A stretch of 64,000 nt of DNA, taken from NCBI GenBank assembly GCA_027459745.1, contig DAIDHL010000002.1:191310-255309 (forward strand), read 5' to 3'. Numbering within the stretch: the first letter of the stretch is position 1; the number at the start of each line of letters is the position of its first letter. The position numbers and the translations under genes were made by a program. Below, piece by piece: positions 1 through 64,000 of the stretch. Under the pieces are notes generated by a model. The model worked only from the letters and a program-made list of their open reading frames with translations. It did not search any database and was not told where the DNA came from. This DNA is from Candidatus Levyibacteriota bacterium. Lineage in GTDB: Bacteria; Patescibacteriota; Microgenomatia; Levybacterales; UBA12049.

Positions 1-10
1 ACATATTAAT

Positions 11-1807
11 TTGGGGTTAGATAAGATGTTTGCAATTCTAAATTTTTCTGTCGGTAACTCTTTTAATAATATTCCTTCAGTTTCTTCATTGTTATTTGTT
101 TTAGTAAGTGCTGCGTTACTTACGTTAAATATAAAGATTTTAAACCATCGTGTAAGTCAATTTTTCATTTTAATGGGGGGTATAATTTTAAGTCCGACCA
201 TTATCGGGTATGTCTATAACATGCAATTTGTCTACAAAAGTTATATGGAGCCATCTCTGCTTAGTGCGAGTTCTTTTTTATTACTGCTGATAGGACTATT
301 TTTTGTGTTGCCCGAAAAGGGAGTAATGAGAATTGTCATAAGTGAAAGTGCAGGAGGTCTAATGGCGAGAAGACTCTTGTTTTTAACTACTCTGACACCC
401 TTATTACTTGGAGCAATAATTTTAGCTGGTTATAGAGTTGGTTGGTACGATACGGATTATCGATATTTATTATTAATAATGACCACTATTATTGTATATA
501 CACTTTTGATTTGGAGGAATGCAACAGATTTAGATAAAATAGATATTGAAAGACGACGTTCGGTAAAACATATGATTTTTTTGGCCGCGGTAAGCCAAGT
601 TCTTTCAACGTCTCTAAATTATCGTACTACTCTAAGAAACGTTGCTCAATTAGCAATTGGACATATTGCTAATTGGTGCATAATCGATATTATAAATTCT
701 AATAATGCAATAGAAACTGTTACTATTGCGCACGCCGATGCTAAAAAAATTGCTTGGGCGGAAAGGATGCGCAATGCATTTCCTTCAATCTTAAAGAATG
801 AACAAATTATAAGAAGAGTAACAAAAGCTCGTAAATCAGAGTTGTATCCTTTTATAACGAGTCAAATGTTGGCAGAAGGAATTAAAGATAAAAAAACATT
901 AAAGATCGTAACCGAACTCAATCTGCAATCGGTTATGATTGTGCCTCTTTTTTCTCAAAAAAAAGCGTTAGGGACTATGACTTTTTTAAGTACGAATCCT
1001 AATATGCGCTATACAGAAATGGAGTTAGCAATTGCAGAGGAGCTATCTGCACGCGCGTCATTGGCGATAGAAAATGCTCGACTTTATCGCCAAGCCCAGA
1101 ATGCAACTAAACTTAGAGACGAATTTATAAGTATTGCTTCTCATGAATTAAAAACCCCTCTGACCAGTTTGAAGGTTTATGTCCAAGTAATTAATAAACA
1201 ATTACAGAAAAAAGACTTGTTGATAGAAAATAACTATCTTCAACGCATGGATACGCAAATAGATAAATTGAGCAAGTTGATAGAAGATTTACTCAATATT
1301 TCACGCATTAGAGTAGGGAAAATGATGTTTGAATATAAAAACTTTTCTCTAGCAGATCTTACAAAAGAAATTATAGAAATGATACAACCAACCTTAGAAA
1401 AACATAAATTATCATTTAATATAGTTAGCGATTCTATTGTTAATGGGGATAAGGATAGGATTGGACAAATAATTATTAATTTAATTACCAATGCTATTAA
1501 GTACTCTCCTAATGCGGATAAGGTAAAAGTGACTGTAGCTGCCTTAGAAAAAAATAAATGTATTGTTTCTGTAGAGGATTTCGGAATCGGTATAGATAAA
1601 AAACACATTTCCAAAATATTTAATCGTTTTTATCAGATCAAGGATAAAGAAGCTAGAGGAATACCGGGTTTGGGTATTGGTCTTTATTTGTCTCATGAAA
1701 TTGCACAACGCCATGATGGAGAGATACGCATTCAAAGTAAGAAAGGTAAAGGATCAATCTTTTCTTTGATATTACCTTGTCAACAAAATTTAAAGCTGAC
1801 TAAATAA
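11..1807 (+). CDS. Membrane sensor histidine kinase (N-terminal TM region, GAF-like domain, HisKA, HATPase_c)
   Basis: The ORF is 598 aa with a hydrophobic N-terminus. The H-box ASHELKTPLTSL is typical of a HisKA dimerisation domain. The C-terminus carries N, G1 and G2 boxes (NLITNAIKYSP, EDFGIGI, GLGIGLYLSHEI). The TTG at 11 may not be the true start; an ATG at 26 is an alternative. No cognate response regulator lies inside the window. Confidence 0.75.
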   Translation: MGLDKMFAILNFSVGNSFNNIPSVSSLLFVLVSAALLTLNIKILNHRVSQFFILMGGIILSPTIIGYVYNMQFVYKSYMEPSLLSASSFLLLLIGLFFVLPEKGVMRIVISESAGGLMARRLLFLTTLTPLLLGAIILAGYRVGWYDTDYRYLLLIMTTIIVYTLLIWRNATDLDKIDIERRRSVKHMIFLAAVSQVLSTSLNYRTTLRNVAQLAIGHIANWCIIDIINSNNAIETVTIAHADAKKIAWAERMRNAFPSILKNEQIIRRVTKARKSELYPFITSQMLAEGIKDKKTLKIVTELNLQSVMIVPLFSQKKALGTMTFLSTNPNMRYTEMELAIAEELSARASLAIENARLYRQAQNATKLRDEFISIASHELKTPLTSLKVYVQVINKQLQKKDLLIENNYLQRMDTQIDKLSKLIEDLLNISRIRVGKMMFEYKNFSLADLTKEIIEMIQPTLEKHKLSFNIVSDSIVNGDKDRIGQIIINLITNAIKYSPNADKVKVTVAALEKNKCIVSVEDFGIGIDKKHISKIFNRFYQIKDKEARGIPGLGIGLYLSHEIAQRHDGEIRIQSKKGKGSIFSLILPCQQNLKLTK

Positions 1808-1892
1808 TCTGTCTTACTTTATCCTTACCTTATTTATACTCGCTTTTAGAATACCTGTTTTAACATTATTTATATGAGAAAGGAGGTGGGAT

Positions 1893-2135
1893 ATGGGTTT
1901 AATAGCTTGGATAATTTTAGGAGCGATAGCTGGCTATCTGGCTTCTGTTATCATGAAGTCTGGTCATGGCATCTTGGCTGATATAATTCTAGGAATAATC
2001 GGTGGATTAGTGGGGGGATTCCTCATGAACCTATTGGGACAGCCAGGAGTGAGTGGTTTTAATTTATACAGTTTGATTGTTGCCTTAGTCGGAGCAATCG
2101 TTCTGATTTGGATAGGAAGAGTAGTCTATCATTAA
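1893..2135 (+). CDS. GlsB/YeaQ/YmgE family (transglycosylase-associated) small membrane protein
   Basis: The 80-aa product has the characteristic G-rich two-to-three helix pattern MGLIAWIILGAIAGYLAS...IILGIIGGLVGGFL. A strong SD (aaggaggtgg) sits 6-10 nt upstream. Confidence 0.7.
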   Translation: MGLIAWIILGAIAGYLASVIMKSGHGILADIILGIIGGLVGGFLMNLLGQPGVSGFNLYSLIVALVGAIVLIWIGRVVYH

Positions 2136-2262
2136 GTTAATTAGTTTTTCTGATAAAAGAGGAATGTGAAGTCATATTCCTCTTTTTTTGCCTCATCTGT
2201 TCTTACTCGTTACTTACTCAATTTTAATTGCTTTTAAACGGTAGTAATTTAGAATTAAATTA

Positions 2263-2583
2263 ATGGTAGGTGCATTAATCATAATTTTGGCTATTCTGTG
2301 GTTCTTGGGTTATATTCATATTGGTGGGGTAGCAGTGCCCAATATACCTCTTTTTACACTTAATAGTCAGGTAATCACACTCTGGGATGTGTTGATTTTG
2401 CTGGTTTTGGCTACAATCGTAGGAGTATTACCATCTCCTTTTAGACAGATTGCAGGAGTAATTTTAATCTTCTGGATTCTGTCTGTATTAGGAATTCTGG
2501 TATTTGCCGGATTATCAAGTCTGTTAGTATTAGCTGTTGTTGTAGGATTAATATTTTACGCTCTTGGGGGCGCATTTCTATAA
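2263..2583 (+). CDS. Hypothetical small polytopic membrane protein
   Basis: The 106-aa product is almost entirely hydrophobic, with 3-4 predicted helices. No family signature was recognised. Confidence 0.4.
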   Translation: MVGALIIILAILWFLGYIHIGGVAVPNIPLFTLNSQVITLWDVLILLVLATIVGVLPSPFRQIAGVILIFWILSVLGILVFAGLSSLLVLAVVVGLIFYALGGAFL

Positions 2584-2604
2584 TTAATATTCTTAATTGG
2601 TGCT

Positions 2605-3225
2605 TTATAAAATTGTCAAAAGTTTTTGCATATCTTCCATTAAGGTTTTCTTTAAACTGCCGGTATATAAAGCAGCAGCAGGATGGTAAAGGGGAAAAAT
2701 TATGACTTCTCCATACTCTGTTTTAGCTTTTATCGATCTGCCATGTAGTCTAGTAATAGTTTGTCCGGATTCGGGTAGATTAAATTTATCCAAAATATAC
2801 TGCATAGAAAATCTACCTAGGGTAGCTATGATTTTAGGTTGAATAATATTAATTTGTTCATCCAAAAAAGGTGAATAAAGCTTTATTTCTTCTGGAGACG
2901 GATCTCGATTTTTGGGTGGACGATCCTTTACGATATTAGAAATATATACATCTGCTCTTTTTAGATTTATTGATTCTAGGAGTTGATCTAATAATTTACC
3001 TGCAGCCCCGCAAAATGGTCTACCTGTTTGTGCTTCTTTTTCTCCCGGAGCTTCACCGATAAACATAATTTTTGCATCATGAGCGCCTTCACCAATTACA
3101 GGATAGTAGTGATTTTCCGTTCGGTAGGAGTAAAGTGGGGATTCTTTAAGAATCCAAATTCTACCCAAAATATTTTTAAGTTTTTTATCTCGCTTTAAAA
3201 GCTCTGCGTTATTAACCATTTGCAA
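2605..3225 (-). CDS. Uracil-DNA glycosylase, family 4-like (UDG superfamily)
   Basis: Motif A GEAPGEKE with F-C-G-A-A-G and motif B HPAAALY are present at the expected spacing for family 4/5 UDGs. The product is 206 aa. The N-terminal Fe-S cysteines are missing, so this may be the SPO1-type subgroup. Confidence 0.7.
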   Translation of the reverse strand: MQMVNNAELLKRDKKLKNILGRIWILKESPLYSYRTENHYYPVIGEGAHDAKIMFIGEAPGEKEAQTGRPFCGAAGKLLDQLLESINLKRADVYISNIVKDRPPKNRDPSPEEIKLYSPFLDEQINIIQPKIIATLGRFSMQYILDKFNLPESGQTITRLHGRSIKAKTEYGEVIIFPLYHPAAALYTGSLKKTLMEDMQKLLTIL

Positions 3226-3260
3226 TTAATTCATATACTGTATATCATTTGAAGTAATTT

Positions 3261-4250
3261 ATGCAACATAAATATTTTTATACGATTGAAGCCAAAGACG
3301 AGGCTGATTTGGGCCGACAGAAAGGAGAGCTATTTGGGGATGTTGCTAGGGAGACTTTGCACAAACGGCAAGCAGAAAGGAACTGGTCTAAAAAAGTAGA
3401 ATTGGCCAAACATTATTATGATTTCACATTGGCTCATTTTCCACAGTATATTGAAGAAATAAAAGCTTATGCCAAAGCGTCTAATATCTCACTTGCCGAC
3501 TTTTGGCTATTGAGCTTAGAAATAGAGTTAGATTATATGGATAGCGAAAAATGCTCAACTATTGTTACCAATGGAGGTAAGTTGCTCTCACATAACGAGG
3601 ATTGGGAAAGAGGTTCGGAGGACAAAATTTGTATCGTTAAAAAAACTATTCATGGATTAACTACTTTAGAATTTTTTTATTACAATACCTTAGGTAATGC
3701 GTCAGTATGTATTAGCTCGAATGGCTATGTGATGACTTTGAATGACTTAGAATCCACAGACCGACAAATTGGTATTCCCCGTAATGTTATTGCTCGTTGG
3801 TTATCAGAAACAAAAGATCTAAAATCTGATTTTAACAAGATGCAGACTTTAAAGAGGGCTTCAGGGTATAATCATATTTTTATAACCACACATGGCCAAA
3901 CATGGAATTTGGAAAGCAGCGCCACGCAGTCTGTTCTCTATCAACCAGAATTACCTTATGCCCATACAAATCATTTTATAACAAAGGAGTTAGTTAAATA
4001 TGAAGCACCCGGTGATCCAGGTAGCACCTATAATCGCCTGGATTCTGCCTGTAAGTTAATGAAGTCTCAGATGTCAGTTGAAGAAATAAAGAAATTAAAT
4101 AGTGATAATAGTTTAGGTGAAGACCAAAGCTTATTTAATGAAAGAACAATAGGCAGATTTATTGTAGATTTAGAGAAAAAGAATGCGTATATCTGGCTAA
4201 AAAGAGAAGCAGAAAAAGACTGGATAGCATACCCACTAGATTTTATCTAA
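3261..4250 (+). CDS. C45-family Ntn-hydrolase-like protein (acyl-CoA:6-aminopenicillanic-acid acyltransferase/peptidase C45-like)
   Basis: The 329-aa product has an EKCSTIV motif (candidate nucleophile Cys after autoproteolysis) followed by SHNEDWE. Both resemble the C45 family signature. This is a weak, motif-level call. Confidence 0.4.
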   Translation: MQHKYFYTIEAKDEADLGRQKGELFGDVARETLHKRQAERNWSKKVELAKHYYDFTLAHFPQYIEEIKAYAKASNISLADFWLLSLEIELDYMDSEKCSTIVTNGGKLLSHNEDWERGSEDKICIVKKTIHGLTTLEFFYYNTLGNASVCISSNGYVMTLNDLESTDRQIGIPRNVIARWLSETKDLKSDFNKMQTLKRASGYNHIFITTHGQTWNLESSATQSVLYQPELPYAHTNHFITKELVKYEAPGDPGSTYNRLDSACKLMKSQMSVEEIKKLNSDNSLGEDQSLFNERTIGRFIVDLEKKNAYIWLKREAEKDWIAYPLDFI

Positions 4251-4558
4251 CTTTTATATTTCAGCCACTTATTTTGTACAGCTTTTTCAATGTCGATATT
4301 ATGATACCTTGCTATTAGCAGTGTTTGTGAAAAGACATCAGCAATCTCATCAGCTAAATCTTTACGTAATTCTAAGGTAGATTTATCTTTAATTCTACTT
4401 TGTTTTTGTAAACTTAAATAGGCTTTGGTTAGTTCTCCTACTTCTTCTTGTAATTTTAAAATGTACCAATCTTTATTACGTGTGATAGAAAATCTTTCAG
4501 TATAAATTCTAGAAATATATTCAACTTCCTCGGAGATTTTTGCGAGTGTAACTTTCAT
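4247..4558 (-). CDS. MazG-like nucleotide pyrophosphohydrolase domain protein
   Basis: The 103-aa product carries the EExGE...E..D metal-binding pattern (LQEEVGELTKA ... DEIADVF) of all-alpha NTP pyrophosphatases. It sits 2 bp downstream of lexA on the same strand, so the two form an operon. Confidence 0.55.
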   Translation of the reverse strand: MKVTLAKISEEVEYISRIYTERFSITRNKDWYILKLQEEVGELTKAYLSLQKQSRIKDKSTLELRKDLADEIADVFSQTLLIARYHNIDIEKAVQNKWLKYKS

Positions 4559-4559
4559 A

Positions 4560-5132
4560 TTAATGATATTTACGAATCACACTAATGACGACTCCACCAA
4601 TCATTAGGTCTCCTTTAGGAAAAATCAGAGGATAGTTTGGATTTGCAGGAACCAAGTGTACACCAGCATTATTTTTACGATAATATTTAATAGTCCATTC
4701 ATTATCAACACAAGCGGCTACCACATCGCCATTTTGTGGAGTTCGGTATTTATCAACAATTACCACATCTCCCTCATTGATGCCTTCCTCAATCATTGAA
4801 TCACCTTTTACAATAAGTGAAAAAATTGCTCCGGGAAGATTGAGCAAATATTCATATAGGTCGACGCTGTCATCGGCAAGCGCTTCCCCTGGGGTGGGAT
4901 ATCCTGCCTTGATAATTCCCAATTGAGGAATTGAGAATAAGCGCTTGGGAGAAAGTTTACCCTTGCTGTCTTTCTCCAACAGACCAGCTTCAATTAATTT
5001 ATTGACCAAGTCGAAAACTGCCTTTTTCGAAGCAAAACCAAATATTATACACATTTCAGCATAAGAGGGGAGACGTCTTTGCTGAATAAAGAATTTTTTA
5101 AGTTTATTACTAGCAGATTCGATTGTCATCAA
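4560..5132 (-). CDS. lexA: LexA repressor (wHTH + S24 peptidase)
   Basis: The N-terminal winged-HTH is followed by the A-G cleavage site (IKAG) and the S24 catalytic Ser and Lys (GDSM ... VIRKY). Start is TTG or the adjacent ATG. Confidence 0.8.
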   Translation of the reverse strand: MMTIESASNKLKKFFIQQRRLPSYAEMCIIFGFASKKAVFDLVNKLIEAGLLEKDSKGKLSPKRLFSIPQLGIIKAGYPTPGEALADDSVDLYEYLLNLPGAIFSLIVKGDSMIEEGINEGDVVIVDKYRTPQNGDVVAACVDNEWTIKYYRKNNAGVHLVPANPNYPLIFPKGDLMIGGVVISVIRKYH

Positions 5133-5140
5133 AAATAATA

Positions 5141-5166
5141 TACAGTAAACAATCGTTCACTGTCAA
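5141..5166. promoter_or_regulatory. Putative LexA operator (Cheo-box-like GAAC-N4-GTTY inside an ACAGT..ACTGT palindrome)
   Basis: The sequence tACAGTAAACAATCGTTCACTGTc lies 10-35 bp upstream of the lexA start. On the gene strand the core reads GAACGATTGTTT, one mismatch from GAAC-N4-GTTC. Confidence 0.4.
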
Positions 5167-5235
5167 TAGACAAAATTAATACCTACTAGTTGTGGAGTTG
5201 CAATGAAAACCCACAGTTGGTAAAATACTTTTCCT

Positions 5236-5523
5236 ATGAAATTACCTATAAAAGATGAATTGAGGTATTGGTCTGAACCGCGCAAAGAAGGTTTAAGATT
5301 AGCCCAAAGAGATTTGGAGATTGCCGCTCATGTAAAAAGACTTAATATTTCCAGCTCTGCACGTCCAGAACCCCGGAGTGTTGGTTTATACAAAAATTTA
5401 GAGACAACAGTGTTTCAAAGACCTGTAAGTATAAAACCTTTTGATAGAACAAGCTACACAGAGGTATTAGTAAGAGCACATCAGCTTAGCAAAAAACAAA
5501 ATGATAGCGGAACTGGGAAATAA
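5236..5523 (+). CDS. Hypothetical protein
   Basis: A 95-aa ORF with no recognisable motif. It lies in the lexA/HxlR intergenic space and may not be real. Confidence 0.25.
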   Translation: MKLPIKDELRYWSEPRKEGLRLAQRDLEIAAHVKRLNISSSARPEPRSVGLYKNLETTVFQRPVSIKPFDRTSYTEVLVRAHQLSKKQNDSGTGK

Positions 5524-5534
5524 GAGGGCAGTGT

Positions 5535-5831
5535 TTACTCTTTCATTCCCCATTTCTCCATATCATCAATTACGGTTTTCAGTGATGTGCCTCTCTTGGT
5601 TAAAGAATATTCTACATGTAAAGGTATTTCTGCAAATACTTTTTTGTGCACGATGCCATGCTTCTCTAATTGTTGCAACCTAAGGGATAAAGTTTTAGGG
5701 CTTATTCCATTCAATGACCTTTGTAGTTCTCCGAAGCGTTTAGTACCCGAACACAATTGATGCAAAATCAAAATAGTCCATTTACTGCCGATAATTTTTA
5801 ATGTCTTAGTTACGCCACAATGTTTTCTCAT
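5535..5831 (-). CDS. HxlR-family winged-helix transcriptional regulator
   Basis: The HxlR-type signature is present: C..T...IGSKWTILIL..L..G..RFGELQR...GISPKTLS..L..LE..GIV.K......P..VEYSLT..G. Confidence 0.75.
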   Translation of the reverse strand: MRKHCGVTKTLKIIGSKWTILILHQLCSGTKRFGELQRSLNGISPKTLSLRLQQLEKHGIVHKKVFAEIPLHVEYSLTKRGTSLKTVIDDMEKWGMKE

Positions 5832-5906
5832 AAAAATATTTAATCATACTATACAAAATGTAACTACTTTACAAAAGGAAGTATAGATGATATTCTATCA
5901 CAAGTT

Positions 5907-6530
5907 ATGAAAGATTGGAAACAAATACCAGACGATAAAACGTTAGAAACAACTGCGGAAAAACTCACAGCTAATGGATTCAATAGTATCATCGTAAAAA
6001 ATGGGGAAGAGGCAAAGAAAAAAGCTTTAGAATTAATTCCTGAAGGTTCAGAAGTCATGACTATGACTTCAATTACACTTGCAACATTGGGTTTAAATGA
6101 AGTGTTTGACGAGTCGGGTAAGTACGAATCAGTTAAAGCTCGATTGAATAAAATGGATCGCAGTACCCAGGGTTTAGAAATGCAAAAATTAGGTGCGGCA
6201 CCAGAATACTCTATTGGCAGTGTGCATGCGGTAACTCAGGATGGCAAAGTTTTAATTGCTTCAAACTCAGGTAGTCAGTTGCCAGGGTATGTATATGGAT
6301 CGTCTCATGTAGTGTGGATAGTAGGAGCGCAGAAGATAGTCAAAGACATTGCAGAAGGAGAGCAAAGGATCAAAGAATATATAGTTCCTATTGAATCTGT
6401 AAGAGCACGCAAGGCTTATGGATTGCCTGAAGATTGGAACACTTTCGTTAGTAAATTAGTTATATATAATAGAGAGGTAAATCCTTCTCGTATTAATTTA
6501 ATTATCGTTAAAGAAATCTTAGGCTTCTAA
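5907..6530 (+). CDS. LUD-domain (DUF162, LutC/YkgG-like) protein
   Basis: The 207-aa product has a central SxxGxxAxxxDGKVLIASNSG ... HVVWIVGAQKIV pattern that resembles lactate-utilisation LUD domains. It is divergent from the HxlR gene. Confidence 0.4.
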   Translation: MKDWKQIPDDKTLETTAEKLTANGFNSIIVKNGEEAKKKALELIPEGSEVMTMTSITLATLGLNEVFDESGKYESVKARLNKMDRSTQGLEMQKLGAAPEYSIGSVHAVTQDGKVLIASNSGSQLPGYVYGSSHVVWIVGAQKIVKDIAEGEQRIKEYIVPIESVRARKAYGLPEDWNTFVSKLVIYNREVNPSRINLIIVKEILGF

Positions 6531-6664
6531 AGATATTAGTTTTCACGGGCAGCTGTTTCTTATTTAATTCTTACAATCTTCCAACATTACTTTGTTTTAA
6601 CGCTTGTAATAATATTCATATTAAATCCTCTACTAGCTTAACTAAACTAAATATAGTGATTAAT

Positions 6665-6823
6665 ATGCAACATATTGAAAATGATTCTAATAGTAGTTTG
6701 TTTATCGGTTTGATTGTTCTGATAATTGCAATAGCTTTTTTAATGATTTATGGATTATCCCACCTAAACAACAGTACATCGTTAACTGGATTAGGATTGA
6801 ATTCTCAAGTTTTTTTCTCCTGA
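6665..6823 (+). CDS. Possible 52-aa single-TM small protein (MQHIENDSNSSLFIGLIVLIIAIAFLMIYGL...)
   Basis: This is the only plausible ORF in the 680-bp AT-rich gap. It falls below the ORF-track cutoff and is speculative. Confidence 0.2.
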   Translation: MQHIENDSNSSLFIGLIVLIIAIAFLMIYGLSHLNNSTSLTGLGLNSQVFFS

Positions 6824-7155
6824 TTTCTTTCATCTTCCTTACAGAAAATTAGTTTATTTATCATATACAGGGTTTATTATTGTTTCATAATAATAATTAA
6901 CATATTTAAGAATGTTAATTATATTACTGAGACATCTGCATTCCAAAACGACCCAACATTAACGTTTGGTTAATGCAAGTCCAGTAATAATGAATCAGGC
7001 AGGTTTATTATTACAATAATATAATTTAGTTATTATATGACACAATTTATTGAATGGGTAAATAAACAGGTATATCAGATCTTAAGTGCATTTATTACAG
7101 TATTTTCAGCACCAATACAATAAGCGAGTGCTACAATTCGTTAGTAATAAACGGA

Positions 7156-7187
7156 GGAGAGAAGGGGGGCAGCTTCTCTCCTTTTTT
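7156..7187 (+). terminator. Rho-independent terminator (GGAGAGAAG-loop-CTTCTCTCC + T6)
   Basis: A perfect 9-bp stem with an 8-nt loop is followed by TTTTTT. It lies about 25 bp upstream of the clpB promoter. The unit it terminates is unannotated. Confidence 0.6.
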
Positions 7188-7210
7188 GTAATCAATTATC
7201 TAGATAGCAC

Positions 7211-7239
7211 TTGACACCTCATACTGCTAATGCAATAAT
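7211..7239 (+). promoter_or_regulatory. Putative sigma-70-like promoter of clpB (TTGACA-N17-AATAAT)
   Basis: A perfect -35 is followed by a 17-nt spacer and a 5/6 -10. The predicted TSS falls at or next to the ATG at 7247, so the mRNA may be leaderless. Confidence 0.35.
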
Positions 7240-7246
7240 AGGGAAT

Positions 7247-9397
7247 ATGGATAATAATCAAATTTCTGATTTTCTTAAACCTGTTTCGCCACACGATGCA
7301 TTAAAAAAATTTACTATTAATTTAACTGAAGATGCGAAACAAAATAAAACCGATCCGGTTATCGGCCGTGAAGTGGAAATTCGTCGTGTAATGGAGATTT
7401 TATCTCGTCGTACTAAAAATAATCCTATTTTAATTGGTGATCCAGGAGTGGGAAAGACAGCCATCGTGGAAGGACTAGCGCAAAAGATTGTAGATGGTAC
7501 AGTCCCGACGACCTTAAAAGACAAAGAATTGTTAGTATTGGATTTTTCCCTACTTCTGGCGGGGGCTAAGTTTCGAGGTGAGTTTGAAGAAAGATTAAAA
7601 GGTATAATTAAAGGTGTCGAAGAGTCCAATGGTAAATATATTATTTTTATCGACGAGATGCATACTTTGGTAGGAGGAGGAGCTGCAGAAGGATCTTCGG
7701 ATGCTGCCAATATTTTAAAACCATCCTTGGCTCGTGGAACCATGAGAATGATTGGTGCTACCACACTTAACGAATATCGCAAATATATTGAAAAAGATCC
7801 CGCTCTCGCCCGTCGTTTTCAACCAGTTACAGTTGATGAACCTTCAATTGCCGATACAATATCTATTCTTCGAGGAATAAAAGAAAAATATGAACTACAC
7901 CACGGCATTCGTATTACTGATAACGCAATTATTGCGGCAGCTAAGCTTTCAGTGCAGTATATCCCCCATCGTTTCCTACCAGACAAAGCGATTGATTTGA
8001 TAGATGAGGCTGCGGCTGCAATTAAGATCGAAACGGAAAGTATGCCGGCTGAATTGGATAGTTTAAAGCGTAATATAACTCAGATCGAAATTGAATTAGC
8101 AGCGTTGAAGAAAGAAAAAAATGAATTAATAAGGGCTCGTAAAATACAGCAAGAAATGGAATTAAAGAGACTGAAAGACCAAGCAGCAGCTATTGAGGCT
8201 CATTGGAATGAGCAGAAGGATTTAATTCAAAAGATTCAAGAGGTTAGAGCACAAGGTGACGCTTTGCGCATTGAATTGGAACAAGCGGAAAGAGATGTGA
8301 ATTTGCAGAAAGCAGCAGAGATAAAATATGGGAAATTACCGGAACTTGAGAAAAAGCTACATGAGCAAATGGGACAATGGGAAAAAATTTCTCCTGAAGA
8401 TAGAGTATTACGCGTGGAAGTGGATGAGGATGATATTGCCAGAGTTGTATCGCGTTGGACAGGTATCCCCGCTCAACGTATGTTGGCGTCTGAAGCTGAA
8501 AGAATCAGTTCATTGGATAAAGATTTGAAAGAGCAGATCATTGGTCAGGATGAAGCAGTAGACGTTGTTAGTCGCGCAATCAAAAGAAACCGATCCGGTT
8601 TGGGAGAAAAAAATAAACCAATTGGGACCTTTCTATTTTTAGGCCCAACTGGAGTTGGCAAAACCGAAACGGCTAAAACTATCGCCAGACAATTATTTAG
8701 TGATGAACACGCACTGATTCGCATTGATATGAGCGAATATTCACAACCTCATTCCGTTGCTCGTTTGATCGGTTCACCTCCGGGTTATATCGGTTATGAC
8801 GAAGGGGGTCAGTTGACAGAAGCAGTCCGGCGAAAACCTTATTCTGTTATACTTTTTGACGAGGTAGAAAAGGCGCATCCGGAAGTGTTCAATATTTTCT
8901 TACAGCTGTTTGACGAAGGACGTCTAACGGATGGTAAAGGTGTAACAGTAGATTTTCGTAATACTATTATTATTATGACCAGTAATATTGCAAGTGAGGT
9001 TATTGCAGAAGCTAAAGATGAAAAAGATAAAAAGAGTCTTGATGATAAAGTATGGGAAATTCTAAAACATAGTTTCCGTCCGGAGTTTTTGAATCGTTTG
9101 GATGCAGTTGTTATATATAATTCTCTCTCAGCGAAAGACATAGTCAGAATAGCTGAACAACAGTTAGAAAATGTTAAGATCCGTATGAATGAGAATAATA
9201 TCGATATGCGAACTAATGATGATGTAGCATTATGGTTTGCAGAAAAAGGTTATGATCCAGTATTTGGAGCAAGACCATTGAGGCGTTTAATCGAAGAGAA
9301 ATTAGTAGACCAGATAGCTGAGAAGATTTTGGATGGAGAGATTAAGGCAGGAGATACAATTAAACCTAGGGTAGAAGATGATAGAATAGTGGTTTGA
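7247..9397 (+). CDS. clpB: ClpB-type AAA+ disaggregase lacking the canonical N-terminal domain
   Basis: NBD1 has Walker A GDPGVGKT and Walker B IIFIDEMH. A long coiled-coil M-domain spans ELDSLKRN...KLHEQ. NBD2 has GPTGVGKTE and ILFDEVEKAH, with a sensor-2 GARPLRR. Only about 45 aa precede NBD1. Confidence 0.85.
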   Translation: MDNNQISDFLKPVSPHDALKKFTINLTEDAKQNKTDPVIGREVEIRRVMEILSRRTKNNPILIGDPGVGKTAIVEGLAQKIVDGTVPTTLKDKELLVLDFSLLLAGAKFRGEFEERLKGIIKGVEESNGKYIIFIDEMHTLVGGGAAEGSSDAANILKPSLARGTMRMIGATTLNEYRKYIEKDPALARRFQPVTVDEPSIADTISILRGIKEKYELHHGIRITDNAIIAAAKLSVQYIPHRFLPDKAIDLIDEAAAAIKIETESMPAELDSLKRNITQIEIELAALKKEKNELIRARKIQQEMELKRLKDQAAAIEAHWNEQKDLIQKIQEVRAQGDALRIELEQAERDVNLQKAAEIKYGKLPELEKKLHEQMGQWEKISPEDRVLRVEVDEDDIARVVSRWTGIPAQRMLASEAERISSLDKDLKEQIIGQDEAVDVVSRAIKRNRSGLGEKNKPIGTFLFLGPTGVGKTETAKTIARQLFSDEHALIRIDMSEYSQPHSVARLIGSPPGYIGYDEGGQLTEAVRRKPYSVILFDEVEKAHPEVFNIFLQLFDEGRLTDGKGVTVDFRNTIIIMTSNIASEVIAEAKDEKDKKSLDDKVWEILKHSFRPEFLNRLDAVVIYNSLSAKDIVRIAEQQLENVKIRMNENNIDMRTNDDVALWFAEKGYDPVFGARPLRRLIEEKLVDQIAEKILDGEIKAGDTIKPRVEDDRIVV

Positions 9398-9463
9398 TAA
9401 TTAAATAAATAAACACGTAAAGTTTAATAGTGCAAACTTTGATAGAATAAGTAATGAATATTT

Positions 9464-10066
9464 ATGAAGACTTGTAAACATTGTGGAGAGGAACTAATTA
9501 TCAAACAAACTCAGACAAAGTCATCCCAATTGCAACAGCTGTATTACTACAAAGCATATTATTTTTGTTTAAATTGTCGACGTATTTATCATGATGACAA
9601 GTTTAAGGTTATAAATCACTCTCAAGCTATGTTTAATGACCAGAATAATTTATCTGTCTCCCCTGCTGATGTTGAAATTTGGACTGACGGTGCATGTACT
9701 GGTAATGGTACGTTAGATGCTAAGGCAGCCTGGGCTTTTGTTTCCGGGAATGAAGAGCAAGCTGGTTTAGTATTAGGTAAACAAACTAATAATCGAGCAG
9801 AAGCATATGCTATTTTATATGCGTTACAGTGGGCAGCAAAAAAAGGATATAGAAATATAATTATTTACACTGATAGTCAGATATCTATATTTGGTGTTAA
9901 TAAACATTTTTCTAAGGTAAAAGTAAACCAGGATATCTTCAAAGAAATCGCTGATGTGATTAATACAAGTAAATTATTAGTTACTTATAAAAAAGTTTTA
10001 GGACATAGCGGGGATGTAAATAACGAAAGAGTAGATAAATTAGCTAATAACTTAGCTTCTCATTAA
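9464..10066 (+). CDS. rnhA: Ribonuclease HI with N-terminal CxxC...CxxC zinc ribbon
   Basis: The catalytic DEDD residues are in context: EIWTDGAC, NNRAEAYA, IYTDSQ, ERVDKLA. An N-terminal segment CKHCG..(27 aa)..CLNCRR precedes the RNase H fold. Confidence 0.7.
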   Translation: MKTCKHCGEELIIKQTQTKSSQLQQLYYYKAYYFCLNCRRIYHDDKFKVINHSQAMFNDQNNLSVSPADVEIWTDGACTGNGTLDAKAAWAFVSGNEEQAGLVLGKQTNNRAEAYAILYALQWAAKKGYRNIIIYTDSQISIFGVNKHFSKVKVNQDIFKEIADVINTSKLLVTYKKVLGHSGDVNNERVDKLANNLASH

Positions 10067-10117
10067 AAGCAACAAACCCCATAGTGCAAAAGCTATTCTT
10101 GTGGTAAAATTTGTTTT

Positions 10118-10666
10118 ATGATAAAAGAAAACCTATTAAGAATAAAATTAGCTAATAGATTTAAGTTAACAGGCATCATGGATAACGGTATTAAAAGCAG
10201 AGTAGTTCGGGAAAGAAGTTTAGTTGACAATATGAGTAGAGATGTTTTCAATACTGCACGGCAGATGGCAATTTATGCATATTCTAGTAATTCCTTATCA
10301 CAAATAGCTGAGAGTTTGCCTAAATCTCCGAAAAATCCTACTATAGCAACTTTTATTCGCCATATGCGAAAAGGTAGACCTTTAGATGAAGGTTATATTG
10401 AAAAAATAGCACAAGCAGCATTATCTGATATTGATCGTTATACAGAAAGGATTAGAGGTAGACATAGTGATGCTTTATTTTATAGAGGTATAAATACTTT
10501 TCTTTTATTATTAAGTGTGGATATCATCAATAATGAGTCAAAATTAAGGATTCATAATCAGGAATTAAAGCTCTATAAAGCTTTAACAAAAGTCTTAGCA
10601 GAGCGTATGCATCAATCCTCTGCTATAGGACAGGAGAGACTTGCTAAAATTATCTTTTCAAGCTAG
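10118..10666 (+). CDS. Hypothetical protein
   Basis: The 182-aa product is hydrophilic. No motif was recognised. Confidence 0.35.
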   Translation: MIKENLLRIKLANRFKLTGIMDNGIKSRVVRERSLVDNMSRDVFNTARQMAIYAYSSNSLSQIAESLPKSPKNPTIATFIRHMRKGRPLDEGYIEKIAQAALSDIDRYTERIRGRHSDALFYRGINTFLLLLSVDIINNESKLRIHNQELKLYKALTKVLAERMHQSSAIGQERLAKIIFSS

Positions 10667-10675
10667 GATAAAAAC

Positions 10676-11239
10676 ATGACTGCGTTTTTATTAACCCAAG
10701 GAATTTTGTTGATTATTATTATTTTCTTGCTGTATCTTCTTTCTTGGTTTTGGCCGCCAGATAGTCCATGGGCTCCTTGGTGGAGTACCGATAAAAAAAC
10801 TGCCTTGATCATGTGTAAAATGGCGAAAGTGAAAAAGAGTGACATGATATACGATTTAGGTTGCGGTGAAGGCACAGCCTTGATATCTGCAGCTAAAGAA
10901 TATGGAATCAAAGGAGTGGGAGTAGAAATCGATCCGTTGAGAGTATGGTACGCCAAAACAGCTGTTAGTTTTTCAGGCTTAAAAGATCGAATAACAATTC
11001 TTCGTAAGGATATGTTTAAAGTTAAGATTGAGGAAGCAAGCGTTGTATTTATTTATCTAGTTCCCAAAGCTATTCAAAAATTAAAACGTAAAATTCTATC
11101 TGAACTCAAGCCTGGTACGCGTTTAATTTGTTATCGTTACAAAATTCCCTATTTAAATTTGATTGCGGAGGATAAAGAAAGATTAATCTATGTTTATGAA
11201 ATTCCCAAAAAAGCCAAAAGTAGGAGCAGAATTAAATAG
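10676..11239 (+). CDS. Class I SAM-dependent methyltransferase with N-terminal membrane anchor
   Basis: Motif I DLGCGEGTALISAA and post-I VGVEID are present. The N-terminal 25 aa are hydrophobic. The substrate is unknown. Confidence 0.65.
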   Translation: MTAFLLTQGILLIIIIFLLYLLSWFWPPDSPWAPWWSTDKKTALIMCKMAKVKKSDMIYDLGCGEGTALISAAKEYGIKGVGVEIDPLRVWYAKTAVSFSGLKDRITILRKDMFKVKIEEASVVFIYLVPKAIQKLKRKILSELKPGTRLICYRYKIPYLNLIAEDKERLIYVYEIPKKAKSRSRIK

Positions 11240-11277
11240 AAATTATTCTTAAACAAGTAAATAGTAAGGGAAATAAT

Positions 11278-12306
11278 TTATTTCCTCATCCTTAAGTATA
11301 TCCACCTCAATTTGTCTGCGGCTTTTAATATTGGATACAGAAAAGGATTAATGACCAGATCATAACTTCCGATAAACTCTGTTAACTGTGGACCATATCC
11401 TTGTTTGAATCGGTGAAATCCATACCAAGGATCTTTAATATCTGGATTTGGTCCCATTGATCCCCACATATCAAACTTTTTTAAATCTTGTTGCTTGCCA
11501 AATCTTATAGCTTCCCACATCAGTAGATTACTGGCCATGGTTTCACGATTCTCACTACTGGAAGATCCATAAGGATAATAAAGAGTACCATGAAAAGTAA
11601 AAAGTACCCAAGCTGCTAAGGTTTTATTTTGGTAGTTAGCTAAAAATAGGTGATAGTTTAAATGGTTTGATGCAGATGATTTACTTGATTTTTTATTGGG
11701 AGAAAAAATAGACCACTGTAAGTGATGATATTTTTTAGTATGAGCATAAAATTTTTGTCTATTAGTTGTTTCCTGCATGATCTGCCAATACTTCTCGAAT
11801 GCATCGGCTGAATTATCTTCCACAATCTTTACCCCGTGTTTTTGAGCAACTCTAATATTATACCTGGTTTTATGATGCATGTTTTTTAATAGTTCTTCTT
11901 CTGTTTTTGTCAAATCCAAAATGAATGTATATTTTGTAAATAAGGGATGAAAAGAAGGTTGTAGAGTAGAGGTTAAAGCAGGTAGGTTATAATCTTGCAG
12001 AACATTTGGCTCTAGTTGAATATATATACATTTGTTTTCCCGGCCAATCTTGCGTAGTTCTTCTAGCATTTCCTTACTAGGTAATTCGCCTTTTGGTAAA
12101 TAACCAATAGTAAAGTTGGTATGAGGAATCTTATGGATGGTAAGTTGAAAAGCAGAAGCGAGGTGCTCATTCTCAAACAGCCCTTTTCTGACAATTTTTA
12201 TCCCTTGTGCGGCTCTAAATTCTCCCCATTCGTATGATTGCAAAGGATGCGAGACAACTGAATTGTATACATCTCGATCTTGTGATTTTATATCTTTAAA
12301 GGTCAT
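11278..12306 (-). CDS. FemAB/FemX-family aminoacyltransferase-like protein (peptidoglycan interpeptide-bridge family)
   Basis: The N-terminal PLQSYEWGEF signature of the FemABX family (QSWEW) is present. The product is 342 aa, about the size of the FemX short forms. Confidence 0.55.
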   Translation of the reverse strand: MTFKDIKSQDRDVYNSVVSHPLQSYEWGEFRAAQGIKIVRKGLFENEHLASAFQLTIHKIPHTNFTIGYLPKGELPSKEMLEELRKIGRENKCIYIQLEPNVLQDYNLPALTSTLQPSFHPLFTKYTFILDLTKTEEELLKNMHHKTRYNIRVAQKHGVKIVEDNSADAFEKYWQIMQETTNRQKFYAHTKKYHHLQWSIFSPNKKSSKSSASNHLNYHLFLANYQNKTLAAWVLFTFHGTLYYPYGSSSSENRETMASNLLMWEAIRFGKQQDLKKFDMWGSMGPNPDIKDPWYGFHRFKQGYGPQLTEFIGSYDLVINPFLYPILKAADKLRWIYLRMRK

Positions 12307-12356
12307 AAAAGTATTATAGCAGGATAGGTCGGATTATCAGTTATGAATAAAATTAT

Positions 12357-14294
12357 TTATAAATAATCAGGTAGCTCGTCTTTCTTGCGAAGTTTAACGA
12401 ATTCTTCAGAAATAACGTGCTCAGGTAACTCTAAAATAAAACGCGAAACTGTATTATTGGATCGTTGACCAAAAAACATACGCCTTCGGGCGTAGGTTAA
12501 ATAAAGTTTCTTTTTAGCTCGCGTAATACCTACGTAAGCTAGTCTACGCTCCTCTTCTAACTCATCTTTATCCATCAGACTGCGACTATGTGGAAATATC
12601 CCTTCTTCCATCCCTATCATAAACACATTTTCAAACTCTAATCCCTTAGCTGCGTGTAGTGTCATTAGGGTTACTGCATTTTGTTTTCCTGTTTTTTGTG
12701 GCTCACTAGAGTATTCTTGTTCAACTAAGGCTATATTTTCTAAAAAATCTGTAATATTAGGAAAAGTGATAGCAACGGAGCGTAATTCTTTAATGTTTTC
12801 TAGGCGCATAGCATCTTCCTCGATATTCTTATCATAAAAGTTGAGATATTCGGTGGCTCTTAATGTATCATCTAGTAAATCAATAGTCGTAAGTTTATCT
12901 TGTGGATCTTTAGCTTCTGGTACTTTTTCTTCTAACCACGCTACTGATTCCTCAAAACTAACCGACGAAGTATCATTATTGAAGACAGGTTTTTCTAGGA
13001 TTTGCTTTTGAAACTCCAAGAATTTTTTTAGTCTAGTCTTGCCAAGTTTTTCGATTCGTTTGTAGGCTACTAAATCATTGGGGTTTATCAAATAACGTAA
13101 ATACGATATAACATCCTTGATTTCTTTTCTTTCATAGAATCTAGTACCTCCGATTAATAAATATGGAATTGCATGATGTAGGAATGCCTCCTCGATCACG
13201 CGTGATTGAGCATTAGTACGATATAGTACTGCAATCGAATGTAGGTTTTTTTCTCCGATTTCTTGAATTGTTTGCACAATAAAATCTGCTTCTTCCTGTT
13301 CATTCAACCCCTCATAAATAATAATCTCTTCACCCTGTGGATTTTCCGTCCATAGTTTGAGCACTGGGTGAGATTTGTTATGACTGATAATGGTAGATGC
13401 TGCATCGAGGATCATTTGTGTGGACCGATAATTTTGATCTAGAGAAAATGTTTTGGAATGTGGATAATCTGATTGGAACCGCATTAAATTACGATAATCT
13501 GCTCCTCGCCAGGAGTAAATGCTTTGTGAAAAATCCCCAACTACGCAAATGTTTTTCCATTTCTCAGATAAAAGCTTAGTTAATACATATTGTGCACGGT
13601 TAGTATCCTGATATTCGTCAACTAAAATATATTTAAATTTATTTTGATATTTTTCCAACAAGGATGGATTGGTTTTAAATAAGTCTACGGTTTTAAAAAT
13701 TAAGTCGTCAAAGTCTACGGCATCAGCTTCTTTAAGAATTTGTTGATATAGGGGGTAAATTTGGCCTACTTTATTTTGAAAAATACCCCTAGCAAAATTA
13801 GCATAATCCTGAGGTCCTAGTAGCTCGTTTTTTGCCTGAGAGATGGCCCATAAGACTGAATTGGGTTTAAAATCTTTTTGAGAAATATCCAAGCGTTGCA
13901 TAGCTTCTTTTACTGCTTCCAGACGATCTTGATCATCATAGATGACATATGTATTTGACAAACCAACATATTTTCCTTCAATACGCAGAATACGTGCACA
14001 AAAAGAATGAAAAGTTGAAACAAAAGGGATACGTCTGGTGGTTTTAAGGGTTTTATTTTGTGTAAAATATTTGATAATTCTTTCCTTCATCTCTTTTGCT
14101 GCCTTGTTGGTAAAAGTAATCATCAAAATGTCTTCGGGGGAGACTTGTTTTTCCAATATTAAGTACATGACTTTATAGGTAAGAACCCGGGTTTTACCTG
14201 AACCAGCGCCGGCGAGAATTATCATCGGTCCGTCTGTTTGTATGACGGCTTTTTGTTGCGCTGGGTTTAGTTCCTTGAGCAGGTCATTAGTCAT
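12357..14294 (-). CDS. pcrA: ATP-dependent DNA helicase PcrA/UvrD (SF1)
   Basis: Walker A AGAGSGKTRVLT is present. The SF1 motifs II-VI follow (DEYQDTN, VVGDFSQSIY, LDQNYRS, TLHAAKGLEF). The product is 645 aa. Confidence 0.8.
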   Translation of the reverse strand: MTNDLLKELNPAQQKAVIQTDGPMIILAGAGSGKTRVLTYKVMYLILEKQVSPEDILMITFTNKAAKEMKERIIKYFTQNKTLKTTRRIPFVSTFHSFCARILRIEGKYVGLSNTYVIYDDQDRLEAVKEAMQRLDISQKDFKPNSVLWAISQAKNELLGPQDYANFARGIFQNKVGQIYPLYQQILKEADAVDFDDLIFKTVDLFKTNPSLLEKYQNKFKYILVDEYQDTNRAQYVLTKLLSEKWKNICVVGDFSQSIYSWRGADYRNLMRFQSDYPHSKTFSLDQNYRSTQMILDAASTIISHNKSHPVLKLWTENPQGEEIIIYEGLNEQEEADFIVQTIQEIGEKNLHSIAVLYRTNAQSRVIEEAFLHHAIPYLLIGGTRFYERKEIKDVISYLRYLINPNDLVAYKRIEKLGKTRLKKFLEFQKQILEKPVFNNDTSSVSFEESVAWLEEKVPEAKDPQDKLTTIDLLDDTLRATEYLNFYDKNIEEDAMRLENIKELRSVAITFPNITDFLENIALVEQEYSSEPQKTGKQNAVTLMTLHAAKGLEFENVFMIGMEEGIFPHSRSLMDKDELEEERRLAYVGITRAKKKLYLTYARRRMFFGQRSNNTVSRFILELPEHVISEEFVKLRKKDELPDYL

Positions 14295-14402
14295 GATATA
14301 ATAAAATTATCAAAGGAGGCAAAGATATCAAATGTACCAAAGAAAAATTATTTTTGATACTGCTGATACCTTCACTGTCTTTTGTTGTTGTATTTTATCA
14401 TA

Positions 14403-15086
14403 ATGAAACAAATTTTTATTGTTGCGAATTGGAAAGCCAATAATATATTAGTCAAGGAGTGGGTAGAACGGTTTGAAGTTCAAATTGCAAACCTAGACTC
14501 TCTAAACAATAAAAAGGTAATTATTTGTCCTCCGTTTACTTTATTATCAGAATTAAGATTTTTAATTCACCAAAGAAATCTGGAATTGCAGTTAGGAGCA
14601 CAAAATATTTCAAGCTTCACTCCAGGTCCCTACACGGGTGAAGAGACAGCTGAGATGATTAAAGAGTTTGTCCAATATGTTATCATCGGTCATTCAGAAA
14701 GAAGGGCGATGGGGGAAACCGAGAAAGGAATAGATGCTAAATTAAAAGAAGCAAAAAAAGCTAATATAATTCCTATGTTATGTGTATCAAAGCTAGAGGA
14801 GATTGAAGCACAACATACAAATCTTCAAAATGACAAGAGAATATTAGTAGCATTTGAGCCATTGCAAGCTATTGGCTCAGGCAATCCCGATACTCCTGAA
14901 CACGCTAATGATTTTGCAATTTCAGTAAGAAAAATAGTAGGCGATGAGAGAAATGTCTTATATGGTGGAAGTGTGAAGGGTGACAATGTAAATTTGTTTA
15001 CTGCTCAGGAAAATATTAATGGTGTTTTGGTCGGAGGTGCAAGCTTGAAAGCAGACAGCTTCATAGAGATAATTAAAAACTCTTAA
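14403..15086 (+). CDS. tpiA: Triose-phosphate isomerase
   Basis: The TIM signature motifs are present: ANWKAN, IGHSERR, VLYGGSV, GVLVGGASLK. The start is chosen at the ATG that gives MKQIFIVANWK. Confidence 0.8.
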   Translation: MKQIFIVANWKANNILVKEWVERFEVQIANLDSLNNKKVIICPPFTLLSELRFLIHQRNLELQLGAQNISSFTPGPYTGEETAEMIKEFVQYVIIGHSERRAMGETEKGIDAKLKEAKKANIIPMLCVSKLEEIEAQHTNLQNDKRILVAFEPLQAIGSGNPDTPEHANDFAISVRKIVGDERNVLYGGSVKGDNVNLFTAQENINGVLVGGASLKADSFIEIIKNS

Positions 15087-15148
15087 AAATATTAATTTAA
15101 TTGTTAATTATTTATTAATCATTTATACTAAATACTTATTATCTGCAT

Positions 15149-16312
15149 ATGCGTCGTCGTCGTAATCGTGTTGCTAAATTTTTAGGATTGATTATTATAT
15201 TAGTTTTTTTTGCTGTTATTGCACTTGTCGTAGGTTATATATTGCCCTTTTTTGTCCAATACGGTAAGCCAGGAATTCATATTCCCAAAACCACTCCCGA
15301 TAATAGAATAACCTTCTTATTTCTAGGTATCGGAGGAGGAAACCATGATGGGCCACTATTAACAGACACTATTCAATTTGCCAGTGTGGATGTCAAACAT
15401 AATACGATCGATTTAATTTCTGTCCCAAGGGACTTGTGGAACCCTGCTATAAGTCAAAAGATAAATGCTACTTATGCTTTGGCTGAACAAAATCAGACAG
15501 GTAGTGGTTTAGCTGCCGCTAAATCAATAATAAGTAACGTTTTAGGTCAGTCAATAGATTATGGTTTTCGTATTGATTTTAATGGGTTTGTGAAAGCAGT
15601 CGATGAGATGGGAGGAATTGACGTGCATGTGGCTAGGACTTTGGATGACTATGCGTATCCAATTGATTCTATGACTGACGCTACATGTGGACATACCTCA
15701 CAGGAAGTGATTGATTTAACGGCCCAGGAAGCTACAGGTAGTGCTACAGATCCTCAAGCTTTTCCTTGTCGATATATGCACTTGCATGTTCCGGTGGGAT
15801 TAGTACATATGGATGGACAACTCGCTCTGGAATTTGCCCGGTCTCGTCACGCTATGGGTGTTGAAGGAACTGATTTTGCTCGTTCAGCCCGTCAGCAAGA
15901 GATCATTGAAGCTATTAGGGCTAAGTTACTTTCTACGGGCATGCTTCTAAATCCAGGCAAAATGATAGCATTATTTAATATTGTGAGATCCAGTATTGAT
16001 ACAGATATTAATACCAACGAAATTCCTGATTTTATTAAGCTTGCACAACAACTAAAATCTGCTACGATTCATAGCTATGTTATTGATTATTCCGATGACC
16101 CTAATGATCCGGGTAACTTATTAATCCAAGGTAATGCTAATGATTTTGGTGGTGCTTATGCACTTGAGCCTAGAGCTGGTTTTGGAAACTATTCGCAAAT
16201 CCACTCATTTGTGTTATGTAAAGTCCAGAACATTGACTGTCCCACTCCTACACCCAATCCAACCCTTGTTGCAAAAAATAAATTAACTCCAACTATAAGT
16301 ATCAAGCAGTAA
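15149..16312 (+). CDS. LCP (LytR-CpsA-Psr) family cell-envelope glycopolymer transferase
   Basis: An N-terminal TM is followed by ITFLFLGIGGGNHDGPLLTDTIQFASV...DLISVPRDLW, typical of the LCP catalytic domain. Confidence 0.75.
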   Translation: MRRRRNRVAKFLGLIIILVFFAVIALVVGYILPFFVQYGKPGIHIPKTTPDNRITFLFLGIGGGNHDGPLLTDTIQFASVDVKHNTIDLISVPRDLWNPAISQKINATYALAEQNQTGSGLAAAKSIISNVLGQSIDYGFRIDFNGFVKAVDEMGGIDVHVARTLDDYAYPIDSMTDATCGHTSQEVIDLTAQEATGSATDPQAFPCRYMHLHVPVGLVHMDGQLALEFARSRHAMGVEGTDFARSARQQEIIEAIRAKLLSTGMLLNPGKMIALFNIVRSSIDTDINTNEIPDFIKLAQQLKSATIHSYVIDYSDDPNDPGNLLIQGNANDFGGAYALEPRAGFGNYSQIHSFVLCKVQNIDCPTPTPNPTLVAKNKLTPTISIKQ

Positions 16313-16341
16313 TGTTATTAATTAAATATAGTTAGAATAAT

Positions 16342-18642
16342 TTAGAGTGTAGTTTCTAACTTGTAAATGCGAGTATTCCCATCTTGATAAACGACCTTTC
16401 CTAATTGTTTGAAGACAGATTCAGTCATAGTAGGATATTTCTGTCTTTCCAGATCTCCGACGAAAACATAGCTAATATTATATTCTTGTAATAACTGTTT
16501 TACCTGACTTACATTAGTCGATTCATACATAGTTTGAACATCAGTGATTCTAGGTGCTGGGATACTATAGCTTCCTCTCCAAAGCCATTCGTGAACAGTC
16601 CATCCAAGTACTGTGGGAAGTCCGGTATTGGCTGATACTCTGGCGTAATCTGTGTAAGAATCCCCTTGTGCTTCTAATATTACGGGCTGACCTTTAATGT
16701 TTTTATTGATCCATTGAATAGCTGCATAATCGGTAGGATACAAGGGTTTTAAATATGCTGTTCCATCTAATCCATGGTATGTTTGCAAATTGTTATAATA
16801 TGAATTAGTTGCTAGATAAGGATAAAGAGACACCACACCTACGAAAAAGAGTGCTATAACCATCCATATTGTTAGAACTAGACTTGATTTAAGTAGATGT
16901 TTTTTGATAACGTAACGGAACCATTGAGAAAAACGGTATAAAATATATCCACTAGAAAGTGAAAGCATAATAAATGCTTGAAAAACTAATTTAAACATAG
17001 TATTGGCCCGATAGTAAGTGGGATAAATATCTTTAAGATACACAAATTCAGGAAGCAGTATTAAGATAATAGAGAGAATAATTACGGAGACAATAAACCA
17101 ATCAGTGCGTGATCTGTCGATTTTTTTTATTAAAAGTATGATGAAAGATAATGCGAAAAATAAAAATAATCCATAAAGTATTAACAATTGCCACCAAGGT
17201 GACCTTTCACAATGATTCGCCTCAAATAAGAATGGCCCTATTTTGCCGATTTTAGTCAAAAAAGTCGGGGCACAAATAATACCGATACCAGAAGCGAAAG
17301 GTTTAAAAAATACAGAATAAGGAATGGTTATGAGGAATGCAAGTATCCCCGTGGCCAGTAAGGGGTTTATTGTGTCTGTAATCAAAGACGACTCTTTAAT
17401 TTTTTCATATAAAGTTAAAAAACTAAAATTAGAGATATTATTTAATAATGAAAGAAGTTGAGTTATTAATATTACTAAACCAGCAAGTAAGAAGTAAATT
17501 AGTCCGTCCCACGCGTTGGTCATATACATGACGGCCAGTAAGAATCCAATAAGTATTAAATCCTGAAAATTTAAAAACTTATTTGTAAAAGTATTAATGA
17601 TAAATACAGGAATCTTTGTCCATAAAGAAGAATCGGAGTTTTTTTTGACTACAGATTTAGTCGGTTTTCCACGATAAAAAATAGTTAAAAGAACAGCTAT
17701 GGTAGTTAAGACAAAAGGTATATCTAGCACATGACCATGTAGATCGGAAACAACCCAAGAGTATATAGGAAACTCATGTATTGTATGATAGATAAAGCGT
17801 GTTGCATTTGGATACCAATAATTGTTGGGGAAAAGTAAAGGTTGGAAAGTTAACTGCCAGGGAGGTACGGGACTATCATTAGGATAAGGACTAAAAAAAG
17901 CATATATTATATGCAGATTACCGCCTAAAGTTACTAAAAATGCACTTAATAAACCGCCTATAATTACCAACTTACTGAAAACTTCTTTACGGCTAAGATA
18001 AATTAAATTCCCCCCAATAGAAAATGCTGCACTAAAACTAACAGCAAAAAGTGTAGCAATCATAAGATTAAATGTAATATTGGAAGGGATAGCAGTTAAC
18101 TTAGTTAATACTGCAGTCACTAAATGGCCAAAATAGTAATAATTTATGGGTAATGGAGTAAACCAAATATCTCGAGGTGGGAAGTAAGATGATCTTAAAA
18201 TGGAATTTACGAAGCCAAAATCCATAAACTTTTCTAAGCCGTGTATGTCTGGATTGGTCGCTCTTATGTATGACCAACTATACAAACCTATAAAGAAAAT
18301 AATTTCTTCGAATAATGCACTCTTCCAACGACCAGCATTGAGGAGAAAAATATTTTTATGTATAACTAATTTAGCCTCTTTTTTTTTCCAACTAATTCTT
18401 AACAATACAAACACTACTACTAAGACTATCCAACTATTAATACCCGAGAATGGCAATAAATGTATAATGCCTAAAACAAAAATTATATAACTAAGAATAG
18501 CAAAACCAAGAATTTTACTAAAAATATAACCCTTATCAAAGAAATTGATAAAAATCCTTTGAGTAATTGGTAAAAATGTGATACCTATCACAAAGATGAT
18601 AAACCACCATGATAAAAAGTTAGTAAAATCAGAAAAAGACAT
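16342..18642 (-). CDS. Large polytopic membrane protein, DUF2298/YYY-motif family (GT-C-like)
   Basis: The 766-aa product has more than 12 predicted TM helices. The conserved PLPINYYYFGH motif matches the Chlor_Arch_YYY/DUF2298 family. There is a C-terminal soluble domain. Confidence 0.5.
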   Translation of the reverse strand: MSFSDFTNFLSWWFIIFVIGITFLPITQRIFINFFDKGYIFSKILGFAILSYIIFVLGIIHLLPFSGINSWIVLVVVFVLLRISWKKKEAKLVIHKNIFLLNAGRWKSALFEEIIFFIGLYSWSYIRATNPDIHGLEKFMDFGFVNSILRSSYFPPRDIWFTPLPINYYYFGHLVTAVLTKLTAIPSNITFNLMIATLFAVSFSAAFSIGGNLIYLSRKEVFSKLVIIGGLLSAFLVTLGGNLHIIYAFFSPYPNDSPVPPWQLTFQPLLFPNNYWYPNATRFIYHTIHEFPIYSWVVSDLHGHVLDIPFVLTTIAVLLTIFYRGKPTKSVVKKNSDSSLWTKIPVFIINTFTNKFLNFQDLILIGFLLAVMYMTNAWDGLIYFLLAGLVILITQLLSLLNNISNFSFLTLYEKIKESSLITDTINPLLATGILAFLITIPYSVFFKPFASGIGIICAPTFLTKIGKIGPFLFEANHCERSPWWQLLILYGLFLFFALSFIILLIKKIDRSRTDWFIVSVIILSIILILLPEFVYLKDIYPTYYRANTMFKLVFQAFIMLSLSSGYILYRFSQWFRYVIKKHLLKSSLVLTIWMVIALFFVGVVSLYPYLATNSYYNNLQTYHGLDGTAYLKPLYPTDYAAIQWINKNIKGQPVILEAQGDSYTDYARVSANTGLPTVLGWTVHEWLWRGSYSIPAPRITDVQTMYESTNVSQVKQLLQEYNISYVFVGDLERQKYPTMTESVFKQLGKVVYQDGNTRIYKLETTL

Positions 18643-18650
18643 AGTTATTC

Positions 18651-19190
18651 TTACTTAAGCATGTCTGCTAAACTAGATATAGCAGTAATGTTTCGAGTCA
18701 ACATGTGTGTTTTTCTTTGCGGATTCAACCAGAAAAATTTAGTGTTTTTATTTTGTTTGGCAACGTATTTTAATAAATGAAAGTCGTCATCAACATATCG
18801 ATCAATTTTCAGCTTTTTTAAAATATTATCTTTAAACAAGTGTGGTTGTTGGTTAGAAAAATTAAAATACATCTCGTCAAATATCTTATCGAAGCCGTGT
18901 TTTTTTGTTAGTTTGTGGGTGGTTTGTTCCAAAAAACTAAACCTACTAGAGATCAAGTAGAGCTTGTGTTCTTTCTTTGAAATTGATTCAAGAAATTCAA
19001 TATTTTTTTTGATTTTTGGTCTGAGAAATGGGAGATGAATAAGGCTACGCAGGATTTGTTCAGGTCTTGAAGGAATTCTATAGATTAGCACACCGTTGGC
19101 TTTTTTCTTATATAGATGATTGAGCACACTGTCTGGTATGAGTGGTGGATAGTCCACAAATACTTTGTCTAGATCGAAGCCTAAGTTCAT
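18651..19190 (-). CDS. HAD-like hydrolase (putative phosphatase)
   Basis: The N-terminal LGFDLDKVFV fits HAD motif I, hhhDxDx(T/V). The product is 179 aa. This is weak, motif-only evidence. Confidence 0.3.
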   Translation of the reverse strand: MNLGFDLDKVFVDYPPLIPDSVLNHLYKKKANGVLIYRIPSRPEQILRSLIHLPFLRPKIKKNIEFLESISKKEHKLYLISSRFSFLEQTTHKLTKKHGFDKIFDEMYFNFSNQQPHLFKDNILKKLKIDRYVDDDFHLLKYVAKQNKNTKFFWLNPQRKTHMLTRNITAISSLADMLK

Positions 19191-19249
19191 AATTTAATAT
19201 TAAGTATAAAGTATTCGACGTTATACAAACAAGCGATAAATGGCAGTTT

Positions 19250-20290
19250 TTATAATTTAGAAATCAGATCAAGAATCTTAAAGTTCCAGTTAACACGATG
19301 AGTATTGCCTTTACGATTTACTATTTCGTTTCTATGTTCTTTATACCAATTATAACTTTCTAAAAATAACTCTTTGTTGGACTTCTTGGGATGCCAATTA
19401 AGTAATTTTTCAGCTTTGGCTATAGAGACATAAGAATTTACGGGCATGGTTTTATAATGCCAGGCTGCAATTGGAGAAAGGTTTAAAATTTCTAAAATGC
19501 CAAGTATAAATTGGGATAGTAACACAGGAAGACCGGTAATTTTAGCTTTAGACCTACTTTGTTTGATAACATAACCTAGATCACTTTTCCATGATCCATA
19601 TTGTTTTGCACCAATATTAAATATCTGATTGTGTGTTTTGCTTATAAGAGCCTTATAAATCGCCTCTACCACATCTGTCACGGCTAATAATTGATATTTG
19701 TTGTCGCCATTACCAAGAATATATAATCGTCTATTATTATAAATTGCTTCAAACCAAAGAGCAAAAACTCCCAATCTTTCAATACCCAAGAAGGTTTTTG
19801 GTCGAATAATGTTTATCTCCAACCCTTTTTTCATATAATCTTTGCATAATCTTTCCCCTTCAATCTTAGAAATTCCATACCATCCGATAGGATCTAAAGG
19901 GCTTTCTTCTGTTTCTGGTAAATGCTTTGGTACCCCATAAACAGCTGTAGAAGAAATGAAGACAAGTCTTTTTATTTTGTTTTTCAATGCAGATTCAAGT
20001 GTGTTTTGTGTGCCGTCGATATTAACATGAAAAATTACATCTTTCTTGACTTGGATAGGAAGTGCAGCAGCTGTGTGAACTACATAACTATGATTTCTGA
20101 GGGATTTTAACAGTAGTTTCTTATTGCTGACGTCACCTTTAATAAATTTGACTTTTCCAACTAAATCTTTTGCATCAAGATCTGCGATGTCATATAAAGT
20201 AACATCCCAATGAGCTTTTAAAAATCTTCTAGCCAGATGTACTCCTAGAAAACCTGTACCACCTGTAATAAAAACTCTCTTTTTTTGCAT
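19250..20290 (-). CDS. NAD-dependent epimerase/dehydratase (extended SDR)
   Basis: The Rossmann motif VFITGGTGFLGVHLARRF is present. Catalytic YxxxK lies in context (YGISK). The product is 346 aa. Confidence 0.75.
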   Translation of the reverse strand: MQKKRVFITGGTGFLGVHLARRFLKAHWDVTLYDIADLDAKDLVGKVKFIKGDVSNKKLLLKSLRNHSYVVHTAAALPIQVKKDVIFHVNIDGTQNTLESALKNKIKRLVFISSTAVYGVPKHLPETEESPLDPIGWYGISKIEGERLCKDYMKKGLEINIIRPKTFLGIERLGVFALWFEAIYNNRRLYILGNGDNKYQLLAVTDVVEAIYKALISKTHNQIFNIGAKQYGSWKSDLGYVIKQSRSKAKITGLPVLLSQFILGILEILNLSPIAAWHYKTMPVNSYVSIAKAEKLLNWHPKKSNKELFLESYNWYKEHRNEIVNRKGNTHRVNWNFKILDLISKL

Positions 20291-20431
20291 AACTTTTGAA
20301 TTAAGACTTATAAAGAAGATATTGGGCAGAAAATATTTTCTATTTATTAATTATTCTATTGTACAATTTTACCTATTTCAAAAGCAAGAGTAATTGTATA
20401 AATAGATGCATTGAAGGTATAATAAATTTAA

Positions 20432-22030
20432 ATGATGAGTTTAGATTATAAAAAATATTACTTAAGAATAATTGAATTAATGCTGTTATTTACAATATTG
20501 ATTTTGGGTTTAGTAATTAGATGGCAAGGTATAGACACGGTTCCTTACTCCATTGAACAGGATGAATATCAGTGGTCTATAACAGCTTTTCTAAACTCCT
20601 ATAACATAAACTCAAGTGACAAAGGGGCATGGACAGTTAACTATGAGCTTTCTCAGTACTATCCTGTTACTTTTGTGTTTGATAGAATTTCTTTTTATAT
20701 CTTTGGACCAGATTTAGTCTCCCCTAGGAAGATGTTAATAGTTATTAGCACATTATCACTATTAGCATTCTACTTATTTATACGTAGACTATTTCCTGCA
20801 TGGACATCCTTAATAACTTTAACCTTATATAGTTTTTCTACCTACAAACTAATTACCAGTCGTATTGTGGAAGCATCCGCCTATATAGATCTTTTTACTT
20901 TTGTTGCAGCTTATATATTAATAGCAGTGCCGTTCGTTGAAGGATATGAGGGTTTTTCTTTGATGTTTCTAGGAGGCTTATCAGTAGTTTTGGCAATGCT
21001 TACTTATAATCAAGGATTTTTATTACCTTTGGTTTTCTTTATGATATTTGTATTTAAAGTATTTATTAATAGATGCTCAATAAAAGTAGTTAGATTCTAT
21101 TTTATTGCTTTCTTCTTGCCGATTATAGTAGCTCTTCCAAGATTGATATATATTGCCCATCAAGAAGCACTGTCACAAAACTATGCATTAACTTCTCTAG
21201 CGGTTTCATTAAATGGAATAGATCTGCATAAGTTATATGGAAATTTACAGACTGTATTTATAATACTATTCCTACATTCAAGTTATGACATGATAGTAAA
21301 TTATTCTGGGCCAATAGTAAATACTTTAGTTGTTGTTTTAGCATTGATCGGTATTGTGATAGGGTTATTACAGATTAAAAGATATTATCCAATACTATGT
21401 TTCTTCATTTTTATGTCCGTACCGTATCAGTTATTTTTTGGAATTAATGCTCCAAGGTGGTGGTATTTAAGCATAAGTGTAATTTACATCTTAGCAGGAG
21501 TAGTACTATTTAATCTCGAGAGAATATTAAAATGGTTATACATACGCAAAAAAAGAGGATTTCTATACGTATTAATAATTTTATTATTTATTACTATTAG
21601 TTATATTATTCAAGGAGAGGTTTGTAGATACTATTATCAAGCTTTATACAATCCATCCTTTAGGTCTACTGCGGATAGAGAAATGTTTGAAATAACTTAT
21701 AAATATAGAAGTGATTTAGGTAAAAATATTGCGTTCATTTTTTACAATGACGATTGGTATGAGCGAGATTTAATTACGAACCTAGCAGCATCATCATATA
21801 ATTATGTCTTAGCAAATTCAAATAACGCAAATAACATAAGAAATCAATCTAGATTAGCGTTAAACATAATGAATTTAGAAGAGTTTTATGACTATAAACA
21901 AATCTCAAAAATTAACAAGGTAGTAGTACCATATGTTTTATACCCTAAAATAAGAACTTACTTGCTAAGCAAAAAATATAAAATTAAAACTACGTATTTT
22001 GGGAAAAACTTTGACATAATTTTTGATTAA
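20432..22030 (+). CDS. GT-C fold membrane glycosyltransferase (PMT/ArnT-like, GT39/GT83-like)
   Basis: The 532-aa product is polytopic. A DE motif sits in the first extracytoplasmic loop (EQDEYQW). The overall architecture resembles its two neighbours. Confidence 0.4.
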   Translation: MMSLDYKKYYLRIIELMLLFTILILGLVIRWQGIDTVPYSIEQDEYQWSITAFLNSYNINSSDKGAWTVNYELSQYYPVTFVFDRISFYIFGPDLVSPRKMLIVISTLSLLAFYLFIRRLFPAWTSLITLTLYSFSTYKLITSRIVEASAYIDLFTFVAAYILIAVPFVEGYEGFSLMFLGGLSVVLAMLTYNQGFLLPLVFFMIFVFKVFINRCSIKVVRFYFIAFFLPIIVALPRLIYIAHQEALSQNYALTSLAVSLNGIDLHKLYGNLQTVFIILFLHSSYDMIVNYSGPIVNTLVVVLALIGIVIGLLQIKRYYPILCFFIFMSVPYQLFFGINAPRWWYLSISVIYILAGVVLFNLERILKWLYIRKKRGFLYVLIILLFITISYIIQGEVCRYYYQALYNPSFRSTADREMFEITYKYRSDLGKNIAFIFYNDDWYERDLITNLAASSYNYVLANSNNANNIRNQSRLALNIMNLEEFYDYKQISKINKVVVPYVLYPKIRTYLLSKKYKIKTTYFGKNFDIIFD

Positions 22031-22038
22031 AGACTGTA

Positions 22039-23862
22039 TTAAATTTTTTTAAAGATCATGATTTTGGGATGGTCATATACAGTAAATGATTCGTCTGCTG
22101 ATTGGTCATTAATTGGTATATTCATAAGAGGAATTTGCGGACTAATAGAAAACTGTTTAATTTTTTTAAAAATTAAATGTCTTGCACCGGGCAAATTGGC
22201 GAAAGAGGTACCTTGCAATATTGGTCTACCCGCGAACAAATTTTTGTAATACATACTTGCTATGGGATAGCAGCGTGGAAAAGGATATTTTTGGCAGTTT
22301 GCTAATTTTTGTATAGGTACATACAGACGATTTGAGGCAATGATTATATATTGAACTTGTTCTAGTTGATTTACTATTCCCTCCCATTTTTGTTGTGTAT
22401 CCGGATCATATAAAGGTAAAGTTTGCATTTCATAATTTGGAGCTGTACCTAAAGGTAATTCATCATCCCAATGCTCAACGGCAATACCCGTTCCTGAAGG
22501 TAGATTTTGATTAATATATTCTGTCGCCTGAACTCTAGTATTCGGTTGAGAATAAATATGTATGAAACTGAGTGGCCATATAAGAAGTAGAATGACAAAT
22601 GACGGATAGATCGCATATTTTAATAAGTTTTGGGATTTTGACTTATGGATTTGGAATATCGTTAGTGAATTAAGATAAATTATAAATTTATAAATCAGTA
22701 ATGCACCAAAAAGACAGAGTAAAGGATATAGAGGTAACATATAACGCATAAAGCCAATTGCAAACTTACCAACAATAAAAAAATATATCCAAAAGAAAAC
22801 GACTAATATAAATTCGTCTGCCCAAAGTGTTCTCTTATAAATATCCTTATCGGGTTTGTCTTTTAAAGTAGTAGTGCCAGAAAATATTTTACGAATTGAA
22901 TTTAGAGTGATATAAATCGATCCGCTGAACGTAATAATTGCAAGCAATGGCCCTAGTCCCCATAAGAATATATTTTCTATCTCATACCAGTATGGTATTA
23001 TTCCTACATATTGAAGGGTATAAGGAAACGTGAAAGCATTTGTGGTCATAGCGTCTTGTTGTAATGTCTGAGTCATAAATTCATTAAAATCAATAAATGC
23101 ATAAGGTTCTAAAACAAAATACGCTGCAGTCAGGGTAATTAAGATGAATAAACTATTACGTAATAATCCTACAATAAATCGTGGCAAATGATTTAACCAT
23201 TTCTTTGGATGAATGGAATGACTTAATAGCAATAATAAAAAATCTGCAGTTAATGCAATTACTACAGAAATACCTATAACTGTTGCACTAATTTTGGTCG
23301 CTAAGGCAAAAGCAATAGTTAAACCAATCAGAATAGCCTTACCAATGGAAGGTTTGTTATAAAACTTTATTAAAAGATAGAGAGTTATAGTCATAAAGCA
23401 AGTAAGTAGAGTATCTACGGCGTAAAAATGAGAAGTTTGAATAGCAAAAACGCTTATTGAATAGAAAAAAGCGGCAATTAGACCTGCCTTTTTATCTTTT
23501 AAATTCTTCCCCAATAAATAGACAAAAATAATAGTGCCTAAATCAAATGTGGCAGAGATTATTCTCCCCAATAAATTAATTCCATCATAAGTTGATAACG
23601 TGGGTTCTATATGAATAAACAACATACTCATTAACTTAAGTAAATATAAGGGAAAAGAACCGTAAGCAAAGAAATGAGGATTCCAAGGACTTTGTATTGA
23701 AAGGAATTGATTAAGATTACTGGGTAACTGGAGTTGTAAAGTATACAATACGATTGCTCTCTCATCAGGGTGTAAGTGATTGCCTTGATCCCAATCAATA
23801 TCATGCAAGCGAAAAATTGCTGCTAATATAATAATTAAAAATAGAATGATTTTAGATCTCAT
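22039..23862 (-). CDS. GT-C fold membrane glycosyltransferase (PMT/ArnT-like)
   Basis: HLHPDERAIV follows TM1 (the DE motif of GT39/GT83 loop 1). The product has 11 or more TM helices, and its C-terminal soluble domain is about 150 aa. Confidence 0.55.
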   Translation of the reverse strand: MRSKIILFLIIILAAIFRLHDIDWDQGNHLHPDERAIVLYTLQLQLPSNLNQFLSIQSPWNPHFFAYGSFPLYLLKLMSMLFIHIEPTLSTYDGINLLGRIISATFDLGTIIFVYLLGKNLKDKKAGLIAAFFYSISVFAIQTSHFYAVDTLLTCFMTITLYLLIKFYNKPSIGKAILIGLTIAFALATKISATVIGISVVIALTADFLLLLLSHSIHPKKWLNHLPRFIVGLLRNSLFILITLTAAYFVLEPYAFIDFNEFMTQTLQQDAMTTNAFTFPYTLQYVGIIPYWYEIENIFLWGLGPLLAIITFSGSIYITLNSIRKIFSGTTTLKDKPDKDIYKRTLWADEFILVVFFWIYFFIVGKFAIGFMRYMLPLYPLLCLFGALLIYKFIIYLNSLTIFQIHKSKSQNLLKYAIYPSFVILLLIWPLSFIHIYSQPNTRVQATEYINQNLPSGTGIAVEHWDDELPLGTAPNYEMQTLPLYDPDTQQKWEGIVNQLEQVQYIIIASNRLYVPIQKLANCQKYPFPRCYPIASMYYKNLFAGRPILQGTSFANLPGARHLIFKKIKQFSISPQIPLMNIPINDQSADESFTVYDHPKIMIFKKI

Positions 23863-23864
23863 AA

Positions 23865-25598
23865 TTATTTAGTTCGTCTAAAAATAAATATCGTAGGTCG
23901 ATCAAATACACTTGCTGTCTCTTCATAAGAGAAGACAGGATTTCCTAAATATGTAATTTGACAAAAAATATCACAAGGAGTCTCATAAACAACTTTAAAG
24001 TTTAGTTTATCAGACAATAACTGCGTATAGAAATTATGTCCTTGTGGAAATTGTTTTTCATTATCTAACCGTACTTTCATGATTCGTTGGCTTGGTAAAA
24101 TTATCGCCTGTGACTGACTTAATGCTGAATGTAAGGTGTTAGGGTTAGTCTGGTCAGAAGGATTATCTAAATCATAAAAATTGTATAATCTTATATTAGA
24201 AAAATAAGAATTAAAGGGCACAATACCTAAGTCATATACCTCACTGAGAATCTTAGTATTAGAAGATAAAACATTCCTAGCTGCTTGTAGTGCTTGCAAG
24301 CGAGTATCGGTTTCTATATAAGCACTAATTAAAAAACTTAAGGCAAAAATAATTGTGTAAAGTATTGCTAAAATATAAGATGAATTTACCAATTTTATTG
24401 TCAGCTTTTTTTTGGCATTTTCATAAAGTTTAATTAAAGTAAATGAAATCATTAAATAAATAAACGGCAAAGTTGGTACCATATATCTAGTCCATTTAAC
24501 AAAGAAAAAAGCTTGTGACAAAAATATTAATAAGAAAAAAAACACAAGTAGAAAAAGATCAAACGTCACTTGTTTATTTTTTTCAGAAGTGGATTTTAAA
24601 CGCGGAAAAGAATTGCTCAGATAAAACTTAAAGATGACAAAACAAGTATAAAAAAAGGAAAAAACAAAGAATATAGTCAGAAGGGGATTGATTAAAAAGG
24701 GAAAAACATGTAAAAGTTGGAAAATAATGGGAGCAGTATTGTAAAACTCTCCAGTGTAGAAAACGGGTTGTGTACCGAGTGCTACACCAGACTCATAATG
24801 CATGCTATTTAAAAATGAAACTTTATCTAAAAAGGTATAAGGATTAGTTAAAATATAAATATCGGCTACAATAAATAAAAAAATAAATACTTTTAACAAC
24901 ACAAACAAAACATGAAAAAGTCTACTGAAGTTAGTCTTATGTTGTGCGAAATCTTGTATGGAAGACTTAATAATAAGTAAAATTGGTATCGGTAATAGTA
25001 CGAAGGAAGTAACTTTACTTGCACAGAGTATAGCAGTTGTCAGAATCATTAAAACAAAAGGAAGAAATTTATTAGTTCTGTAATACCATAGGGCTGAGCC
25101 AAACATTAAAGTAGAAAAGAGGGTGAGCCACATTTCATATGTACCAAAATGGGCGAATTGTATAAACCCTACACTAAAAGTAGTCAAAATAGCCGAAAGA
25201 ACTCCAGTCCAGGCGTTTTTTATATATTTACCAAGTAAAAATGACAATGGAATTAATATTAAACTACTAATTGCAGCTATTATTCTCAAACCAAGGATTG
25301 CCTGTGTGAAGTTTACTTGAGTACAGTTAGTCCACGATAAATGACAACTAGTAAAAAAGTTTAATACAAGGCTACTAAAGTAAACTAGATAAATAGGTAA
25401 GGAGCCATAGGCAAAAAAATGTGGATCCATTTGGCTGGCAAATTGTAGCCCTACGATAGATGAAGCAATGTTTCTTTCATCGGGATGAAAATAAAAAGGT
25501 GCCCCCCAATTAAGATTATAAAACCTTAGAACAATACCTAAGGCCATCAAAATAATAATAATTGAAGAGGTGCTACTTTTATTTAACAATTTATGCAT
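23865..25598 (-). CDS. GT-C fold membrane glycosyltransferase (tandem paralog of 22039-23862)
   Basis: The product has the same N-terminal architecture and loop motif (YFHPDERNIASS) as its neighbour. It lies 2 bp upstream of that neighbour on the same strand. Confidence 0.55.
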   Translation of the reverse strand: MHKLLNKSSTSSIIIILMALGIVLRFYNLNWGAPFYFHPDERNIASSIVGLQFASQMDPHFFAYGSLPIYLVYFSSLVLNFFTSCHLSWTNCTQVNFTQAILGLRIIAAISSLILIPLSFLLGKYIKNAWTGVLSAILTTFSVGFIQFAHFGTYEMWLTLFSTLMFGSALWYYRTNKFLPFVLMILTTAILCASKVTSFVLLPIPILLIIKSSIQDFAQHKTNFSRLFHVLFVLLKVFIFLFIVADIYILTNPYTFLDKVSFLNSMHYESGVALGTQPVFYTGEFYNTAPIIFQLLHVFPFLINPLLTIFFVFSFFYTCFVIFKFYLSNSFPRLKSTSEKNKQVTFDLFLLVFFFLLIFLSQAFFFVKWTRYMVPTLPFIYLMISFTLIKLYENAKKKLTIKLVNSSYILAILYTIIFALSFLISAYIETDTRLQALQAARNVLSSNTKILSEVYDLGIVPFNSYFSNIRLYNFYDLDNPSDQTNPNTLHSALSQSQAIILPSQRIMKVRLDNEKQFPQGHNFYTQLLSDKLNFKVVYETPCDIFCQITYLGNPVFSYEETASVFDRPTIFIFRRTK

Positions 25599-25635
25599 GA
25601 TTCAATTGTACTTAAAAAAATATATGAATGTAAAA

Positions 25636-26919
25636 CTATTGGTGATTAGTAACAAATTGAGCTATTCTCTCTCCCAGCTCAACTGCATAGTTGGTTCCTC
25701 TATCCCATGGGTAAACTTGTTGCATATTAGCTAAATAAACGTTCTCTAGTGGTGTGGTGAAAGGAGGTATCATTTTACCGTAGTTTTTAAAGAAAATAGG
25801 CTGAGCAAAGGGTGTAGAGAATTTTCTGACGGCAATAAGATCTTTTTTATAATCTGGGTTAATTGTTTTTAAAAAACTATCAAACTCTGACAGAATTTGT
25901 TTTTCATTCATAGAGAAATACCGGTGATTATTAGGTAAGTAGTTACCCAAATAAATAATGTGTTCATTGTTATAATGTTTTTTATCCATAAAATTAGTAT
26001 GCTCAACTACAGCTAATACAGGTGCTTTGGTGTCACAAACATTTAACCAGTATGTATCATCAACAAAGAATTTTTTCTTTAAACGCATTACTAGTACAAC
26101 TGCTCCGATACCTTTTAAATTGATTAACGACTGTTGATAATCTTCAGGTAGTTGGGGAGCAACTTTAATAAAAGCGAAAGACGGTAAAGTTACAATGACT
26201 TTGTCAAAACTCTCGGCCCTAGATTCGGAATGGAGGGTATAAGTTATTAATGGTTTGCCTTCAGTTTTAATTTCATTTAATTCGGTTTGGAAATATATTT
26301 TTCCGCCTTTACTTAATATAGCTTTTGCAAGGAATTCTGCGAAGTGCAGGAATCCTCCCTGAGGATAGGCTAGATATGTAGTACGTTTTTTTATACGAGA
26401 CCAGAACCATGTCAATGCAATTTTATCAGCATATTTGCCGAACTTACTTACTAATAATGGCTGCCAAAGAATCTGATAGGCTTTTTTGCCGATTGTTTTG
26501 CTCAAAAATGCTGATGCTGTTATATTTTCAAACATCTTCCAATAGGGATTGTAACGCAGAAATGCTAGCACCAATCCCATTTGAAATCTCTCAAACATCG
26601 AAAGTTTGGGGAAAGTAAGTAGTGTTAGTGGTGAATCAAGTTGATAAATTCGGTTATTTATCAAAGAAGATGTTTTTGGCCTTTTAATTAAGACAGGATA
26701 TTTCAACTCTTTAGCTAAGTTAAGTATTGAGTCATCATTTGTGAACCAATGATGATAAAAATATTCCAGACTCCAATCCCAGTCTTTTTCTTGATAGCCG
26801 AGTGCTAAGCCACCAGGTTTATGATCTTTTTCAAAGACTGTAACAGTATGGCCGGCGCATGTCAGACGGTAAGCAGCAGCCAATCCAGTGAAACCTGCTC
26901 CAATAATAGCTATTTTCAT
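25636..26919 (-). CDS. FAD/NAD(P)-binding oxidoreductase (amine-oxidase/phytoene-desaturase/UGM-like fold)
   Basis: The N-terminal dinucleotide-binding motif MKIAIIGAGFTGLAAAYRL...VTVFEK is present. The product is 427 aa. Substrate is not assignable from sequence. Confidence 0.65.
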   Translation of the reverse strand: MKIAIIGAGFTGLAAAYRLTCAGHTVTVFEKDHKPGGLALGYQEKDWDWSLEYFYHHWFTNDDSILNLAKELKYPVLIKRPKTSSLINNRIYQLDSPLTLLTFPKLSMFERFQMGLVLAFLRYNPYWKMFENITASAFLSKTIGKKAYQILWQPLLVSKFGKYADKIALTWFWSRIKKRTTYLAYPQGGFLHFAEFLAKAILSKGGKIYFQTELNEIKTEGKPLITYTLHSESRAESFDKVIVTLPSFAFIKVAPQLPEDYQQSLINLKGIGAVVLVMRLKKKFFVDDTYWLNVCDTKAPVLAVVEHTNFMDKKHYNNEHIIYLGNYLPNNHRYFSMNEKQILSEFDSFLKTINPDYKKDLIAVRKFSTPFAQPIFFKNYGKMIPPFTTPLENVYLANMQQVYPWDRGTNYAVELGERIAQFVTNHQ

Positions 26920-26947
26920 AATTTATTTATATTATATGGAATTTGAA

Positions 26948-28384
26948 TTACCTAATAACCCCCTTGGACAGGTAGATGAGCAGCCCGCCAAGTATAACAG
27001 GAATTAGCGCAATTATCATACTGGTTGTAGCAGAATCACTTCCAGTCACAGGTGTGCCTGTGAGGTGCGGAGTGTTTGTAATACTTGCTTGAGCAATAAC
27101 ATTGCTTGGGACAATGGTGGTAGTAGGAGTAAGGGTTGGTTTAAGGGTAGGGGTGGCTGTAGGCACAATAGTGGCCGTAGGAGTAGGACTAGTTGATGGA
27201 TTAGGAGTAGCAGATACTATGGTCGGCGAAATCGTTGGAGTATTCGTAATAGTTAGAGTTGGGGTTATAGTTGGTGATACTTCCACAGATGGAACCAAAA
27301 ATTGTCCGCCCGACGCATATACATAAAAGGTTGAAGACACAGTATGAGAGAGTCCTAAATTGTCTAATGCGGTAATTGTGATGGTATGTTGTCCAGGAGC
27401 CAAATTCGTAGAAGGAATATATTGCCAATTACCATATTTGTCTGTAGTTACGGAAGTAGAGATTGCATTAGAAGAATGAATAGATATAGTTACGTCTGTA
27501 CCAGGAGCAGCAGTTCCTGCAAAAGTTGGCTGTTGGTCGGCAAAAGCCTGACCTTGGGTGGGACTTGTTATGCTAACATTTTTCTGTACAGTTTTGCTAA
27601 AAGTGGTAGTTGGTAAACCAGAGGAGGAAGCAATATTTGTGCCAGTAGGGATAGTGGCGGAAAAGTCATAATTGTTGCCTAGGACGATGGTGGGCACTGT
27701 TTGGGTCAACCCATTAGGAATAGTAAGCGTGGTTTGTTGGCCGTCAGCTTGGACAAGTAGATAAATTTTAGCAAGAGAAAGGTTTAGATTGTTATTTGTT
27801 GAATTAAGGAAATTAGAACTATCTAAACTGTAACTACCATCATTTGCCACTAAGACAGATAAATCCTCTACTCCAGAAGCAGTAGCATAAACAATAGCTT
27901 CCTGATCTAAAGCTGCAGGAATTATAACTTTCCCCTTTAATTCTTGAGAAGATAGTTTATTTTCTGGAGGCGAAAGGGTCTTTATAGAATAAGGGTGTCC
28001 ACCATTCTCATATGTATTCCCGCCGGATAAGATATTAAAGAGGTAATTTGTATCTGGCTGTAGATTTTTTAATGTAAAGTAATGTAATTTATGGTTATTT
28101 GATGTGTTGGTATTATCACGATCATCAAAAACGACAGTGTTTGCTTGACCTGCTTGTTGATAAGAAATAGTTCCGCTAGTAGATTCTGTCGTTGTGTAGC
28201 TAATAGTAAAACTAGTAGAGCTTAAGTTAGTTATGCGTATGTTCTCAGGTTGTCCACTGCCTGACGCTTGGCTAAAAGGATTTACCTTGTTTTGCGTAAC
28301 AAAAGAGACAGTAAAAAAACCTAGTATTAATAAAAAGACTATAGATAGCCCTGGTATTCTTCTTTCTAAGAATGATTGTTTCAT
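26948..28384 (-). CDS. Cell-surface protein: signal/anchor, Fn3-like domain, Thr/Pro-rich stalk, C-terminal TM anchor
   Basis: An N-terminal hydrophobic signal is followed by the ITNLSSTSFTISYTT beta-sandwich pattern. A long PT-rich linker follows (PTITPTLTITNTPTISPTIV...TPTLKPTLTPTTT). The C-terminus has a hydrophobic helix plus KGVIR. Confidence 0.5.
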   Translation of the reverse strand: MKQSFLERRIPGLSIVFLLILGFFTVSFVTQNKVNPFSQASGSGQPENIRITNLSSTSFTISYTTTESTSGTISYQQAGQANTVVFDDRDNTNTSNNHKLHYFTLKNLQPDTNYLFNILSGGNTYENGGHPYSIKTLSPPENKLSSQELKGKVIIPAALDQEAIVYATASGVEDLSVLVANDGSYSLDSSNFLNSTNNNLNLSLAKIYLLVQADGQQTTLTIPNGLTQTVPTIVLGNNYDFSATIPTGTNIASSSGLPTTTFSKTVQKNVSITSPTQGQAFADQQPTFAGTAAPGTDVTISIHSSNAISTSVTTDKYGNWQYIPSTNLAPGQHTITITALDNLGLSHTVSSTFYVYASGGQFLVPSVEVSPTITPTLTITNTPTISPTIVSATPNPSTSPTPTATIVPTATPTLKPTLTPTTTIVPSNVIAQASITNTPHLTGTPVTGSDSATTSMIIALIPVILGGLLIYLSKGVIR

Positions 28385-28764
28385 GGTAATGGTCCTGATG
28401 GTGTTATAACGACTGGTGTTTGGGTAGGCGTCGGATTGGCTGAGGTGGTTGCATTATTTTCTACTGTGTTCAAATCTTTGAGAAGACTAGAAGAAGATGC
28501 TGAAATAGGAAGTGTCGCTGATAAGTTGGCGGAGATAGTGGCGGAAGGATTATTAATTGAATATATTGGGGTGACTTGTTTTCTGTTTTGTATCAGTCGT
28601 ATTACCGATTGATTAAAAGAGTCAGGAATGGGTTGTACAATTAATTGTAAATCAGGGTTAATAGTAGATGTAGAAAAGATATGATAAATGCTAGAAACAA
28701 TCCAGGCAATCACAAAAAAAAGAGTAGAGTAAAGTAGGAATATTATATTTTTTTGTATTTTCAT
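28381..28764 (-). CDS. Small single-pass membrane protein with S/T-rich disordered tail (PilP-like?)
   Basis: The 127-aa product has an N-terminal TM helix. It is translationally coupled (4-bp overlap) to the downstream surface protein. Confidence 0.35.
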   Translation of the reverse strand: MKIQKNIIFLLYSTLFFVIAWIVSSIYHIFSTSTINPDLQLIVQPIPDSFNQSVIRLIQNRKQVTPIYSINNPSATISANLSATLPISASSSSLLKDLNTVENNATTSANPTPTQTPVVITPSGPLP

Positions 28765-28770
28765 AAGTAA

Positions 28771-29439
28771 TTAATTCTCTGAATATCCATATAATAATAC
28801 AGTTAAAGTTAGCGCGTTATCTGCAGGATTTTTAGATATTTCCAAAGAATGAATAGTCACAATCCTTTGTATTTGTACAATTTGACTTAGAAAATTCTGC
28901 ATATCTTGATAGCTTCCTTCAAAAGAGATAGACACAGCAAAAGTAGAAACATTGGCTGGTAGGTTCGATTCAGTACTATTCTTAACTGGTGAAATTGAAA
29001 GAGATTTTTGTACGAGGTTGTTAGCCTGACCTGTCGCTTGGATATCAGCTGCTAAGCCTTCTATCTCTGATGACTTGGGAATAGCATAGAATATCTCATT
29101 AAACACAGGCTGTGTCAGTAAATTTGTATATTGAGTTTGTAAGGAATGTAGAGCAGCTTTTTTTGTTTGTAATTGTTGAAATATTTGTTCTGCGTCACTA
29201 AGCTGTTTTTGTAAATCTACGACAGTCGATAAGGTGGGATAAATCGCAAAGATTGCTGCTAAAATTAAAGCTGACAGAGTCAAAAGAGTTTCTAAATAAT
29301 CTTGTGTTTTTTTCTTGCGTAAATCGGGCAAAATATGGATAGTAGAGAGGTACCTCCTTCTGTGAATAGATTCAAGGTTTTTCTCGTGTTGTGTCTTAGA
29401 TTTATCTGTGTCTGGATTTATTGGCTTTATATCTGGCAT
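28771..29439 (-). CDS. PilO-like bitopic membrane protein (cytoplasmic N-term, TM, coiled coil, periplasmic domain)
   Basis: The call rests on architecture only: TM LLTLSALILAAIFAIYPTL, then coiled coil LQKQLSDAEQIFQQLQTKKAALHSLQ. Confidence 0.3.
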   Translation of the reverse strand: MPDIKPINPDTDKSKTQHEKNLESIHRRRYLSTIHILPDLRKKKTQDYLETLLTLSALILAAIFAIYPTLSTVVDLQKQLSDAEQIFQQLQTKKAALHSLQTQYTNLLTQPVFNEIFYAIPKSSEIEGLAADIQATGQANNLVQKSLSISPVKNSTESNLPANVSTFAVSISFEGSYQDMQNFLSQIVQIQRIVTIHSLEISKNPADNALTLTVLLYGYSEN

Positions 29440-29447
29440 ATTAATTT

Positions 29448-29969
29448 TTAGTTTGTTGATATATTTAAAATCGCACTTACCTGTCCAGTTGAAATTTTGT
29501 TCTGAATATTTTCGATATTTATATCTGTAACATATCTAAGCTGTTTAATACTTGTAACAAAAGCATTAAGCTGCCCAATTGAATTGGTTGAAATAACAGC
29601 CAATTCTGATTTGTCAGAGATAGAAATATCAGTAAATGTAATGTTACCTTTTGCTACATCAATCAAGTCTTTTAATCGAGTTATACCGGTAGAAGAAGTA
29701 TTGCTTATTTGCCCAATAAGTTGAAGTCTTGCCTGCAAGTTGCGAAATAGAGTTTCAGAGTCAGACATTGCTTTAACAATAATCTTATCGTTTTGTATTT
29801 GATCGTGTAAGTTAGTAAGCCTGTAATCAACAGTAAATCTATACAAAAATGCAACTAATGCTACAGAATATGTAAGCATGATAACCATACGCCCATATGT
29901 GAGCGTCCATTGTACTATGCGGTCTATAACATTACTTTGTTGTTCTTGAAAGAAATTTATTGAACTCAT
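29448..29969 (-). CDS. PilN-like bitopic membrane protein
   Basis: A short N-terminal tail is followed by a TM (MVIMLTYSVALVAFLY) and a coiled coil. It is the first gene of a coupled four-gene operon. No pilM is adjacent. Confidence 0.3.
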   Translation of the reverse strand: MSSINFFQEQQSNVIDRIVQWTLTYGRMVIMLTYSVALVAFLYRFTVDYRLTNLHDQIQNDKIIVKAMSDSETLFRNLQARLQLIGQISNTSSTGITRLKDLIDVAKGNITFTDISISDKSELAVISTNSIGQLNAFVTSIKQLRYVTDINIENIQNKISTGQVSAILNISTN

Positions 29970-30148
29970 ATGGTATTAATTTAGTCTAGGAAGTTTGGGT
30001 GAGTTTGTCAAAGCTCAAAGCGTGTTTAGAGAAATAAAAATCTTGCTAACAATAGGCGTCTGGGCTGTATAGCGTAGCTATTAGAAATATGATATACTAT
30101 TTATGTCAAAAGATAGATAAATCATAAATCTGACTTTTGGCGTTTTTT

Positions 30149-32257
30149 ATGGCAGATGACAAATCACGTATCTATCCTTTAGACAAAATTCGCAACATTG
30201 GCATTATTGCTCATATTGACGCGGGTAAAACTACCACTACTGAACGCATTCTTTTTTATACAGGAAAATCTTACAAAATTGGAGATATTGACGAAGGTAA
30301 TACCCAAATGGATTGGATGGAACAAGAAAAAGAACGTGGAATTACAATTGTGTCTGCTGCCACGACTACTTTTTGGAAAGGCAATCGTATTAATATCATT
30401 GATACTCCTGGTCACGTAGATTTTACGGCTGAAGTCGAACGCTCGTTGCGTGTGTTAGATGGGGGCATTACTGTTTTAGACGCAGAAGAAGGCGTACAAT
30501 CTCAATCTGAAACAGTGTGGCGTCAAGCGGATAAATATAAAGTTCCACGTATTTGTTTTGTAAATAAAATGGACAAGTTAGGAGCAGACTTTTTAGCTAC
30601 AGTTAAAAGCATAGAAGTACGTTTGGGTGCCAATCCAGCTATTATGGTTTTACCAATTGGTGCAGAAAGTACATATGTGGGTAATATTGATTTATTAACA
30701 CGTCAAGCAATTGTTTGGAATTCTGAAGATTTAGGAGCCAAGTTTGATGTTTCTGACAACATCCCAGAAGACATGAAAGCCCAAGTTGAAGAATATAGAG
30801 CGAAATTAATTGAAAAAATATCTGAAACTGATGATGCATTACTTGAGAAATATTTAGCCGGTGAAGAACCTTCCATTGAAGAATTAAAAATTGCTTTGCG
30901 TAAAGCGGTTATCGCTTATAAACTAGTGCCAATTTATGCTGGTACCAGCTTGCGTAATAAAGGGGTACAACCGTTGTTAGATGCTGTTATTGATTATCTT
31001 CCATCGCCTCAAGATTTGGACCATGTTACAGGTATTAATCCCAAGACTAACGAGCCAGAAACTCGCCAATTAGTTCCAGATGAATCATTAGCTGGCTTGG
31101 CTTTCAAAATTCAAAATGATCCACATGTCGGTAAATTGACTTATTTCCGTGTTTATTCGGGTAAAATTGTGGCTGGTTCTTATATCTACAACACTACTAA
31201 AAATGTCCGAGAGCGCGTTGGCCGTTTATTATTAATGCATGCTAATCAACGTGAAGAAATCAAAGAAGCTTATGCTGGAGAAATCGTCGGTATTGTGGGT
31301 CTTAAGGATACTATTACGGGAGACACCTTATGTGATGAAGAGCATCCAATCGTTTTAGAAAAAATTACCTTCCCAGAACCAGTTATTTCTTTGGCTATTG
31401 AGCCTAAAACTAAATCAGATCAAGAAAAACTTGGCTATGCCTTGAAACATTTAATGGATGAAGATCCAACCTTTAGAGTAAAAACTAACCATGAAACAGG
31501 TCAAACCATTATTTCCGGTATTGGTGAATTGCAGTTGGAAGTTATGGTTGATCGCATGAAGCGTGAATTTAATGTGTTGGCCAATGTTGGTGCCCCACAA
31601 GTAGCTTATAAAGAAACAGTCGAAAAAGAAGGTCAAGCTGAAGGCAAGTATATTCGCCAGTCAGGTGGACGTGGACAATATGGACATTGTTATCTGAGAG
31701 TGGAACCAAAACCTCGTGGTGAAGGTTATGAATTCGTCGATGCCATCAAAGGTGGAGCTATTCCTGCAGAATTCGTGACAGCTGTTGAAAAAGGTGTTAA
31801 AGAGTCTTTAGACACAGGTGTCTTGCTTGGCTATCCTTTAGTAGATTTGAAGGTAACCTGTTATGACGGATCTTTTCACGAAGTTGATTCGAATGAAATG
31901 GCCTTTAAGATCGCTGCATCGATGGCTTTGCGTGAAGCATGCAAAAAGGCCAACTTGATGTTGCTTGAGCCTATTATGAAAGTTGAAGTAACTACCCCCT
32001 CTGAATTTATGGGAGATATTATCGGTGACCTTTCTTCAAAAAGAGCACAAATCATGGGCACGGAAGAACACAACCGTGCAACTATTGTGAATGCGACTGT
32101 ACCATTGTCTGAATTATCAGGGTATGCTACTCAATTACGTAGTATGTCTCAGGGACGTGCATCTTATTACATGGAGCCAAGTCACTATGAACAGGTTCCC
32201 AACAATTTAGTTCAACAAATGTTGGCTAAATCCACTTTCACCGGTAGAGTAGAGTAA
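30149..32257 (+). CDS. fusA: Elongation factor G
   Basis: G1 [10 protein letters not shown]3 DTPGH and G4 NKMD are present, and domains II-V are full length. The product is about 700 aa. The ATG at 30149 is preferred over the track's TTG at 30137. Confidence 0.9.
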
Positions 32258-32294
32258 TTGACAAATACCCAACTTCAGCTATACACTTAAAACA

Positions 32295-32801
32295 ATGAGT
32301 ACATTGAATCCACCTACATATAGATATATCTTCTTCAAGAACATGATTTTATACGTTGTGATGGCTTGTATCATTTGGGGAATTTATATCTTAGCTTTTA
32401 GCACTAGTAGACAAGGAACCTCTACTAGTGACTTATTGCTTTCTGGGGGTATTTTTGGTGGTATAGGTTTAGCTATTATTTTGATTGGTTTGCTTTGGAG
32501 TTGGTTATATGTAGTTTTACTTGCTAAAAATTACTCTTATGACTTACAAGACAATGCTTTAATTATTCGTAAAGGCCTTCTATCTGTATCAACGATATCG
32601 ATACCATTTGCAAGAATTATTAATGCCACCTATAGCCAATCTATTTTTCAGCGCATATTTGCCGTTGGTACAATAAAAATCGATCAAGAGGATACATCAT
32701 ATTCTTGGAATGACATTGATATGCAAAGTTCAGATAAAATCATGAATGCAGTTTCGCATAAGAGCAATATTCAACCTATCTCCACCAATATTAAAAAGTA
32801 A
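32295..32801 (+). CDS. Bacterial PH-domain (bPH_2/YdbS-like) membrane protein
   Basis: Two N-terminal TM helices are followed by a YSYDLQDNALIIRKGLLSVSTISIPFARI pattern. Confidence 0.5.
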   Translation: MSTLNPPTYRYIFFKNMILYVVMACIIWGIYILAFSTSRQGTSTSDLLLSGGIFGGIGLAIILIGLLWSWLYVVLLAKNYSYDLQDNALIIRKGLLSVSTISIPFARIINATYSQSIFQRIFAVGTIKIDQEDTSYSWNDIDMQSSDKIMNAVSHKSNIQPISTNIKK

Positions 32802-32820
32802 ACTTCTCTTTAAAAATAAT

Positions 32821-33411
32821 TTATAGTCTTTTATATGCAGCTATTATTCTTTGTACAAAAGTGAAAGCAGAGAGAAGAATTAGCATAACAAATACTGCTT
32901 CAAGCAAATTTAAGTTTAAAACTTTAAAATTAGGCCAGAGTATATAAGCAATGAGTGAAAAAAAGATGATAGCCAAGCGTTCGGTTCTTTCTATTAATCC
33001 AACAGCAAACACTTGTTTGGCTCCGCTAGCTAGTTCTGCTCGTGATCGGGAATAACTGACTAGATAAGAAATGGCAATTAAGAATACACAAATTTGCCAG
33101 CTTACAATATTGGCAAAAGCAAAGCTCATAATCAGGAAAAAATCAGCGATTCTATCAAATGTTGAATCCATAAAGCCGCCAAAGGCAGTCTTTTTATTAA
33201 ATCTTTTGGCTACTGCACCATCCAAAGTATCAAAAGCGTTGCCCAGAAATGCCACTAAAGCCCAGCCATACTGATGATTTAAAATTAAAATAAAGAACAG
33301 AATTGATGGTACAATACCAATGAGAGTTAAGAGGTTGGGAGAAACTGAGGCAAGAGGAGAGACAAGTTTTTGGGTAGTTTTATCGATGGTTGGTTTAAAA
33401 ATTGATAACAT
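32821..33411 (-). CDS. CDP-alcohol phosphatidyltransferase (PgsA-like)
   Basis: The full family signature D-G-x2-A-R-x8-G-x3-D-x3-D is present: DTLDGAVAKRFNKKTAFGGFMDSTFDRIAD. The product is 196 aa and polytopic. Confidence 0.75.
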   Translation of the reverse strand: MLSIFKPTIDKTTQKLVSPLASVSPNLLTLIGIVPSILFFILILNHQYGWALVAFLGNAFDTLDGAVAKRFNKKTAFGGFMDSTFDRIADFFLIMSFAFANIVSWQICVFLIAISYLVSYSRSRAELASGAKQVFAVGLIERTERLAIIFFSLIAYILWPNFKVLNLNLLEAVFVMLILLSAFTFVQRIIAAYKRL

Positions 33412-33542
33412 AAAAATATTAGTTGTTTTAGCGACAAAGTAGATCTTGATGGGGTCCTTCGACTCCTTCGTAAACTCGGTCGCTCAGGATGACAAAAAGA
33501 ATTTAAAGATTATAATTCTTTCTGTCAATTGCTTATGCTTAT

Positions 33543-34232
33543 ATGAATACTATAAAGATAGATCTGCATACTCATTCTATTTTATCACCTGACGGTGGTT
33601 TAAGCGAGAATGACTATCAGAGCTTATTAAATAAAGGAATATTGGATTATATTGCCATAACTGATCACAATCGGATCGATTTCGCACAAAAAATGCACAC
33701 ACTTTTAGGTGATAAAATAATTGTCGGTGAAGAGATTAGCACAAGTGATGGGGAAATAATTGGTTTATTTTTAAATAAATCAATCGACAAAGGTTTAACT
33801 ACGTTTCAAACTATACAACAAATAAAAAAACAACAGGGATTAGTTTGTATACCACACCCATTTGAAACTATGCGTAAGGGTTTGCCGGAAAAAATCTTAA
33901 AGGAAATAATTAAAGAGGTGGATTTAATGGAAGTATTTAATGGACGTAGCTTGCAACCCGCGACGCGTAAATTGGCATTAGAGTTTATTGATAAATACAA
34001 TAAAGTCGGAGTTGCTAATAGTGATGCACATTGTAGAGTGGGAATTGGTAAAACATATAATTCAATTGATAAAAAACCGCTTAAACAAACGTTGGTAAGC
34101 TTATTAAAACAAGGAAACAGGCATGAAATAGCTTCTCCTTGGCTGGCTTATTTATGTCCCAAAGTTAATAGATTTAGAAATGTCATTCTGAACGTGTTTC
34201 AGAATCTTAATTTAAAAGAAATGCTGAAATGA
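33543..34232 (+). CDS. PHP-domain metal-dependent phosphoesterase
   Basis: The N-terminal IDLHTHS and IAITDHN histidine motifs are present. Later His/Asp residues follow (IPHPFE, NSDAH). The product is 229 aa. Confidence 0.65.
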   Translation: MNTIKIDLHTHSILSPDGGLSENDYQSLLNKGILDYIAITDHNRIDFAQKMHTLLGDKIIVGEEISTSDGEIIGLFLNKSIDKGLTTFQTIQQIKKQQGLVCIPHPFETMRKGLPEKILKEIIKEVDLMEVFNGRSLQPATRKLALEFIDKYNKVGVANSDAHCRVGIGKTYNSIDKKPLKQTLVSLLKQGNRHEIASPWLAYLCPKVNRFRNVILNVFQNLNLKEMLK

Positions 34233-34247
34233 ATTCAGTATGACAGT

Positions 34248-35168
34248 TTGGTTTATTTTATGAAAAAAGTTATTTACTTACTCAATCCAAAATCTAGTGA
34301 TGGGAGAGCGCTAGAATCTTGGCAAAAAGCCAGAGAAAAATTTCATGGGTTGCCAGAACATCCCCATTTAATTACAGAAATCGCAAATGTGCAAGACTTT
34401 ATCGAAAAAGAAAGACCAGACATTATTGCCATAGGTGGTGGAGATGGCACTATCAATAAGGTTTGTCAGGCTGTTTTATCCTCTAAAACCAAACCATGTT
34501 TATCTATTTTACCTCTAGGGACGGGTAACGCACTATCGTTCTGCCTGGGAGTAGAAACGTTGGAAAAGGCAATATTTGTGTTGGAAAAACAACCCAAATC
34601 TATAACCATCGATATTATGCATACTAATATTCCGGAATTTCCATTAGGAGTATTCAATATTAGTGTCGGATTTGATGCACGTATAGTATTTAATAGGGTA
34701 AATTATCGTTATATTGGTTTGAAATCATATATTTTTTCTGGCATCAGGAGTTTTTTTGGCCACCCAGAACGTGAAATTACATTTACTATTGATAAAAAAG
34801 TGACTTTAAAAGCTACGGCTAGTTCCTTGGTGGTAGCCAATTCACCGGTTTTAGGACAAAATCTTCTAATTTCTCCGCGGGCTAGGCTAAATGATGGTTT
34901 GTTAGATTGTACGTTATTTTCCACTAAATATGCCTATATGCAGAATCTGCGCTTGCGTGGTTTTAAGCATCCCTTTTATACGGAATTGGGTAAAGTGCAT
35001 TTCAAAGCGTCACATCTTTCTATTCAAGGTGAGCCCTATGTACAAATTGATGGAGATCCGGTGGTTAGGCAGGAAGGAATTGAAGTGTCGGTTCTGCCAA
35101 GTAAAATTACTTTTTTGCGTAACTTTGATGATCATATAGAGCAGAATTATAAGTCGTTTGTAGTATAG
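34248..35168 (+). CDS. Diacylglycerol/lipid kinase catalytic-domain protein (DgkB/YegS-like)
   Basis: The DAGK_cat signature IIAIGGGDGTINKV is present, and PLGTGNAL follows downstream. The product is 306 aa. Confidence 0.7.
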   Translation: MVYFMKKVIYLLNPKSSDGRALESWQKAREKFHGLPEHPHLITEIANVQDFIEKERPDIIAIGGGDGTINKVCQAVLSSKTKPCLSILPLGTGNALSFCLGVETLEKAIFVLEKQPKSITIDIMHTNIPEFPLGVFNISVGFDARIVFNRVNYRYIGLKSYIFSGIRSFFGHPEREITFTIDKKVTLKATASSLVVANSPVLGQNLLISPRARLNDGLLDCTLFSTKYAYMQNLRLRGFKHPFYTELGKVHFKASHLSIQGEPYVQIDGDPVVRQEGIEVSVLPSKITFLRNFDDHIEQNYKSFVV

Positions 35169-35259
35169 TTAGTAGGAAGGTCGAGTCATGACCTAAGTGG
35201 AAATTAGAAATTTTGTTCCGGCTCGCTTGAACTAGGTTAAGGATTATTAATACGAATCT

Positions 35260-35787
35260 ATGAATTATTTAATTTATGCTTTTTTGTTTTTTCTACCAGC
35301 TGGGATTGCCAATATGGCGCCGGTGTTAGTTAGTAAAATGCCGGGTTTGCGAGACTGGAATTACCCACTGGACAATTACACAAAGTTTAACGGTAAGCGA
35401 TTATTAGGTGATCATAAAACCTGGCGGGGATTATTGTCAGGAGTGATAGTGGGAATGTTAGTTGCCTGGGTGGAGGTAAGGATAATTGGGGGCATCGGGG
35501 TATTTAGGGAAGTAAATCCATTAGTTTTGGGAGGTTTGATGGGTTTGGGGGCATTGGTGGGAGATAGTGTCAAGAGTTTTTTCAAACGACAGCTGGGAAT
35601 TAAGTCGGGCCAAAGCTGGTTTCCTTTTGATCAAATAGATTATATAATAGGCGGAATTATATTTATTTTGCCGATTATTGTTTTATCCTGGCATATTTAT
35701 TTAACGATTTTTATTATCTATTTTTTACTGCATCTTCTGGTTTCTTTCCTTGGTTATCTTTTAAAGTTTAAATCGTCGCCTATCTAG
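35260..35787 (+). CDS. CarS-like CTP:lipid cytidylyltransferase (CDP-archaeol synthase family, DUF46) homolog
   Basis: The 175-aa polytopic protein has LPAGIANMAPVLV ... KRLLGDHKTWRGLLSGVIVG. I recall both segments as hallmark segments of the archaeal CarS family, but this comes from memory of that family, not from an alignment. Confidence 0.5.
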   Translation: MNYLIYAFLFFLPAGIANMAPVLVSKMPGLRDWNYPLDNYTKFNGKRLLGDHKTWRGLLSGVIVGMLVAWVEVRIIGGIGVFREVNPLVLGGLMGLGALVGDSVKSFFKRQLGIKSGQSWFPFDQIDYIIGGIIFILPIIVLSWHIYLTIFIIYFLLHLLVSFLGYLLKFKSSPI

Positions 35788-35811
35788 TCAATCAGTTATT
35801 GCTGCTATAAT

Positions 35812-36897
35812 GTGAGGATGAAACATTTTGCCGTTATATGGTTTTTGATTGTCATAGCGGCATTAATTGCTTGGCGCATGTTGAGTACACCTATAACCTC
35901 ACCCATACTTAGAGAGGTTACTGACACCCCTACTCCGGCTATACGTGTAGCAAAATATAATCAGTACACTATATTCGTTCCTTATTGGAGTATATCTAAC
36001 TCATCTTCTAAGATTGATCCAAAATATTCAGAGGTTGTTTATTTTGGACTTGCAGCTGATTCATCAGGAGTTGAGAAATCAGAAGATGGATACCTAAACA
36101 TCGCTGAATTTAACGCCATGGTTAATCCTAATCAGCAAAAAATATTAGCATTACGCATGCTAGATAGCAACGAAAATAGTAAAATACTAGCCAATACACT
36201 AGAACAGAAGCATCTTATTAGTCAAACTATTAGTATTGCAAAAGAAAATGGATTTAAAGGTGTGATGCTGGATTTAGAATTACAAGCTCTACCTTTTAGC
36301 TCGATAGTGAATCAAATAGATAAATTTTATGATATATTCTATCAGCAAACAAAACAGAATAATTTAAATTTTTCTACTACGATGTATGGAGATTTATTCT
36401 ATCGCCCAAGGCCGTTTGATTTAACATATCTGACGAAAGATGTTGATAAAGTGTACATTATGGCTTATGACCTACACAAGGCTAGTGGTCAGCCGGGTCC
36501 TAATTTCCCTTTACAAACAGTAAGTAATGATAGGAGTGATTATAATTTAGAAAAAATGATTAGCGATTATGAGCTAGTAGTACCTACAAACAAACTAGTG
36601 GTAGTTTTTGGTATGTTTGGTTACGACTGGACAGTAGACCCCAAAGGGCAGACTGTTGGAAGTGGAACCGCTTTGAGTGATTTACAAATTCAACAGCAGT
36701 TTTTGAGCCATTGTTATAAATTAAATTGTCTTATCTCTAGAGATAGTAATTCTCAAGAAACAGTAATTCATTTTACTGACAATAACCAAGATCATGTTCT
36801 ATGGTTTGAGGATAAAGTATCTTCTGATGCAAAGATGATTTATTTACATCAAAAAGGCATAGCTAATTTTGGGTACTGGGCCTTCTCTTATTTTTAG
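35812..36897 (+). CDS. Glycoside-hydrolase-family-18-like (chitinase-fold) secreted protein with degenerate catalytic motif
   Basis: There is an N-terminal signal/anchor. FKGVMLDLELQ aligns to the GH18 DGxDxDWE box, but only the terminal D-x-E is retained. MAYDLH resembles the GH18 MxYD motif. Confidence 0.4.
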   Translation: MRMKHFAVIWFLIVIAALIAWRMLSTPITSPILREVTDTPTPAIRVAKYNQYTIFVPYWSISNSSSKIDPKYSEVVYFGLAADSSGVEKSEDGYLNIAEFNAMVNPNQQKILALRMLDSNENSKILANTLEQKHLISQTISIAKENGFKGVMLDLELQALPFSSIVNQIDKFYDIFYQQTKQNNLNFSTTMYGDLFYRPRPFDLTYLTKDVDKVYIMAYDLHKASGQPGPNFPLQTVSNDRSDYNLEKMISDYELVVPTNKLVVVFGMFGYDWTVDPKGQTVGSGTALSDLQIQQQFLSHCYKLNCLISRDSNSQETVIHFTDNNQDHVLWFEDKVSSDAKMIYLHQKGIANFGYWAFSYF

Positions 36898-36958
36898 ACT
36901 ATTACTTAACTCTTATGTTTTTATGATTCATTTATGATTTTTTTATGATCTACTTATC

Positions 36959-37702
36959 TTGTATAGTCGTCGCATTTTTTTGCTATGTGCTATTCAGACT
37001 ATGCAAGCTGTTGATAGATATGATCAGTATAACATTTGGAGCAACTCATTGGCTTTAGAGGCAGAGAAAATACTGTTTTTACAACGTAAACATTGGTTTG
37101 TGCTCCTGCCGGTACTATTTTCAGTAAGTGTAACGATTATTCTAGGGTTTATTGCATTGGACTATTTAATTTTAGGTTTCTCAGTTGATTTCTTAACTTC
37201 TATCGTGCTGTTGTTATCTCTACTAACTCTATCTTCATCGATATTAATAAAAGCCCTAACAGAATGGTATTTTACGGTCTATATCCTAACTTCACGAAGG
37301 TTGTTAGAAATTTGCTATACTCCCTTAGCTTCTTACGTTCTAAACAATGTACTTTTGGAACAAGTACGGTGTACTGAAATAGATACGGCGACCAATGGAT
37401 GGCTCTATAAATATTTAAACATAGGGGATATCATTATTACATTTGATAGACCTACTCACAGAGATGCTTTTATTCTGCAATCTATTAAGAATTTCCATGT
37501 TCTGAGTCGTCAGTTATGTAGTCTTTTGCTACCAGTACAATCACCACAACAAAATTTATTAAAAGAGAGATCTAATTCTAATTTGCCCGCTAAAGTAATT
37601 TGGTTTAAACAAAAAGATCCTAAAAAAAAGCTTAATTCATTTGAAGAAATCCTGCCTAAGCGAAACATCTTTAATTACCCAGTCATTAAATATGGACTAT
37701 AG
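36959..37702 (+). CDS. Hypothetical membrane protein (possible bPH-like domain)
   Basis: The 247-aa product has 2-3 TM helices followed by a YILTSRRLLEICYTP region. The start is uncertain. Confidence 0.35.
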   Translation: MYSRRIFLLCAIQTMQAVDRYDQYNIWSNSLALEAEKILFLQRKHWFVLLPVLFSVSVTIILGFIALDYLILGFSVDFLTSIVLLLSLLTLSSSILIKALTEWYFTVYILTSRRLLEICYTPLASYVLNNVLLEQVRCTEIDTATNGWLYKYLNIGDIIITFDRPTHRDAFILQSIKNFHVLSRQLCSLLLPVQSPQQNLLKERSNSNLPAKVIWFKQKDPKKKLNSFEEILPKRNIFNYPVIKYGL

Positions 37703-37913
37703 ATATCTAGTAGGAGGGATCTGTCTGGTGTTAAATGTCGTTTTGTATGTTTATAATCGTTTTTATTTTCAAGAGGCGTTAAAAGCCAACCAACAAATTG
37801 GAATACCTTTACATTCGAGGTTAGAAAAGCTACTAAAAATAAATTCTGTGTTTATAAGTGCTGTTTTTATTTTTACCTTTACATATGTACTTTATCTATT
37901 AATTGTACGCTGA
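37692..37913 (+). CDS. Hypothetical small membrane protein
   Basis: The start was trimmed to the ATG at 37692 to avoid overlap with the upstream gene. The product has two hydrophobic helices. Confidence 0.25.
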   Translation: MDYRYLVGGICLVLNVVLYVYNRFYFQEALKANQQIGIPLHSRLEKLLKINSVFISAVFIFTFTYVLYLLIVR

Positions 37914-38018
37914 AAGTATATTTACCTATTGACGTAGAAAAAAAAATATCGTAGAATCTTTTCAGACTCATTAAAAAAGTGAGTTTTATTTTTGGGTAAT
38001 TTAATTATAAATTAACTA

Positions 38019-38047
38019 TTGAATTACTCAAGAATATTTAGTATAAT
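38019..38047 (+). promoter_or_regulatory. Putative tuf promoter (TTGAAT-N17-TATAAT)
   Basis: The -10 is perfect and the -35 is 5/6, with a 17-nt spacer. It ends 15 bp before the tuf start. Confidence 0.45.
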
Positions 38048-38061
38048 AATATTACAAATAT

Positions 38062-39243
38062 ATGGCAGATAAATATACTCGTTCAAAACCACATGTTAAT
38101 ATCGGTACTATTGGTCACGTCGATCATGGTAAGACTACAACTACAGCTGCTATTGCTACCTATCTTGCTAAAAAAGGTATGGCTCAAGCTAAGAAATATG
38201 AAGATATCGATAACGCTCCCGAAGAAAAAGCTCGTGGCGTCACGATTAATATTGCTCATATTGAATATGAGACAGAGAAAAGGCATTATGCTCACATTGA
38301 CGCTCCTGGTCATGCTGATTACATTAAGAACATGATTACAGGTGCAGCTCAAATGGACGGGGCAATTTTAGTTGTATCTGCTCCGGATGGTCCTATGCCA
38401 CAAACTCGTGAACATATCTTGTTAGCTTATCAAGTCGGCGTTCCAGCTATCGTGGTTTACCTTAACAAATGTGATATGGTTCAAGATGAAGAACTTTTGG
38501 ATTTGGTCGAAATGGAAGTACGTGAATTGCTTACTAAATATCATTATCCAGGAGACACTGTGCCAATTATTCGTGGCTCTTCTTTGAAAGCTTTGGAAGG
38601 CGATCCAGCTTATGAAGCTAAAATTCAAGAATTATTAGATGCAGTTGATTCTTATATTCCTACACCAGTTCGTGCTCTAGATAAACCATTCTTGATGCCA
38701 GTTGAAGATGTTTTCTCAATCAAGGGTCGTGGTACAGTGGTTACTGGAAGAATTGAGAGAGGTATTGTTAAAGTTAATGAAACAGTTGAAATTGTGGGTA
38801 TTCGTGATACTAAAAATACTGTTGTCACCGGAGTAGAAATGTTCCGCAAACAATTGGATGAAGGTCAAGCAGGAGATAATGTAGGTTTATTGCTTCGTGG
38901 TATTGAAAAAGCTGATGTAGAGAGAGGTCAGGTGGTTGCCAAACCTGGAAGTATTACTCCTCATACTGATTTTGAAGCTGAAGTTTATATTTTGACTAAA
39001 GAAGAAGGAGGACGTCATACTCCATTCTTCTCAGGTTACCGTCCACAGTTTTATATTAGAACTACTGACGTAACTGGAACAGCTACTTTACCAACTGGTG
39101 TAGAAATGGTTATGCCAGGTGATAATGCTAAAATGACTGTTCAATTGATTGTTCCAGTTGCTTTGGAAGAGGGAATGAGATTTGCTATTCGCGAAGGCGG
39201 TCACACCGTCGGAGCAGGAGTTATTTCCAAAATTATTAAATAA
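38062..39243 (+). CDS. tuf: Elongation factor Tu
   Basis: [14 protein letters not shown] and NKCD are present. The GTP domain is followed by complete domains 2 and 3. The product is 393 aa. Confidence 0.9.
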
Positions 39244-39267
39244 TTTGGAACCATGTACAAACAAACA

Positions 39268-39289
39268 AATCCCTGAAAGGGATTTTTTT
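39268..39289. terminator. Bidirectional intrinsic terminator (AAATCCC-tgaa-GGGATTT + T-run, A-run on the other side)
   Basis: A 7-bp perfect stem with a 4-nt loop sits between the convergent tuf gene and the 39302-39838 gene. Confidence 0.6.
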
Positions 39290-39301
39290 GTGAGATAAAA
39301 C

Positions 39302-39838
39302 TTATTTGCTGAAATAAAGTGTAATAGACGAAGGACCATAATAAGTATTGTCGCTTAATTGGAGTACTTTTTGTAAATCTGTTACAAGTGATGAAGAACC
39401 ATCTGCCATCCTTATAAATCCATTATCAAAGTAAATATATTCACAGTTGTTAGGATTAAAGATGACATGCATAATCAATTGATTTTTTTGATAGAAGTTC
39501 ATGGAATAACGTACGTTTCCATACCCGAGTAAAGAACAGTAATTATTATCAACTATCTCTGCTTGTAATATATCAGAGTACAGCTTTTTTACAGTCGATA
39601 ATTTTGAAATATTTTTTGAAAAATTCGGCAGAGTAGAATTGTCAATATTTACTGACCTGACTCTTAAATAATCAGGTGAAGAAAATGAAGCAAGAAAATT
39701 ATAATAATAGGTCAACCCTAAATCTTTTAATGCTATACCTAATGCTGTTTCATAAAACATTATATATAGAACAAAAAGGAAGATGATTAACAATAAGGAG
39801 AATTTTCTTATAAAAGTAGGTTGTTTTAAACGCTTCAT
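39302..39838 (-). CDS. Hypothetical secreted/anchored protein
   Basis: The 178-aa product has an N-terminal signal/anchor (LLLIIFLFVLYIMF). No motif was recognised. Confidence 0.4.
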   Translation of the reverse strand: MKRLKQPTFIRKFSLLLIIFLFVLYIMFYETALGIALKDLGLTYYYNFLASFSSPDYLRVRSVNIDNSTLPNFSKNISKLSTVKKLYSDILQAEIVDNNYCSLLGYGNVRYSMNFYQKNQLIMHVIFNPNNCEYIYFDNGFIRMADGSSSLVTDLQKVLQLSDNTYYGPSSITLYFSK

Positions 39839-39869
39839 GATCCAGTTATTTGTCTTGGTTTAACTTCCT

Positions 39870-40292
39870 TCAGGTAAAATACTCAATAAAATACAATATG
39901 ATTCCCGATAATACGGATATTGACCAGAAAATTAGAAAGATTGTTGTAATATTCTTGTGTAATTTAAAATAATTAACTTCTTTTTTATAATTTCTCCAGG
40001 CTAAAAGCATAAATATTATCAATGAAACAAACATTAAGAGTGATAAGATTCCATGAAATGCAGCCAGAACCACGTGCCAAGGAATTTCTATTTTCTCAGT
40101 ATTTGCTTTTACACGTGTTGCCATATAAGAAATATTAAAAATGATTTCATACAGTAAAGCGAAAGCAGCCAGTTTAGTAGGGAATTTATGGTATTTATAA
40201 CTGCGGTAGAAAGTATAGAAGATGATACAGGAAATGATAATTTCGGCAACTAAGGTAATGGTGCTGTAGAGAGGAATATGCATATAAAACAA
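39870..40292 (-). CDS. Hypothetical 4-TM membrane protein (DUF420-like)
   Basis: The 140-aa product has four hydrophobic helices and a conserved-looking WHVVLAAFHG segment. Confidence 0.4.
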   Translation of the reverse strand: MFYMHIPLYSTITLVAEIIISCIIFYTFYRSYKYHKFPTKLAAFALLYEIIFNISYMATRVKANTEKIEIPWHVVLAAFHGILSLLMFVSLIIFMLLAWRNYKKEVNYFKLHKNITTIFLIFWSISVLSGIILYFIEYFT

Positions 40293-40382
40293 TAATATCA
40301 GGATATTTATTTATATGCCACTTCAAAATTTTAATAGTCTTATAGTTTGTAAATTTAATCGTTTTATGTTAAACTTGACCAT

Positions 40383-41183
40383 ATGGCAATACCAGAAAGT
40401 AGGCATGGAATACACTCAAAAATAATAGGTGGTATTAAAGTAGTGGCTGAGACAGACTTGCCTTATAATATACACATTTCGGCAGCTAATTTATCAGAAA
40501 TGTATACAATGGTTGGTTTATCCCCGACCGAAATTACAAGTCAAGTGTTATCGCTAAAAAGAAAGCATATTTTCACTAATGGAGAAACGCATGATCTGGC
40601 TGGTGAATCTCATCCTAGCAAACCAATTGTGACTTTATATACTGACTGGGCTTGGGAAGAACGTCAAGCTGATATAAAAGAAATTAGAGGTCATATTGAG
40701 GCCAATATGCAAAATAAACAAATCAGGAAGGTACCTAATTTATCTTCATTTTACTCTCCTCGCAGAGTAGAAGCGTATTTAAATACCGCACCTCCAGAAA
40801 GAGCGATAAAATTCATGGAAAAATTGATCAATAAGATTTGGGATAATAATTTGAATTCAGCTCTGATACACGAATTAAAACACCAGGCTGATACAAGAAA
40901 ATCTATGAGTAAAATAGCTGCATTATTAAGTCTATATGGCGGAGATATCGTTGCACTTTTAATAGGGGTTAGAACGGGTATATGGAGTCAGAAGAACTTG
41001 CCTCGACTAGGAGGTTTATATACGCCTGGTTTAGATGTTTTTTTGACTTCCATGACTATACTACAACCACTATTGAGTAGATTGTCTACTGTGGCAAATG
41101 TTTTTGAAGATAGAGCTTTGGCTACACAAAGACGTTTAAACAGGAATTTACCTAATGCTATCTCTTTGGTAGATAAGATTTAG
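40383..41183 (+). CDS. Hypothetical protein with HEXXH motif (possible zinc metallopeptidase-like)
   Basis: The product is 266 aa. ALIHELKHQAD contains HExxH. No further family assignment is possible. Confidence 0.35.
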   Translation: MAIPESRHGIHSKIIGGIKVVAETDLPYNIHISAANLSEMYTMVGLSPTEITSQVLSLKRKHIFTNGETHDLAGESHPSKPIVTLYTDWAWEERQADIKEIRGHIEANMQNKQIRKVPNLSSFYSPRRVEAYLNTAPPERAIKFMEKLINKIWDNNLNSALIHELKHQADTRKSMSKIAALLSLYGGDIVALLIGVRTGIWSQKNLPRLGGLYTPGLDVFLTSMTILQPLLSRLSTVANVFEDRALATQRRLNRNLPNAISLVDKI

Positions 41184-41199
41184 ATGTGTAATGACTTAT

Positions 41200-43893
41200 T
41201 TAATTTCCACTAACTGTAACATTTAGACTATTAGTGCTGGTTGAGCTACTGTTAGTTGAATTGCTATTGTTAGTTGAATTGCTATTAGAAGTTGAACTTG
41301 TGGTTGAATTATTAGTTGTAGCATTAGTGTTGCTAGAGCTTGTGTTAGTCGATGCATTAGTTCCAATACTGCCATTGCTTTGCGAGTTAGAATTAAGGGT
41401 ATTTGATTGTGAATTTGAACTATTTTGAGAACTGACAATACAGCAGTAATCCGGGTGACTAGCGTTATTTTCCGTGGGACAGTCAACATAGGGATCAGAA
41501 CTAGCTAGCTGATGGCCACTTGGACAGGAATTCCTTGCCCAGCTATAGCATTTACCCCCATATTGTTGAGCACAAAGTTGTCCGTTTGTAGGGGGAGGTG
41601 TCGTTGTTGGAGTAGCTACAAGACAACAACGTGAACCATTGGCTGCACATTGTGCTCCACAAGCATAAGCGTTATTCGCGTAAGGATTATGACAAGCGGT
41701 TCCATCGGTACACGTAGCATAAGCACAACCAAAAGATGTACCTAAATTTTGACATGTTTGACCATTATTACATAACCCGTTAGGATTACTATTACTACAG
41801 TCCGTTGAAGTAGGGTAACTTGCAGTTGCTTGGCTTGAATTAATTATTTGGATTGTCGTTGCCTCAGTGGGGATTGGAATAAGCGTTGGAGATGGAGTCG
41901 GAGTAGGTGTAGTAGATGAAGAAGGAGAATTGGGTGATAAAACTATAGTTGGGATAGGGGTTAAGGTCTGATTATTTCCAATATTATTGTTATTATTATT
42001 AGAGGATGTTTGTACTGATGAGGAAGTAGTTGAATTAGTGTTACTTACCGAATTACCAGCATAGGAAGGAGATTGTATGGCTACTGCAGCGTGATTGACT
42101 GAGGAAGTTAGGTTGGTGGTACTGGCGATATAACTTTGATTGTTTGGTAGATCTGTTTTGGTCGAATTAAGAAGGTTTTTTGTATCATCAGCAGTCTGCT
42201 TAAAACTAAGAATAAGAGGAATAATATATACTGATGACTGTTTTTCAGCTACAAATTGATTGATGGTATTTTTGTCGATATTCATTTGAGAAATATAGAA
42301 GTTTACGGCTTCTGGTACAGACAAACCAGTTACACTCGTAACCACACTTTGCAAAGACGAAGCGTTCAGAGGAAGAATATTACTAATAACAGCTGCAATA
42401 GCTGGAGTCGATGTATCATTTATTTTTAATTGGTCAGGCACTAATATTAACGATGATAAGAATTGTTTTTTAAGTTGCGTATTTGTAGTGTTTGAATTAG
42501 GTAAATTACCGATTAAAGAGGAATTATTTGTTACATCTTTCATGTAAAGCTGCATTAAATCTTCAGTCTGCTGTACAGTTTGACTGGTTTGCGGAACTAA
42601 TAAAGTATTATGTACAATATTAGCCAAATTATGTATGTCGTTAACAGTAAAAGTACTTGCAATGGGAATATTATATTGAGCTAACCTACTAATTCCTTGA
42701 GTTGAGGTGTCATGAGAGGTGAGCAGGCTTGCTTCCATTGGTTGCAAAATCTCTAAAGCTTGTTGAGGTATGGGAGATTTATTTTTAAATATGCTTGATA
42801 TTTCTCCTGTGACGTCGTCTGACAGAAGCTTTTGTTGGGTATTGGCTCTTGTTATATTTTCTGCTAATAATTGGGTATCATTTATTTTATTTATCTCCGA
42901 TTGAACTTGTTGTTGAAGTAATGAATAATCAGAAAGTGCGGTTGGGATGTTTGCTAAGATATTTTGCGAAATAGGAAGAGAATAAGGTAGCGTTGGAAAG
43001 GTATAAAGAGCATCTGAAGGGTTACTAGAATTATTGAGAGCTAGTGGTATCACCTGATACGCAGAACTAGAAGCATCAGAGGGTTGTGTAGTATTTAGGT
43101 TAAGTGAGGTATCAGTATAGTTTCCTAGACATTGATTAGCCATTTGCGCCACTCTTTTGGAACTATCTAAATCGATATTTAGTAAAAGATAGTCATGATT
43201 TACGAGATCGGTATTGTTTGTATTTATCTCATTATTTAGATCGTTTACCCTCGCTTGAATGTTTGCGTAAACTATTTTAAGTTGGGATATTTTATCTGCT
43301 AAACAATATGTTGTGGTTAAATCTTTATTCTTTTGGGCTTCTAATAAATTGTTCTGAATAGCCAATTGCTGTAACTGGGTGAAAGTCTCATATTCGTCTG
43401 CCTTTTGTTGTAATTGAGTTGTCATTGCCGAACTAGAGCTATTAAGATAGTTTGTTTGTGCGTAGGCTTGAAAGACAGAGCCTATTATGTTAGGAGAATT
43501 AGTCTCGGATTGTTCGGATAGAAGTAATAACCTATGCACTTCTGCTATGCGTTCATTGGACAAATGCATATTGAAGCTAATTTTATCGGTGTTATCAGAG
43601 AATAACAATACAAAATTATCTTCAATGAATATCTTTATTGGATAAAGCGGGTTGTTCGGCAAAATACCAGGGCTCAGAAGAGTTTGGTTGAGTGTGTCAT
43701 TGCGATGAATATAAGTTAGCGCGAAAATACTACAAACAAACACTATGCAAGGTATAAGCAAAGCAGATAATATAAAGAGAAAAACTTTTAGTTGTCTGGG
43801 AGTAATGAAATAATTGTAATCCACAGAAGGTAAAATAGCTTTTACTTTCTGCTCTGATTGTGGATCTGGTTGTTTATTATCAGTTGGCTCCAT
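41200..43893 (-). CDS. Giant membrane-anchored surface protein with Cys-rich module and N/S/T low-complexity C-terminal tail
   Basis: The 897-aa product has a TM anchor near its N-terminus (FLFILSALLIPCIVFVCSIFAL). A long extracellular region follows, with a PT-rich linker. A block with about 24 Cys follows (CSNSNPNGLC...CCLVATP...CPTENNASHPDYCC). A tail of roughly 80 aa made of S/N/T repeats is encoded by tandem repeats at 41203-41450. Confidence 0.6.
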   Translation of the reverse strand: MEPTDNKQPDPQSEQKVKAILPSVDYNYFITPRQLKVFLFILSALLIPCIVFVCSIFALTYIHRNDTLNQTLLSPGILPNNPLYPIKIFIEDNFVLLFSDNTDKISFNMHLSNERIAEVHRLLLLSEQSETNSPNIIGSVFQAYAQTNYLNSSSSAMTTQLQQKADEYETFTQLQQLAIQNNLLEAQKNKDLTTTYCLADKISQLKIVYANIQARVNDLNNEINTNNTDLVNHDYLLLNIDLDSSKRVAQMANQCLGNYTDTSLNLNTTQPSDASSSAYQVIPLALNNSSNPSDALYTFPTLPYSLPISQNILANIPTALSDYSLLQQQVQSEINKINDTQLLAENITRANTQQKLLSDDVTGEISSIFKNKSPIPQQALEILQPMEASLLTSHDTSTQGISRLAQYNIPIASTFTVNDIHNLANIVHNTLLVPQTSQTVQQTEDLMQLYMKDVTNNSSLIGNLPNSNTTNTQLKKQFLSSLILVPDQLKINDTSTPAIAAVISNILPLNASSLQSVVTSVTGLSVPEAVNFYISQMNIDKNTINQFVAEKQSSVYIIPLILSFKQTADDTKNLLNSTKTDLPNNQSYIASTTNLTSSVNHAAVAIQSPSYAGNSVSNTNSTTSSSVQTSSNNNNNNIGNNQTLTPIPTIVLSPNSPSSSTTPTPTPSPTLIPIPTEATTIQIINSSQATASYPTSTDCSNSNPNGLCNNGQTCQNLGTSFGCAYATCTDGTACHNPYANNAYACGAQCAANGSRCCLVATPTTTPPPTNGQLCAQQYGGKCYSWARNSCPSGHQLASSDPYVDCPTENNASHPDYCCIVSSQNSSNSQSNTLNSNSQSNGSIGTNASTNTSSSNTNATTNNSTTSSTSNSNSTNNSNSTNSSSTSTNSLNVTVSGN

Positions 43894-43989
43894 ATACTAA
43901 TCATGCAGAACTCATGGTTATATTGTCAATGATATATTAAGAAAAGTTTCGTTTGAGATGATTAAATGATGTAAAATACAGCTAGAATT

Positions 43990-45306
43990 ATGGAAACTAA
44001 TGGACCAGTTCCAGCTGATATCTTAAACAAGAATAGTCTGTATTTAGAGTCTTTGCGTAAACAGGGCATTCAGATGACTGAATTAAGAGCGCAAGATAGT
44101 CCATTTAATGCCGTGGTGTTTAATAATGAGCAATTAGTTAATACTATTGGCCTCGAGTCTAAATCTTCAGAGATGGTAGTACAACAGCCCAAAAGTAACA
44201 TGCTAATGTTATACGCTGTACAGGGTGAAGCAGGTCTAGCTCAGATTGGTGGTTCATTTGCAATAGAACTAAAAAGCAAAGTAAATAATGTTGTTAATCT
44301 TAATGCACCTATCTCTCCCACTGCACTTGAATCAGCAGTCTATAATGCTGATTTGCAAAAGCAGGCTAGGCAAATGGCAGAATTATATATTCACGCTATT
44401 CCTGAGTCACAACGACACCAACCAATCAAGATTGTGGGACACTCGATGGGTGGTACATCTGCTCCCTTAGTCGCCAAGGAATTAATAAGTATGGGCTATA
44501 ACGTCAGTGATATCGTAATGATTGCTCCTCCTGGCATGGTAGAACGATCGGGAGTACAGATGTTAAACGATTTCACTAAATTGGGCAGTAAAGAAAATCT
44601 ACGTCCTGATGTACCCAATATTTATCCTAGTCCAGCTGATATTGCCAGTTTTAAGGAGCGTTATAAAGAGCTGTCAGAAAAAAAGAAACTTACCTCAGAA
44701 GAAAGAGAAGAAAAGGCTATGTACGAATTGGCTATCTCGCGCCAAGTTGATCCAGATAAATTAACTCTTAGCAATATGACACGTGCAGAACGTGATGCGG
44801 TAATTAAAATTGATGTAGAAATGTTATCTTTGCTAGAAGCCACAGATGATATTTCCCAAAAGCGCCTGAAAAAATTACAAGAACAAAGATTTAATATTCT
44901 AAAAAATAATACTTGGAAGGTTATTCCGGGAAAAGTTAATAATCAACCAAGTCAACGCAGTTTGGCGGGTGGGGAAAAATTGTACCTGACGGGTAATTTA
45001 GTGCGCAGTCTTGGCGGATTTAAACGTACAGTAACAGATTTGGCTAGTGAAATAACCGTGGGTAATACGCAGGATTTGATTGATTTCAATAATACGCTGC
45101 CTGATCATAAATTAAGAATTACCCTTATTGCTGGGAAAGATGATCCTATTGCTGGTCAGTATGAAGTTGGACACGTGAAGCACATAAAAGTTGGACCTAA
45201 TACTAGCTATGGAGAAATACAAATGCCGGAGTTTAGTCATTACTCTTTATCAGTTGATCCTGTTCGGGTCGCTCAAGCTGTAGGCAGAATAATTGAAGCT
45301 GCATAA
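43990..45306 (+). CDS. Alpha/beta-hydrolase-fold protein (GHSMGG nucleophile elbow; putative esterase/lipase)
   Basis: IKIVGHSMGGTSAPLVA is the serine-hydrolase nucleophile elbow. There is no signal peptide. The product is 438 aa. Confidence 0.5.
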   Translation: METNGPVPADILNKNSLYLESLRKQGIQMTELRAQDSPFNAVVFNNEQLVNTIGLESKSSEMVVQQPKSNMLMLYAVQGEAGLAQIGGSFAIELKSKVNNVVNLNAPISPTALESAVYNADLQKQARQMAELYIHAIPESQRHQPIKIVGHSMGGTSAPLVAKELISMGYNVSDIVMIAPPGMVERSGVQMLNDFTKLGSKENLRPDVPNIYPSPADIASFKERYKELSEKKKLTSEEREEKAMYELAISRQVDPDKLTLSNMTRAERDAVIKIDVEMLSLLEATDDISQKRLKKLQEQRFNILKNNTWKVIPGKVNNQPSQRSLAGGEKLYLTGNLVRSLGGFKRTVTDLASEITVGNTQDLIDFNNTLPDHKLRITLIAGKDDPIAGQYEVGHVKHIKVGPNTSYGEIQMPEFSHYSLSVDPVRVAQAVGRIIEAA

Positions 45307-45310
45307 TCAT

Positions 45311-46294
45311 TTACCATCGGTGGTGGACCGTGGGTTTAATTTTTTCTTCATAGATATCTTGGATATGTTGCATATCGGTGCGTGGTAAAGGTGGTAGGTC
45401 GCTAGTGCCTGCATTTTCGCTCACCTGAGTTGAGGATTTTCCACCAGCAATCACAGTTGAGACTTCTTTGTGCATAAGAATCCACTTCAAAGCTATCTGA
45501 GCCAAGCTAAATTTAGGTGGCAGCATGGTTTTTAATTCATCCACTGCCTTTAAACCGGTAGCAAAATCTACCCCGGCAAAAGTTTCTCCCACATCAAATG
45601 CCTCGCCATGACGGTTAAATTGGCGATGATCTGTACTGGCAAATTTAGTTTGTTTAGTCATCTTGCCTGTTAATAAACCGCTAGCCAAAGGAACTCTGAC
45701 AATAATGCCAATATTTTTTTTGGCAGCTTGTTTGAAAAAAAGCTCTTTTGGTCGTTGACGTAAAATATTGAAGATGATTTGTATCGTAGACAGATTGGGA
45801 TATTCTATGGCTTTGAGAGCTTCTTCCACTTTTTCCACACTGACTCCATAATGTCGGATCATTTTCTTCTCGACCATTTCATCCAGCGCAGTAAAAATTT
45901 CTGGACGATAATAAACTTCAGTAGGAGGACAATGGAGTTGTAATAAGTCTAAAGTGTCGACCTGTAGGTTCTTCAAACTTCTCTGAACAAATTTAAATAG
46001 ATTATCTCTATTATATCCTTCACTAATATGAGGGTTTAATCTTCTTCCAGCTTTGGTAGCAACATAAAATTTAGCTTTCGAGTTTTGTCTGAATTTACTT
46101 ATTAGTTTTTCACTTCGTCCATCTCCATAGACATCAGCCGTGTCGATAAAGTTGATCTTGTTTTCCTCGACCGCTTTGAGAGTTTCCAAAGCTTGTTCTT
46201 CCGACACATCTCCCCAATCAGCGCCCAACGACCAGGAGCCATAGCCAATCTCTGAAACTTTAAAGCCAGTTTTACCCAATGTGCGAAATTTCAT
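45311..46294 (-). CDS. Aldo/keto reductase
   Basis: The AKR N-terminal pattern is present (MKFRTLGKTGFKVSEIGYGSW ... IDTADVYG). The product is 327 aa. Confidence 0.8.
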   Translation of the reverse strand: MKFRTLGKTGFKVSEIGYGSWSLGADWGDVSEEQALETLKAVEENKINFIDTADVYGDGRSEKLISKFRQNSKAKFYVATKAGRRLNPHISEGYNRDNLFKFVQRSLKNLQVDTLDLLQLHCPPTEVYYRPEIFTALDEMVEKKMIRHYGVSVEKVEEALKAIEYPNLSTIQIIFNILRQRPKELFFKQAAKKNIGIIVRVPLASGLLTGKMTKQTKFASTDHRQFNRHGEAFDVGETFAGVDFATGLKAVDELKTMLPPKFSLAQIALKWILMHKEVSTVIAGGKSSTQVSENAGTSDLPPLPRTDMQHIQDIYEEKIKPTVHHRW

Positions 46295-46466
46295 AAATAT
46301 TTTTTTGTCAGTACAAGGCCTACTTTAGAGAAACTAAGCAATAAATTTAATTTTAACCTGAACTTGATAATGCACAGATTCTGGACAAGCCAGAATCAGG
46401 TTATTATATACCCCATCTATAAGAAGCGTGTAAGAAGCTAATATAAGATGTATAATTTTTTATATT

Positions 46467-47552
46467 ATGAGTGAATCTAATAGTGAGTTTGTTTCAGTTT
46501 TTACTCCTGAGGGGAGAGAGACGCTGAAAGGTCAGTCACGCAAGAGCATTTTTAAGCAAGTCGCAGGTCTATGGGAAAATCGAAGTTTTGGAAGTGCAGT
46601 CTGGGATCTATATGTAAAAAAATTTAACAGAGAAGAACTTTCAGCTGCTGAGCAGGACATGGTAGAGATTCTCTATGGGACTGAGGCTAGACCATTGGGA
46701 AGTAAAATAGAATTTCCTCATTTAATGAAAGAGCTTGGTTATACTGCTCCAGAAAGTTTGTTGGTAAAAGCAAACACACCGCCTGAAGATAGAATGGAGA
46801 AGGTAAAAGAATATTTTTCTGCTAAGGGGATTGAAAAAATGTTTTGTAAACCCTTAAATAGCGCTCGTCAACGTAATCTTAGAGGTCTTAAAGAGGATTT
46901 ATTACTCGATTCAGAACAATTTAAACAGAATATAGATAACATTACCGAAGATACCGTAGTTCAAGAAAAAATGTCGATTAATGGGAATATCAGATATATT
47001 CGTTATCGAGATACACAAGGCAGAATTTATGTAGCAGCTTTTGATTATAAAGAGTTAGGGGTGGATCAAGAAGAAAAATGGGATGGTAAAAGACTTAGGC
47101 GAAGAGTACAAATACCTTTTGCTAGCAAAAAAGATAATAAAAAGTCTGCCTCAGGAGAGGGAAGATTAGCCATGGGAGAAAGCATGATCAATACCTGGGC
47201 TTTGCCTCTAGCAAATAATGATATGGAATTAGGTAATCTAAATCGCTTTATATCAGAAGCAACTACTGATTTGGAGGATAAATTAGGTGTAAAACTGCCT
47301 TTCTTTTCATGTGATATTGGTGTTAAAGATCCCAAAGCCTTAGGCGGTGAATATGATGTACCAAGGTTGAAAGAAAATGTGGTCTTTATCGAAACACAAG
47401 GTTTCCCCAATCCATGGGGAGGATATCGATGGGCTGATCGTAAGGCATTAAGAGATTATATGCGGATTTGGAATCTCTATTTAAGAGAACATGGAGACGA
47501 GATTCTCCCTAGGGCGCGAGCTATGTTACAAAAAGGTAATCAAGCAGCCTGA
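46467..47552 (+). CDS. Hypothetical protein (weak ATP-grasp-like features)
   Basis: The product is 361 aa. Candidate K (MFCKPLNSA) and E-x-N (VVFIETQGFPNPWGG) segments are reminiscent of ATP-grasp ligases. This is a low-confidence, motif-only call. Confidence 0.3.
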   Translation: MSESNSEFVSVFTPEGRETLKGQSRKSIFKQVAGLWENRSFGSAVWDLYVKKFNREELSAAEQDMVEILYGTEARPLGSKIEFPHLMKELGYTAPESLLVKANTPPEDRMEKVKEYFSAKGIEKMFCKPLNSARQRNLRGLKEDLLLDSEQFKQNIDNITEDTVVQEKMSINGNIRYIRYRDTQGRIYVAAFDYKELGVDQEEKWDGKRLRRRVQIPFASKKDNKKSASGEGRLAMGESMINTWALPLANNDMELGNLNRFISEATTDLEDKLGVKLPFFSCDIGVKDPKALGGEYDVPRLKENVVFIETQGFPNPWGGYRWADRKALRDYMRIWNLYLREHGDEILPRARAMLQKGNQAA

Positions 47553-47572
47553 GTAGATTGAAACAGCAGATT

Positions 47573-48508
47573 TTATTTCACAAATTCAGCTAGTTCGGCG
47601 GTGATGGAGTCTTGCATATCTTTTTCTCTAGGAGCATGGCCGGCAAATACAAATTTGAGTTTCGAATTCTTAATTTTCTTATGTAGATTCCAGGCATTGG
47701 CGGGTGGACAAACAAAATCATAGCGTCCATGCAGAATAGTTACAGGAATATCTGAAAGTTTGTCAGCATTGTCGAGAATATAATTATCCGGCATAAAACA
47801 TAAATTCTTCATATAAGTAGCTTCAATGGGAGCAAAAGAACGATATGAACCGTCAGACATGCCTTCTTCAATTTCTTCCTCAGTTACCTGCATGGCCAGA
47901 AAAGCTGATTCATAATAATCAAATTCATAACAATATTTCTCTTTCTCCTCCTCTGTCCCATGTAGCATTTTACTCAAATAATATTCTAAAGCCTGGTCTT
48001 TTTTATCCTCTGGCACCAAATTCATAAACCTTTCCCAATTATCAGGGAAATTGTATTTAATAGGGCCATTAATCAGATGATCATTATCTGCACTGCTGCC
48101 CAAATAAATACCCCGGATTAACATACCTGTAATCCGTAGTGGGTTTTGCAGTGCATAAAACAGCGAAAGAGCAGAACCCCATGATCCTCCATAGAGAAAA
48201 ATTTTACCTAGATTAAAAAGCTTAAGAATCTGATCAATATCATCAAGCATTTTTTGTGTGGTGTTATTTTTTACACTGGCGAAGGGAGTACTTTTACCAG
48301 CTCCGCGCTGATCAAAAGTGATAATATTCCATTTGGTGAGGTCAAAAAAAACTAAATTAGAGTATTCTATGCCACCGCCACCGGGGCCGCCATGCAAAAA
48401 GAGGACTGGTTTGCCACTTGGATTGCCATGCTGCTCATACCAGAGTTTATATCCATCACTGACCTCCAAAAAACCTGATTTAAGGGGAGTATATGTTTTC
48501 TCCAGCAT
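47573..48508 (-). CDS. pip: Proline iminopeptidase (prolyl aminopeptidase, S33)
   Basis: The oxyanion loop VLFLHGGPGGG and the nucleophile GGSWGSALSL are present. The product is 311 aa and matches the family along its length. Confidence 0.8.
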   Translation of the reverse strand: MLEKTYTPLKSGFLEVSDGYKLWYEQHGNPSGKPVLFLHGGPGGGGIEYSNLVFFDLTKWNIITFDQRGAGKSTPFASVKNNTTQKMLDDIDQILKLFNLGKIFLYGGSWGSALSLFYALQNPLRITGMLIRGIYLGSSADNDHLINGPIKYNFPDNWERFMNLVPEDKKDQALEYYLSKMLHGTEEEKEKYCYEFDYYESAFLAMQVTEEEIEEGMSDGSYRSFAPIEATYMKNLCFMPDNYILDNADKLSDIPVTILHGRYDFVCPPANAWNLHKKIKNSKLKFVFAGHAPREKDMQDSITAELAEFVK

Positions 48509-48591
48509 ATAAATTATCTTAACATATACCAGCTGAAATTTATATGAATTATTATTAGCTTGCTAAATAAAATATCTGAGGCTTAATCTTA

Positions 48592-48620
48592 TAGACATTT
48601 TTTTTCGTTTAATGTATAAT
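48592..48620 (+). promoter_or_regulatory. Putative S10-operon promoter (TAGACA-N17-TGTATAAT)
   Basis: An extended -10 has a perfect TATAAT, and the -35 is 5/6. It lies 47 bp upstream of rpsJ. A GGAGG SD sits at about 48652. Confidence 0.4.
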
Positions 48621-48666
48621 TACTTTTACCTTTAAGTAAGAACTTTGAAAGAAGGAGAAAATAGCT

Positions 48667-48975
48667 ATGCCAAAAGGAAGAATTCGTGTACGTTTAAAAA
48701 GTTATGATTCTCGTGTCATTGATGCGTGTTGTCAACAAATTTTAGATACGGCAATTAGAACCGGAGCCAAGATCGTGGGACCAGTTCCACTTCCTACACA
48801 GCGTAGCGTATATGCAATCAATAAGTCTCCTTTCGTCGAGAAGAATCATCGAGATCATTTTCAAATCTGTGTGCATAAGAGATTAGTTGATATTATTTCT
48901 CCAACCGACAAAACTATAGATAGTCTTACTCATTTGGAATTACCGGCTGGAGTTGATGTTGAGATTAAAATGTAA
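48667..48975 (+). CDS. rpsJ: 30S ribosomal protein S10
   Basis: RIRVRLKSYD...LPT matches S10 throughout. The product is 102 aa. Confidence 0.9.
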   Translation: MPKGRIRVRLKSYDSRVIDACCQQILDTAIRTGAKIVGPVPLPTQRSVYAINKSPFVEKNHRDHFQICVHKRLVDIISPTDKTIDSLTHLELPAGVDVEIKM

Positions 48976-49070
48976 TCTGAAAAGATGACATTTGATAGAT
49001 ATTGATGCCCAACAATGATATATAGTATAATATTAACTGTATAATGCTTGTTCAGGTTCTATCGTCAACA

Positions 49071-49099
49071 ACAGATAGCCGAGAGGCTGTCTTTTTTTT
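49071..49099 (+). terminator. Hairpin + T8 (terminator/attenuator candidate) between rpsJ and rplC
   Basis: ACAGATAGCC-gaga-GGCTGTCT has one bulge and is followed by TTTTTTTT. It is preceded by a TTGATG-N18-TATAAT promoter-like element at 49002-49031. Confidence 0.45.
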
Positions 49100-49134
49100 G
49101 AAAATGATAAAAAATATTAAAAAGAGGATTATAT

Positions 49135-49944
49135 ATGCAGACAATAATTGGTCAAAAATCAGAACAAACACAAAGATTTTTAGAAAACGGAACTAGAATT
49201 CCGGTTACGGTCGTGTCTGTTACCCCAAATAGTGTTATAACCACTAAATCTCTAGCTAAAGACGGGTATACTGCAGTCCAAATTGGCGCAGGTTCTCGTA
49301 AGAACTCAACCCGCAGTCAACTTGGTACAGCCAAAAAAGCTAATCTCGCTGCCGCACCCAAAATTATTAAAGAGGTGCGGTTTTTTGATGATAGTGATGT
49401 TATGCCTGAAGTTGGCACAGCTATTAATTTGAGTGATGTATTGCAACCAGGAGATATTGTAAATGCTACCGGCACATCTAAAGGCAAAGGATGGGCTGGT
49501 GTAGTCAAAAGACACAATTTCCGTGGAGGTCCTCGTACCCATGGTCAGTCAGATCGAGAACGTGCTCCTGGCTCATTAGGACAGACCACTACTCCTGGAC
49601 GTGTATATAAAGGTAAAAGAATGGCTGGTCGTATGGGGTCAGAGACTGTGACAATTCAAAATTTGTTTGTAGCTGATGTTATTGGTGATAAGGTATATGT
49701 GGCTGGTCTCGTTCCTGGACACGTAAATTCATTTATTGTTCTTAAAAAGACTGGTAAAATGGCTGATAAGAAATTTAGTCCGATGTTACGTATGGAGAAT
49801 ATGGATATCGAGCCAGTGGCTGTATTAGTTTCGGAAGATGTTTCTGCTGAAGAACCAAAAGTAGCAGAAGCAGAAAATGAGACAACTGAAGAAAAGTCCA
49901 CTTCCATTGAAAATGCCAATGAGTCGAAGGAGGAAGCTAAATAA
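49135..49944 (+). CDS. rplC: 50S ribosomal protein L3 with about 60-aa acidic C-terminal extension
   Basis: The L3 core runs from MQTIIGQKSEQTQRF..IPVTVV to ..VKRHNFRGGPRTHGQS. An extra E/K/T-rich tail follows (EEPKVAEAENETTEEKSTSIENANESKEEAK). Confidence 0.9.
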   Translation: MQTIIGQKSEQTQRFLENGTRIPVTVVSVTPNSVITTKSLAKDGYTAVQIGAGSRKNSTRSQLGTAKKANLAAAPKIIKEVRFFDDSDVMPEVGTAINLSDVLQPGDIVNATGTSKGKGWAGVVKRHNFRGGPRTHGQSDRERAPGSLGQTTTPGRVYKGKRMAGRMGSETVTIQNLFVADVIGDKVYVAGLVPGHVNSFIVLKKTGKMADKKFSPMLRMENMDIEPVAVLVSEDVSAEEPKVAEAENETTEEKSTSIENANESKEEAK

Positions 49945-49945
49945 T

Positions 49946-50668
49946 ATGGCAGAAGTAATCAAAAAACAAAAAACTACAGCTAAAAAAGCAACTAGCGCTA
50001 AAACGATAGCTTCTAAAACAGTGAAAAAAGAAACAGGTTTGGTCATTGATGTATTTGATGTCAGTGGTAAAGTTGCCGGACAATTAACTCTGGCCGAAAA
50101 AGTTTTTGGTGTAGCGATTAATAGAACGTTACTAGCACAAGCAATACGTGTTTACTTGGCCAATCAACGTCAAGGTACACGTTCTACCAAAACTCGTGGG
50201 GAAGTTTCTGCATCTACACGCAAAATCTATCGTCAAAAAGGTACAGGTCGGGCTCGTCATGGTTCCTTAAAAGCACCACTGTTCGTCCATTATGGAGGCG
50301 TTTCGCATGGACCACGTCCAGTGGATTTCAGCATGACTATGCCTCAAAAGATGCGTCAAAAAGCTTTGACCAGTGCATTGTCAGCTAAGTTGAAGGATCA
50401 AGAGATTAAAGTCGTATCTGGCTTGGTCAAACTAGAAGCAAAAACTAAAGTTATGGCCGGAATATTAAAAAATTTAGGACTTACAAACCATAAGGTGCTG
50501 ATCGTTATCAATGATGGTACAGATAATATTGTAAGAGCAGCTAGAAATTTAGAAGGCGTTACTTTGACTTCAGCCGCTAGATTAAATACTTATGATGTCC
50601 TAACAGCTAAACAAATTGTATTTGCCCAAGAAGCAGTTGAAAGTTTACAAAAAAGATTGGAGAAATAA
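49946..50668 (+). CDS. rplD: 50S ribosomal protein L4 with about 30-aa Lys/Ala/Thr-rich N-terminal extension
   Basis: The start was reset to the ATG at 49946. The L4 core begins near LVIDVFDVSGKV. The preceding MAEVIKKQKTTAKKATSAKTIASKTVKK is atypical. Confidence 0.85.
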   Translation: MAEVIKKQKTTAKKATSAKTIASKTVKKETGLVIDVFDVSGKVAGQLTLAEKVFGVAINRTLLAQAIRVYLANQRQGTRSTKTRGEVSASTRKIYRQKGTGRARHGSLKAPLFVHYGGVSHGPRPVDFSMTMPQKMRQKALTSALSAKLKDQEIKVVSGLVKLEAKTKVMAGILKNLGLTNHKVLIVINDGTDNIVRAARNLEGVTLTSAARLNTYDVLTAKQIVFAQEAVESLQKRLEK

Positions 50669-50670
50669 GT

Positions 50671-50955
50671 ATGAATCCTATTTATAAACCATTAATCACT
50701 GAAAAAACCATGTCTGAGGCTGAAAAAGGTAAATATTCGTTTGTTGTGGCTCAATCAGCAGGTAAAAAAGTTATCAGAAGAGCGATTGAATCTAATTTTT
50801 CTGTTAATGTGGTTAGTATTATGACTACTGTATCCAAAGGTAAGAGAAAGCGAGTTGGTCGTAATCGCCAAAAAGTAAGCGCCTCTACTATTAAAAAGGC
50901 AGTTGTTGAACTTAAATCAGGACAGAAAATTAGCTTATTTGAGTTAGGTGCTTAG
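50671..50955 (+). CDS. rplW: 50S ribosomal protein L23
   Basis: The 94-aa product has the L23 pattern (KPLITEKTM...KYSFVV). Confidence 0.85.
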   Translation: MNPIYKPLITEKTMSEAEKGKYSFVVAQSAGKKVIRRAIESNFSVNVVSIMTTVSKGKRKRVGRNRQKVSASTIKKAVVELKSGQKISLFELGA

Positions 50956-51008
50956 ACTTTGCGGCTATTGTATGCTACAATTAGCCTCATAGTTTATGAA
51001 GTATTTAT

Positions 51009-51761
51009 ATGAAGAAACTAAAACATATTCGCAAAAAACATGCAGGTCGCAATCTGGCTGGACAGGTAACTGTCAGGCATCAGGGTGGGGAGCATAAACG
51101 CTTTTATCGAGTAGTCGATTTTAAGCGCAATAAGGTAGATATATCGGGAGAAGTTGTAGCTATTGAATATGATCCAAATAGGACATGTGATATTGCTTTA
51201 ATTCATTATGCAGATGGTGAAAAACGCTATATCTTGGCTCCTGAGGGGCTTAAAGTAGGAGATAGTGTTGTAACTTCCCCTACTGCAGATATCAAGCCTG
51301 GTAATGCTTTGCCTTTAGCCAATATTCCGGTGGGTACTGTCGTTCACAATGTAGAATTGACGCCTGGTAAAGGTGGACAAATTGCTCGTGGTGCAGGTAC
51401 AAGTGTAACTGTAAACGCAAGTGAGGCAGGTTTGGTTTTCTTGAAGATGCCTTCCACGGAAATTCGTAAAGTTGACGCTACCGGCTATGCTACAATTGGT
51501 CAGGTTGGTAAAGTCAACTGGAAGAATGAAGTTCTTGGTAAAGCAGGTCGGTCTAGACATATGGGTATAAGACCAAGTGTTCGAGGCGTTGCCATGAATC
51601 CCCGATCCCATCCTCATGGAGGAGGAGAAGGGCGTTCAGGTATTGGTATGTCTTCACCAAAAAATTATGCTGGTAATACAGCCGTAGGTAAAAGACGCCG
51701 ACCGAATAAATACTCTGATAAATACATCGTACAGAGAAGAAAAGGAGGAGCTCACAAGTAA
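51009..51761 (+). CDS. rplB: 50S ribosomal protein L2 (N-terminally short form)
   Basis: [29 protein letters not shown] ... SHPHGGGEG is the unmistakable L2 core. The product is 250 aa and lacks about 25 N-terminal residues relative to typical L2. Confidence 0.9.
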
Positions 51762-51850
51762 AGATCAAAATTCAAAAATCTAAGATCAAAACTATAAACA
51801 TTTGATCTTAAATATACATTTTGAACTTTAACTTTTGAATTATTTACATT

Positions 51851-52135
51851 ATGGCAAGAAGTAGTAAAAAAGGTCCTTATATAGATGACAGGTTAATGAA
51901 AAAAATCCAGAAGCAAAAGCAGACTGGGGAGCATACTGCGATCAAGACTTGGTCCAGATCTTGTCAGATTCCTCCAGAGTTTGTGGGGCATACTATTGCT
52001 GTACATAATGGGAGAATTTTTATTAACGTGTTGATCTCTGAGAGTATGGTAGGTCGCAGGTTGGGTGAATTCGCTGCTACTAGAACCTTTAGAAGTCATG
52101 GAAGAGTTGTCGCACGTGAGATTAGTAAGACGTAG
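51851..52135 (+). CDS. rpsS: 30S ribosomal protein S19
   Basis: [12 protein letters not shown]...[10 protein letters not shown] matches S19. Confidence 0.9.
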
Positions 52136-52176
52136 TAAGTAATAAACAAGAAGTTATTTTTAGCTTTTAAATAAAT

Positions 52177-52524
52177 ATGAAAGTACATGCAACAGCAAAA
52201 CAAGTTAAAGTCAGTCCAAGAAAGGTTCGCTTGGTAGCTGATGCTGTGCGTAATTTACCACTGGAACAGGCCTTAGGCCAACTACCACTATTACGCAAGA
52301 GAGCAGCTAATGCTTTGGTGGAAGTAATGCAAAGTGCAGTAGCTAATGCTGTAAATAATGCCAAATTACAGCGTGATCAATTGCGTATTGCTGAAATTAT
52401 TGTTAACGAAGGACAAGCATTGAAAAGATATCACGCTTCAACTAGAGGGAGAATTCATCCCTATAAAAAAAGAAGTAGTAATATCACAGTAGTTTTAGAA
52501 GATAAAGGAGGAAAAAGTCTGTAG
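52177..52524 (+). CDS. rplV: 50S ribosomal protein L22
   Basis: AKQVKVSPRKVRLVADAVR...RIAEIIVNEG matches L22. Confidence 0.9.
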   Translation: MKVHATAKQVKVSPRKVRLVADAVRNLPLEQALGQLPLLRKRAANALVEVMQSAVANAVNNAKLQRDQLRIAEIIVNEGQALKRYHASTRGRIHPYKKRSSNITVVLEDKGGKSL

Positions 52525-52585
52525 CAGGGTTAGCATGTAGAATTTAAAATCTACAAGATCTGGACTATAAACTAAGATAAATAAT

Positions 52586-53236
52586 ATGGGACAAAAAATT
52601 AATCCAACATTGTTAAGATTACAAGTAACTGATACCTGGAGAAGTCGTTGGTTTGATGATAAAAAATACAAAGATGTTGTGTTAGAAGATTATCATTTGC
52701 GCAATATTTTATTCAAAAAGCTTGAAAAAGCTGGAGTGGCTTCGGTGGAAATAGAGCGTTCTATTAATAGTTTGCAAATTATTCTTTCAGTTTCCAAGCC
52801 CGGTATGGTTATAGGTCGTTCAGGTGCTGGTATTGAGGAGTTAAAGAAAACCTTAAATGCCTTCTTGAAAAAACAACATGGTAAACAAGCTCCTAAGTTA
52901 GAGTTGAGAGTTGAACCAGTAAAAGAACCCAACTTGGATGCCTATTTAGTTGCTAAGAATATTGCAGATATGTTAGTTAGACGTTTGCCTTATAAACGTG
53001 TTTTGGTACAGATCTCTGATCGTGTGATGAGTAGTGGTGCCAAAGGTGTCCGCATCGTGCTCTCTGGGCGTATTGCAGGGGCTGAAATACATCGTACAGA
53101 AAAGATTCAGGTTGGTACAGTACCCCTGTCTACCATACGTGAAGATATAGAATATGCTTCTGTACCTGCTTTGACCACCAAAGGTTATATTGGTGTCAAG
53201 GTTTGGATCCATAAAGTTGAAGGAGGTAATAAATAA
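52586..53236 (+). CDS. rpsC: 30S ribosomal protein S3
   Basis: [12 protein letters not shown]...KH domain...GRIAGAEI matches S3. Confidence 0.9.
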
Positions 53237-53646
53237 TGTTAGCACCGAGAAGAGTAAAATACCGTAAACAAATGCGCGGTATGATGAAAGGTGATGCCTA
53301 TAATGGTACCTCGCTTACTTATGGGGAATATGGACTTACAGCCTTGGATATGGGTTGGATAAGTAGTCGACAAATTGAGGCAGCTCGTCGTGCGATTACT
53401 CACTTTACGGCTCGAGGTGGTCGTGTTTGGATTAGAATTTTTCCAGATAAGCCTATTACTAAAAAACCACCAGAAGTACGTATGGGAAGTGGTAAAGGTG
53501 ATGTACATGAGTATGTTGCACCCGTAAAACCAGGCAGAATTTTATTTGAGATGACTGGTGTTAGTGTTGAGGTTGCATCCGAAGCCTTAAGGTTAGCAGC
53601 TCATAAATTACCTGTTAGAACCAGATTTGTGACAAAAGGAGAATAA
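53236..53646 (+). CDS. rplP: 50S ribosomal protein L16
   Basis: [15 protein letters not shown]...[12 protein letters not shown] matches L16. Confidence 0.9.
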
Positions 53647-53649
53647 AGT

Positions 53650-53856
53650 ATGAAACTTAGAGAACAAAAAGATTTAAAGAATAAAGCAACAACTGAATTG
53701 AGACAGATGCTTAAAGAAGCAAGGAAGAGTTTATTTGATCTTCAGATGGATAAAGCTTTGGGTAAAAATAAAAATACCCGTTTGAAATTCTGGAAGAGAA
53801 AAGAGATTGCTTATCTTTTAACTCACCTTGCAAGAAAGGAGCAAACAAATGGCTAA
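53650..53856 (+). CDS. rpmC: 50S ribosomal protein L29
   Basis: The product is 68 aa, with LREQKDLKNKATTELRQMLKEARKSLFDLQ. Confidence 0.85.
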   Translation: MKLREQKDLKNKATTELRQMLKEARKSLFDLQMDKALGKNKNTRLKFWKRKEIAYLLTHLARKEQTNG

Positions 53857-54100
53857 AACGATTACAGGAACAGTTGTTTCGACTGGTATGCAGAATACAA
53901 TTGTGATAGAAGTAACACGTCGTGTTCCTCATCCATTGTACAAAAAATTATTGAAGCAAACTAGTCGTTTCAAAGCCGATACAGCTGGTAAAACCGTGAA
54001 GAATGGGGATACCGTAGTCATTGTGGAAACCAAACCAATTTCTAAAGACAAACACTTTGCTTTGCAAACAGTTATAGAAAATAAGGAGGAAAAGAAATAA
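53849..54100 (+). CDS. rpsQ: 30S ribosomal protein S17
   Basis: The start was reset to the ATG at 53849 ([11 protein letters not shown]...). It overlaps the rpmC stop by 8 nt. Confidence 0.85.
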
Positions 54101-54101
54101 T

Positions 54102-54476
54102 ATGATTCAATTGAGATCAATGTTAACAGCAGCAGATAATTCAGGTGCCAGAATTTTACAGGTGGTACATATCTTTGGTGGCTCTAATCGCAAAAGCGGT
54201 CAAATTGGCGATATTGTCAATTGTGTTGTAAAATTAGCCACTCCGCATGGTGCTGTGGCGGATGGAGAAATGGTTAAGGCGGTAGTCGTGCGCACGAGGA
54301 AAGAACATCGTCGCTCAGATGGTTCGTACGTTCGTTTTTCGGATAATGCTGCTGTACTGATTGATAATCCCAACGACAAGAATCCACGTGGGACGCGTAT
54401 TTTTGGGCCTATTGCTCGAGAAGTACGTGATGCAGGCTTTACCAAAATTGCTAGCATGGCACCGGAGGTAGTTTAG
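54102..54476 (+). CDS. rplN: 50S ribosomal protein L14
   Basis: [17 protein letters not shown]...GPIAREVR matches L14. Confidence 0.9.
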
Positions 54477-54512
54477 TAGATTGACTTAGGTTAGATCTAG
54501 AGGAGAAAAATT

Positions 54513-54818
54513 ATGAAATTAAGGAAAAATGATGAAGTAAAAATTATAAGAGGAAAAGATGGTGGTAAGACTGGTAAGGTCGAGCGTGTTTTTGCCAAAG
54601 ACCATAAAGTTTTAGTCGAAGGTGTAAATCAATTTAAGCGTCATGTCAAAGCGCGTGCTCAAGGACAGAGATCAGAAATTATCTCAATCACGAAGCCTTT
54701 AGCCTTGGCTAATGTACAATTGATTTGTCCGAAATGCAAGAAACCAACGAGAGTAGGTTTCTCTATTAATAAAGATACAAAAGAGAGAATTTGCAAGAAA
54801 TGTGGAGAAGCTATATAA
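54513..54818 (+). CDS. rplX: 50S ribosomal protein L24 (with C-terminal CxxC...CxxC zinc ribbon)
   Basis: The KOW motif MKLRKNDEVKIIRGKDGGKTGKV is present. The C-terminus carries CPKCKK...CKKCGE. Confidence 0.85.
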   Translation: MKLRKNDEVKIIRGKDGGKTGKVERVFAKDHKVLVEGVNQFKRHVKARAQGQRSEIISITKPLALANVQLICPKCKKPTRVGFSINKDTKERICKKCGEAI

Positions 54819-54838
54819 AATTTATTAATTATTAAAAT

Positions 54839-55384
54839 ATGGATACATTAGAAAAACGATATAAAGAAAAGATAGCTAAAGAACTACAGACCAAACTGGG
54901 AGTGACTAATGTCATGGCTATACCAGCTATGAAAAAAATTGTAGTCAATATGGGTGTCAAAGATGCTGTTTTGGATAAAAAGCACGTTACCAAAGCAGTT
55001 GATGTAATGACTCAGATTACTGGCCAAAAACCTAAGGTAGTGAAATCCAAAAAATCAATCGCGACCTTTAAATTAAGAGAGGGAGATCCCATTGGTGTTG
55101 TGGTTACTTTACATGGCAAAAGAATGTATGAATTTTTGGAAAAAATTATTGATATTGTTTTGCCGCGTATTAAAGATTTCCGTGGAGTTAGTAGAACCAG
55201 CTTCGATGGCCATGGTAACTATGCATTAGGTTTTCCAGAGTATGCTGTCTTTCCTGAAATTGATTTATCAACTGTAGATCGAATCCAAGGGCTGGAAGTA
55301 ATTGTCGTAACTAATGCAGGAACTGACGAAAAAGGATTCGCTTTAATGGAAGCTTTGGGTATACCATTTATGAAGGAGAAGTAA
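54839..55384 (+). CDS. rplE: 50S ribosomal protein L5
   Basis: LEKRYKEKIAKEL...FRGVSRTSFDGHGNYALGFPE matches L5. Confidence 0.9.
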   Translation: MDTLEKRYKEKIAKELQTKLGVTNVMAIPAMKKIVVNMGVKDAVLDKKHVTKAVDVMTQITGQKPKVVKSKKSIATFKLREGDPIGVVVTLHGKRMYEFLEKIIDIVLPRIKDFRGVSRTSFDGHGNYALGFPEYAVFPEIDLSTVDRIQGLEVIVVTNAGTDEKGFALMEALGIPFMKEK

Positions 55385-55460
55385 TATTTAATGACCTGGT
55401 TTGGAGAATTGAGCGAGATTTGTTATAATTCCGAAGCTAGATAAAATTTATAATAATATT

Positions 55461-55646
55461 ATGGCAAAAACATCAAATGTTGTTCGTTATGACAGAAAAT
55501 TAAAATATCCTACCCGATATGTTAACATCTGTGGTATTTGTGGCCGTTCCAGAGGCTATCTAAGACGGTTTGGTTTGTGCCGTTTATGTTTTCGTGAGCG
55601 TGCATCGAAAGGAGAATTGCCAGGTGTGGTTAAAGCCACTTGGTAA
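55461..55646 (+). CDS. rpsN: 30S ribosomal protein S14 type Z (zinc-binding)
   Basis: The product is 61 aa, with [23 protein letters not shown]. Confidence 0.85.
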
Positions 55647-55655
55647 GCTAGAATT

Positions 55656-56045
55656 ATGAATTATCATGTATCAGATTTTTTAATCAGAATAAAAAATGCA
55701 TCTTATGCACATCGCAAGGAGGTTTATATGCCCTATTCTAAGCTCAGTGAAGCGATTGCTAAAGTCTTAGTGAAGGAAGGTTTCTTGGCAGAAGTCAAAG
55801 CAGAAACGGTAGAAGCAAAAAAACAATTATTGGTCAGTCTGCGTTATGTTAATCGTCGTCCTGTCGTAGAAGGAGTGAAAATTATTTCCAAACCTTCTTT
55901 GCGTACATATGCCACTAATAAAAAGATCTCAGCTGCACACAATGGTTCTATGGTCTCAGTCTTGTCTACAAGTAAAGGTGTAATGTCAGGACGTGAGGCT
56001 AATAAGAAAGGAGTAGGAGGAGAATTACTTTTTCAAATTTGGTAA
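55656..56045 (+). CDS. rpsH: 30S ribosomal protein S8
   Basis: DFLIRIKNA...GGELLFQIW matches S8. Confidence 0.9.
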   Translation: MNYHVSDFLIRIKNASYAHRKEVYMPYSKLSEAIAKVLVKEGFLAEVKAETVEAKKQLLVSLRYVNRRPVVEGVKIISKPSLRTYATNKKISAAHNGSMVSVLSTSKGVMSGREANKKGVGGELLFQIW

Positions 56046-56074
56046 TTTGCAAAAGTTTCTACTGCTAATAATAT

Positions 56075-56629
56075 ATGTCAAAAATTGGAAGAATGCCTAT
56101 TAAAATTCAGTCAGGAGTAACGGTAAGTTTGGATAATAGCAAGGTTGTTGTAAAAGGTACTAAAGGTGAACTCAATTTTATTATACCAAATGATATTAAT
56201 GTCGCTATAGCAGATGATCAGATTGTAGTAAGTCAGAAAAATCCAAATGACGTTACTAAGCGTGCCTTGTTTGGATTAACAAGAGCTTCTTTAGCTAACT
56301 TGCTAACAGGCGTTAACCAAGGGTTTGAAAAAAAATTAGAATTATCAGGGGTTGGATATCGTGCACAGATGCAGGGTAGTGATTTGCAGTTATCTTTAGG
56401 CTTTTCTCACCCTGTAAAAATTAAAGCTAAGCCTGGAATTAATTTCTCCGTAGCAGATAATGTGATTACTGTAGCGGGAATTGATAAAATGATAGTTGGG
56501 GAAATGGCAGCCGAGATTAGAAGTATACGTCCGCCCGAACCATATAAAGGTAAGGGTATCAAGTATGTTGGAGAATATATTAGACGTAAGGCTGGTAAAG
56601 CAGCCAAGGCTGTAGGAGCAGCTAAATGA
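56075..56629 (+). CDS. rplF: 50S ribosomal protein L6
   Basis: MSKIGRMPIKIQSGVTV...VGYRAQ matches L6. Confidence 0.9.
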   Translation: MSKIGRMPIKIQSGVTVSLDNSKVVVKGTKGELNFIIPNDINVAIADDQIVVSQKNPNDVTKRALFGLTRASLANLLTGVNQGFEKKLELSGVGYRAQMQGSDLQLSLGFSHPVKIKAKPGINFSVADNVITVAGIDKMIVGEMAAEIRSIRPPEPYKGKGIKYVGEYIRRKAGKAAKAVGAAK

Positions 56630-56711
56630 CGCTTTGCGTGGTCCTGAGCTGCAGTAAAAGCAACGAAGGATATAGTTTGATTCTGGTCCAAGCTAGAATG
56701 ACAATAAAATT

Positions 56712-57041
56712 ATGAAAAAAAATAAATTACAAAGACAAAGAAGAATTAGAGCAAAAATATTTGGTACGGCTGATCGTCCCCGTTTGAGTGTATATCGTTC
56801 AAATAAGGGAATTGCTGTACAATTGATTGACGATTCAAAACAGATAACCTTATTAGCAAAGCGTGATGCCAAAGGTAGTGGTAATAAAACAGGCAAAGCT
56901 AAAACTTTGGGAATGGAAATTGCCAAATTAGCTTTAGAAAAGAAAATTAAAACTGTAATTTTTGATAAAGGCAGCTATGCTTATCATGGTAGAGTCAAAG
57001 CTGTTGCTGAAGGAGCCAGAGAAGGAGGTCTAACGTTCTAG
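56712..57041 (+). CDS. rplR: 50S ribosomal protein L18
   Basis: RQRRIRAKIFGTADRPRLSVYRSNKGIAVQLIDD...DKGSYAYHGRVKAVAEGAREGGL matches L18. Confidence 0.85.
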   Translation: MKKNKLQRQRRIRAKIFGTADRPRLSVYRSNKGIAVQLIDDSKQITLLAKRDAKGSGNKTGKAKTLGMEIAKLALEKKIKTVIFDKGSYAYHGRVKAVAEGAREGGLTF

Positions 57042-57107
57042 TTTAGAGCGTAGAGTGTATGGTTATATAACCATACACAATAAACTTTATACTGTTCACT
57101 TATTGAT

Positions 57108-57638
57108 ATGGATAATAGAAACAATAGACAATTTAATCAAAATAGAAATCGAGATCGTCAAAATAATGCGCCTCGTATAGAAAGTGAGTTTGATGAAAAG
57201 ATAGTACGTATCAGTCGTACCTCTAAGAAAACTCAAGGTGGAAATAAAATTGGTTTTACAGCTTTGGCTGTAGTGGGAGATAAAAAAGGTAAGGTTGGAG
57301 TAGGTCTTGGTAAAGCTCCTGACGTTGCAAATGCCATTCGGAAGGGTATTATCTTGGCCAAAAAACATATGGTTGAAGTTCCTATTGTCAATGGAACAAT
57401 TCCTTTTCGCGTGGATGTTAAAGTTGGTGCAGCTCAGGTCATGTTAAAACCAGCTCCTATAGGAAGTGGAGTTATAGCTGGGGGAGCTATTCGTAGTGTG
57501 GTTTCTGCAGCTGGAATTAAGAATATCTCTTCTAAAGTGATGGGTACAAAAAATCAAGCTAATAACGTAGTCGCCACCTTGGAAGCTTTGAGAATTTTGA
57601 GTGAACGTAGTGCCAAAAAGGCAGCCTTGAAGAAATAA
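57108..57638 (+). CDS. rpsE: 30S ribosomal protein S5 (with about 30-aa N/R/Q-rich N-terminal extension)
   Basis: The S5 core RISRTSKKTQGGNKIGFTALAVVGD...NNVVATLEAL is present. The preceding MDNRNNRQFNQNRNRDRQNNAPRIESEFDEK is extra. Confidence 0.9.
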   Translation: MDNRNNRQFNQNRNRDRQNNAPRIESEFDEKIVRISRTSKKTQGGNKIGFTALAVVGDKKGKVGVGLGKAPDVANAIRKGIILAKKHMVEVPIVNGTIPFRVDVKVGAAQVMLKPAPIGSGVIAGGAIRSVVSAAGIKNISSKVMGTKNQANNVVATLEALRILSERSAKKAALKK

Positions 57639-57639
57639 T

Positions 57640-58077
57640 ATGAATATTCATAGTTTACCATCGATTATAAGTAAAAAGAGACGTCGTTTAGGTCAAGGAC
57701 ATGGTTCGGGTAGAGTAAAAACTTCCGGCCGTGGTACAAAGGGACAAAATGCGCGCAGTTCTCGTGGGTTAAAATTTGAAGGAGGAGCATTACCGTTAAC
57801 CAAAAGATTACCATATTTACGTGGTAAAGGACGTAACAAAGCTAACGTTAAGCCGGTTGTAATTAATTTAGCAGATTTAAACAATTTTGCTGCAAAAAGT
57901 ACTGTCACGCTTGACAGTTTAGTAGAAAAAAAACTAATCAGGTTAGACGATGCGCAGGATAGAGGAGTTAAAATTTTAGGAGATGGAGAATTAAAAGTTG
58001 CCTTGACTATTAGTTTACCCATTTCCAAAAAAGCACAAACAAAAGTTGAAAAAGCCGGTGGTACAGTCAGTCTGTAG
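57640..58077 (+). CDS. rplO: 50S ribosomal protein L15
   Basis: KRRRLGQGHGSGRVKTSGRGTKGQN matches L15. It starts 2 nt after the rpsE stop, so no rpmD sits between them. Confidence 0.85.
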   Translation: MNIHSLPSIISKKRRRLGQGHGSGRVKTSGRGTKGQNARSSRGLKFEGGALPLTKRLPYLRGKGRNKANVKPVVINLADLNNFAAKSTVTLDSLVEKKLIRLDDAQDRGVKILGDGELKVALTISLPISKKAQTKVEKAGGTVSL

Positions 58078-58156
58078 TCTTTGGTCATTTGTCTTTAGTG
58101 AAATAGAATGGTTATTTAGCTAGAGACGAACGACTAAAAAACCAAAGACCAAATAC

Positions 58157-59449
58157 ATGAACAGTATAACTTCAATTTTTAAAACAGCCTTTAGTACTCC
58201 AGAAATTCGTAATAAAATTCTTTTTACAGCACTGATTTTTTTAGTCTTTCGTATTTTCGCTCATGTTCCTGTGGCAGGTGTTAATGTCGCTCAACTAAAA
58301 AGTCTTTTCGCACAAAATCAGTTTTTAGGTTTATTAGACATTTTTTCTGGAGGGACGTTAGCTAACTTTTCCATCATGGCTTTAGGATTGAATCCTTATA
58401 TCAACGCTTCGATTATTCTACAACTACTAATGATGGTGATGCCCAAACTAGAAGAGTTACAAAAAGAAGGTGAAAGCGGACGTAGAAAAATTAATCAATA
58501 TACTCGTATGCTGACTGTACCATTAGCCGTTTTACAGTCGATTGGTATGTATGCATTACTAAGATCTCAGAGCATTATTATTACTCTTAGTCCTGTGCAA
58601 GTAATTGTATTTATCCTGACGATGACCGCAGGTACCATGTTATTAGTTTGGTTAGGTGAACTAATTACAGAACGTGGAGTGGGGAATGGTATTTCTTTAT
58701 TGATTTTTGCCGGAATTGTAGGCAGATTGCCCATAGCTTTGACCCAGACTGCTTCTACGGCTTCTACACAGTCAGTCGTAAGTTATTTAACCTTTGGCGT
58801 GCTAGGATTAATTGTAGTAATTTCCATTATTATCATCAACGAGGCGACCAGACAAATTACAGTTTATTACGCTCGCCGTTCTAGAGGAAATAATATTGCC
58901 AGCGGCAGCGACACTACTCACCTACCTTTACGGTTGAATCAGGCAGGTGTGATTCCGATTATTTTTGCTGTATCTTTGGTCTTATTGCCTTCAGTGGTCG
59001 GTAATTATTTGCTTACCTCCAAGAATGCGGCTCTGTATGCTATTGGCACTAATTTAACTCAATGGTTTAGTACCACAAGTATTTCATACAATGTTATTTA
59101 TTTTCTACTCGTTTTAGCCTTTACTTTCTTCTATACGGCTGTGGTTTTCAATCCCAAGAAAATTGCAGAAGAAATGCAGAAGGCAGGTGGCTTTATCCCT
59201 GGTGTCCGTCCCGGTAAGCCCACAAGCCAGTATTTGAATTACATTATGACGCGTATTACCTTAGTTGGGGCAGTATTTTTAGGTATCATAGCCGTCTTCC
59301 CTACTGTTGTTAGTTCTGCTACAGGAATTTCAACTTTAACTTTGGGTGGTACTGGTATTTTGATCGTAGTAAGTGTGGTATTAGATACATATAAGTCAAT
59401 TGAGGCTAATCTTGTTATGCGAAATTATGAAGGATTTTTAGAAAGGTAG
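58157..59449 (+). CDS. secY: Preprotein translocase subunit SecY
   Basis: The product is 430 aa with 10 TM helices, and the SecY signature [11 protein letters not shown] is present. Confidence 0.9.
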
Positions 59450-59453
59450 ATCT

Positions 59454-59999
59454 ATGAAAATTATTCTAATTGGTATTCAAGGTGCTGGAAAGTCAACTCA
59501 GGGTAATATGCTCTCTAAAAAGTTTAAAATTCCTTATTTGTCGACTGGACATATTTTTCGTCAAATTTCTAAAGAGCATTCCCCCCTGGGTCGTTATATT
59601 AAAGAAGTGATGAATGCCGGTTACCTTATTCCGGATGACAAAACCTTGGAAATTGTTAGTGAGTATTTGAGTAGGCCAGAATATGAAGAAGGTTATATCC
59701 TAGACGGTTTTCCTCGCACGATTCAACAGGCAGAAAAATTCTCCAATGGTATCACGAAGGCAGTTTATTTGAAAGTGTCTGACAAAGAGGCGTTATGGCG
59801 CTTAGCTGGGCGATCTGTTACAGAAAAAGAGACACGCGATGATGATACATTAAAAGCAATTTTCAAAAGAATTGAGCTTTTTCATAAATTTACTGAGCCG
59901 GTTTTGGCACATTACCGCCATCATCATAAATTAGTGGAAGTAGATGGGGAGAAACCTATTGCGGAAGTATTCCAAGAAATCGTCGAAAAGTTAGCTTAA
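59454..59999 (+). CDS. adk: Adenylate kinase (short-LID type)
   Basis: The P-loop GIQGAGKSTQG, the NMP-binding LSTGHIFR, and ILDGFPRT are present. The product is 181 aa. Confidence 0.85.
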   Translation: MKIILIGIQGAGKSTQGNMLSKKFKIPYLSTGHIFRQISKEHSPLGRYIKEVMNAGYLIPDDKTLEIVSEYLSRPEYEEGYILDGFPRTIQQAEKFSNGITKAVYLKVSDKEALWRLAGRSVTEKETRDDDTLKAIFKRIELFHKFTEPVLAHYRHHHKLVEVDGEKPIAEVFQEIVEKLA

Positions 60000-60031
60000 A
60001 TTTTTACTTTATAAAACCTCTTGAGTTTGAT

Positions 60032-60604
60032 ATGCAACAAAACAAAATTTATGTTTTTATTGGACCGGAAGGAGCCGGCAAATCCACTCAAGCTAAATTA
60101 TTAGCAGAAGCTATTAATTTACCTTACGTTTCAACCGGCAAAATGATTCGTATCTTCGCAGACAATGATGTGGGAGAATTAGGAGACGCAGCCAGAGAGA
60201 TGTTTGCAAAGAACAGTTATTTAGAAGCCAAATATTTGAGCAGTATTTTTGTTCAAACCTTAAGCAATAATAAATATCAGCAAGGTGTTGTTCTAGACGG
60301 AAGTTTGCGCACCTTTGAAGAAACTAAGCAATTTGATGATTTATTACAGCGAGCCAATTTGACACTACCTATATTGGTTGTATATATTAATATTCCTGAA
60401 GAGGAGAGTATTAAACGTTTGATACTCCATCGTAAGCGCAATGATGATACAATAGAGGGCATAAAATTGCGGCTAGCACATTTCAACGACCAGTTGTCTG
60501 AGCGCTTACAGATTATAAAAAGTAGATATAAATTATTATCGTTTGATGGAATGATGTCAATTGAAGATGTGCATGAGCAAGTGATGAAGGTAATTTATGA
60601 ATAA
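60032..60604 (+). CDS. Divergent adenylate-kinase-like nucleoside-monophosphate kinase (second paralog)
   Basis: FIGPEGAGKSTQAKLL, VSTGKMIR, VLDGSLRT (in place of DGFPRT) and HRKRNDDTIEGIKLR are present. The product has an adk-like fold with substituted NMP-site residues. Confidence 0.55.
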   Translation: MQQNKIYVFIGPEGAGKSTQAKLLAEAINLPYVSTGKMIRIFADNDVGELGDAAREMFAKNSYLEAKYLSSIFVQTLSNNKYQQGVVLDGSLRTFEETKQFDDLLQRANLTLPILVVYINIPEEESIKRLILHRKRNDDTIEGIKLRLAHFNDQLSERLQIIKSRYKLLSFDGMMSIEDVHEQVMKVIYE

Positions 60605-61289
60605 AGGATATATTATTGCGATTGATGGGCCGGTGGCATCCGGCAAGGGAACAATTGCTAAGGGTCTGGCTAGCAGATTAAATGCTTTTTTTCTGACGAC
60701 AGGTATGTTTTATCGTGCAGTTACTTACTATTGCCTACAACATAATATCAGTCTTGAGGATAGTGAGGCTGTAAAGAGAATCTTGCCGGACATAAAAGTA
60801 AGTGTAAGTGGTGATACTACTATATTGAATGGCGAGAATGTCACAGATAAACTTAAACATTCGGAGGTAGATAAGAATGTTACTGTTGTGGCTAACTATC
60901 CTTTTGTAAGAGAATACTTGATTCCTATACAAAGAGCAATTGGGGTTAAAGTTGCACAAGAAAAGATTGTCATTGCTGAGGGTAGAGATATGGCGACCAA
61001 AGTTTTTCCCAATGCCGAGGTTAAAATATATCTTACAGCTGAATTAGAAACTCGTGCAAAGAGAAGGTATATACAGCAAAATTTAGAGACCAATGAAAGC
61101 TTGCAGCAGGTTCTGGAAGAGACCAGAGAAAGGGATGAAAACGATATGTTTGGTGAATTACAATATTTGGTATCTGAGCCGGAAAGATATGGATACACGG
61201 TTATTGATGACACGAATTTGACAGAAGAGCAAACTATTGAGAGAATATTAAGAGTTATTGATGAGGTAAGAGGATATAAGAATTTATGA
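60597..61289 (+). CDS. cmk: Cytidylate kinase
   Basis: IIAIDGPVASGKGTIAKGLASRL is present. Downstream RDM and EIKIYLTA.LETRAKRR are typical of Cmk. Confidence 0.85.
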   Translation: MNKGYIIAIDGPVASGKGTIAKGLASRLNAFFLTTGMFYRAVTYYCLQHNISLEDSEAVKRILPDIKVSVSGDTTILNGENVTDKLKHSEVDKNVTVVANYPFVREYLIPIQRAIGVKVAQEKIVIAEGRDMATKVFPNAEVKIYLTAELETRAKRRYIQQNLETNESLQQVLEETRERDENDMFGELQYLVSEPERYGYTVIDDTNLTEEQTIERILRVIDEVRGYKNL

Positions 61290-62059
61290 TTGATATAAAA
61301 ACACCAGAAGAAATTAAGGTCATGCAGCATGGAGGAAAGATTCTCTCGGAGGTGATGTGGGAAGTTTGTAGAGCTGCCAAACCAGGAGTTTCTGAACTAG
61401 AACTAGACGAAATGGCCGAGAAGTTAATACGGCAAAAGGGGGGAGAGCCAGGTTTTATGAAAGTACCAGGTTACCACCATACTATTTGTGCATGTACAAA
61501 CGATGTTGTGGTACATGGTATTCCTACCAATTATCGTCTTAAGGAGGGAGATATTATTGATATTGATATGGGTGTCTTTTATGGAGGTTTTCATACTGAT
61601 ATGTGTGAAACAGTCAAAATCAAAAGTCAAAACGCAAAAATTAAAAACGAAATTCAGATTGATGATTTTTTGGCAGCTGGTAAAAGAGCTCTAAATGCAG
61701 GTATTAAACAAGCGAAGGCTGGCAATCGTATAGGGCATATCTCACAGGTAATTCAGCAAATTGTGGAAAAAGAAAATGACTATTCAGTCGTTCGTAGTCT
61801 AATTGGACATGGGGTAGGTCGTGAATTGCACGAAGAGCCAGAAGTTCCTGGGTATTTGGAAGGCTCCATTGAGAAGACTCAGCTATTGAAGCCAGGCATG
61901 ACAATTGCCATAGAAGTGATTTATAATATGGGAAAACAAGCTGTTGTCTATTTAGGCACAGATGAGTGGACAATAGTAAGTAAAGATGGGTCTTTATCAG
62001 CCGTGTTTGAGCGTAGTGTAGCGATCACAGAGGGTGAACCTTTAATACTTACTCCCTAG
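61286..62059 (+). CDS. map: Methionine aminopeptidase type I
   Basis: The metal ligands lie in context (IIDIDMG, HTD, GHGVGRELHE, E...E). The product is 257 aa. Confidence 0.9.
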   Translation: MIDIKTPEEIKVMQHGGKILSEVMWEVCRAAKPGVSELELDEMAEKLIRQKGGEPGFMKVPGYHHTICACTNDVVVHGIPTNYRLKEGDIIDIDMGVFYGGFHTDMCETVKIKSQNAKIKNEIQIDDFLAAGKRALNAGIKQAKAGNRIGHISQVIQQIVEKENDYSVVRSLIGHGVGRELHEEPEVPGYLEGSIEKTQLLKPGMTIAIEVIYNMGKQAVVYLGTDEWTIVSKDGSLSAVFERSVAITEGEPLILTP

Positions 62060-62209
62060 CCTTGCGCTTGCGTAGTGGGTTTGCTATAATATCCTAAGTT
62101 CAAATGCAAAATTCAAAAGGCAAAATTGCAAGTCAAAATTAAAAGTTTGCTCGCAGTATTCTAGCGAATTACATTTTGATCTTTGCATTTTGAGTATTGA
62201 ATTTTTTTT

Positions 62210-62428
62210 ATGGCTCACCAAGGTTCATTTGAGAAAGATGGAATAGTTCGAGAGTCTCTGCCTAATACATTGTTTAGAGTAGAGTTAGAGGATGGGACGA
62301 TTGTTTTATGCCATTTATCTGGAAAATTACGAATGAATTTTATTAAAATTCTTCCAGGTGATAAAGTCAGAATTGAAATGACGCCATATGATTTAAACAA
62401 AGGACGTATTATATTGCGTTATAGATAG
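62210..62428 (+). CDS. infA: Translation initiation factor IF-1
   Basis: The product is 72 aa, with the S1-like fold [31 protein letters not shown]. Confidence 0.9.
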
Positions 62429-62440
62429 AGGAGATTAATT

Positions 62441-62554
62441 ATGAAAGTACAAGCTAGTGTAAAAAAACGATGTATGAAATGTAAAATAATTCGACGTAAA
62501 GGTGTGGTTCGGGTGATTTGCTCCACTCCGAAGCATAAACAACGTCAAGGATAA
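62441..62554 (+). CDS. rpmJ: 50S ribosomal protein L36
   Basis: [37 protein letters not shown] is 37 aa with the C-x2-C-x12-C-x4-H zinc ribbon. It falls below the ORF-track cutoff. Confidence 0.8.
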
Positions 62555-62564
62555 TTTATTTAAT

Positions 62565-62972
62565 ATGAGATTTTTAGGGACTAACATACCAGATAACAAA
62601 AGAATTGATATTGCTTTAACCTATCTGTACGGTATAGGTAGAAGTAATGTTAAGAAAGTCTTAACTGCTGCTGGTGTTCAAGATAGTATTAGAGCCAAAA
62701 CATTGTCCGAAGATGACATTAAGAAGTTAACTAATGTTCTGGAAAGTTACAAGCTTGAGGGTGATTTAAGAGCAGAAGTAAGTGGGAATATTAGAACTTT
62801 ACGTGATATTGGTGCTTATCGTGGTATGCGTCATGCTAGAAACTTACCGGCACGGGGGCAAAGGACTCGATCCAATGCTAGAACTAAGCGTGGTAAAAGA
62901 ATGACTATTGGTGCAATTAAAAAAGAAGTAGCAGCAAAGATAGAAGCAGCTGCTACAGCTAAAACAAAATAA
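62565..62972 (+). CDS. rpsM: 30S ribosomal protein S13
   Basis: RFLGTNIPDNKRIDIALTYLYGIGRS matches S13. Confidence 0.9.
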   Translation: MRFLGTNIPDNKRIDIALTYLYGIGRSNVKKVLTAAGVQDSIRAKTLSEDDIKKLTNVLESYKLEGDLRAEVSGNIRTLRDIGAYRGMRHARNLPARGQRTRSNARTKRGKRMTIGAIKKEVAAKIEAAATAKTK

Positions 62973-63001
62973 CTAAGAATATAAATCTATAATTTAAGGA
63001 T

Positions 63002-63406
63002 ATGGCAACTAAAAAAACGACAAAATTAACAACAAGCAAAAAGAACACAGTTGATACTGTGTCTAAACATGGCAGATTGTTTGTAACAGCTACCTTTAAT
63101 AATACTCTAGTTACCATAACAGATGATAGAGGTAATGCTATATCTTGGAGTTCAGCTGGTAATGCGGGTTTTCGTGGAACACGCAAATCTACTCCTTTTG
63201 CTGCTTCAACAGCCGTCGAGATTGCTGCCAAAAAGGCGGTCGAGAGAGGTATGGAAACGGTTGATGTCTTTGTAAAAGGCCCTGGATCAGGTAGAGATTC
63301 ATCCTTAAGAGCGGTAAAAGCAGCAGGTTTATCAATTAATTCGATTGCGGATATTACACCAATTCCGCATAATGGACCACGTCCACCTGTTCGTCGACGT
63401 GTTTAA
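63002..63406 (+). CDS. rpsK: 30S ribosomal protein S11
   Basis: [30 protein letters not shown]...[13 protein letters not shown] matches S11. Confidence 0.9.
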
Positions 63407-63417
63407 TATTTAATCAT

Positions 63418-64000
63418 ATGGCAAGATATACTGGACCAAAACATAAGTTAGCAAGAAGAGAAGGTATAAATGTATTGGATAAAACTTCCAATAGTTTACT
63501 TCGACGTTTATCTGTTCCGCCAGGCGTACATGGAAAAAAACGTAAGAAAAAAATGTCTGAGTATGGTTTACAGATGCGAGAAAAACAAAAAGCCAAGGCT
63601 ATTTATGGACTTTTAGAAAAGCAATTTAAAGGCTTGGTTGACAGAGTATCTACCCAAACAGGCGATACTGGTGAATTATTACTCTCTTTATTGGAAACCA
63701 GATTAGATAATGTAGTTTATCGTTTAGGATTTTCCTCCAGTCGTTTTATGTCTCGTCAATTAGTTTCGCATGGACATATCTTAGTTAATGGTAAAAAAAT
63801 GTCTATTCCTTCTTATCAAGTTAAGGTTGATGAAGTAGTCAGTTTAAGTCCAAAGTTGCAAAAAAATTCACAAATTGCTAAACTATTAGAGGACACTCCC
63901 AATATCTTGCCGTTTTTGGAGCGACAAGCAACCACTGGCAAATTATTACGCATGCCAAAAGGAGCAGATATTGAAGTGCCATTCAATACTCAACAGATTA
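63418..64000 (+). CDS. rpsD: 30S ribosomal protein S4 (3'-truncated by window end)
   Basis: MARYTGPKHKLARREG... is the S4 N-terminus. The ORF runs to the window edge. Confidence 0.85.
   Translation, partial: MARYTGPKHKLARREGINVLDKTSNSLLRRLSVPPGVHGKKRKKKMSEYGLQMREKQKAKAIYGLLEKQFKGLVDRVSTQTGDTGELLLSLLETRLDNVVYRLGFSSSRFMSRQLVSHGHILVNGKKMSIPSYQVKVDEVVSLSPKLQKNSQIAKLLEDTPNILPFLERQATTGKLLRMPKGADIEVPFNTQQI

Follow-up and report, generated by a model that had tools for sequence, protein, structure and literature searches.

A putative SOS-controlled lexA-mazG operon confined to a narrow lineage of Patescibacteria

The DNA analyzed here is a stretch of 64,000 nt from a Candidatus Levyibacteriota bacterium, hereafter termed the window, in which a lexA gene is followed on the same strand by a gene coding for a MazG-like protein. 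The features considered in and around this gene pair are the following, with coordinates referring to the window and related loci designated by their numbers (e.g. L081) where they need to be told apart.

2605..3225, reverse strand: family-4 uracil-DNA glycosylase (UDG), TIGR00758; likely true start at the ATG at 3219
3261..4250, forward strand: C45-family autoproteolytic acyltransferase/hydrolase, convergent, matching PF03417 and NF040521
4247..4558, reverse strand: mazG-like gene, 103 aa, all-alpha NTP pyrophosphohydrolase with E38, E39, E42 ... E71, D74
4560..5129, reverse strand: lexA, 189 aa, with a winged helix-turn-helix (wHTH) N-terminus, an A75-G76 cleavage site and an S24 domain with S111 and K148
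5137..5142, reverse strand: -10 hexamer TATATT, ending 7 nt before the lexA ATG
5144..5161, no strand assigned: predicted LexA operator, AGTGAACGATTGTTTACT on the gene strand, 18 bp, filling the promoter spacer
5161..5166, reverse strand: -35 hexamer TTGACA of the lexA promoter, part of the best sigma-70-like match in 2400-5600
5236..5523, forward strand: 95-aa open reading frame (orf95), divergent from lexA, without database matches

The list of open reading frames opens lexA with a TTG at 5132, and the ATG at 5129 yields the 189-aa product as it stands in databases. This product matches the Pfam Peptidase_S24 model (PF00717, E = 5e-23, residues 71-183), and residues A75-G76, S111 and K148 are invariant in an alignment of 31 LexA homologues, in agreement with the original prediction of a wHTH coupled to an S24 peptidase with an Ala-Gly site and a Ser/Lys dyad. 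The TIGR00498 model covers residues 13-189 with 101.1 bits and so stays short of the NCBIfam equivalog cut-off of 110.95; this cut-off is a limit set on the score rather than a trait of the protein, and the shortfall is that of a divergent member of the clade. The Pfam LexA_DNA_bind model gave no match in the protein. A phmmer search matched residues 13-187 with LexA of Thermotoga (3K2Z) and residues 16-186 with that of E. coli, with 3K2Z and 1JHH as PDB sequence matches. The AF2 model presents three N-terminal helices (H3-17, H23-30 and H35-47) and a two-strand wing, and its best full-length Foldseek matches are the E. coli LexA-DNA complex 3JSO (E = 2e-14) and, again, 3K2Z. On the model and the alignment taken together, the N-terminus is a wHTH of the LexA type, and the protein is, as judged from its sequence, a divergent yet complete LexA. 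Its gene evolves under purifying selection, with a dN/dS of 0.03 between the window and L081 at dS >1. Since the S24 domain also matches PHROGs of phage repressors and UmuD, the protein might be construed as a CI-like repressor of a mobile element and not as the cellular LexA. We deem this highly improbable, together with the related proposal, discussed below, that the palindrome upstream of lexA acts as an RNA hairpin, because the alignment to LexA runs over the full length, a chromosomal ClpB-LUD-HxlR-lexA synteny is conserved in four genomes and no phage genes lie nearby; the search for a phage or defense origin of the locus returned only weak PHROG matches to MazG and no match in PADLOC.

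Upstream of lexA, the sequence TTGACA-18-TATATT matches 11 of the 12 positions of a sigma-70-like promoter, the spacer being 18 nt long. The close relatives L081, L082 and L083 all have the -35 hexamer unchanged, and most loci of the clade carry it too. The distance between the -10 hexamer and the ATG implies that the lexA transcript is probably leaderless or carries a 1-nt leader, with a predicted transcription start near 5129-5130. In the 46 related lexA loci where the box is good, the box centre most often lies 20-21 nt from the start codon, which places the start codon 6-8 nt past the -10 element. The predicted operator belongs to a palindrome, ACAGTGAACGATTGTTTACTGT, at 5142-5163 (13-34 bp upstream of the lexA ATG), the core of which, GAACGATTGTTT at 5147-5158, reads GAAC-GATT-GTTT. 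The presence of a Cheo-box-like sequence one mismatch away from GAAC-N4-GTTC, which had been located 10-35 bp upstream of the gene, is confirmed. A terminator scan also picks out this palindrome (5163-5142), with a 9-bp stem and ATATTATTTT after it, and the corresponding RNA fold has an energy of -10.5 kcal/mol (z = -2.7), as might be expected of a terminator or attenuator. However, only three of the pairs in the stem are G-C, and its place between the -35 and -10 elements puts it upstream of the predicted transcription start; the nearest upstream gene on the same strand ends 370 nt away; and the identity of the RAAC/GTTY bases is kept across phyla at a fixed distance to the start codon and to both promoter elements.

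The comparative evidence for the operator is drawn from about 65 related lexA loci of Patescibacteria, the PVC group and Betaproteobacteria, of which 46 carry a box scoring at least 12 bits. Most of these loci present a RAAC-N4-GTTY box between the -35 and -10 elements of lexA, so that the palindrome sought upstream of lexA orthologs is found there as the same box in the same position. In L081, L082 and L083 the whole promoter/operator block is conserved while the flanking sequences diverge. The variants seen in close relatives are symmetric (GAAC..GTTC, AAAC..GTTT and GTAC..GTAC), which situates the site of the window (GAAC...GTTT) within the clade consensus RAAC-N4-GTTY; L107 and L004 have AAAC...GTTT. 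Scored with a weight matrix derived from the lexA promoters of relatives (30 sites), the operator reaches 25.4 bits, as compared with 9.9 bits for the runner-up in the 64-kb window and with maxima of 8-20 bits (at most 19.6) in 20 shuffled windows. The bare 12-mer GAAC-N4-GTTY occurs three times in the window against 3.4 expected and is not significant by itself. Its other two occurrences, inside the coding regions of uvrD and of ribosomal protein S17, were rejected as operators with matrix scores below 0. The additional operators that had been envisaged, for instance at the UDG gene, did not materialize: a scan with the derived matrix found none above shuffle noise at UDG, at uvrD (12357-14294) or elsewhere in the 64-kb window. 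These results support the prediction that the palindrome is a LexA operator of the Gram-positive (Cheo-box-like) type and, computationally, the dyad in lexA's own promoter points to autoregulation.

A box of this kind would not be new in itself, since papers from the Erill laboratory reportedly describe a GAAC-type box for this LexA clade already. Sanchez-Alberola and coworkers are said to have reported in 2015 a GAAC-N4-GTTC-type box for the second LexA of some Betaproteobacteria, and Sanchez-Osuna, Barbe and Erill reportedly studied LexA regulation in the Patescibacteria in 2017. The locus shares with Cheo-box systems the palindromic GAAC-N4-GTTC-type core overlapping the promoter of lexA itself and a LexA with an Ala-Gly site and a Ser/Lys dyad, and the same LexA clade, box included, is found in Gallionella, Sideroxydans, Sulfuricella, the PVC group and Patescibacteria loci. 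It departs from such systems in that the box is relaxed to RAAC-N4-GTTY in the sub-lineage of the window and in that the promoter around it has its -10 element 6-8 nt away from the start codon, which points to an mRNA without a leader. PMC8565304 and PMC7739468 cite both the 2015 and the 2017 studies.

The mazG-like gene lies directly behind lexA, as originally proposed, with a spacing of 1 nt: the lexA stop TAA (4562-4560) is followed by a single base (4559) and by the mazG ATG (4558), giving UAAUAUG in the transcript. This junction is kept in the L081 ortholog. No terminator was detected by the scan between lexA and mazG and, with their 1-nt junction, the two genes look like a single transcription unit. 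No Shine-Dalgarno sequence was found at lexA or at mazG, whereas nearby ribosomal-protein genes carry AGGAGG, and its absence at mazG fits translational coupling. A promoter-like match inside lexA (4708-4680, 10 of 12 positions) could provide LexA-independent expression of mazG, but such matches are common in this AT-rich DNA (22 found vs 12.8 expected).

Assignment of the 103-aa product to the MazG type with an EExGE...ExxD motif likewise holds. The protein matches PF03819 with 27.4 bits, above the gathering cut-off of 22, its acidic motif EEvGE...DEiAD is intact and no NCBIfam model matches it. PF03819 recognizes 35 of the 50 members of its family that were aligned, in which E38, E39 and E71 are invariant, E42 and D74 are conserved in at least 90% and Y19, K35 and K97-W98 are conserved too; the family as a whole comprises at least 1,159 uncharacterised 'pyrophosphatase' proteins. 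Sequence and profile searches of the PDB retrieved iMazG (2Q73), 1VMG, 5IE9, YpjD (2GTA) and DCTPP1. The AF2 model (pLDDT 95.4) consists of four helices forming a four-helix bundle, and its best Foldseek matches are DCTPP1, 1VMG, YpjD and iMazG, with TM scores of about 0.65-0.70. The 30 top matches (TM 0.51-0.71) are without exception all-alpha NTP pyrophosphohydrolases, of the MazG type save for the related HisE-type MtHISN2 (7BGN) at rank 30. By predicted fold, EExxE...ExxD motif and PF03819 match, the protein is thus a member of the MazG/all-alpha NTP pyrophosphohydrolase superfamily. As an aside, its closest structural relatives are pyrophosphatases of dCTP and modified dCTP. When compared with the characterized single-domain enzymes iMazG (2Q73), DCTPP1/RS21-C6, B. 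subtilis YpjD (2GTA), Bacillus MazG (5IE9) and Sulfolobus MazG (1VMG), it resembles them as a four-helix bundle of about 100 aa with the Mg2+-binding EExxE...ExxD motif and house-cleaning annotations, and differs in being only 22-30% identical to the nearest characterized homologues, in constituting a family of its own and in that the lineage of the window is the only subgroup found in a lexA operon.

It is from fold and motif alone that we infer a 'sanitiser' role, and the substrate, for this enzyme. Degradation of (p)ppGpp has been reported for E. coli MazG and for phage MazG, and the enzyme might instead degrade a signalling nucleotide such as (p)ppGpp, or deplete a canonical dNTP to slow replication during the SOS response. 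Its fold and metal-binding motif are common to enzymes with very different substrates, it matches weakly the phage 'MazG-like pyrophosphatase' family phrog_715 (PHROG) and a MazF-like toxin gene follows lexA in L014, recalling the mazEFG association. Nevertheless, we regard a signalling or dNTP-depleting function as improbable, given that the closest relatives in sequence and structure are the single-domain, dNTP-directed enzymes of the DCTPP1, iMazG, YpjD and BA1554 type, that the neighbors at the loci of relatives, a MutT-like Nudix and UDG, speak of uracil and oxidised-base avoidance, and that the surroundings in the window include no gene for RelA/SpoT or for a toxin-antitoxin system.

The UDG gene had been proposed to form a damage-response unit with the lexA-mazG pair. 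Its identity as a family-4 enzyme is well founded (TIGR00758, 195.7 bits vs a cut-off of 125.3), and UDG is a conserved neighbor of lexA in four related genomes, with synteny in L081, L085/L086 and L107. No LexA box rises above noise near its start (3219-3260), the sole nearby PSSM match being intragenic and scoring 6 bits, and none is present in the conserved UDG promoter region of L081, L086 and L107. Without a box, and cut off from the operon by the convergent C45 gene, UDG is best described as a conserved neighbor and not as a demonstrated part of an SOS unit. SOS-regulated base-excision systems based on uracil-DNA glycosylase have been reported in Verrucomicrobia, Alphaproteobacteria and Bacteroidetes (PMC8565304). 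The family-4 UDG near lexA in the four genomes resembles these systems, from which it differs by the lack of a LexA box upstream of UDG in the window and the three relatives named above and by the convergent gene that separates it from the lexA operon in the window.

The convergent gene itself overlaps the 3' end of mazG by 4 nt at its own 3' end and occupies the place where relatives carry a MutT-like Nudix gene, the start of which, ATGCAAC, it retains; an alignment of four intergenic regions shows GTTGCAT unchanged throughout. The Nudix gene is intact in L085/L086, frameshifted in L081 and reduced to a 4-codon stub in L107. On the other side of lexA, orf95 is present only in the two genomes with an intact mazG, the window and L081 (where its counterpart has 93 aa), and is absent from L082, L086 and L107, in which HxlR directly precedes lexA; it gave no match in Pfam, PHROG or PADLOC. 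An Rfam scan of the window gave no match either.

The conservation of the lexA-mazG synteny in relatives, which had been put forward as a check, is borne out only in part. Across 80 genome loci and 18 metagenome loci, mazG was found next to lexA in L081 alone, so that the pairing is intact in two genomes, including the window. In L107, whose LexA is 92% identical, the gene behind lexA is a mazG pseudogene that has lost its start, contains four in-frame stops and has its catalytic motif destroyed. At 83-84% LexA identity, in the next-closest relatives, mazG is absent and the MutT-like Nudix gene adjoins lexA instead. Among five other members of the MazG family examined (L084 and L103-L106), none adjoins lexA and none has a LexA box. 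The pairing is hence confined to one narrow lineage of Patescibacteria and does not constitute a general design; this confinement, the pseudogene in L107 and the absence of mazG at 83-84% identity indicate that it is dispensable.

Such a distribution lends itself to a non-adaptive explanation, in which the link to lexA is real but mazG, recently acquired, simply rides the lexA promoter without any specific role in the response to DNA damage and is on its way to being lost. Relatives differ in what lies between lexA and the conserved genes downstream. The other family members that come nearest share only about 50% identity and occur in unrelated gene neighborhoods, in Actinomycetes, Flavobacterium, Ktedonobacter and other Patescibacteria, a pattern that suggests horizontal acquisition of mazG. 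Against this explanation, mazG shows purifying selection between the window and L081, with a dN/dS of about 0.09 at dS >1, and its start codon, the 1-nt junction and all the catalytic residues have been retained in both lineages. Moreover, the slot behind lexA has been filled repeatedly in relatives with genes related to DNA damage. At distances of 0-70 nt, it holds genes for Y-family polymerases (L005, L008, L010, L011, L018 and L020), a UmuD-like protein (L028), methylpurine glycosylase and HIT hydrolase, a recurrence which argues that the occupant is selected for its SOS wiring. All in all, we consider a non-adaptive origin unlikely, if by no means negligible. The same comparison vindicates the view of MazG as an unusual occupant of this position, because relatives hold translesion polymerases behind lexA. 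As in lexA-dinB and lexA-Y-family-polymerase operons, an effector lies directly 3' of lexA and would share its LexA-repressed promoter; what sets the window apart is its cargo, a MazG-type NTP pyrophosphohydrolase in place of a translesion polymerase.

Taken together, these observations lead us to favor, with reasonable though far from full confidence, a reading in which the locus is an autoregulated SOS operon of two genes, lexA and the mazG-like gene, which DNA damage probably induces together. Direct SOS control of MazG, as first suggested, draws on the operator in the shared promoter and the 1-nt junction; it would apply to a narrow lineage, as a regulation predicted from sequence. In the favored reading, a LexA dimer bound to AGTGAAC-N4-GTTTACT would occlude RNA polymerase until DNA damage gave rise to RecA-ssDNA filaments, which would promote self-cleavage of LexA at A75-G76 by means of S111 and K148. 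The promoter would then fire to yield a leaderless lexA-mazG mRNA, from which MazG would be translated by termination-reinitiation coupling. The resulting MazG-like enzyme, presumably a tetramer of four-helix bundles, would convert (d)NTPs into (d)NMPs and PPi, most plausibly removing damaged or non-canonical dNTPs and providing a clean pool for repair and gap-filling synthesis.

As to the origin of the arrangement, mazG may have been inserted, in one lineage of Patescibacteria, into a generic 'cargo slot' behind lexA and beside the MutT-like Nudix gene, which would subsequently have decayed, as in L081, or been replaced, as in the window, where the C45 gene would have overwritten it while keeping its start codon. 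In this scheme the slot 3' of a leaderless, self-repressed lexA would be a plug-in site through which the genome-reduced Patescibacteria could wire single effectors to DNA damage by operon fusion, without operators of their own, with Y-family polymerase, UmuD, methylpurine glycosylase, HIT hydrolase and, here, MazG as its occupants. That the slot is indeed such a site and that an SOS-wired MazG displaced a constitutive MutT-like Nudix is a proposal that we hold to be doubtful; if true, it would represent a case of non-orthologous displacement combined with regulatory rewiring of a house-cleaning function.

SOS regulons differ widely in content. A search of the searchable literature revealed no description of a lexA-mazG operon or of a LexA-regulated MazG and, as far as that literature shows, MazG-type pool hydrolases are not among the described members of the SOS response. 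The finding has limited practical value, as it concerns a rare, lineage-specific arrangement in an uncultured organism, with a function predicted computationally. The comparative series, which runs from an intact Nudix gene to the insertion of mazG, the loss of the Nudix gene and the decay of mazG in L107, offers a small and clean example of turnover in regulon membership. Should the operon work as proposed, a salvage-dependent bacterium would couple the cleaning of its nucleotide pool to DNA damage, and it would do so by the simplest of routes, that of a gene appended to lexA.

The two genes of the proposed SOS-controlled operon and their downstream neighbors are arranged in the window as follows.

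4560..5129, minus strand: lexA, 189 aa counted from ATG; the preceding codon is an in-frame TTG
4247..4558, minus strand: MazG-like ORF (mazG) of 103 aa, directly behind lexA
3261-4250, plus strand: C45-family acyltransferase/hydrolase gene, convergent with mazG
2605-3225: uracil-DNA glycosylase (UDG) gene, encoding a family-4 enzyme

The lexA product matches Peptidase_S24 (E = 5e-23) and, over residues 13-189, TIGR00498 with 101 bits, just below the equivalog cut-off of 110.95. It aligns over its full length to the LexA proteins of Thermotoga and E. coli, and among 31 aligned homologues neither the self-cleavage pair A75-G76 nor the catalytic residues S111 and K148 vary. Going by the names attached to LexA homologues, the organism belongs to the Patescibacteria. 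Its AF2 model, in which three helices and two strands form an N-terminal winged helix-turn-helix, finds its best matches in the E. coli LexA-DNA complex (3JSO) and in Thermotoga LexA (3K2Z). The MazG-like protein scores above the Pfam MazG threshold (27.4 bits vs. 22), has sequence or profile matches to iMazG (2Q73), Sulfolobus MazG (1VMG), Bacillus MazG (5IE9), YpjD (2GTA) and DCTPP1, and carries E38, E39, E42, E71 and D74, residues that vary little or not at all among 50 family members. Its predicted fold is a four-helix bundle (pLDDT 95), the closest solved structures being DCTPP1, 1VMG, YpjD and iMazG (TM about 0.65-0.70). At E <= 1e-3 the family takes in 335 clusters when 50%-identity representatives are used, and the 90% collection contains at least 1,159 members; these occur in Actinomycetes, Ktedonobacter, Flavobacterium and other Patescibacteria and bear no annotation beyond 'pyrophosphatase' or 'NTP pyrophosphatase (non-canonical NTP hydrolase)'.

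The best promoter match between positions 2400 and 5600 (11 of 12 positions) consists of TTGACA (5166-5161), an 18-nt spacer, GTGAACGATTGTTTACTG, and TATATT (5142-5137), upstream of lexA. On its own, the pattern GAAC-N4-GTTY occurs in the window about as often as expected (three occurrences vs. 3.4); despite this, the lexA-promoter site is a predicted LexA operator because of its block conservation in relatives, its clade-wide position and its weight-matrix score. The block TTGACAGTGAACGwTyGTTTACTkTATAyT is kept in three close relatives (L081, L082 and L083), in which its flanks are not conserved. Across 48 genome and 16 metagenome loci that carry a LexA of this clade (in Patescibacteria, members of the PVC group, some Deltaproteobacteria-like MAGs and Gallionella/Sideroxydans/Sulfuricella Betaproteobacteria), RAAC-N4-GTTY lies between TTGACA-like and TATAAT-like hexamers upstream of lexA in most cases, and its half-sites co-vary symmetrically (GAAC/GTTC, AAAC/GTTT, GTAC/GTAC), as expected if a dimeric protein binds. 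With a symmetric matrix built from 30 lexA-promoter sites, the site scores 25.4 bits, the runner-up in the 64 kb scores 9.9 bits, and maxima in twenty shuffled windows range from 8 to 20 bits. The outer palindrome arms ACAGT...ACTGT of the original prediction are present; the extended consensus AGTRAAC-N4-GTTYACT, together with the margins of the two promoter hexamers (-35 and -10), accounts for them. That the palindrome acts instead as an RNA hairpin is a weak alternative, for the 9-pair stem it can form (-10.5 kcal/mol) precedes the predicted transcription start, and it is base identity that is conserved. Besides this predicted operator, a match to GAACCCGGGTTT at 14183-14194 was rejected, being located inside the coding sequence of a UvrD/PcrA-type helicase gene (12357-14294, minus strand) and scoring -10 bits with the matrix; no LexA box was found upstream of that gene.

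With 7 nt from the end of the -10 hexamer to the lexA ATG, the lexA mRNA is predicted to start at or beside the A of the AUG and thus to be leaderless. Of 46 lexA loci whose box reaches 12 bits or more, 21 have the modal distance, 20-21 nt, between the centre of the box and the first start codon in frame, and leaderless lexA appears, from promoter spacing, to be clade-wide, in Patescibacteria, in the PVC group and, for the second LexA, in Betaproteobacteria. In the window (5129-5142) and in the lexA upstream regions of relatives, the -10 hexamer ends 6-8 nt ahead of the start codon. No Shine-Dalgarno sequence was found at lexA or at mazG; AGGAG or AAGGAGG precedes ribosomal-protein genes in the same window. 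Given this lack and the junction TAA-T-ATG, with a single base between the lexA stop and the mazG start, termination-reinitiation would be the simplest reading of mazG translation. No terminator was found between lexA and mazG, or between mazG and the C45 gene, the 3' ends of which overlap by 4 nt (4247-4250), so that SOS-induced transcription would enter the C45 gene antisense, in the region of which there is a weak terminator-like hairpin (minus strand, 4023-4006). A promoter-like match within lexA (4708-4680), of a kind frequent in the AT-rich DNA of the window, may be a second source of mazG mRNA.

The lexA-mazG pairing is not general. Conservation of its synteny in related genomes did not hold: it is intact only in the window and in L081 (GCA_027459725.1), decayed in L107 and missing at 83-84% LexA identity (L082, L085/L086). 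L081 holds the only near ortholog of mazG found in a search for close homologues (76% identity) and an identical junction; its LexA is 94% identical (dN/dS 0.03), and the mazG dN/dS of about 0.09, approximate because dS is above 1, indicates purifying selection on mazG in both genomes. In L107 (LexA 92% identical), a mazG pseudogene missed by the gene caller lies directly behind lexA (5570-5878 of that locus); its start codon is gone, 2 nt are deleted, four stops interrupt the frame, and EEVGE has changed to KEGIE and DEIAD to HETTD. No MazG homologue was found within the fetched flanks of the other 98 LexA-relative loci, and five other MazG-family members examined have neither a lexA-related context nor a LexA box.

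The position between lexA and UDG is occupied in relatives by a MutT-like Nudix gene in various states.

L086 3580-4014, minus strand: intact
L081 5452-5843, minus strand: frameshifted
L107 about 5950: remnant, first four codons only

In L085/L086 the order is HxlR, lexA, the convergent intact Nudix gene (144 aa; best NCBIfam match mutT, 62.7 bits, below cut-off) and UDG. In L081, lexA-mazG is followed by the Nudix gene, with a frameshift that is either real or an assembly error, and UDG; in L107, lexA is followed by the mazG pseudogene, the four-codon stub and UDG; and in the window lexA-mazG is followed by the C45 gene and UDG, with no Nudix homologue anywhere in the 64 kb. The C45 gene, which takes the place of the Nudix gene in the window, keeps its start, ATGCAAC, and its conserved promoter region, which is divergent and common to UDG, where GTTGCAT is invariant in all four aligned intergenic sequences. 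In the simplest history suggested by these arrangements, mazG would have entered the position behind lexA in an ancestor shared by the window, L081 and L107, the adjoining Nudix gene would then have been lost in all three, and mazG later in L107. This would fit the displacement of a house-cleaning enzyme by a second one and, because L107 lacks both, would fit neutral accessory-gene turnover equally well. A 95-aa ORF without family match (5236-5523, plus strand), divergent from the lexA promoter and preceded by a promoter-like site (5198-5226) ending 9 nt ahead of its ATG, is present only in the two genomes with intact mazG; in L082, L086 and L107 it is missing and HxlR directly precedes lexA.

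UDG, previously proposed to belong to the same damage-response unit, is a conserved lexA neighbor in four genomes, and SOS control of UDG genes is reported for other phyla (PMC8565304). No LexA box was found at the conserved UDG promoter, and the convergent gene separates UDG from the operon; hence, on present evidence, UDG is not to be counted in the SOS unit. Elsewhere in the window, a 200-aa ORF next to ClpB (9464-10066, plus strand) has a Cys-rich (CxxC...CxxC) N-terminus and counterparts annotated RNase_H in L081, L082 and L107, which suggests a zinc-ribbon-RNase H fusion.

Among 30 loci inspected for a same-strand gene that begins no more than about 70 nt after the lexA stop, a Y-family polymerase is the commonest occupant, as anticipated. 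It was found in six loci, confirmed by Pfam IMS in L005 and L020 and assigned from N-terminal sequence in L008, L010, L011 and L018. Other occupants are listed here.

L028: UmuD-like S24 protein, behind lexA
L019 4553-5083, same strand as lexA, 0-nt gap: methylpurine-DNA glycosylase
L004 4572-5042, same strand as lexA, 13-nt gap: HIT-family hydrolase
L007: glucose-6-phosphate dehydrogenase, behind lexA
L014 1622-2014, same strand as lexA, 44-nt gap: MazF/PemK-like toxin

With a toxin, a glycosylase or a hydrolase following lexA in L014, L019 and L004, the cargo is variable among Patescibacteria-type loci, and the position 3' of lexA seems to serve as a general slot for damage-related genes.

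The anatomy and conservation of the lexA-mazG locus are directly observed; LexA binding, induction, translational coupling and enzymology we infer. LexA occupying the promoter spacer would repress its own leaderless bicistronic operon until DNA damage led to RecA-dependent self-cleavage, upon which LexA would be produced together with a MazG-like enzyme that would hydrolyze dNTPs, probably non-canonical ones. We consider this whole reading, an autoregulated SOS operon with a dNTP-hydrolyzing MazG, reasonably probable, placing greater confidence in the operator and co-transcription and less in the 'sanitiser' role. This LexA, this type of box and operons headed by lexA are of already known kinds, and no description of MazG as lexA-operon cargo was found in the searchable literature. 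The lexA-mazG pairing is real but narrow, and its new element, within that literature, is MazG as cargo.

Follow-up and report, generated by a model that had tools for sequence, protein, structure and literature searches.

Two neighbouring envelope modules, a pilN-pilO stalk-protein array and a candidate glycosylation pathway, in Levybacteria-type Microgenomates

A 64-kb window (the whole stretch of DNA analysed) from an uncultivated, very small bacterium of the Levybacteria type carries two envelope modules side by side, both of them conserved in Levybacteria-type Microgenomates. The first, pilN-pilO-small ORF-478 aa, is an array of type IV pilus alignment-type genes. The second, which combines GT-C-type membrane glycosyltransferases with putative sugar-modifying enzymes, is read here, with a probability of roughly 0.55, as a lipid-carrier-dependent extracytoplasmic glycosylation pathway lying beside the pil/stalk array. 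All ORFs named in an earlier note on this DNA were found where it had placed them, and the region is rich in GT-C-type glycosyltransferases and sugar-modifying enzymes next to a Pro/Thr-stalk surface protein, as described there. It does not, however, form the single contiguous unit that was proposed, as a gene for a 532-aa protein lies on the opposite strand. Comparison with 88 related loci, including 38 of Levybacteria type and 23 of other CPR as well as Chloroflexi loci, revealed the same gene order in 38 related loci; the arrangement is therefore not a chance juxtaposition. Genes are co-oriented and separated by gaps of 2-59 nt, with one 4-nt overlap, suggesting operons.

The pilus-type array starts with a PilN-like protein of 173 aa (29448..29969, minus strand) with one TM segment and an N-terminal INFF/INL motif. 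This copy itself yields no Pfam PilN match; 19 of 26 orthologues do (best E 1.1e-9), and across related loci the gene is always positioned ahead of pilO, here encoding 222 aa (28771..29439, minus strand; Pfam PilO E 1.4e-16). An ORF of 127 aa (28381..28764, minus strand), kept between pilO and the 478-aa gene and present in 31-32 syntenic loci, encodes a small membrane protein with an N-terminal TM segment and a Ser/Thr/Pro-rich tail, matching no Pfam or NCBIfam family. It overlaps by 4 nt with the last gene of the array (26948..28384, minus strand), whose wall-spanning 478-aa product combines two beta-sandwich domains (Pfam fn3/Pur_ac_phosph_N and Big_13) with a Pro/Thr stalk. From the N-terminus, it comprises a TM/signal segment, the fn3-like domain, the Ig-like Big_13 domain, the Pro/Thr linker (residues ~368-425; P+T up to 68% in 25 aa), TPVTGS, a hydrophobic segment and SKGVIR. 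The linker is thus present as reported before, but the C-terminus, previously taken for a TM anchor, looks instead like an LPXTG-type signal, with these last three elements forming a probable sortase sorting signal. P.TG occurs within the last 50 aa in 15/36 orthologues compared with 0.5% of control ORFs, and a broader sorting motif in 28, a PT stalk in 33 and a basic tail in 23 of these 36 proteins. A sortase gene was not found in the 64-kb window.

At the far end of the second module, a 766-aa protein (16342..18642, minus strand) belongs to DUF2298/Chlor_Arch_YYY, as the earlier note had recognised (Pfam PF10060 E 2.4e-102; TIGR03662 525 bits). It contains ~11 or more TM segments and a C-terminal extracytoplasmic domain. 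Foldseek searches with its AF2 model (pLDDT 78, pTM 0.87) retrieved AglB (3wak, E 7e-5), AftA (8if8, E 2.6e-4, TM 0.54) and PglB (2e-3), each at probability 1.0 with modest TM-scores of 0.3-0.54, and the protein is accordingly modelled with a GT-C fold whose nearest counterparts are oligosaccharyl- and arabinosyl-transferases. It shares with AglB/PglB/STT3 and AftA the polytopic GT-C core followed by a C-terminal extracytoplasmic domain, but there is no sequence-level match to any of them, and the WWDXG motif is absent, with NYYYFGH and GWTVHEWLWRG as invariant motifs of its own. A family of 545-aa GT-C relatives aligns by hhalign at 95% probability both to DUF2298 and to the PMT_2-like family described below, and on these profile alignments appears to bridge the two.

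Two PMT_2-like proteins are encoded in tandem, one of 607 aa (22039..23862, minus strand; PMT_2 3e-12, 47.4 bits; PMT 4e-8, 33.6 bits) and one of 577 aa (23865..25598, minus strand). They are full-length paralogues (26% identity, E 5e-33), confirming the tandem paralogy noted earlier. The 577-aa protein has no Pfam match of its own and is assigned to GT-C by this paralogy; it has ~10 TM segments and a C-terminal extracytoplasmic domain. The HPDER motif that follows TM1 (HLHPDERA in the 607-aa and YFHPDERN in the 577-aa protein) is invariant across 39 members of the 577/607 family, whose profile gives weak PDB matches to STT3A and ArnT. The divergent polytopic 532-aa protein (20432..22030, plus strand) carries DE (SIEQDEYQW) after TM1 and scores 25.8 bits against a PMT_2 cut-off of 26.1. 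Its gene has the lowest G+C content of the window (29%) and no orthologue in any of the 88 related loci; in the closest relative (81% identity), its place is taken by a 505-aa PMT_2 gene that is not orthologous. The protein is probably a strain-specific GT-C enzyme, judged by these sequence features. Profile searches, paralogy and structure comparison together support a GT-C assignment for the 607-aa, 577-aa and DUF2298 proteins, and the fourth enzyme of the original count remains borderline. Likewise, the DE signature of PMT/ArnT transferases is found after TM1 in all three PMT-like proteins, but the 607-aa protein is the only one to score above the PMT threshold. GT39 PMTs working with Ppm1 share the GT-C fold, the Asp-Glu just after TM1 and the Pfam PMT match of the 607-aa protein, and in Actinobacteria PMTs typically act on Pro/Thr-rich linkers. 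An identity as canonical GT39 PMTs was nevertheless rejected: the PMT_4TMC domain is absent, the C-terminal extracytoplasmic domain differs, the 577-aa and 532-aa proteins fall under PMT thresholds, and no Ppm1-type synthase is encoded nearby.

The FAD oxidoreductase gene (25636..26919, minus strand) encodes a cytoplasmic protein of 427 aa without predicted TM segments (Amino_oxidase 5e-24; NCBIfam PRK07233 411 bits). It had been suggested to resemble UDP-galactopyranose mutase (UGM), an idea that the data do not bear out: Pfam and NCBIfam profiles detect no GLF/UGM domain, and a Foldseek search with its AF2 model (pLDDT 79.6) places UGM only 43rd, behind protoporphyrinogen oxidase (PPOX) and phytoene desaturase. 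The fold is that of the generic PPOX/phytoene-desaturase/amine-oxidase class, within the uncharacterised PRK07233 family. Identity is 60-81% to the closest database homologues and 41-66% across Microgenomates and Chloroflexi loci. As the protein has no characterised relative, a role in glycosylation is suggested by genomic context only. In 31/38 Levybacteria-type and 10/23 other CPR loci, the FAD gene has a GT-C-like gene no more than 300 nt away, and related loci also carry, near the FAD gene, genes for SDR, GT4 and methyltransferase proteins and for a GtrB/ArnC-like GT2 ending in TM segments at its C-terminus. In Chloroflexi, the FAD gene adjoins a flippase-like LPG_synthase_TM gene (6.5e-53); a UDP-glucose dehydrogenase gene and, in some cases, PMT_2 genes lie in the vicinity.

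Between the FAD and DUF2298 genes, which form a constant frame in Levybacteria-type genomes, lies a variable cassette with at least eight architectures among the 38 loci. It may hold one or two 577/607-type genes, other PMT_2 genes, the 545-aa GT-C relative, SDR, HAD, GT4 and methyltransferase genes. In the window it consists of the two PMT_2-like paralogues, the unrelated strain-specific GT-C-like gene, an extended SDR and a HAD-like phosphatase. The SDR protein (346 aa; 19250..20290, minus strand) is of the sugar epimerase/dehydratase type, as previously assigned (Pfam Epimerase 8.5e-40), reaches the cut-off of no NCBIfam equivalog and is encoded in 14/38 Levybacteria-type loci. For the small cytoplasmic putative phosphatase (179 aa; 18651..19190, minus strand), called HAD-like in the earlier note, HAD motifs I-IV (DxD, LISSR, K, DD) are conserved, with D6/D8, K120 and D134/D135 invariant and LISSR conserved among 18 orthologues, but no profile match is significant (best HAD IIIB, E 0.044) and no PDB sequence matches, so that "HAD-like" is valid at the motif level only. 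The gene occurs only where 577/607-type genes are found. Except for one hydrophobic helix in the SDR, the FAD, SDR and HAD proteins lack signal peptides and TM segments, consistent with donor synthesis on the cytoplasmic side.

We propose that these three enzymes, together with a GT2 encoded elsewhere, would make or modify polyprenyl-phosphate-linked sugars, which would be flipped across the membrane and transferred on its outer face by the GT-C enzymes. Neither a GT2 polyprenyl-phosphate sugar synthase nor a flippase was found in the 64-kb window. Gene families, GT-C folds, paralogy, synteny and cassette variability are what the analysis shows; the donor type and the order of steps are our inference, as is the acceptor, which cannot be read from sequence. 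Tentatively, the sugars would be placed on Ser/Thr of Pro/Thr stalks in anchored surface proteins, the 478-aa protein among them. Three forms of PT-rich, C-terminally anchored protein (the 478-aa family, PKD-domain proteins and a 362-aa PT protein) are encoded directly upstream of the FAD gene, which counts for a protein acceptor, and cnm-pgfS-pgfM1-pgfE-pgfM2 of S. mutans, where the Thr-rich repeats of an LPXTG adhesin are glycosylated, provides a precedent for the arrangement (10.1101/2022.10.10.511621). There, too, the gene for a wall-anchored LPXTG protein with a Thr-rich stalk directly precedes, in the same orientation, the genes for two polytopic membrane paralogues, which are YfhO-like GT-C proteins with extracellular globular domains and are accompanied by an SDR epimerase (10.1101/2022.10.10.511621). 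The present locus differs from that system in having PMT_2-like instead of YfhO-like GT-C proteins and no GtrB-like GT2, and the PRK07233 flavoenzyme, DUF2298 and HAD-like protein are conserved extras; moreover, its surface protein is part of a pilN-pilO array and its cassette varies between strains. The proposed dedicated O-glycosylation of the co-encoded protein is not established, since each module also occurs without the other: one locus (L088) keeps the pilN-pilO/478-aa array with its PT stalk and wholly lacks the FAD/GT-C/DUF2298 module, and other Microgenomates have that module without the 478-aa gene.

A wall or membrane glycopolymer is about as likely an acceptor as the Pro/Thr stalks, which are plausible and slightly favoured; pilins are quite unlikely. 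As an account of the whole locus, it is possible, if rather doubtful, that the GT-C enzymes glycosylate or build a teichoic-acid-like or polysaccharide polymer from polyprenyl-phosphate donors, as YfhO/GtlB do on LTA/WTA and AftA/Emb on arabinogalactan, that an LCP protein ligates the polymer to peptidoglycan, and that the 478-aa protein is an unrelated neighbour. In monoderm bacteria, GT-C enzymes serve most commonly in multi-component GT2/flippase/GT-C systems acting on wall polymers (PMC5836110, PMC8035078), DUF2298 matches AftA about as well as oligosaccharyltransferases, and the module's occurrence without the 478-aa gene also fits. Teichoic-acid glycosylation by CsbB/GtlA (GT2), GtcA (flippase) and YfhO/GtlB (GT-C) similarly involves extracytoplasmic GT-C transfer from C55-P-sugar in a monoderm envelope (PMC5836110, PMC8035078), but GT2 and GtcA genes are absent from the window and its GT-C family is a different one. 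None of the four membrane proteins matches YfhO or arabinosyltransferase families in Pfam at E <= 0.01. Genes for polymer-backbone synthesis or export (TagF-like, Wzx/Wzy, ABC exporter) are likewise absent from the window, and the repeated presence of PT-rich anchored proteins next to the module speaks against a polymer. An LCP (LytR-CpsA-Psr) gene (15149..16312, plus strand; Pfam 2.9e-26) does lie next to the cluster, as noted earlier, and is convergent with DUF2298 in 23 loci. Its adjacency counts little, however, because it belongs to an opposite-strand housekeeping block, travelling with TIM, UvrD and FemAB in 18-23 loci, and its membership in the glycosylation system is uncertain.

Glycosylation of type IV pilins, resembling that by TfpW of P. 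aeruginosa and drawing on a lipid-linked sugar from the combined action of FAD oxidase, SDR reductase and phosphatase (DprE1/DprE2/Rv3807c-like), is highly improbable. The module lies directly downstream of pilN-pilO, and both the pilus genes beside a GT-C gene and the donor set parallel the TfpW/D-Araf system (10.1101/2020.04.19.049825). Yet the array contains no pilin gene and the window no UbiA-type phosphoribosyltransferase, and the flavoenzyme has the amine-oxidase/PPOX fold rather than the VAO-type fold of DprE1. Many loci also keep the FAD gene and DUF2298 without SDR and HAD genes; FAD and SDR are thus not an obligate pair. About as improbable is a syntenic run of separate envelope functions held together by conserved Microgenomates gene order. 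The flanking housekeeping genes S20, MurJ, EF-G, TIM and UvrD are as syntenic as the cluster, so adjacency may be inherited rather than functional; the FAD gene stands alone in one locus (L016), the pil/478-aa array in L088, and Chloroflexi FAD genes often neighbour MiaB, DnaA or other unrelated genes. Against this, the FAD gene adjoins GT-C or flippase-like genes in differing orders in two phyla, other Microgenomates included, and the tight, co-oriented spacing argues for operons.

Envelope glycosylation thus accounts best for the second module, and the locus probably represents a generally familiar type of cell-surface glycosylation locus, in which the variable cassette set within the constant frame would give rise to a strain-specific glycan.

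The flavoenzyme-centered locus was compared across 80 loci obtained from a flavoenzyme-alignment scan with one genome per species, to which eight further loci were added by exact look-ups, and all ORFs of all loci were clustered. Thirty-eight loci display the same gene order as the window, (EF-G / MurJ, S20) pilN-pilO-small ORF-478-aa gene-flavoenzyme gene-cassette-DUF2298 gene, followed by convergent LCP-TIM and then UvrD and FemAB. The cassette between the flavoenzyme and DUF2298 genes varies among genomes: it comprises, among other variants, two 577/607-type membrane protein genes with SDR and HAD-like genes, the same set with another PMT_2 gene, two 577/607-type genes with HAD-like and GT4 genes lacking the SDR, a single 577/607-type gene, or a methyltransferase with a 545-aa GT-C relative, and it is empty in one locus (L016). 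The frame is kept in more distant Microgenomates (L086, L087, L045, L050), where other PT-rich anchored proteins are encoded between the 478-aa and flavoenzyme genes. Other Microgenomates harbor the flavoenzyme gene amid genes for GtrB/ArnC-like GT2, SDR, GT4, methyltransferase, and PMT_2-like proteins, without pil genes. In Anaerolineae, its usual upstream neighbor encodes a flippase-like LPG_synthase_TM protein (E = 6.5e-53) and a UDP-glucose dehydrogenase gene often lies downstream; one such locus (L070) carries two PMT_2 genes. A GT-C-like gene is located within 300 nt of the flavoenzyme gene in 31/38 Levybacteria-type, 10/23 other CPR, and 0/22 Chloroflexi loci. Many MAGs (L006, L012, L020, L024, and others) are titled 'uncultured Gammaproteobacteria bacterium', yet show full Levybacteria-type synteny and flavoenzymes 57–66% identical to that of the window; these titles are evidently taxonomic mislabels.

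The window itself is chromosomal DNA of low G+C content (~35%), with EF-G, EF-Tu, ribosomal protein, and SecY genes downstream. Nearest public relatives of its proteins are found in MAGs of Levybacteria and other Microgenomates/Patescibacteria. All ORFs named in the earlier note were recovered in place, the motifs HLHPDERA and YFHPDERN and the Pro/Thr linker quoted there occur in the translated ORFs, and Pfam and NCBIfam searches confirmed the 766-aa DUF2298/Chlor_Arch_YYY protein, the extended SDR (346 aa, 19250-20290(-)), and the LCP gene (15149-16312(+)). No tRNA or Rfam matches were found in the window, and a promoter/terminator scan yielded no excess compared with shuffled sequences and did not delimit operons. 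Genes for a GH18 (chitinase-like) protein (35812-36897) and a FemAB-family peptidoglycan-bridge protein (11278-12306) flank the region, and a FemAB, UvrD, TIM, and LCP block travels with the locus in 10–23 related loci, depending on the gene. A lipid-head-group gene set adjoining fusA (32821-35787), also kept in the closest relative (L001), encodes a CDP-alcohol phosphatidyltransferase, a PHP-domain protein, a DAGK/YegS-type lipid kinase, and a CarS-like protein of the CDP-archaeol synthase family (E = 3.5e-26). Presence of this archaeal-type family in a CPR bacterium may have a bearing on lipid salvage.

Four polytopic membrane proteins of 577, 607, 532, and 766 aa are encoded at 16342-25598, all of which had been proposed to be GT-C glycosyltransferases; the assignment holds for the 577-aa, 607-aa, and DUF2298 proteins, whereas the 532-aa protein falls just short of the PMT_2 cut-off. 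The 607-aa protein matches the Pfam families PMT_2 (47.4 bits, cut-off 26.1) and PMT (33.6 bits, cut-off 22.7). The 577-aa protein, without Pfam match, is its full-length paralog (26% identity, E = 5e-33). Both are predicted to span the membrane with 9–10 TM segments, and residues H31, D33, and E34 of the HPDER motif, positioned directly after TM1, are invariant in 39 aligned members of the 577/607 family. The profile of this family retrieved only GT-C chains from the PDB, and those weakly (STT3A, 0.016; ArnT, 0.05), and the single-sequence PDB search with the 607-aa protein returned nothing. On sequence grounds, the two proteins are assigned to the GT-C glycosyltransferase superfamily. A closer placement among GT39 PMT enzymes, which combine PF02366 with PMT_4TMC domains, was not supported, as PF02366 is matched by the 607-aa protein only, PMT_4TMC by none of the four membrane proteins at E ≤ 0.01, and an NCBIfam search of all four likewise yielded no PMT match. 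The partner of such enzymes, a Ppm1-type polyprenyl-phosphate mannose synthase, was also missing, with no GT2 among 60 scanned window ORFs. In one Levybacteria MAG (L034, 11–16 kb), 577/607-type genes are broken into 401-, 336-, and 183-aa fragments, which suggests frameshifts or cassette decay, or else assembly errors.

The 532-aa protein scores 25.8 bits against PMT_2 (cut-off 26.1, E = 1.4e-5), aligns to the 577/607 family by hhalign with a probability of only 7.6%, and has ~10 TM segments with a DE pair after TM1; it is a probable but unproven member of the GT-C superfamily. Nowhere in the window is G+C lower than in the stretch holding its gene (29%; 20432-22030(+)); the gene runs opposite to its neighbors and has no homolog at E < 1e-5 in any related locus. 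The third GT-C gene of the closest relative L001, whose flavoenzyme is 81% identical, is co-directional and unrelated to it. The 532-aa gene thus has the appearance of a recent substitution within the cassette.

For DUF2298, an AF2 model was obtained (pLDDT 78, pTM 0.87), and its five best Foldseek matches in the PDB are all GT-C enzymes, namely AglB, AftA (twice), and PglB (twice), with probability 1.0 and E-values of 7e-5 to 4e-3, followed in rank by Pmt1/2 and Pmt4. A profile search of the PDB gave no sequence-level match to solved structures. Direct hhalign comparison with the 577/607 family reached only 63%, confined to the final TM segment and the beginning of the C-terminal domain. The 545-aa family, the alternative cassette gene of other genomes, has no Pfam match and aligns with ~95% probability to DUF2298 over 464 columns as well as to the 577/607 family over 286 columns; because it aligns to both, the three families can be placed in one superfamily. 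Judging from the model, DUF2298 is predicted to adopt a GT-C fold. No functional work on DUF2298 or Chlor_Arch_YYY was found in the literature, and the GT-C assignment would be the first functional placement of this widespread, uncharacterized family.

The constant partner of DUF2298 is the flavoenzyme (427 aa, 25636-26919(-)). It belongs to NCBIfam PRK07233 (411 bits), a family annotated as 'hypothetical protein', with identities of 60–81% among its closest database homologs and 41–66% across the Microgenomates and Chloroflexi loci. Pfam places it in the Amino_oxidase family, as had been anticipated from sequence, but the accompanying UGM-like label could not be upheld. The protein lacks a GLF domain, its profile matches UGM over the Rossmann part only (residues 2-94), and in a Foldseek search of its AF2 model (pLDDT 79.6) UGM ranks 43rd; nearest folds are protoporphyrinogen oxidase (PPOX), the two uncharacterized archaeal oxidoreductases 3ka7 and 3nrn, and phytoene desaturase (PDS), with MAO also ranking above UGM. 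A UDP-galactopyranose mutase (Glf) reading was therefore rejected. Some of these fold neighbors have hydrophobic, membrane-associated substrates, which is compatible with, but no proof of, a lipid-linked substrate. A DprE1/DprE2-type pair with the SDR was considered as well and rejected as to membership, the flavoenzyme having an amine-oxidase/PPOX rather than a VAO-type (FAD_binding_4) fold. An obligate SDR partner, as DprE1/DprE2 logic would have it, is refuted by the presence of the SDR in just 14/38 Levybacteria-type loci keeping the flavoenzyme gene, and we retain DprE1/DprE2 as a mechanistic analogy only. The best named NCBIfam neighbor of the flavoenzyme is HpnE, below cut-off. Roizmanbacteria-type loci (L040-L042, L046) encode a conserved 516-aa protein after the flavoenzyme gene that, by eye, joins an N-terminal VKOR-like 4-TM part with CxxC motifs to a dihydroorotate-dehydrogenase-like domain, and an 8-TM protein of 345–351 aa is also present in L041, L042, and L046; these loci appear to present the flavoenzyme in another genomic setting. 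Our literature search retrieved no functional work on PRK07233, for which a role as glycosylation-associated flavoenzyme would be a first functional placement.

The 179-aa protein (18651-19190(-)), previously described as a HAD-like phosphatase, is encoded only alongside 577/607-type genes. Its 18 orthologs carry HAD motifs I–IV in order (DxD, S/T, K, DD): D6, D8, K120, D134, and D135 are invariant, and the consensus retains motif II (LISSR), which is not among the invariant or nearly invariant positions. The description is thus backed by motifs but not by any significant HMM match (best E = 0.044), and a profile search of the PDB gave no match. In the extended SDR, residues 251-269, close to the C-terminal third, form one strongly hydrophobic helix, and the protein's best named NCBIfam neighbor is hopanoid-associated HpnA, below cut-off. 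Helix and HpnA/HpnE neighbors may be coincidental or may hint at membrane association or at a lipidic substrate.

The 478-aa stalk protein (26948-28384(-)) contains fn3 and Big_13 domains (Pfam). The small ORF preceding its gene overlaps it by 4 nt and itself follows genes of the PilO (Pfam, 1.4e-16) and PilN families, the latter matched in 19/26 orthologs of the gene preceding pilO; the 478-aa gene is thus read as the last of a pilN-pilO-small ORF-478 array. No PilM gene was found in the array, upstream of which EF-G is encoded on the other strand. The C-terminus, described earlier as a TM anchor, does contain a hydrophobic segment (approximately residues 454-472), but one flanked by TPVTGS and SKGVIR, a putative sortase (LPXTG) cell-wall sorting signal by its layout. 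Orthologs display LPPTGS, LPKTGS, LPVTGS, and similar motifs. P.TG occurs within the last 50 residues of 15/36 orthologs compared with 0.5% of control ORFs. Of these 36 orthologs, 28 have a broader motif and 23 a basic tail; in some orthologs the motif is degenerate. The 64-kb window contains no sortase gene. A 25-residue scan of the window detected dense Pro/Thr stretches only in the 478-aa protein and in an 897-aa DUF5667 protein (41200-43893(-), residues ~656-690). A DUF5667 protein of 1115 aa is also encoded ~4 kb upstream of a GT2-SDR-flavoenzyme cluster in Microgenomates GW2011_GWC1_41_8 (L002-L005, 2305-5652).

Collectively, the comparison supports a lipid-carrier-type envelope glycosylation module, with a constant flavoenzyme and DUF2298 and a strain-variable middle. 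SDR, HAD-like protein, and flavoenzyme lack export signals and would work on the cytoplasmic face of the membrane, and the GT-C enzymes would be active on its outer face. As the 64 kb contain no GT2, the donor synthase would have to be encoded elsewhere.

What the module glycosylates can be read in three ways. The Pro/Thr stalk, proposed in the earlier note as O-glycosylation target, is a plausible acceptor: in S. mutans, the LPXTG adhesin Cnm is glycosylated in Thr-rich repeats and its gene is co-transcribed with pgfS, two paralogous genes for YfhO-like membrane proteins, and an epimerase gene (10.1101/2022.10.10.511621), and PT-rich anchored proteins recur beside the module. A dedicated pairing of enzymes and stalk is not borne out, however, given that the two also occur separately: L088 harbors pilN-pilO-small ORF-478 and two PT-rich secreted proteins but no flavoenzyme, GT-C, or DUF2298 genes. 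A comparison of GT-C module presence with stalk presence in the 478-aa family was uninformative, as the stalk persists in L088, where the module is absent nearby. Moreover, the whole neighborhood is syntenic, housekeeping genes included. A wall polymer is an about equally likely target of decoration, in line with YfhO/CsbB-type systems (PMC5836110, PMC8035078) and the AftA-like fold of DUF2298. A pilin, glycosylated after the TfpW model (10.1101/2020.04.19.049825), is a conceivable but less probable target: the array contains no pilin gene, and the flavoenzyme does not resemble DprE1. In Actinomyces oris, a sortase substrate is glycosylated through an LCP enzyme (PMC6381275); adjacency of the LCP gene, remarked on in the earlier note, is uninformative here.

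A more far-reaching reading is that the PRK07233 flavoenzyme and DUF2298, an uncharacterized GT-C protein with distinctive YYY and HEWLWRG motifs, would form the conserved core of an undescribed glycosylation pathway common to Microgenomates and Chloroflexi. In it, the flavoenzyme would act by modifying either the lipid carrier or the lipid-linked sugar, and a hypervariable GT-C cassette would diversify the glycan on sortase-anchored Pro/Thr-stalk proteins tied to the type IV pilus machinery in these bacteria of episymbiotic type. We regard this as tentative, at a probability of roughly one in four; should it be wrong, what remains would be an unexceptional cluster for envelope glycosylation. 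The system is of a known kind, in which GT-C enzymes glycosylate envelope components outside the cytoplasm; it is set apart by its conserved flavoenzyme/DUF2298 frame, by the variability of its GT-C cassette, and by its connection to a stalk protein of the pilN-pilO/sortase type.

Candidate phyla radiation bacteria live by surface contact, and to our knowledge their envelope glycans have hardly been characterized. The 478-aa protein offers a concrete candidate glycoprotein beside pilus genes, and a conserved frame with a strain-variable glycosyltransferase cassette is what one would expect if a surface glycan were under diversifying selection, such as might come from phage or host recognition.

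Follow-up and report, generated by a model that had tools for sequence, protein, structure and literature searches.

The 64-kb window, i.e., the whole stretch of DNA analyzed here, is derived from an uncultured member of Candidatus Levybacteria (Microgenomates, CPR) and contains a block of four adjoining genes, of which the first two resemble pilN and pilO. This arrangement raises the question which structure is served by a PilN/PilO pair that lies apart from all other pil genes, and whether the two proteins encoded next to it belong to the same machine.

Organization and conservation of the gene block

The open reading frame list placed the four genes, each starting with ATG, on the minus strand at positions 29448-29969 (gene 1), 28771-29439 (gene 2), 28381-28764 (gene 3) and 26948-28384 (gene 4), encoding proteins of 173, 222, 127 and 478 aa, respectively. 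On this strand, the TAA stop codon of gene 1 is separated by 8 nt from the ATG of gene 2, the TAA of gene 2 is separated by 6 nt from the ATG of gene 3, and the stop codon of gene 3 overlaps the start codon of gene 4 by 4 nt (ATGA). The list and the junction reads thereby confirmed the ORFs, sizes and spacing given in a preliminary description of this DNA. Hydropathy analysis predicted one transmembrane segment each in the products of gene 1 (residues 29-47), gene 2 (52-70) and gene 3 (7-25), and two in that of gene 4 (12-30 and 454-472).

A promoter-like site (TTGACA-17-TAGACT, positions 29983-30011, minus strand; 10 of 12 consensus matches) is located just upstream of gene 1, within the 167 nt that separate this gene from the divergent fusA. 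This site is weak evidence, as the consensus scan of the region yielded 32 sites compared to 37.7 expected from shuffled sequences. No predicted terminator occurs along the minus-strand gene run, which comprises seven genes and extends down to position 22039.

For comparison, loci from Levybacteria, Woesebacteria and other Microgenomates were used. Every one of the 55 eligible non-redundant loci contained all four genes in the same order and on the same strand, with homologues 25-85% identical; therefore, the four ORFs are real genes and not chance ORFs. In the loci of Woesebacteria and other Microgenomates, the block was kept at 25-35% protein identity. Genes 3 and 4 again overlapped by 4 nt in about 40 of 48 loci; in most loci, pilO and gene 3 were either 1-7 nt apart or joined by a -4 overlap, and no split block was seen among the loci examined. 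Outside the block, the upstream neighbor varied (fusA vs. rpsT/murJ), and so did the downstream genes. Thus, conservation as a unit in related genomes, on which the preliminary description had made its operon proposal depend, was observed in every eligible locus.

Relationship of genes 1 and 2 to PilN and PilO

The gene 2 product consists of a cytoplasmic N-terminus of about 50 aa, the transmembrane segment, a coiled coil and a PilO core domain. It matched PF04350 with an E-value of 1.4e-16 and 61.4 bits (gathering cutoff 22) over profile positions 4-141 of 145, and also matched the solved PilO structures 2rjz (E 8.5e-7), 5uvr (E 1.2e-3) and 3jc8_O (E 3.6e-3). PF04350 was found on the gene 2 orthologues in all inspected contexts except one (L073). 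GspM models scored below their cutoffs, with 35.2 bits for NF040576 (cutoff 60) and 19.6 bits for PF10741 T2SSM_b (cutoff 21.7; E 8.7e-4). By its sequence, the gene 2 product is a bona fide PilO.

The gene 1 product starts with the cytoplasmic N-terminal peptide MSSINFFQ, which is followed by the transmembrane segment, a long helix extending to around residue 105 and, at residues 106-173, a ferredoxin-like domain of the 2x(alpha-beta-beta) type. The window protein itself matched no Pfam family at E ≤ 1, and PilN was absent among its sequence matches in the PDB, with either a single-sequence or a profile query. PF05137 (PilN) was matched by 8 of 10 aligned homologues, which share 33-84% identity with the window protein; the best of these matches had an E-value of 2.2e-6, and precomputed PilN matches existed for the orthologues in loci L067, L069, L071 and L073. 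The N-terminal peptide of PilN, which is of the (I/L)NLLP type, binds PilM in the Thermus and Pseudomonas PilM-PilN structures. Almost all of the approximately 55 gene 1 orthologues possess a corresponding 'SINLL[KP]' motif, which is degenerate (SINFFQ/R) in the window protein and in the two relatives closest to it; the window protein has INFFQ instead of INLLP. The AF2 model (pLDDT 78.7) has helices at residues 14-105 and 131-142 and strands at 110-117, 121-128, 147-158 and 163-172; Foldseek matched it to PilO in 3jc8, to PulL, XcpY and EpsL (TMt 0.72-0.78), to PilO 2rjz and to PilN 4bhq. The gene is located immediately upstream of pilO, an order that is the same in 55 of 55 loci. Based on the family matches to PF05137, the N-terminal motif and the modelled fold, gene 1 encodes a divergent PilN. 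The earlier assignment of both proteins, made from an architecture of transmembrane segment, coiled coil and periplasmic domain, was thus borne out, and on stronger grounds than architecture, i.e., a PF04350 score above cutoff, matches to PilO structures and a gene 1 family that matches PF05137.

Genes 3 and 4

In the gene 3 product, the transmembrane segment is followed by a conserved ectodomain segment and a variable S/T/P-rich tail. The family alignment yielded the ectodomain consensus WIgFnIYH..TSTIS....QI.PI.P.FD..TI..LK.R....P.Y, and the conserved juxtamembrane segment spans about 45 residues. The protein had initially been described as a transmembrane helix with a disordered S/T-rich tail; both parts were recovered, but the conserved segment shows that the ectodomain is not only tail. 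No match was obtained in Pfam, NCBIfam or the PDB, and every one of 399 homologues was annotated as 'hypothetical'. An exhaustive search (E ≤ 1e-3) returned at least 1063 cluster representatives at 50% identity; the best 150 of these 1063 were all 84-140 aa in length and included no fusions. On these sequence grounds, gene 3 founds an unannotated family of small bitopic proteins.

Gene 4 encodes a predicted secreted or wall-targeted protein. Its N-terminal signal/transmembrane segment (residues 12-30) precedes an Fn3/Pur_ac_phosph_N domain (45-135), a middle beta-sandwich (148-240; CarboxypepD_reg-like) and a Big_13 domain (270-355). The C-terminal part consists of a PT-rich disordered stalk (366-449; 60% S/T/P), the sequence TPVTGSDS, the second transmembrane segment (454-472) and the tail SKGVIR. 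Pfam scores exceeded the cutoffs for Big_13 (40.9 vs. 27 bits), fn3 (32.4 vs. 25) and Pur_ac_phosph_N (32.6 vs. 30). The AF2 model contains three confident beta-sandwich domains (pLDDT 80-95), for which Foldseek returned generic tandem FnIII arrays only.

The C-terminus of the window protein reads TPVTG-SDSATT, followed by the transmembrane segment and SKGVIR. Within the family, 43 of 93 members have an [LIV]PxTG[SN]-type motif and most of the other 50 have PPG[SN]S, in each case followed by a transmembrane segment and a basic tail. Among 39 family members, 2 were recognized by the LPXTG anchor model TIGR01167, and these weakly (E 0.022); the window protein was not matched. No sortase candidate (TLxTC motif) was identified in the 64-kb window or adjoining the block; sortase is near-ubiquitous in Microgenomates (PMC6744442). 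We interpret the C-terminus as a putative tripartite, sortase-type sorting signal. Accounts of this protein as a single Fn3-like domain on a PT stalk with a C-terminal anchor were therefore right about Fn3 and stalk and incomplete otherwise, as there are three beta-sandwich domains and the anchor has the tripartite form. Two further observations were made during this survey: a similar C-terminal signal is present in unrelated Levybacteria proteins, and P0059, the most distant gene-4-like protein, occurs without PilN/PilO.

Genomic context of the block

The gene directly downstream of the block encodes a 427-aa FAD-dependent oxidoreductase (positions 25636-26919, minus strand; Pfam Amino_oxidase/NAD_binding_8; NCBIfam NF005560 PRK07233, E 6e-123) and starts 28 nt after gene 4. 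It is followed by two GT-C-type membrane glycosyltransferase-like genes (22039-25598, minus strand), one encoding a protein of 577 aa without a family match and the other a PMT_2/PMT protein of 607 aa. The glycosyltransferase genes had been thought to follow the operon immediately, which is not the case, as the oxidoreductase gene comes first. The two GT-C-type genes share the strand of the block, no terminator is predicted ahead of them, and they may be co-transcribed with the block. In related loci, their presence is variable, whereas the oxidoreductase gene directly follows gene 4 in about 38, the two often showing a -4 overlap, and is missing from about 8. The usual neighbors, also in Woesebacteria and other Microgenomates, are genes for the FAD oxidoreductase, GT-C/PMT_2, DUF2298, LCP and MurJ proteins.

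A search for pilM, pilB, pilT, pilC, pilD, pilin and sortase genes found none, either in the 64-kb window or, for any of about 60 loci, in the 10 kb flanking the block on each side. The previous statement that no pilM, ATPase or pilin gene is adjacent therefore holds across the whole window, which covers 64 kb of a contig of about 256 kb. A PilM-family Pfam match was also absent from the window and from any annotated context, where the gene upstream was the divergent fusA or rpsT/murJ. Genes 3 and 4 showed no PilP or secretin matches, and none of the loci encoded a second PilN or PilO in the 10 kb to the left or right of the block. As no pil genes are located near the block, its link to a pilus is by homology only. 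A pilN-pilO pair that is detached and joined in a block with two lineage-specific genes appears to be characteristic of Microgenomates.

CPR bacteria widely encode PilB, PilT, PilC, PilM, PilN and PilO, without PilQ (PMC6744442). For a closed Microgenomates genome, the single pil locus lists PilA, minor pilins, PilD, PilB, PilT, PilC and PilM, and not PilN/PilO (PMC7143001). A pilus machine with PilM and without PilN/PilO at its own locus needs these two proteins from elsewhere; together with the conserved, presumably PilM-docking motif, this argues that genes 1 and 2 encode the machine's own PilN and PilO, apart from the main locus.

Possible roles of the block

On balance, we favor, with modest confidence, the explanation that a type IV pilus machine obtains its PilN and PilO from genes 1 and 2, at a distance from the main pil locus, and that genes 3 and 4 encode lineage-specific extracytoplasmic partners which replace PilP and PilQ. 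The bitopic PilN and PilO would pair via their coiled coils and their ferredoxin-like domains outside the membrane. The cytoplasmic N-terminal peptide of PilN (SINLLK/P in the family, SINFFQ here) would dock the actin-like PilM, which would connect with the ATPases PilB/PilT and the platform protein PilC. Genes 3 and 4, probably translationally coupled to each other and always following pilO, would provide the lineage-specific extracytoplasmic partners: a small bitopic adaptor with its conserved juxtamembrane segment, and a protein of three beta-sandwiches on a PT-rich, probably O-glycosylated stalk, which the sortase-type C-terminal signal would fix to the peptidoglycan. In a presumed four-protein complex with a role in the pilus, both would connect the cell wall with the PilN/PilO layer, a task that in outer-membrane bacteria falls to PilP, PilQ and peptidoglycan-binding domains, all of which are lacking in CPR.

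As the block is intact in every related genome examined, it may represent the outer half of the pilus machine in these bacteria, which have a wall but no outer membrane. A more far-reaching proposal, which we regard as tentative and less likely than not, is that the Microgenomates pilus has a new outer half in which the gene 3 adaptor and the peptidoglycan-anchored, glycosylated gene 4 protein replace PilP/PilQ, couple PilN/PilO to the wall and guide the fiber through it. If true, a wall-spanning component would be defined here for the first time in a pilus machine of bacteria that lack an outer membrane.

A rather unlikely explanation, essentially the one offered in the preliminary description and one to which the gene neighborhood nevertheless lends some weight, is that PilN and PilO no longer serve a pilus and, together with gene 3, form a scaffold in the membrane by which the gene 4 protein would be exported, glycosylated or attached to the wall, alongside the downstream FAD oxidoreductase, GT-C, DUF2298 and LCP proteins. 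The block never occurs beside pil genes, yet is so often followed by the oxidoreductase gene, and the recurrence of GT-C/PMT_2, DUF2298, LCP and MurJ genes nearby, even in Woesebacteria and other Microgenomates, would fit an envelope role equally well. Judged from its composition, the PT-rich stalk would be a plausible substrate for PMT-type O-glycosylation, and a precedent is provided by PilM/N/O homologues that were recruited to a flagellar cage (PMC10823254). However, the conserved, presumably PilM-docking motif would imply a PilM partner, at least 8 loci with an intact four-gene block lack the oxidoreductase and glycosyltransferase genes or carry them in a displaced position, and the published Microgenomates pil locus has PilM without PilN/PilO (PMC7143001). 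In addition, long-range gene order in small CPR genomes can reflect descent and not function. As a further alternative, genes 1 and 2 might encode an ordinary pilus PilN/PilO, and genes 3 and 4 an unrelated surface or adhesin pair kept in place by synteny and operon compaction. Gene 4 indeed has generic adhesin-type domains, its most distant relative, P0059, is found without PilN/PilO, and CPR genome compaction gives short gaps everywhere. We consider this improbable, since rearrangement on both flanks has left the block together in 55 of 55 loci, at 25-35% identity, genes 3 and 4 overlap almost universally, the PilO-gene 3 distance is similarly short in most loci, and no locus has a split block.

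Very improbable is a type II secretion-like pseudopilus in a monoderm, to which PilN and PilO would belong and for which the gene 4 protein would be the cargo. PilO also scores on GspM models, GspL periplasmic domains give the best superposition of the gene 1 model, and a preprint proposes that a Clostridium perfringens type IV pilus gene set secretes a matrix protein (bioRxiv 10.1101/2024.11.04.621531). The GspM scores remain below cutoff, however, while PilO exceeds its own; pseudopilin or ATPase genes are absent nearby, and in the gene 4 protein an ordinary Sec-type N-terminus is combined with a putative wall-sorting C-terminus, so that a dedicated exporter would not be needed. Proteins of the FtsL/DivIC/FtsB type share the gross architecture of a transmembrane segment and a coiled coil, and a weak match to DivIC (PF04977) was obtained for gene 2 (E 0.16, 12.3 bits). 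This score is far below the cutoff of 28.9 bits and contrasts with 61.4 bits for PilO, genes 1 and 3 showed no FtsL, DivIC or FtsB profile matches, genes 1 and 2 both encode a ferredoxin-like domain at the C-terminus, which is absent from FtsL and DivIC, and no division genes adjoin the block. The cell-division identity, named in the preliminary description as an example of what would challenge a PilN/PilO assignment, is effectively refuted by the Pfam scores, the PDB PilO matches and the Foldseek fold matches.

Comparison with known systems

The favored reading, a pilus PilN/PilO with new partners, relates the block to the PilM-PilN-PilO(-PilP-PilQ) alignment subcomplex of type IVa pili in Pseudomonas, Myxococcus and Thermus. 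Both have the order pilN-pilO and bitopic proteins with a transmembrane segment, a coiled coil and ferredoxin-like domains, and the likeness extends to the PilO score over the Pfam cutoff, the INLL-type motif of the PilN family and the matches to 3jc8, 2rjz and 4bhq. In contrast to the type IVa subcomplex, the block has no adjoining pilM in about 60 loci and, as expected without an outer membrane, neither a PilP lipoprotein nor a PilQ secretin; instead, pilO is followed by genes for a small transmembrane protein and a putatively wall-sorted beta-sandwich protein, which are dissimilar in sequence to PilP/PilQ. CPR genomes widely carry type IV pilus loci (PMC11623550, PMC6744442). Machines that function without an outer membrane, such as those of Saccharibacteria TM7x (loci 1 and 2), Clostridium and Streptococcus, comprise PilM/N/O, PilB/C/T/D and pilins, and their pilM-pilN-pilO genes are located beside the ATPase, platform and pilin genes, whereas the pilN-pilO pair of the block is detached.

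GspL and GspM of type II secretion systems share the periplasmic fold, and the gene 1 model fits best on the C-terminal domains of PulL, XcpY and EpsL. GspL, however, carries a fused PilM-like cytoplasmic domain that is absent from gene 1, the GspM scores are below cutoff, and no other type II secretion genes are present.

The gene 4 protein resembles LPXTG surface proteins of Gram-positive bacteria, which have Ig-like/Fn3 domains and Pro/Thr-rich wall-spanning stalks, in its Sec-type N-terminus, tandem beta-sandwiches, PT stalk and the succession of motif, transmembrane segment and basic tail, and many orthologues have a canonical LPxTG. It differs in that the window protein has TPVTG, 50 of 93 family members lack an [LIV]PxTG-type motif, the LPXTG HMM barely matches and no sortase is encoded nearby. 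To our knowledge, no LPXTG protein is encoded in an operon with pilN-pilO.

A further parallel is provided by the motor cage of Campylobacterota flagella (PMC10823254). The cage differs from the block in keeping a PilM homologue and a flagellar motor, whereas CPR of the block's group have no flagella; nevertheless, a PilN/PilO-type pair located away from a pilus locus serves another envelope structure there, and the block may be alike in this respect.

Layout and conservation of the four-gene block

The four consecutive minus-strand reading frames singled out in the preliminary description were recovered exactly, in position and size, from the ORF list of the window: gene 1 at 29969-29448 (173 aa), gene 2 at 29439-28771 (222 aa), gene 3 at 28764-28381 (127 aa) and gene 4 at 28384-26948 (478 aa). 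In the minus-strand sequence, genes 1 and 2 are joined by TAA, 8 nt and ATG, genes 2 and 3 by TAA, 6 nt and ATG, and genes 3 and 4 by an ATGA overlap. A hydropathy scan identified one transmembrane (TM) segment each in the products of genes 1, 2 and 3, and two hydrophobic segments, N-terminal and C-terminal, in that of gene 4. The window is AT-rich (about 29-39% G+C), and its closest relatives are MAGs labelled Candidatus Levybacteria or Levyibacteriota, of the Microgenomates group of the CPR/Patescibacteria. Past gene 4, the same-strand run continues through an oxidoreductase and two GT-C genes to position 22039 with no terminator predicted; transcription therefore probably extends past the four genes, and the strictly four-gene operon proposed earlier was ruled out.

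A scan of one genome per species yielded 58 loci, to which exact-protein look-ups added loci from Woesebacteria and other Microgenomates. With HMMs built from orthologues, the four genes were found in the same order, on one strand and within 4.2 kb in 55 of the 55 non-redundant loci that extend far enough, and the expectation that the operon is conserved as a unit in related genomes thus held. The ATGA overlap of genes 3 and 4 occurs in about 40 of 48 loci; at the remaining junctions, the genes mostly lie a few bases apart or overlap by 4 nt. In one complete chromosome (L027, OY970292.1), pilO (10535-11148) appears as two overlapping ORFs, 10535-10927 and 10873-11148, which represents a frameshift or an assembly error; the rest of the block is intact. 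Two upstream arrangements occur: a divergent fusA, which the window has, and rpsT accompanied by a divergent murJ. Directly downstream, about 38 loci have a FAD oxidoreductase gene (NCBIfam PRK07233-type, E 6e-123), which often overlaps the block by 4 nt; it is absent or displaced in about 8, and GT-C/PMT_2, epimerase, DUF2298 (chlor_Arch_YYY) and LCP genes are still more variable. As the flanks vary while the four genes stay together, it is the four-gene block that is conserved as a unit; the glycosylation cluster often accompanies it but can be separated from it.

This envelope-glycosylation cluster (16342-26919 on the minus strand, with the plus-strand stretch 20432-22030 included) is itself conserved and uncharacterised. 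It comprises the PRK07233-type FAD oxidoreductase, three GT-C/PMT_2-like membrane proteins, an HpnA-like SDR epimerase, a 179-aa protein without family and a DUF2298/chlor_Arch_YYY protein; LCP, TIM, UvrD and FemAB genes lie beyond it, and Woesebacteria and other Microgenomates share a large part of this gene set. Many public MAG records with a Levybacteria-type locus are titled 'uncultured Gammaproteobacteria bacterium', and others Sulfotelmatobacter or Limnocylindrales (L010, L011, L018, L020, L025, L029, L030, L033, L039, L042, L044, L046, L055, L062 and L065); these labels are almost certainly wrong.

Genes 1 and 2 encode PilN and PilO homologues

The product of gene 2 matched Pfam PF04350 with an E-value of 1.4e-16 and 61.4 bits (gathering score 22) over nearly the whole model, and its sequence also matched solved PilO proteins (2rjz, E 8.5e-7; also 5uvr and 3jc8). 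The GspM and DivIC models scored under their cutoffs on this protein. Judged by its sequence, gene 2 is a real PilO, a family member by the curated criterion, in line with the PilO-like architecture recognised earlier.

Direct searches with gene 1 against Pfam, NCBIfam and PDB sequences, using the single sequence and a 10-sequence profile, gave nothing useful. Pfam PilN (PF05137) was matched by eight of ten gene 1 homologues, which share 33-84% identity, and PilN is also the precomputed annotation of orthologues from Woesebacteria and other Microgenomates. Almost all of some 55 orthologues share the N-terminal motif SINLL[KP]; in the window protein it reads SINFFQ. In an AlphaFold2 model (pLDDT 78.7), the TM segment and a long helix precede two alpha-beta-beta units; the best PDB matches of the model are Myxococcus PilO from a pilus-machine model, the periplasmic domains of GspL proteins (PulL, XcpY, EpsL; TM-scores on target of 0.72-0.78), Pseudomonas PilO and Thermus PilN. 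As the window sequence fails the direct profile test, the assignment could be made only through its homologues, the N-terminal motif and the modelled fold. Together with the gene order, the profile matches of the family, its motif and its fold identify gene 1 as a divergent PilN, and the PilN-like reading of the preliminary description is borne out. Judging from the Thermus and Pseudomonas PilM-PilN structures, the SINLL-type peptide of PilN is the part that docks PilM. In the window protein (29948-29969, minus strand) and in the two relatives closest to it, this otherwise near-invariant motif has become SINFF[QR]E, a derived state with possible effects on PilM binding.

Genes 3 and 4 encode a nameless small protein and a predicted wall-targeted protein

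Gene 3 encodes a small bitopic protein. Profile searches with it against Pfam, NCBIfam and PDB returned no family match; the best match, HA33 (E 0.008), was judged spurious. A pilin was ruled out as the G-F-T-L-x-E prepilin motif is absent, and a PilP-like protein as there is neither a lipobox nor a beta-sandwich. The protein had been described as a TM helix with a disordered S/T-rich tail. The TM segment and an S/T/P-rich tail, variable among orthologues, were recovered, and between them lies an overlooked segment of about 45 conserved residues (WIgFnIYH..TSTIS....QI.PI.P.FD..TI..LK.R....P.Y). All 399 homologues are annotated as 'hypothetical'. An exhaustive profile search detected 1063 cluster representatives (50% identity) at E <= 1e-3, and the best 150 of these were all 84-140 aa long, with none fused to another domain. 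The block thereby defines a sizeable, unannotated protein family that has no name at present.

Gene 4 starts with a Sec-type hydrophobic segment, followed by an Fn3/Pur_ac_phosph_N domain (residues 45-135), a middle domain with a CarboxypepD_reg score in relatives (residues 148-240) and a Big_13 domain (residues 270-355), all of them beta-sandwiches, then by a stalk of 84 residues (60% S/T/P) and a C-terminal helix. A whole-model Foldseek search returned generic tandem FnIII arrays only and no functional lead. Of 93 family members, 43 carry a C-terminal motif of the [LIV]PxTG[SN] type, and most of the remainder have the variant PPG[SN]S; a hydrophobic helix and a basic tail come next (TPVTGSDS...SKGVIR in the window protein). 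This C-terminus is predicted to be a tripartite sorting signal and the protein to be wall-targeted; the standard LPXTG model barely matches the family. The Fn3-like domain, PT stalk and C-terminal anchor noted earlier were thus retained, whereas two further beta-sandwich domains and the sorting signal had been missed. Regex scans for sortase and prepilin motifs, which covered the window and 71 loci, revealed no sortase gene near the block. Sortase is reportedly near-ubiquitous in Microgenomates (PMC6744442).

A similar C-terminal signal, P(T)GPG[ND]T plus a TM segment, occurs on unrelated Levybacteria proteins. Several Levybacteria encode, about 5-8 kb upstream of pilN, proteins of about 370-410 aa with P(T)GPG[ND]T, a hydrophobic helix and FAL as their ending (L014 4960-6108; L020 4982-6211; L024 5009-6214; L025 4653-5768; L039 4948-6129; L053 4988-6169; L056 2269-3381; L058 4192-5334). 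The ending is a putative lineage-wide variant sorting signal that is akin to LPXTG, yet not the same. Among the gene-4-like proteins, P0059 (Fn3 and Big_13; L072, 5067-6305) is the most distant; it follows a 1442-aa protein, and no pilN or pilO was found near it in that locus; the domain architecture of gene 4 therefore exists outside the block, too.

Other pilus genes and further features of the window

Pfam was run on 56 ORFs of the window, almost all of the listed ones that reach 100 aa and are free of overlap with a longer gene on the other strand. Neither this analysis nor the prepilin-motif regex detected PilM, PilB/T, PilC, PilD or a pilin in the window, and the regex gave no prepilin in the 71 loci. 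In the 10-kb flanks on both sides of the block, no other pil genes occurred in any annotated context, and no second PilN or PilO was found. The earlier remark that no pilM, ATPase or pilin gene is adjacent thus applies to the window and to its annotated relatives. Genes for PilB/T/C/M/N/O are widespread among CPR bacteria, which have no PilQ (PMC6744442; PMC11623550). The single pil locus of a closed Microgenomates genome is listed with pilins, PilD, PilB, PilT, PilC and PilM and without PilN/PilO (PMC7143001), as would be expected if Microgenomates keep pilN-pilO in the block described here.

Elsewhere in the window, a CarS-like, CDP-archaeol synthase-like gene is located at 35260-35787 (PF01864, E 3.5e-26), and an archaeal-type lipid enzyme family is therefore present in a CPR bacterium. 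A diacylglycerol-kinase-like gene (DAGK_cat/YegS, 34248-35168) and one for a CDP-alcohol phosphatidyltransferase (CDP-OH_P_transf, 32821-33411, minus strand) lie nearby, an arrangement (32821-35787) that is kept in two relatives (L001 and L005). After secY, two adjacent adenylate-kinase-family genes (59454-59999 and 60032-60604) are followed by those for cytidylate kinase and methionine aminopeptidase; the second of the pair may encode a divergent nucleoside-monophosphate kinase. A large uncharacterised protein of 897 aa (41200-43893, minus strand), with DUF5667 as its sole match (E 9.7e-7), is possibly located at the surface.

A possible wall-linking role of the block

Type IV pili are well known in CPR bacteria and are thought to be central to attachment to, and feeding on, host cells. 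How bacteria that have no outer membrane pass a pilus through their wall is, to our knowledge, poorly defined. The reading that we consider most likely, with a confidence slightly above even, is that genes 1 and 2 provide PilN and PilO of the pilus machine, and genes 3 and 4 their wall-linking, lineage-specific partners. PilN and PilO would form a membrane pair of the kind present in other type IV filament machines, and the N-terminal peptide of PilN would recruit PilM and, in turn, the ATPases and the platform protein. On the extracytoplasmic side, gene 3 may act as a membrane-proximal adaptor and gene 4 as a peptidoglycan-anchored, probably O-glycosylated, beta-sandwich strut, and together they might substitute for PilP/PilQ, absent from these bacteria. 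Starting from the observed homology, fold, domain content and block conservation, we infer a complex of all four proteins, its anchoring, glycosylation and a link to piliation.

The main rival is the idea of the preliminary description that PilN/PilO serve as a scaffold in the envelope for the surface protein; the pair would have been co-opted and would work with the neighbouring oxidoreductase and GT-C genes. A flagellar cage made of PilM/N/O homologues provides a precedent (PMC10823254), and we regard this scaffold as rather unlikely, though worth serious consideration. The occurrence of P0059 without PilN/PilO would fit mere synteny of genes that share no function, which appears improbable, and a secretion module with gene 4 as its cargo is more doubtful still. 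Clear matches to cell-division FtsL/DivIC proteins, named beforehand as evidence that would speak against a PilN/PilO-like block, did not arise; both scores and fold refute such an identity, leaving it a negligible probability.

In the literature searched, we found no prior description of pilN-pilO being separated from the pil locus in a strictly conserved manner, nor of pilN-pilO joined with a novel small-protein family and a putatively wall-sorted beta-sandwich protein across Microgenomates. If pilus-machine PilN/PilO with wall-linking partners, a function that we infer, is the correct reading, the block comprises candidate parts for the missing wall-crossing layer and gives a testable handle on how the pilus machine is tied to the wall without an outer membrane. 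Annotators are also pointed to the block as the place of the PilN/PilO that are 'missing' from Microgenomates pil loci. The locus differs from the canonical pilMNO(PQ) operon, as had been proposed, in that pilM is not adjacent and PilP/PilQ are not present at the window locus. If co-option for surface-protein display were true, the block would represent a second reuse of pilus alignment proteins in another envelope structure, after the flagellar cage.
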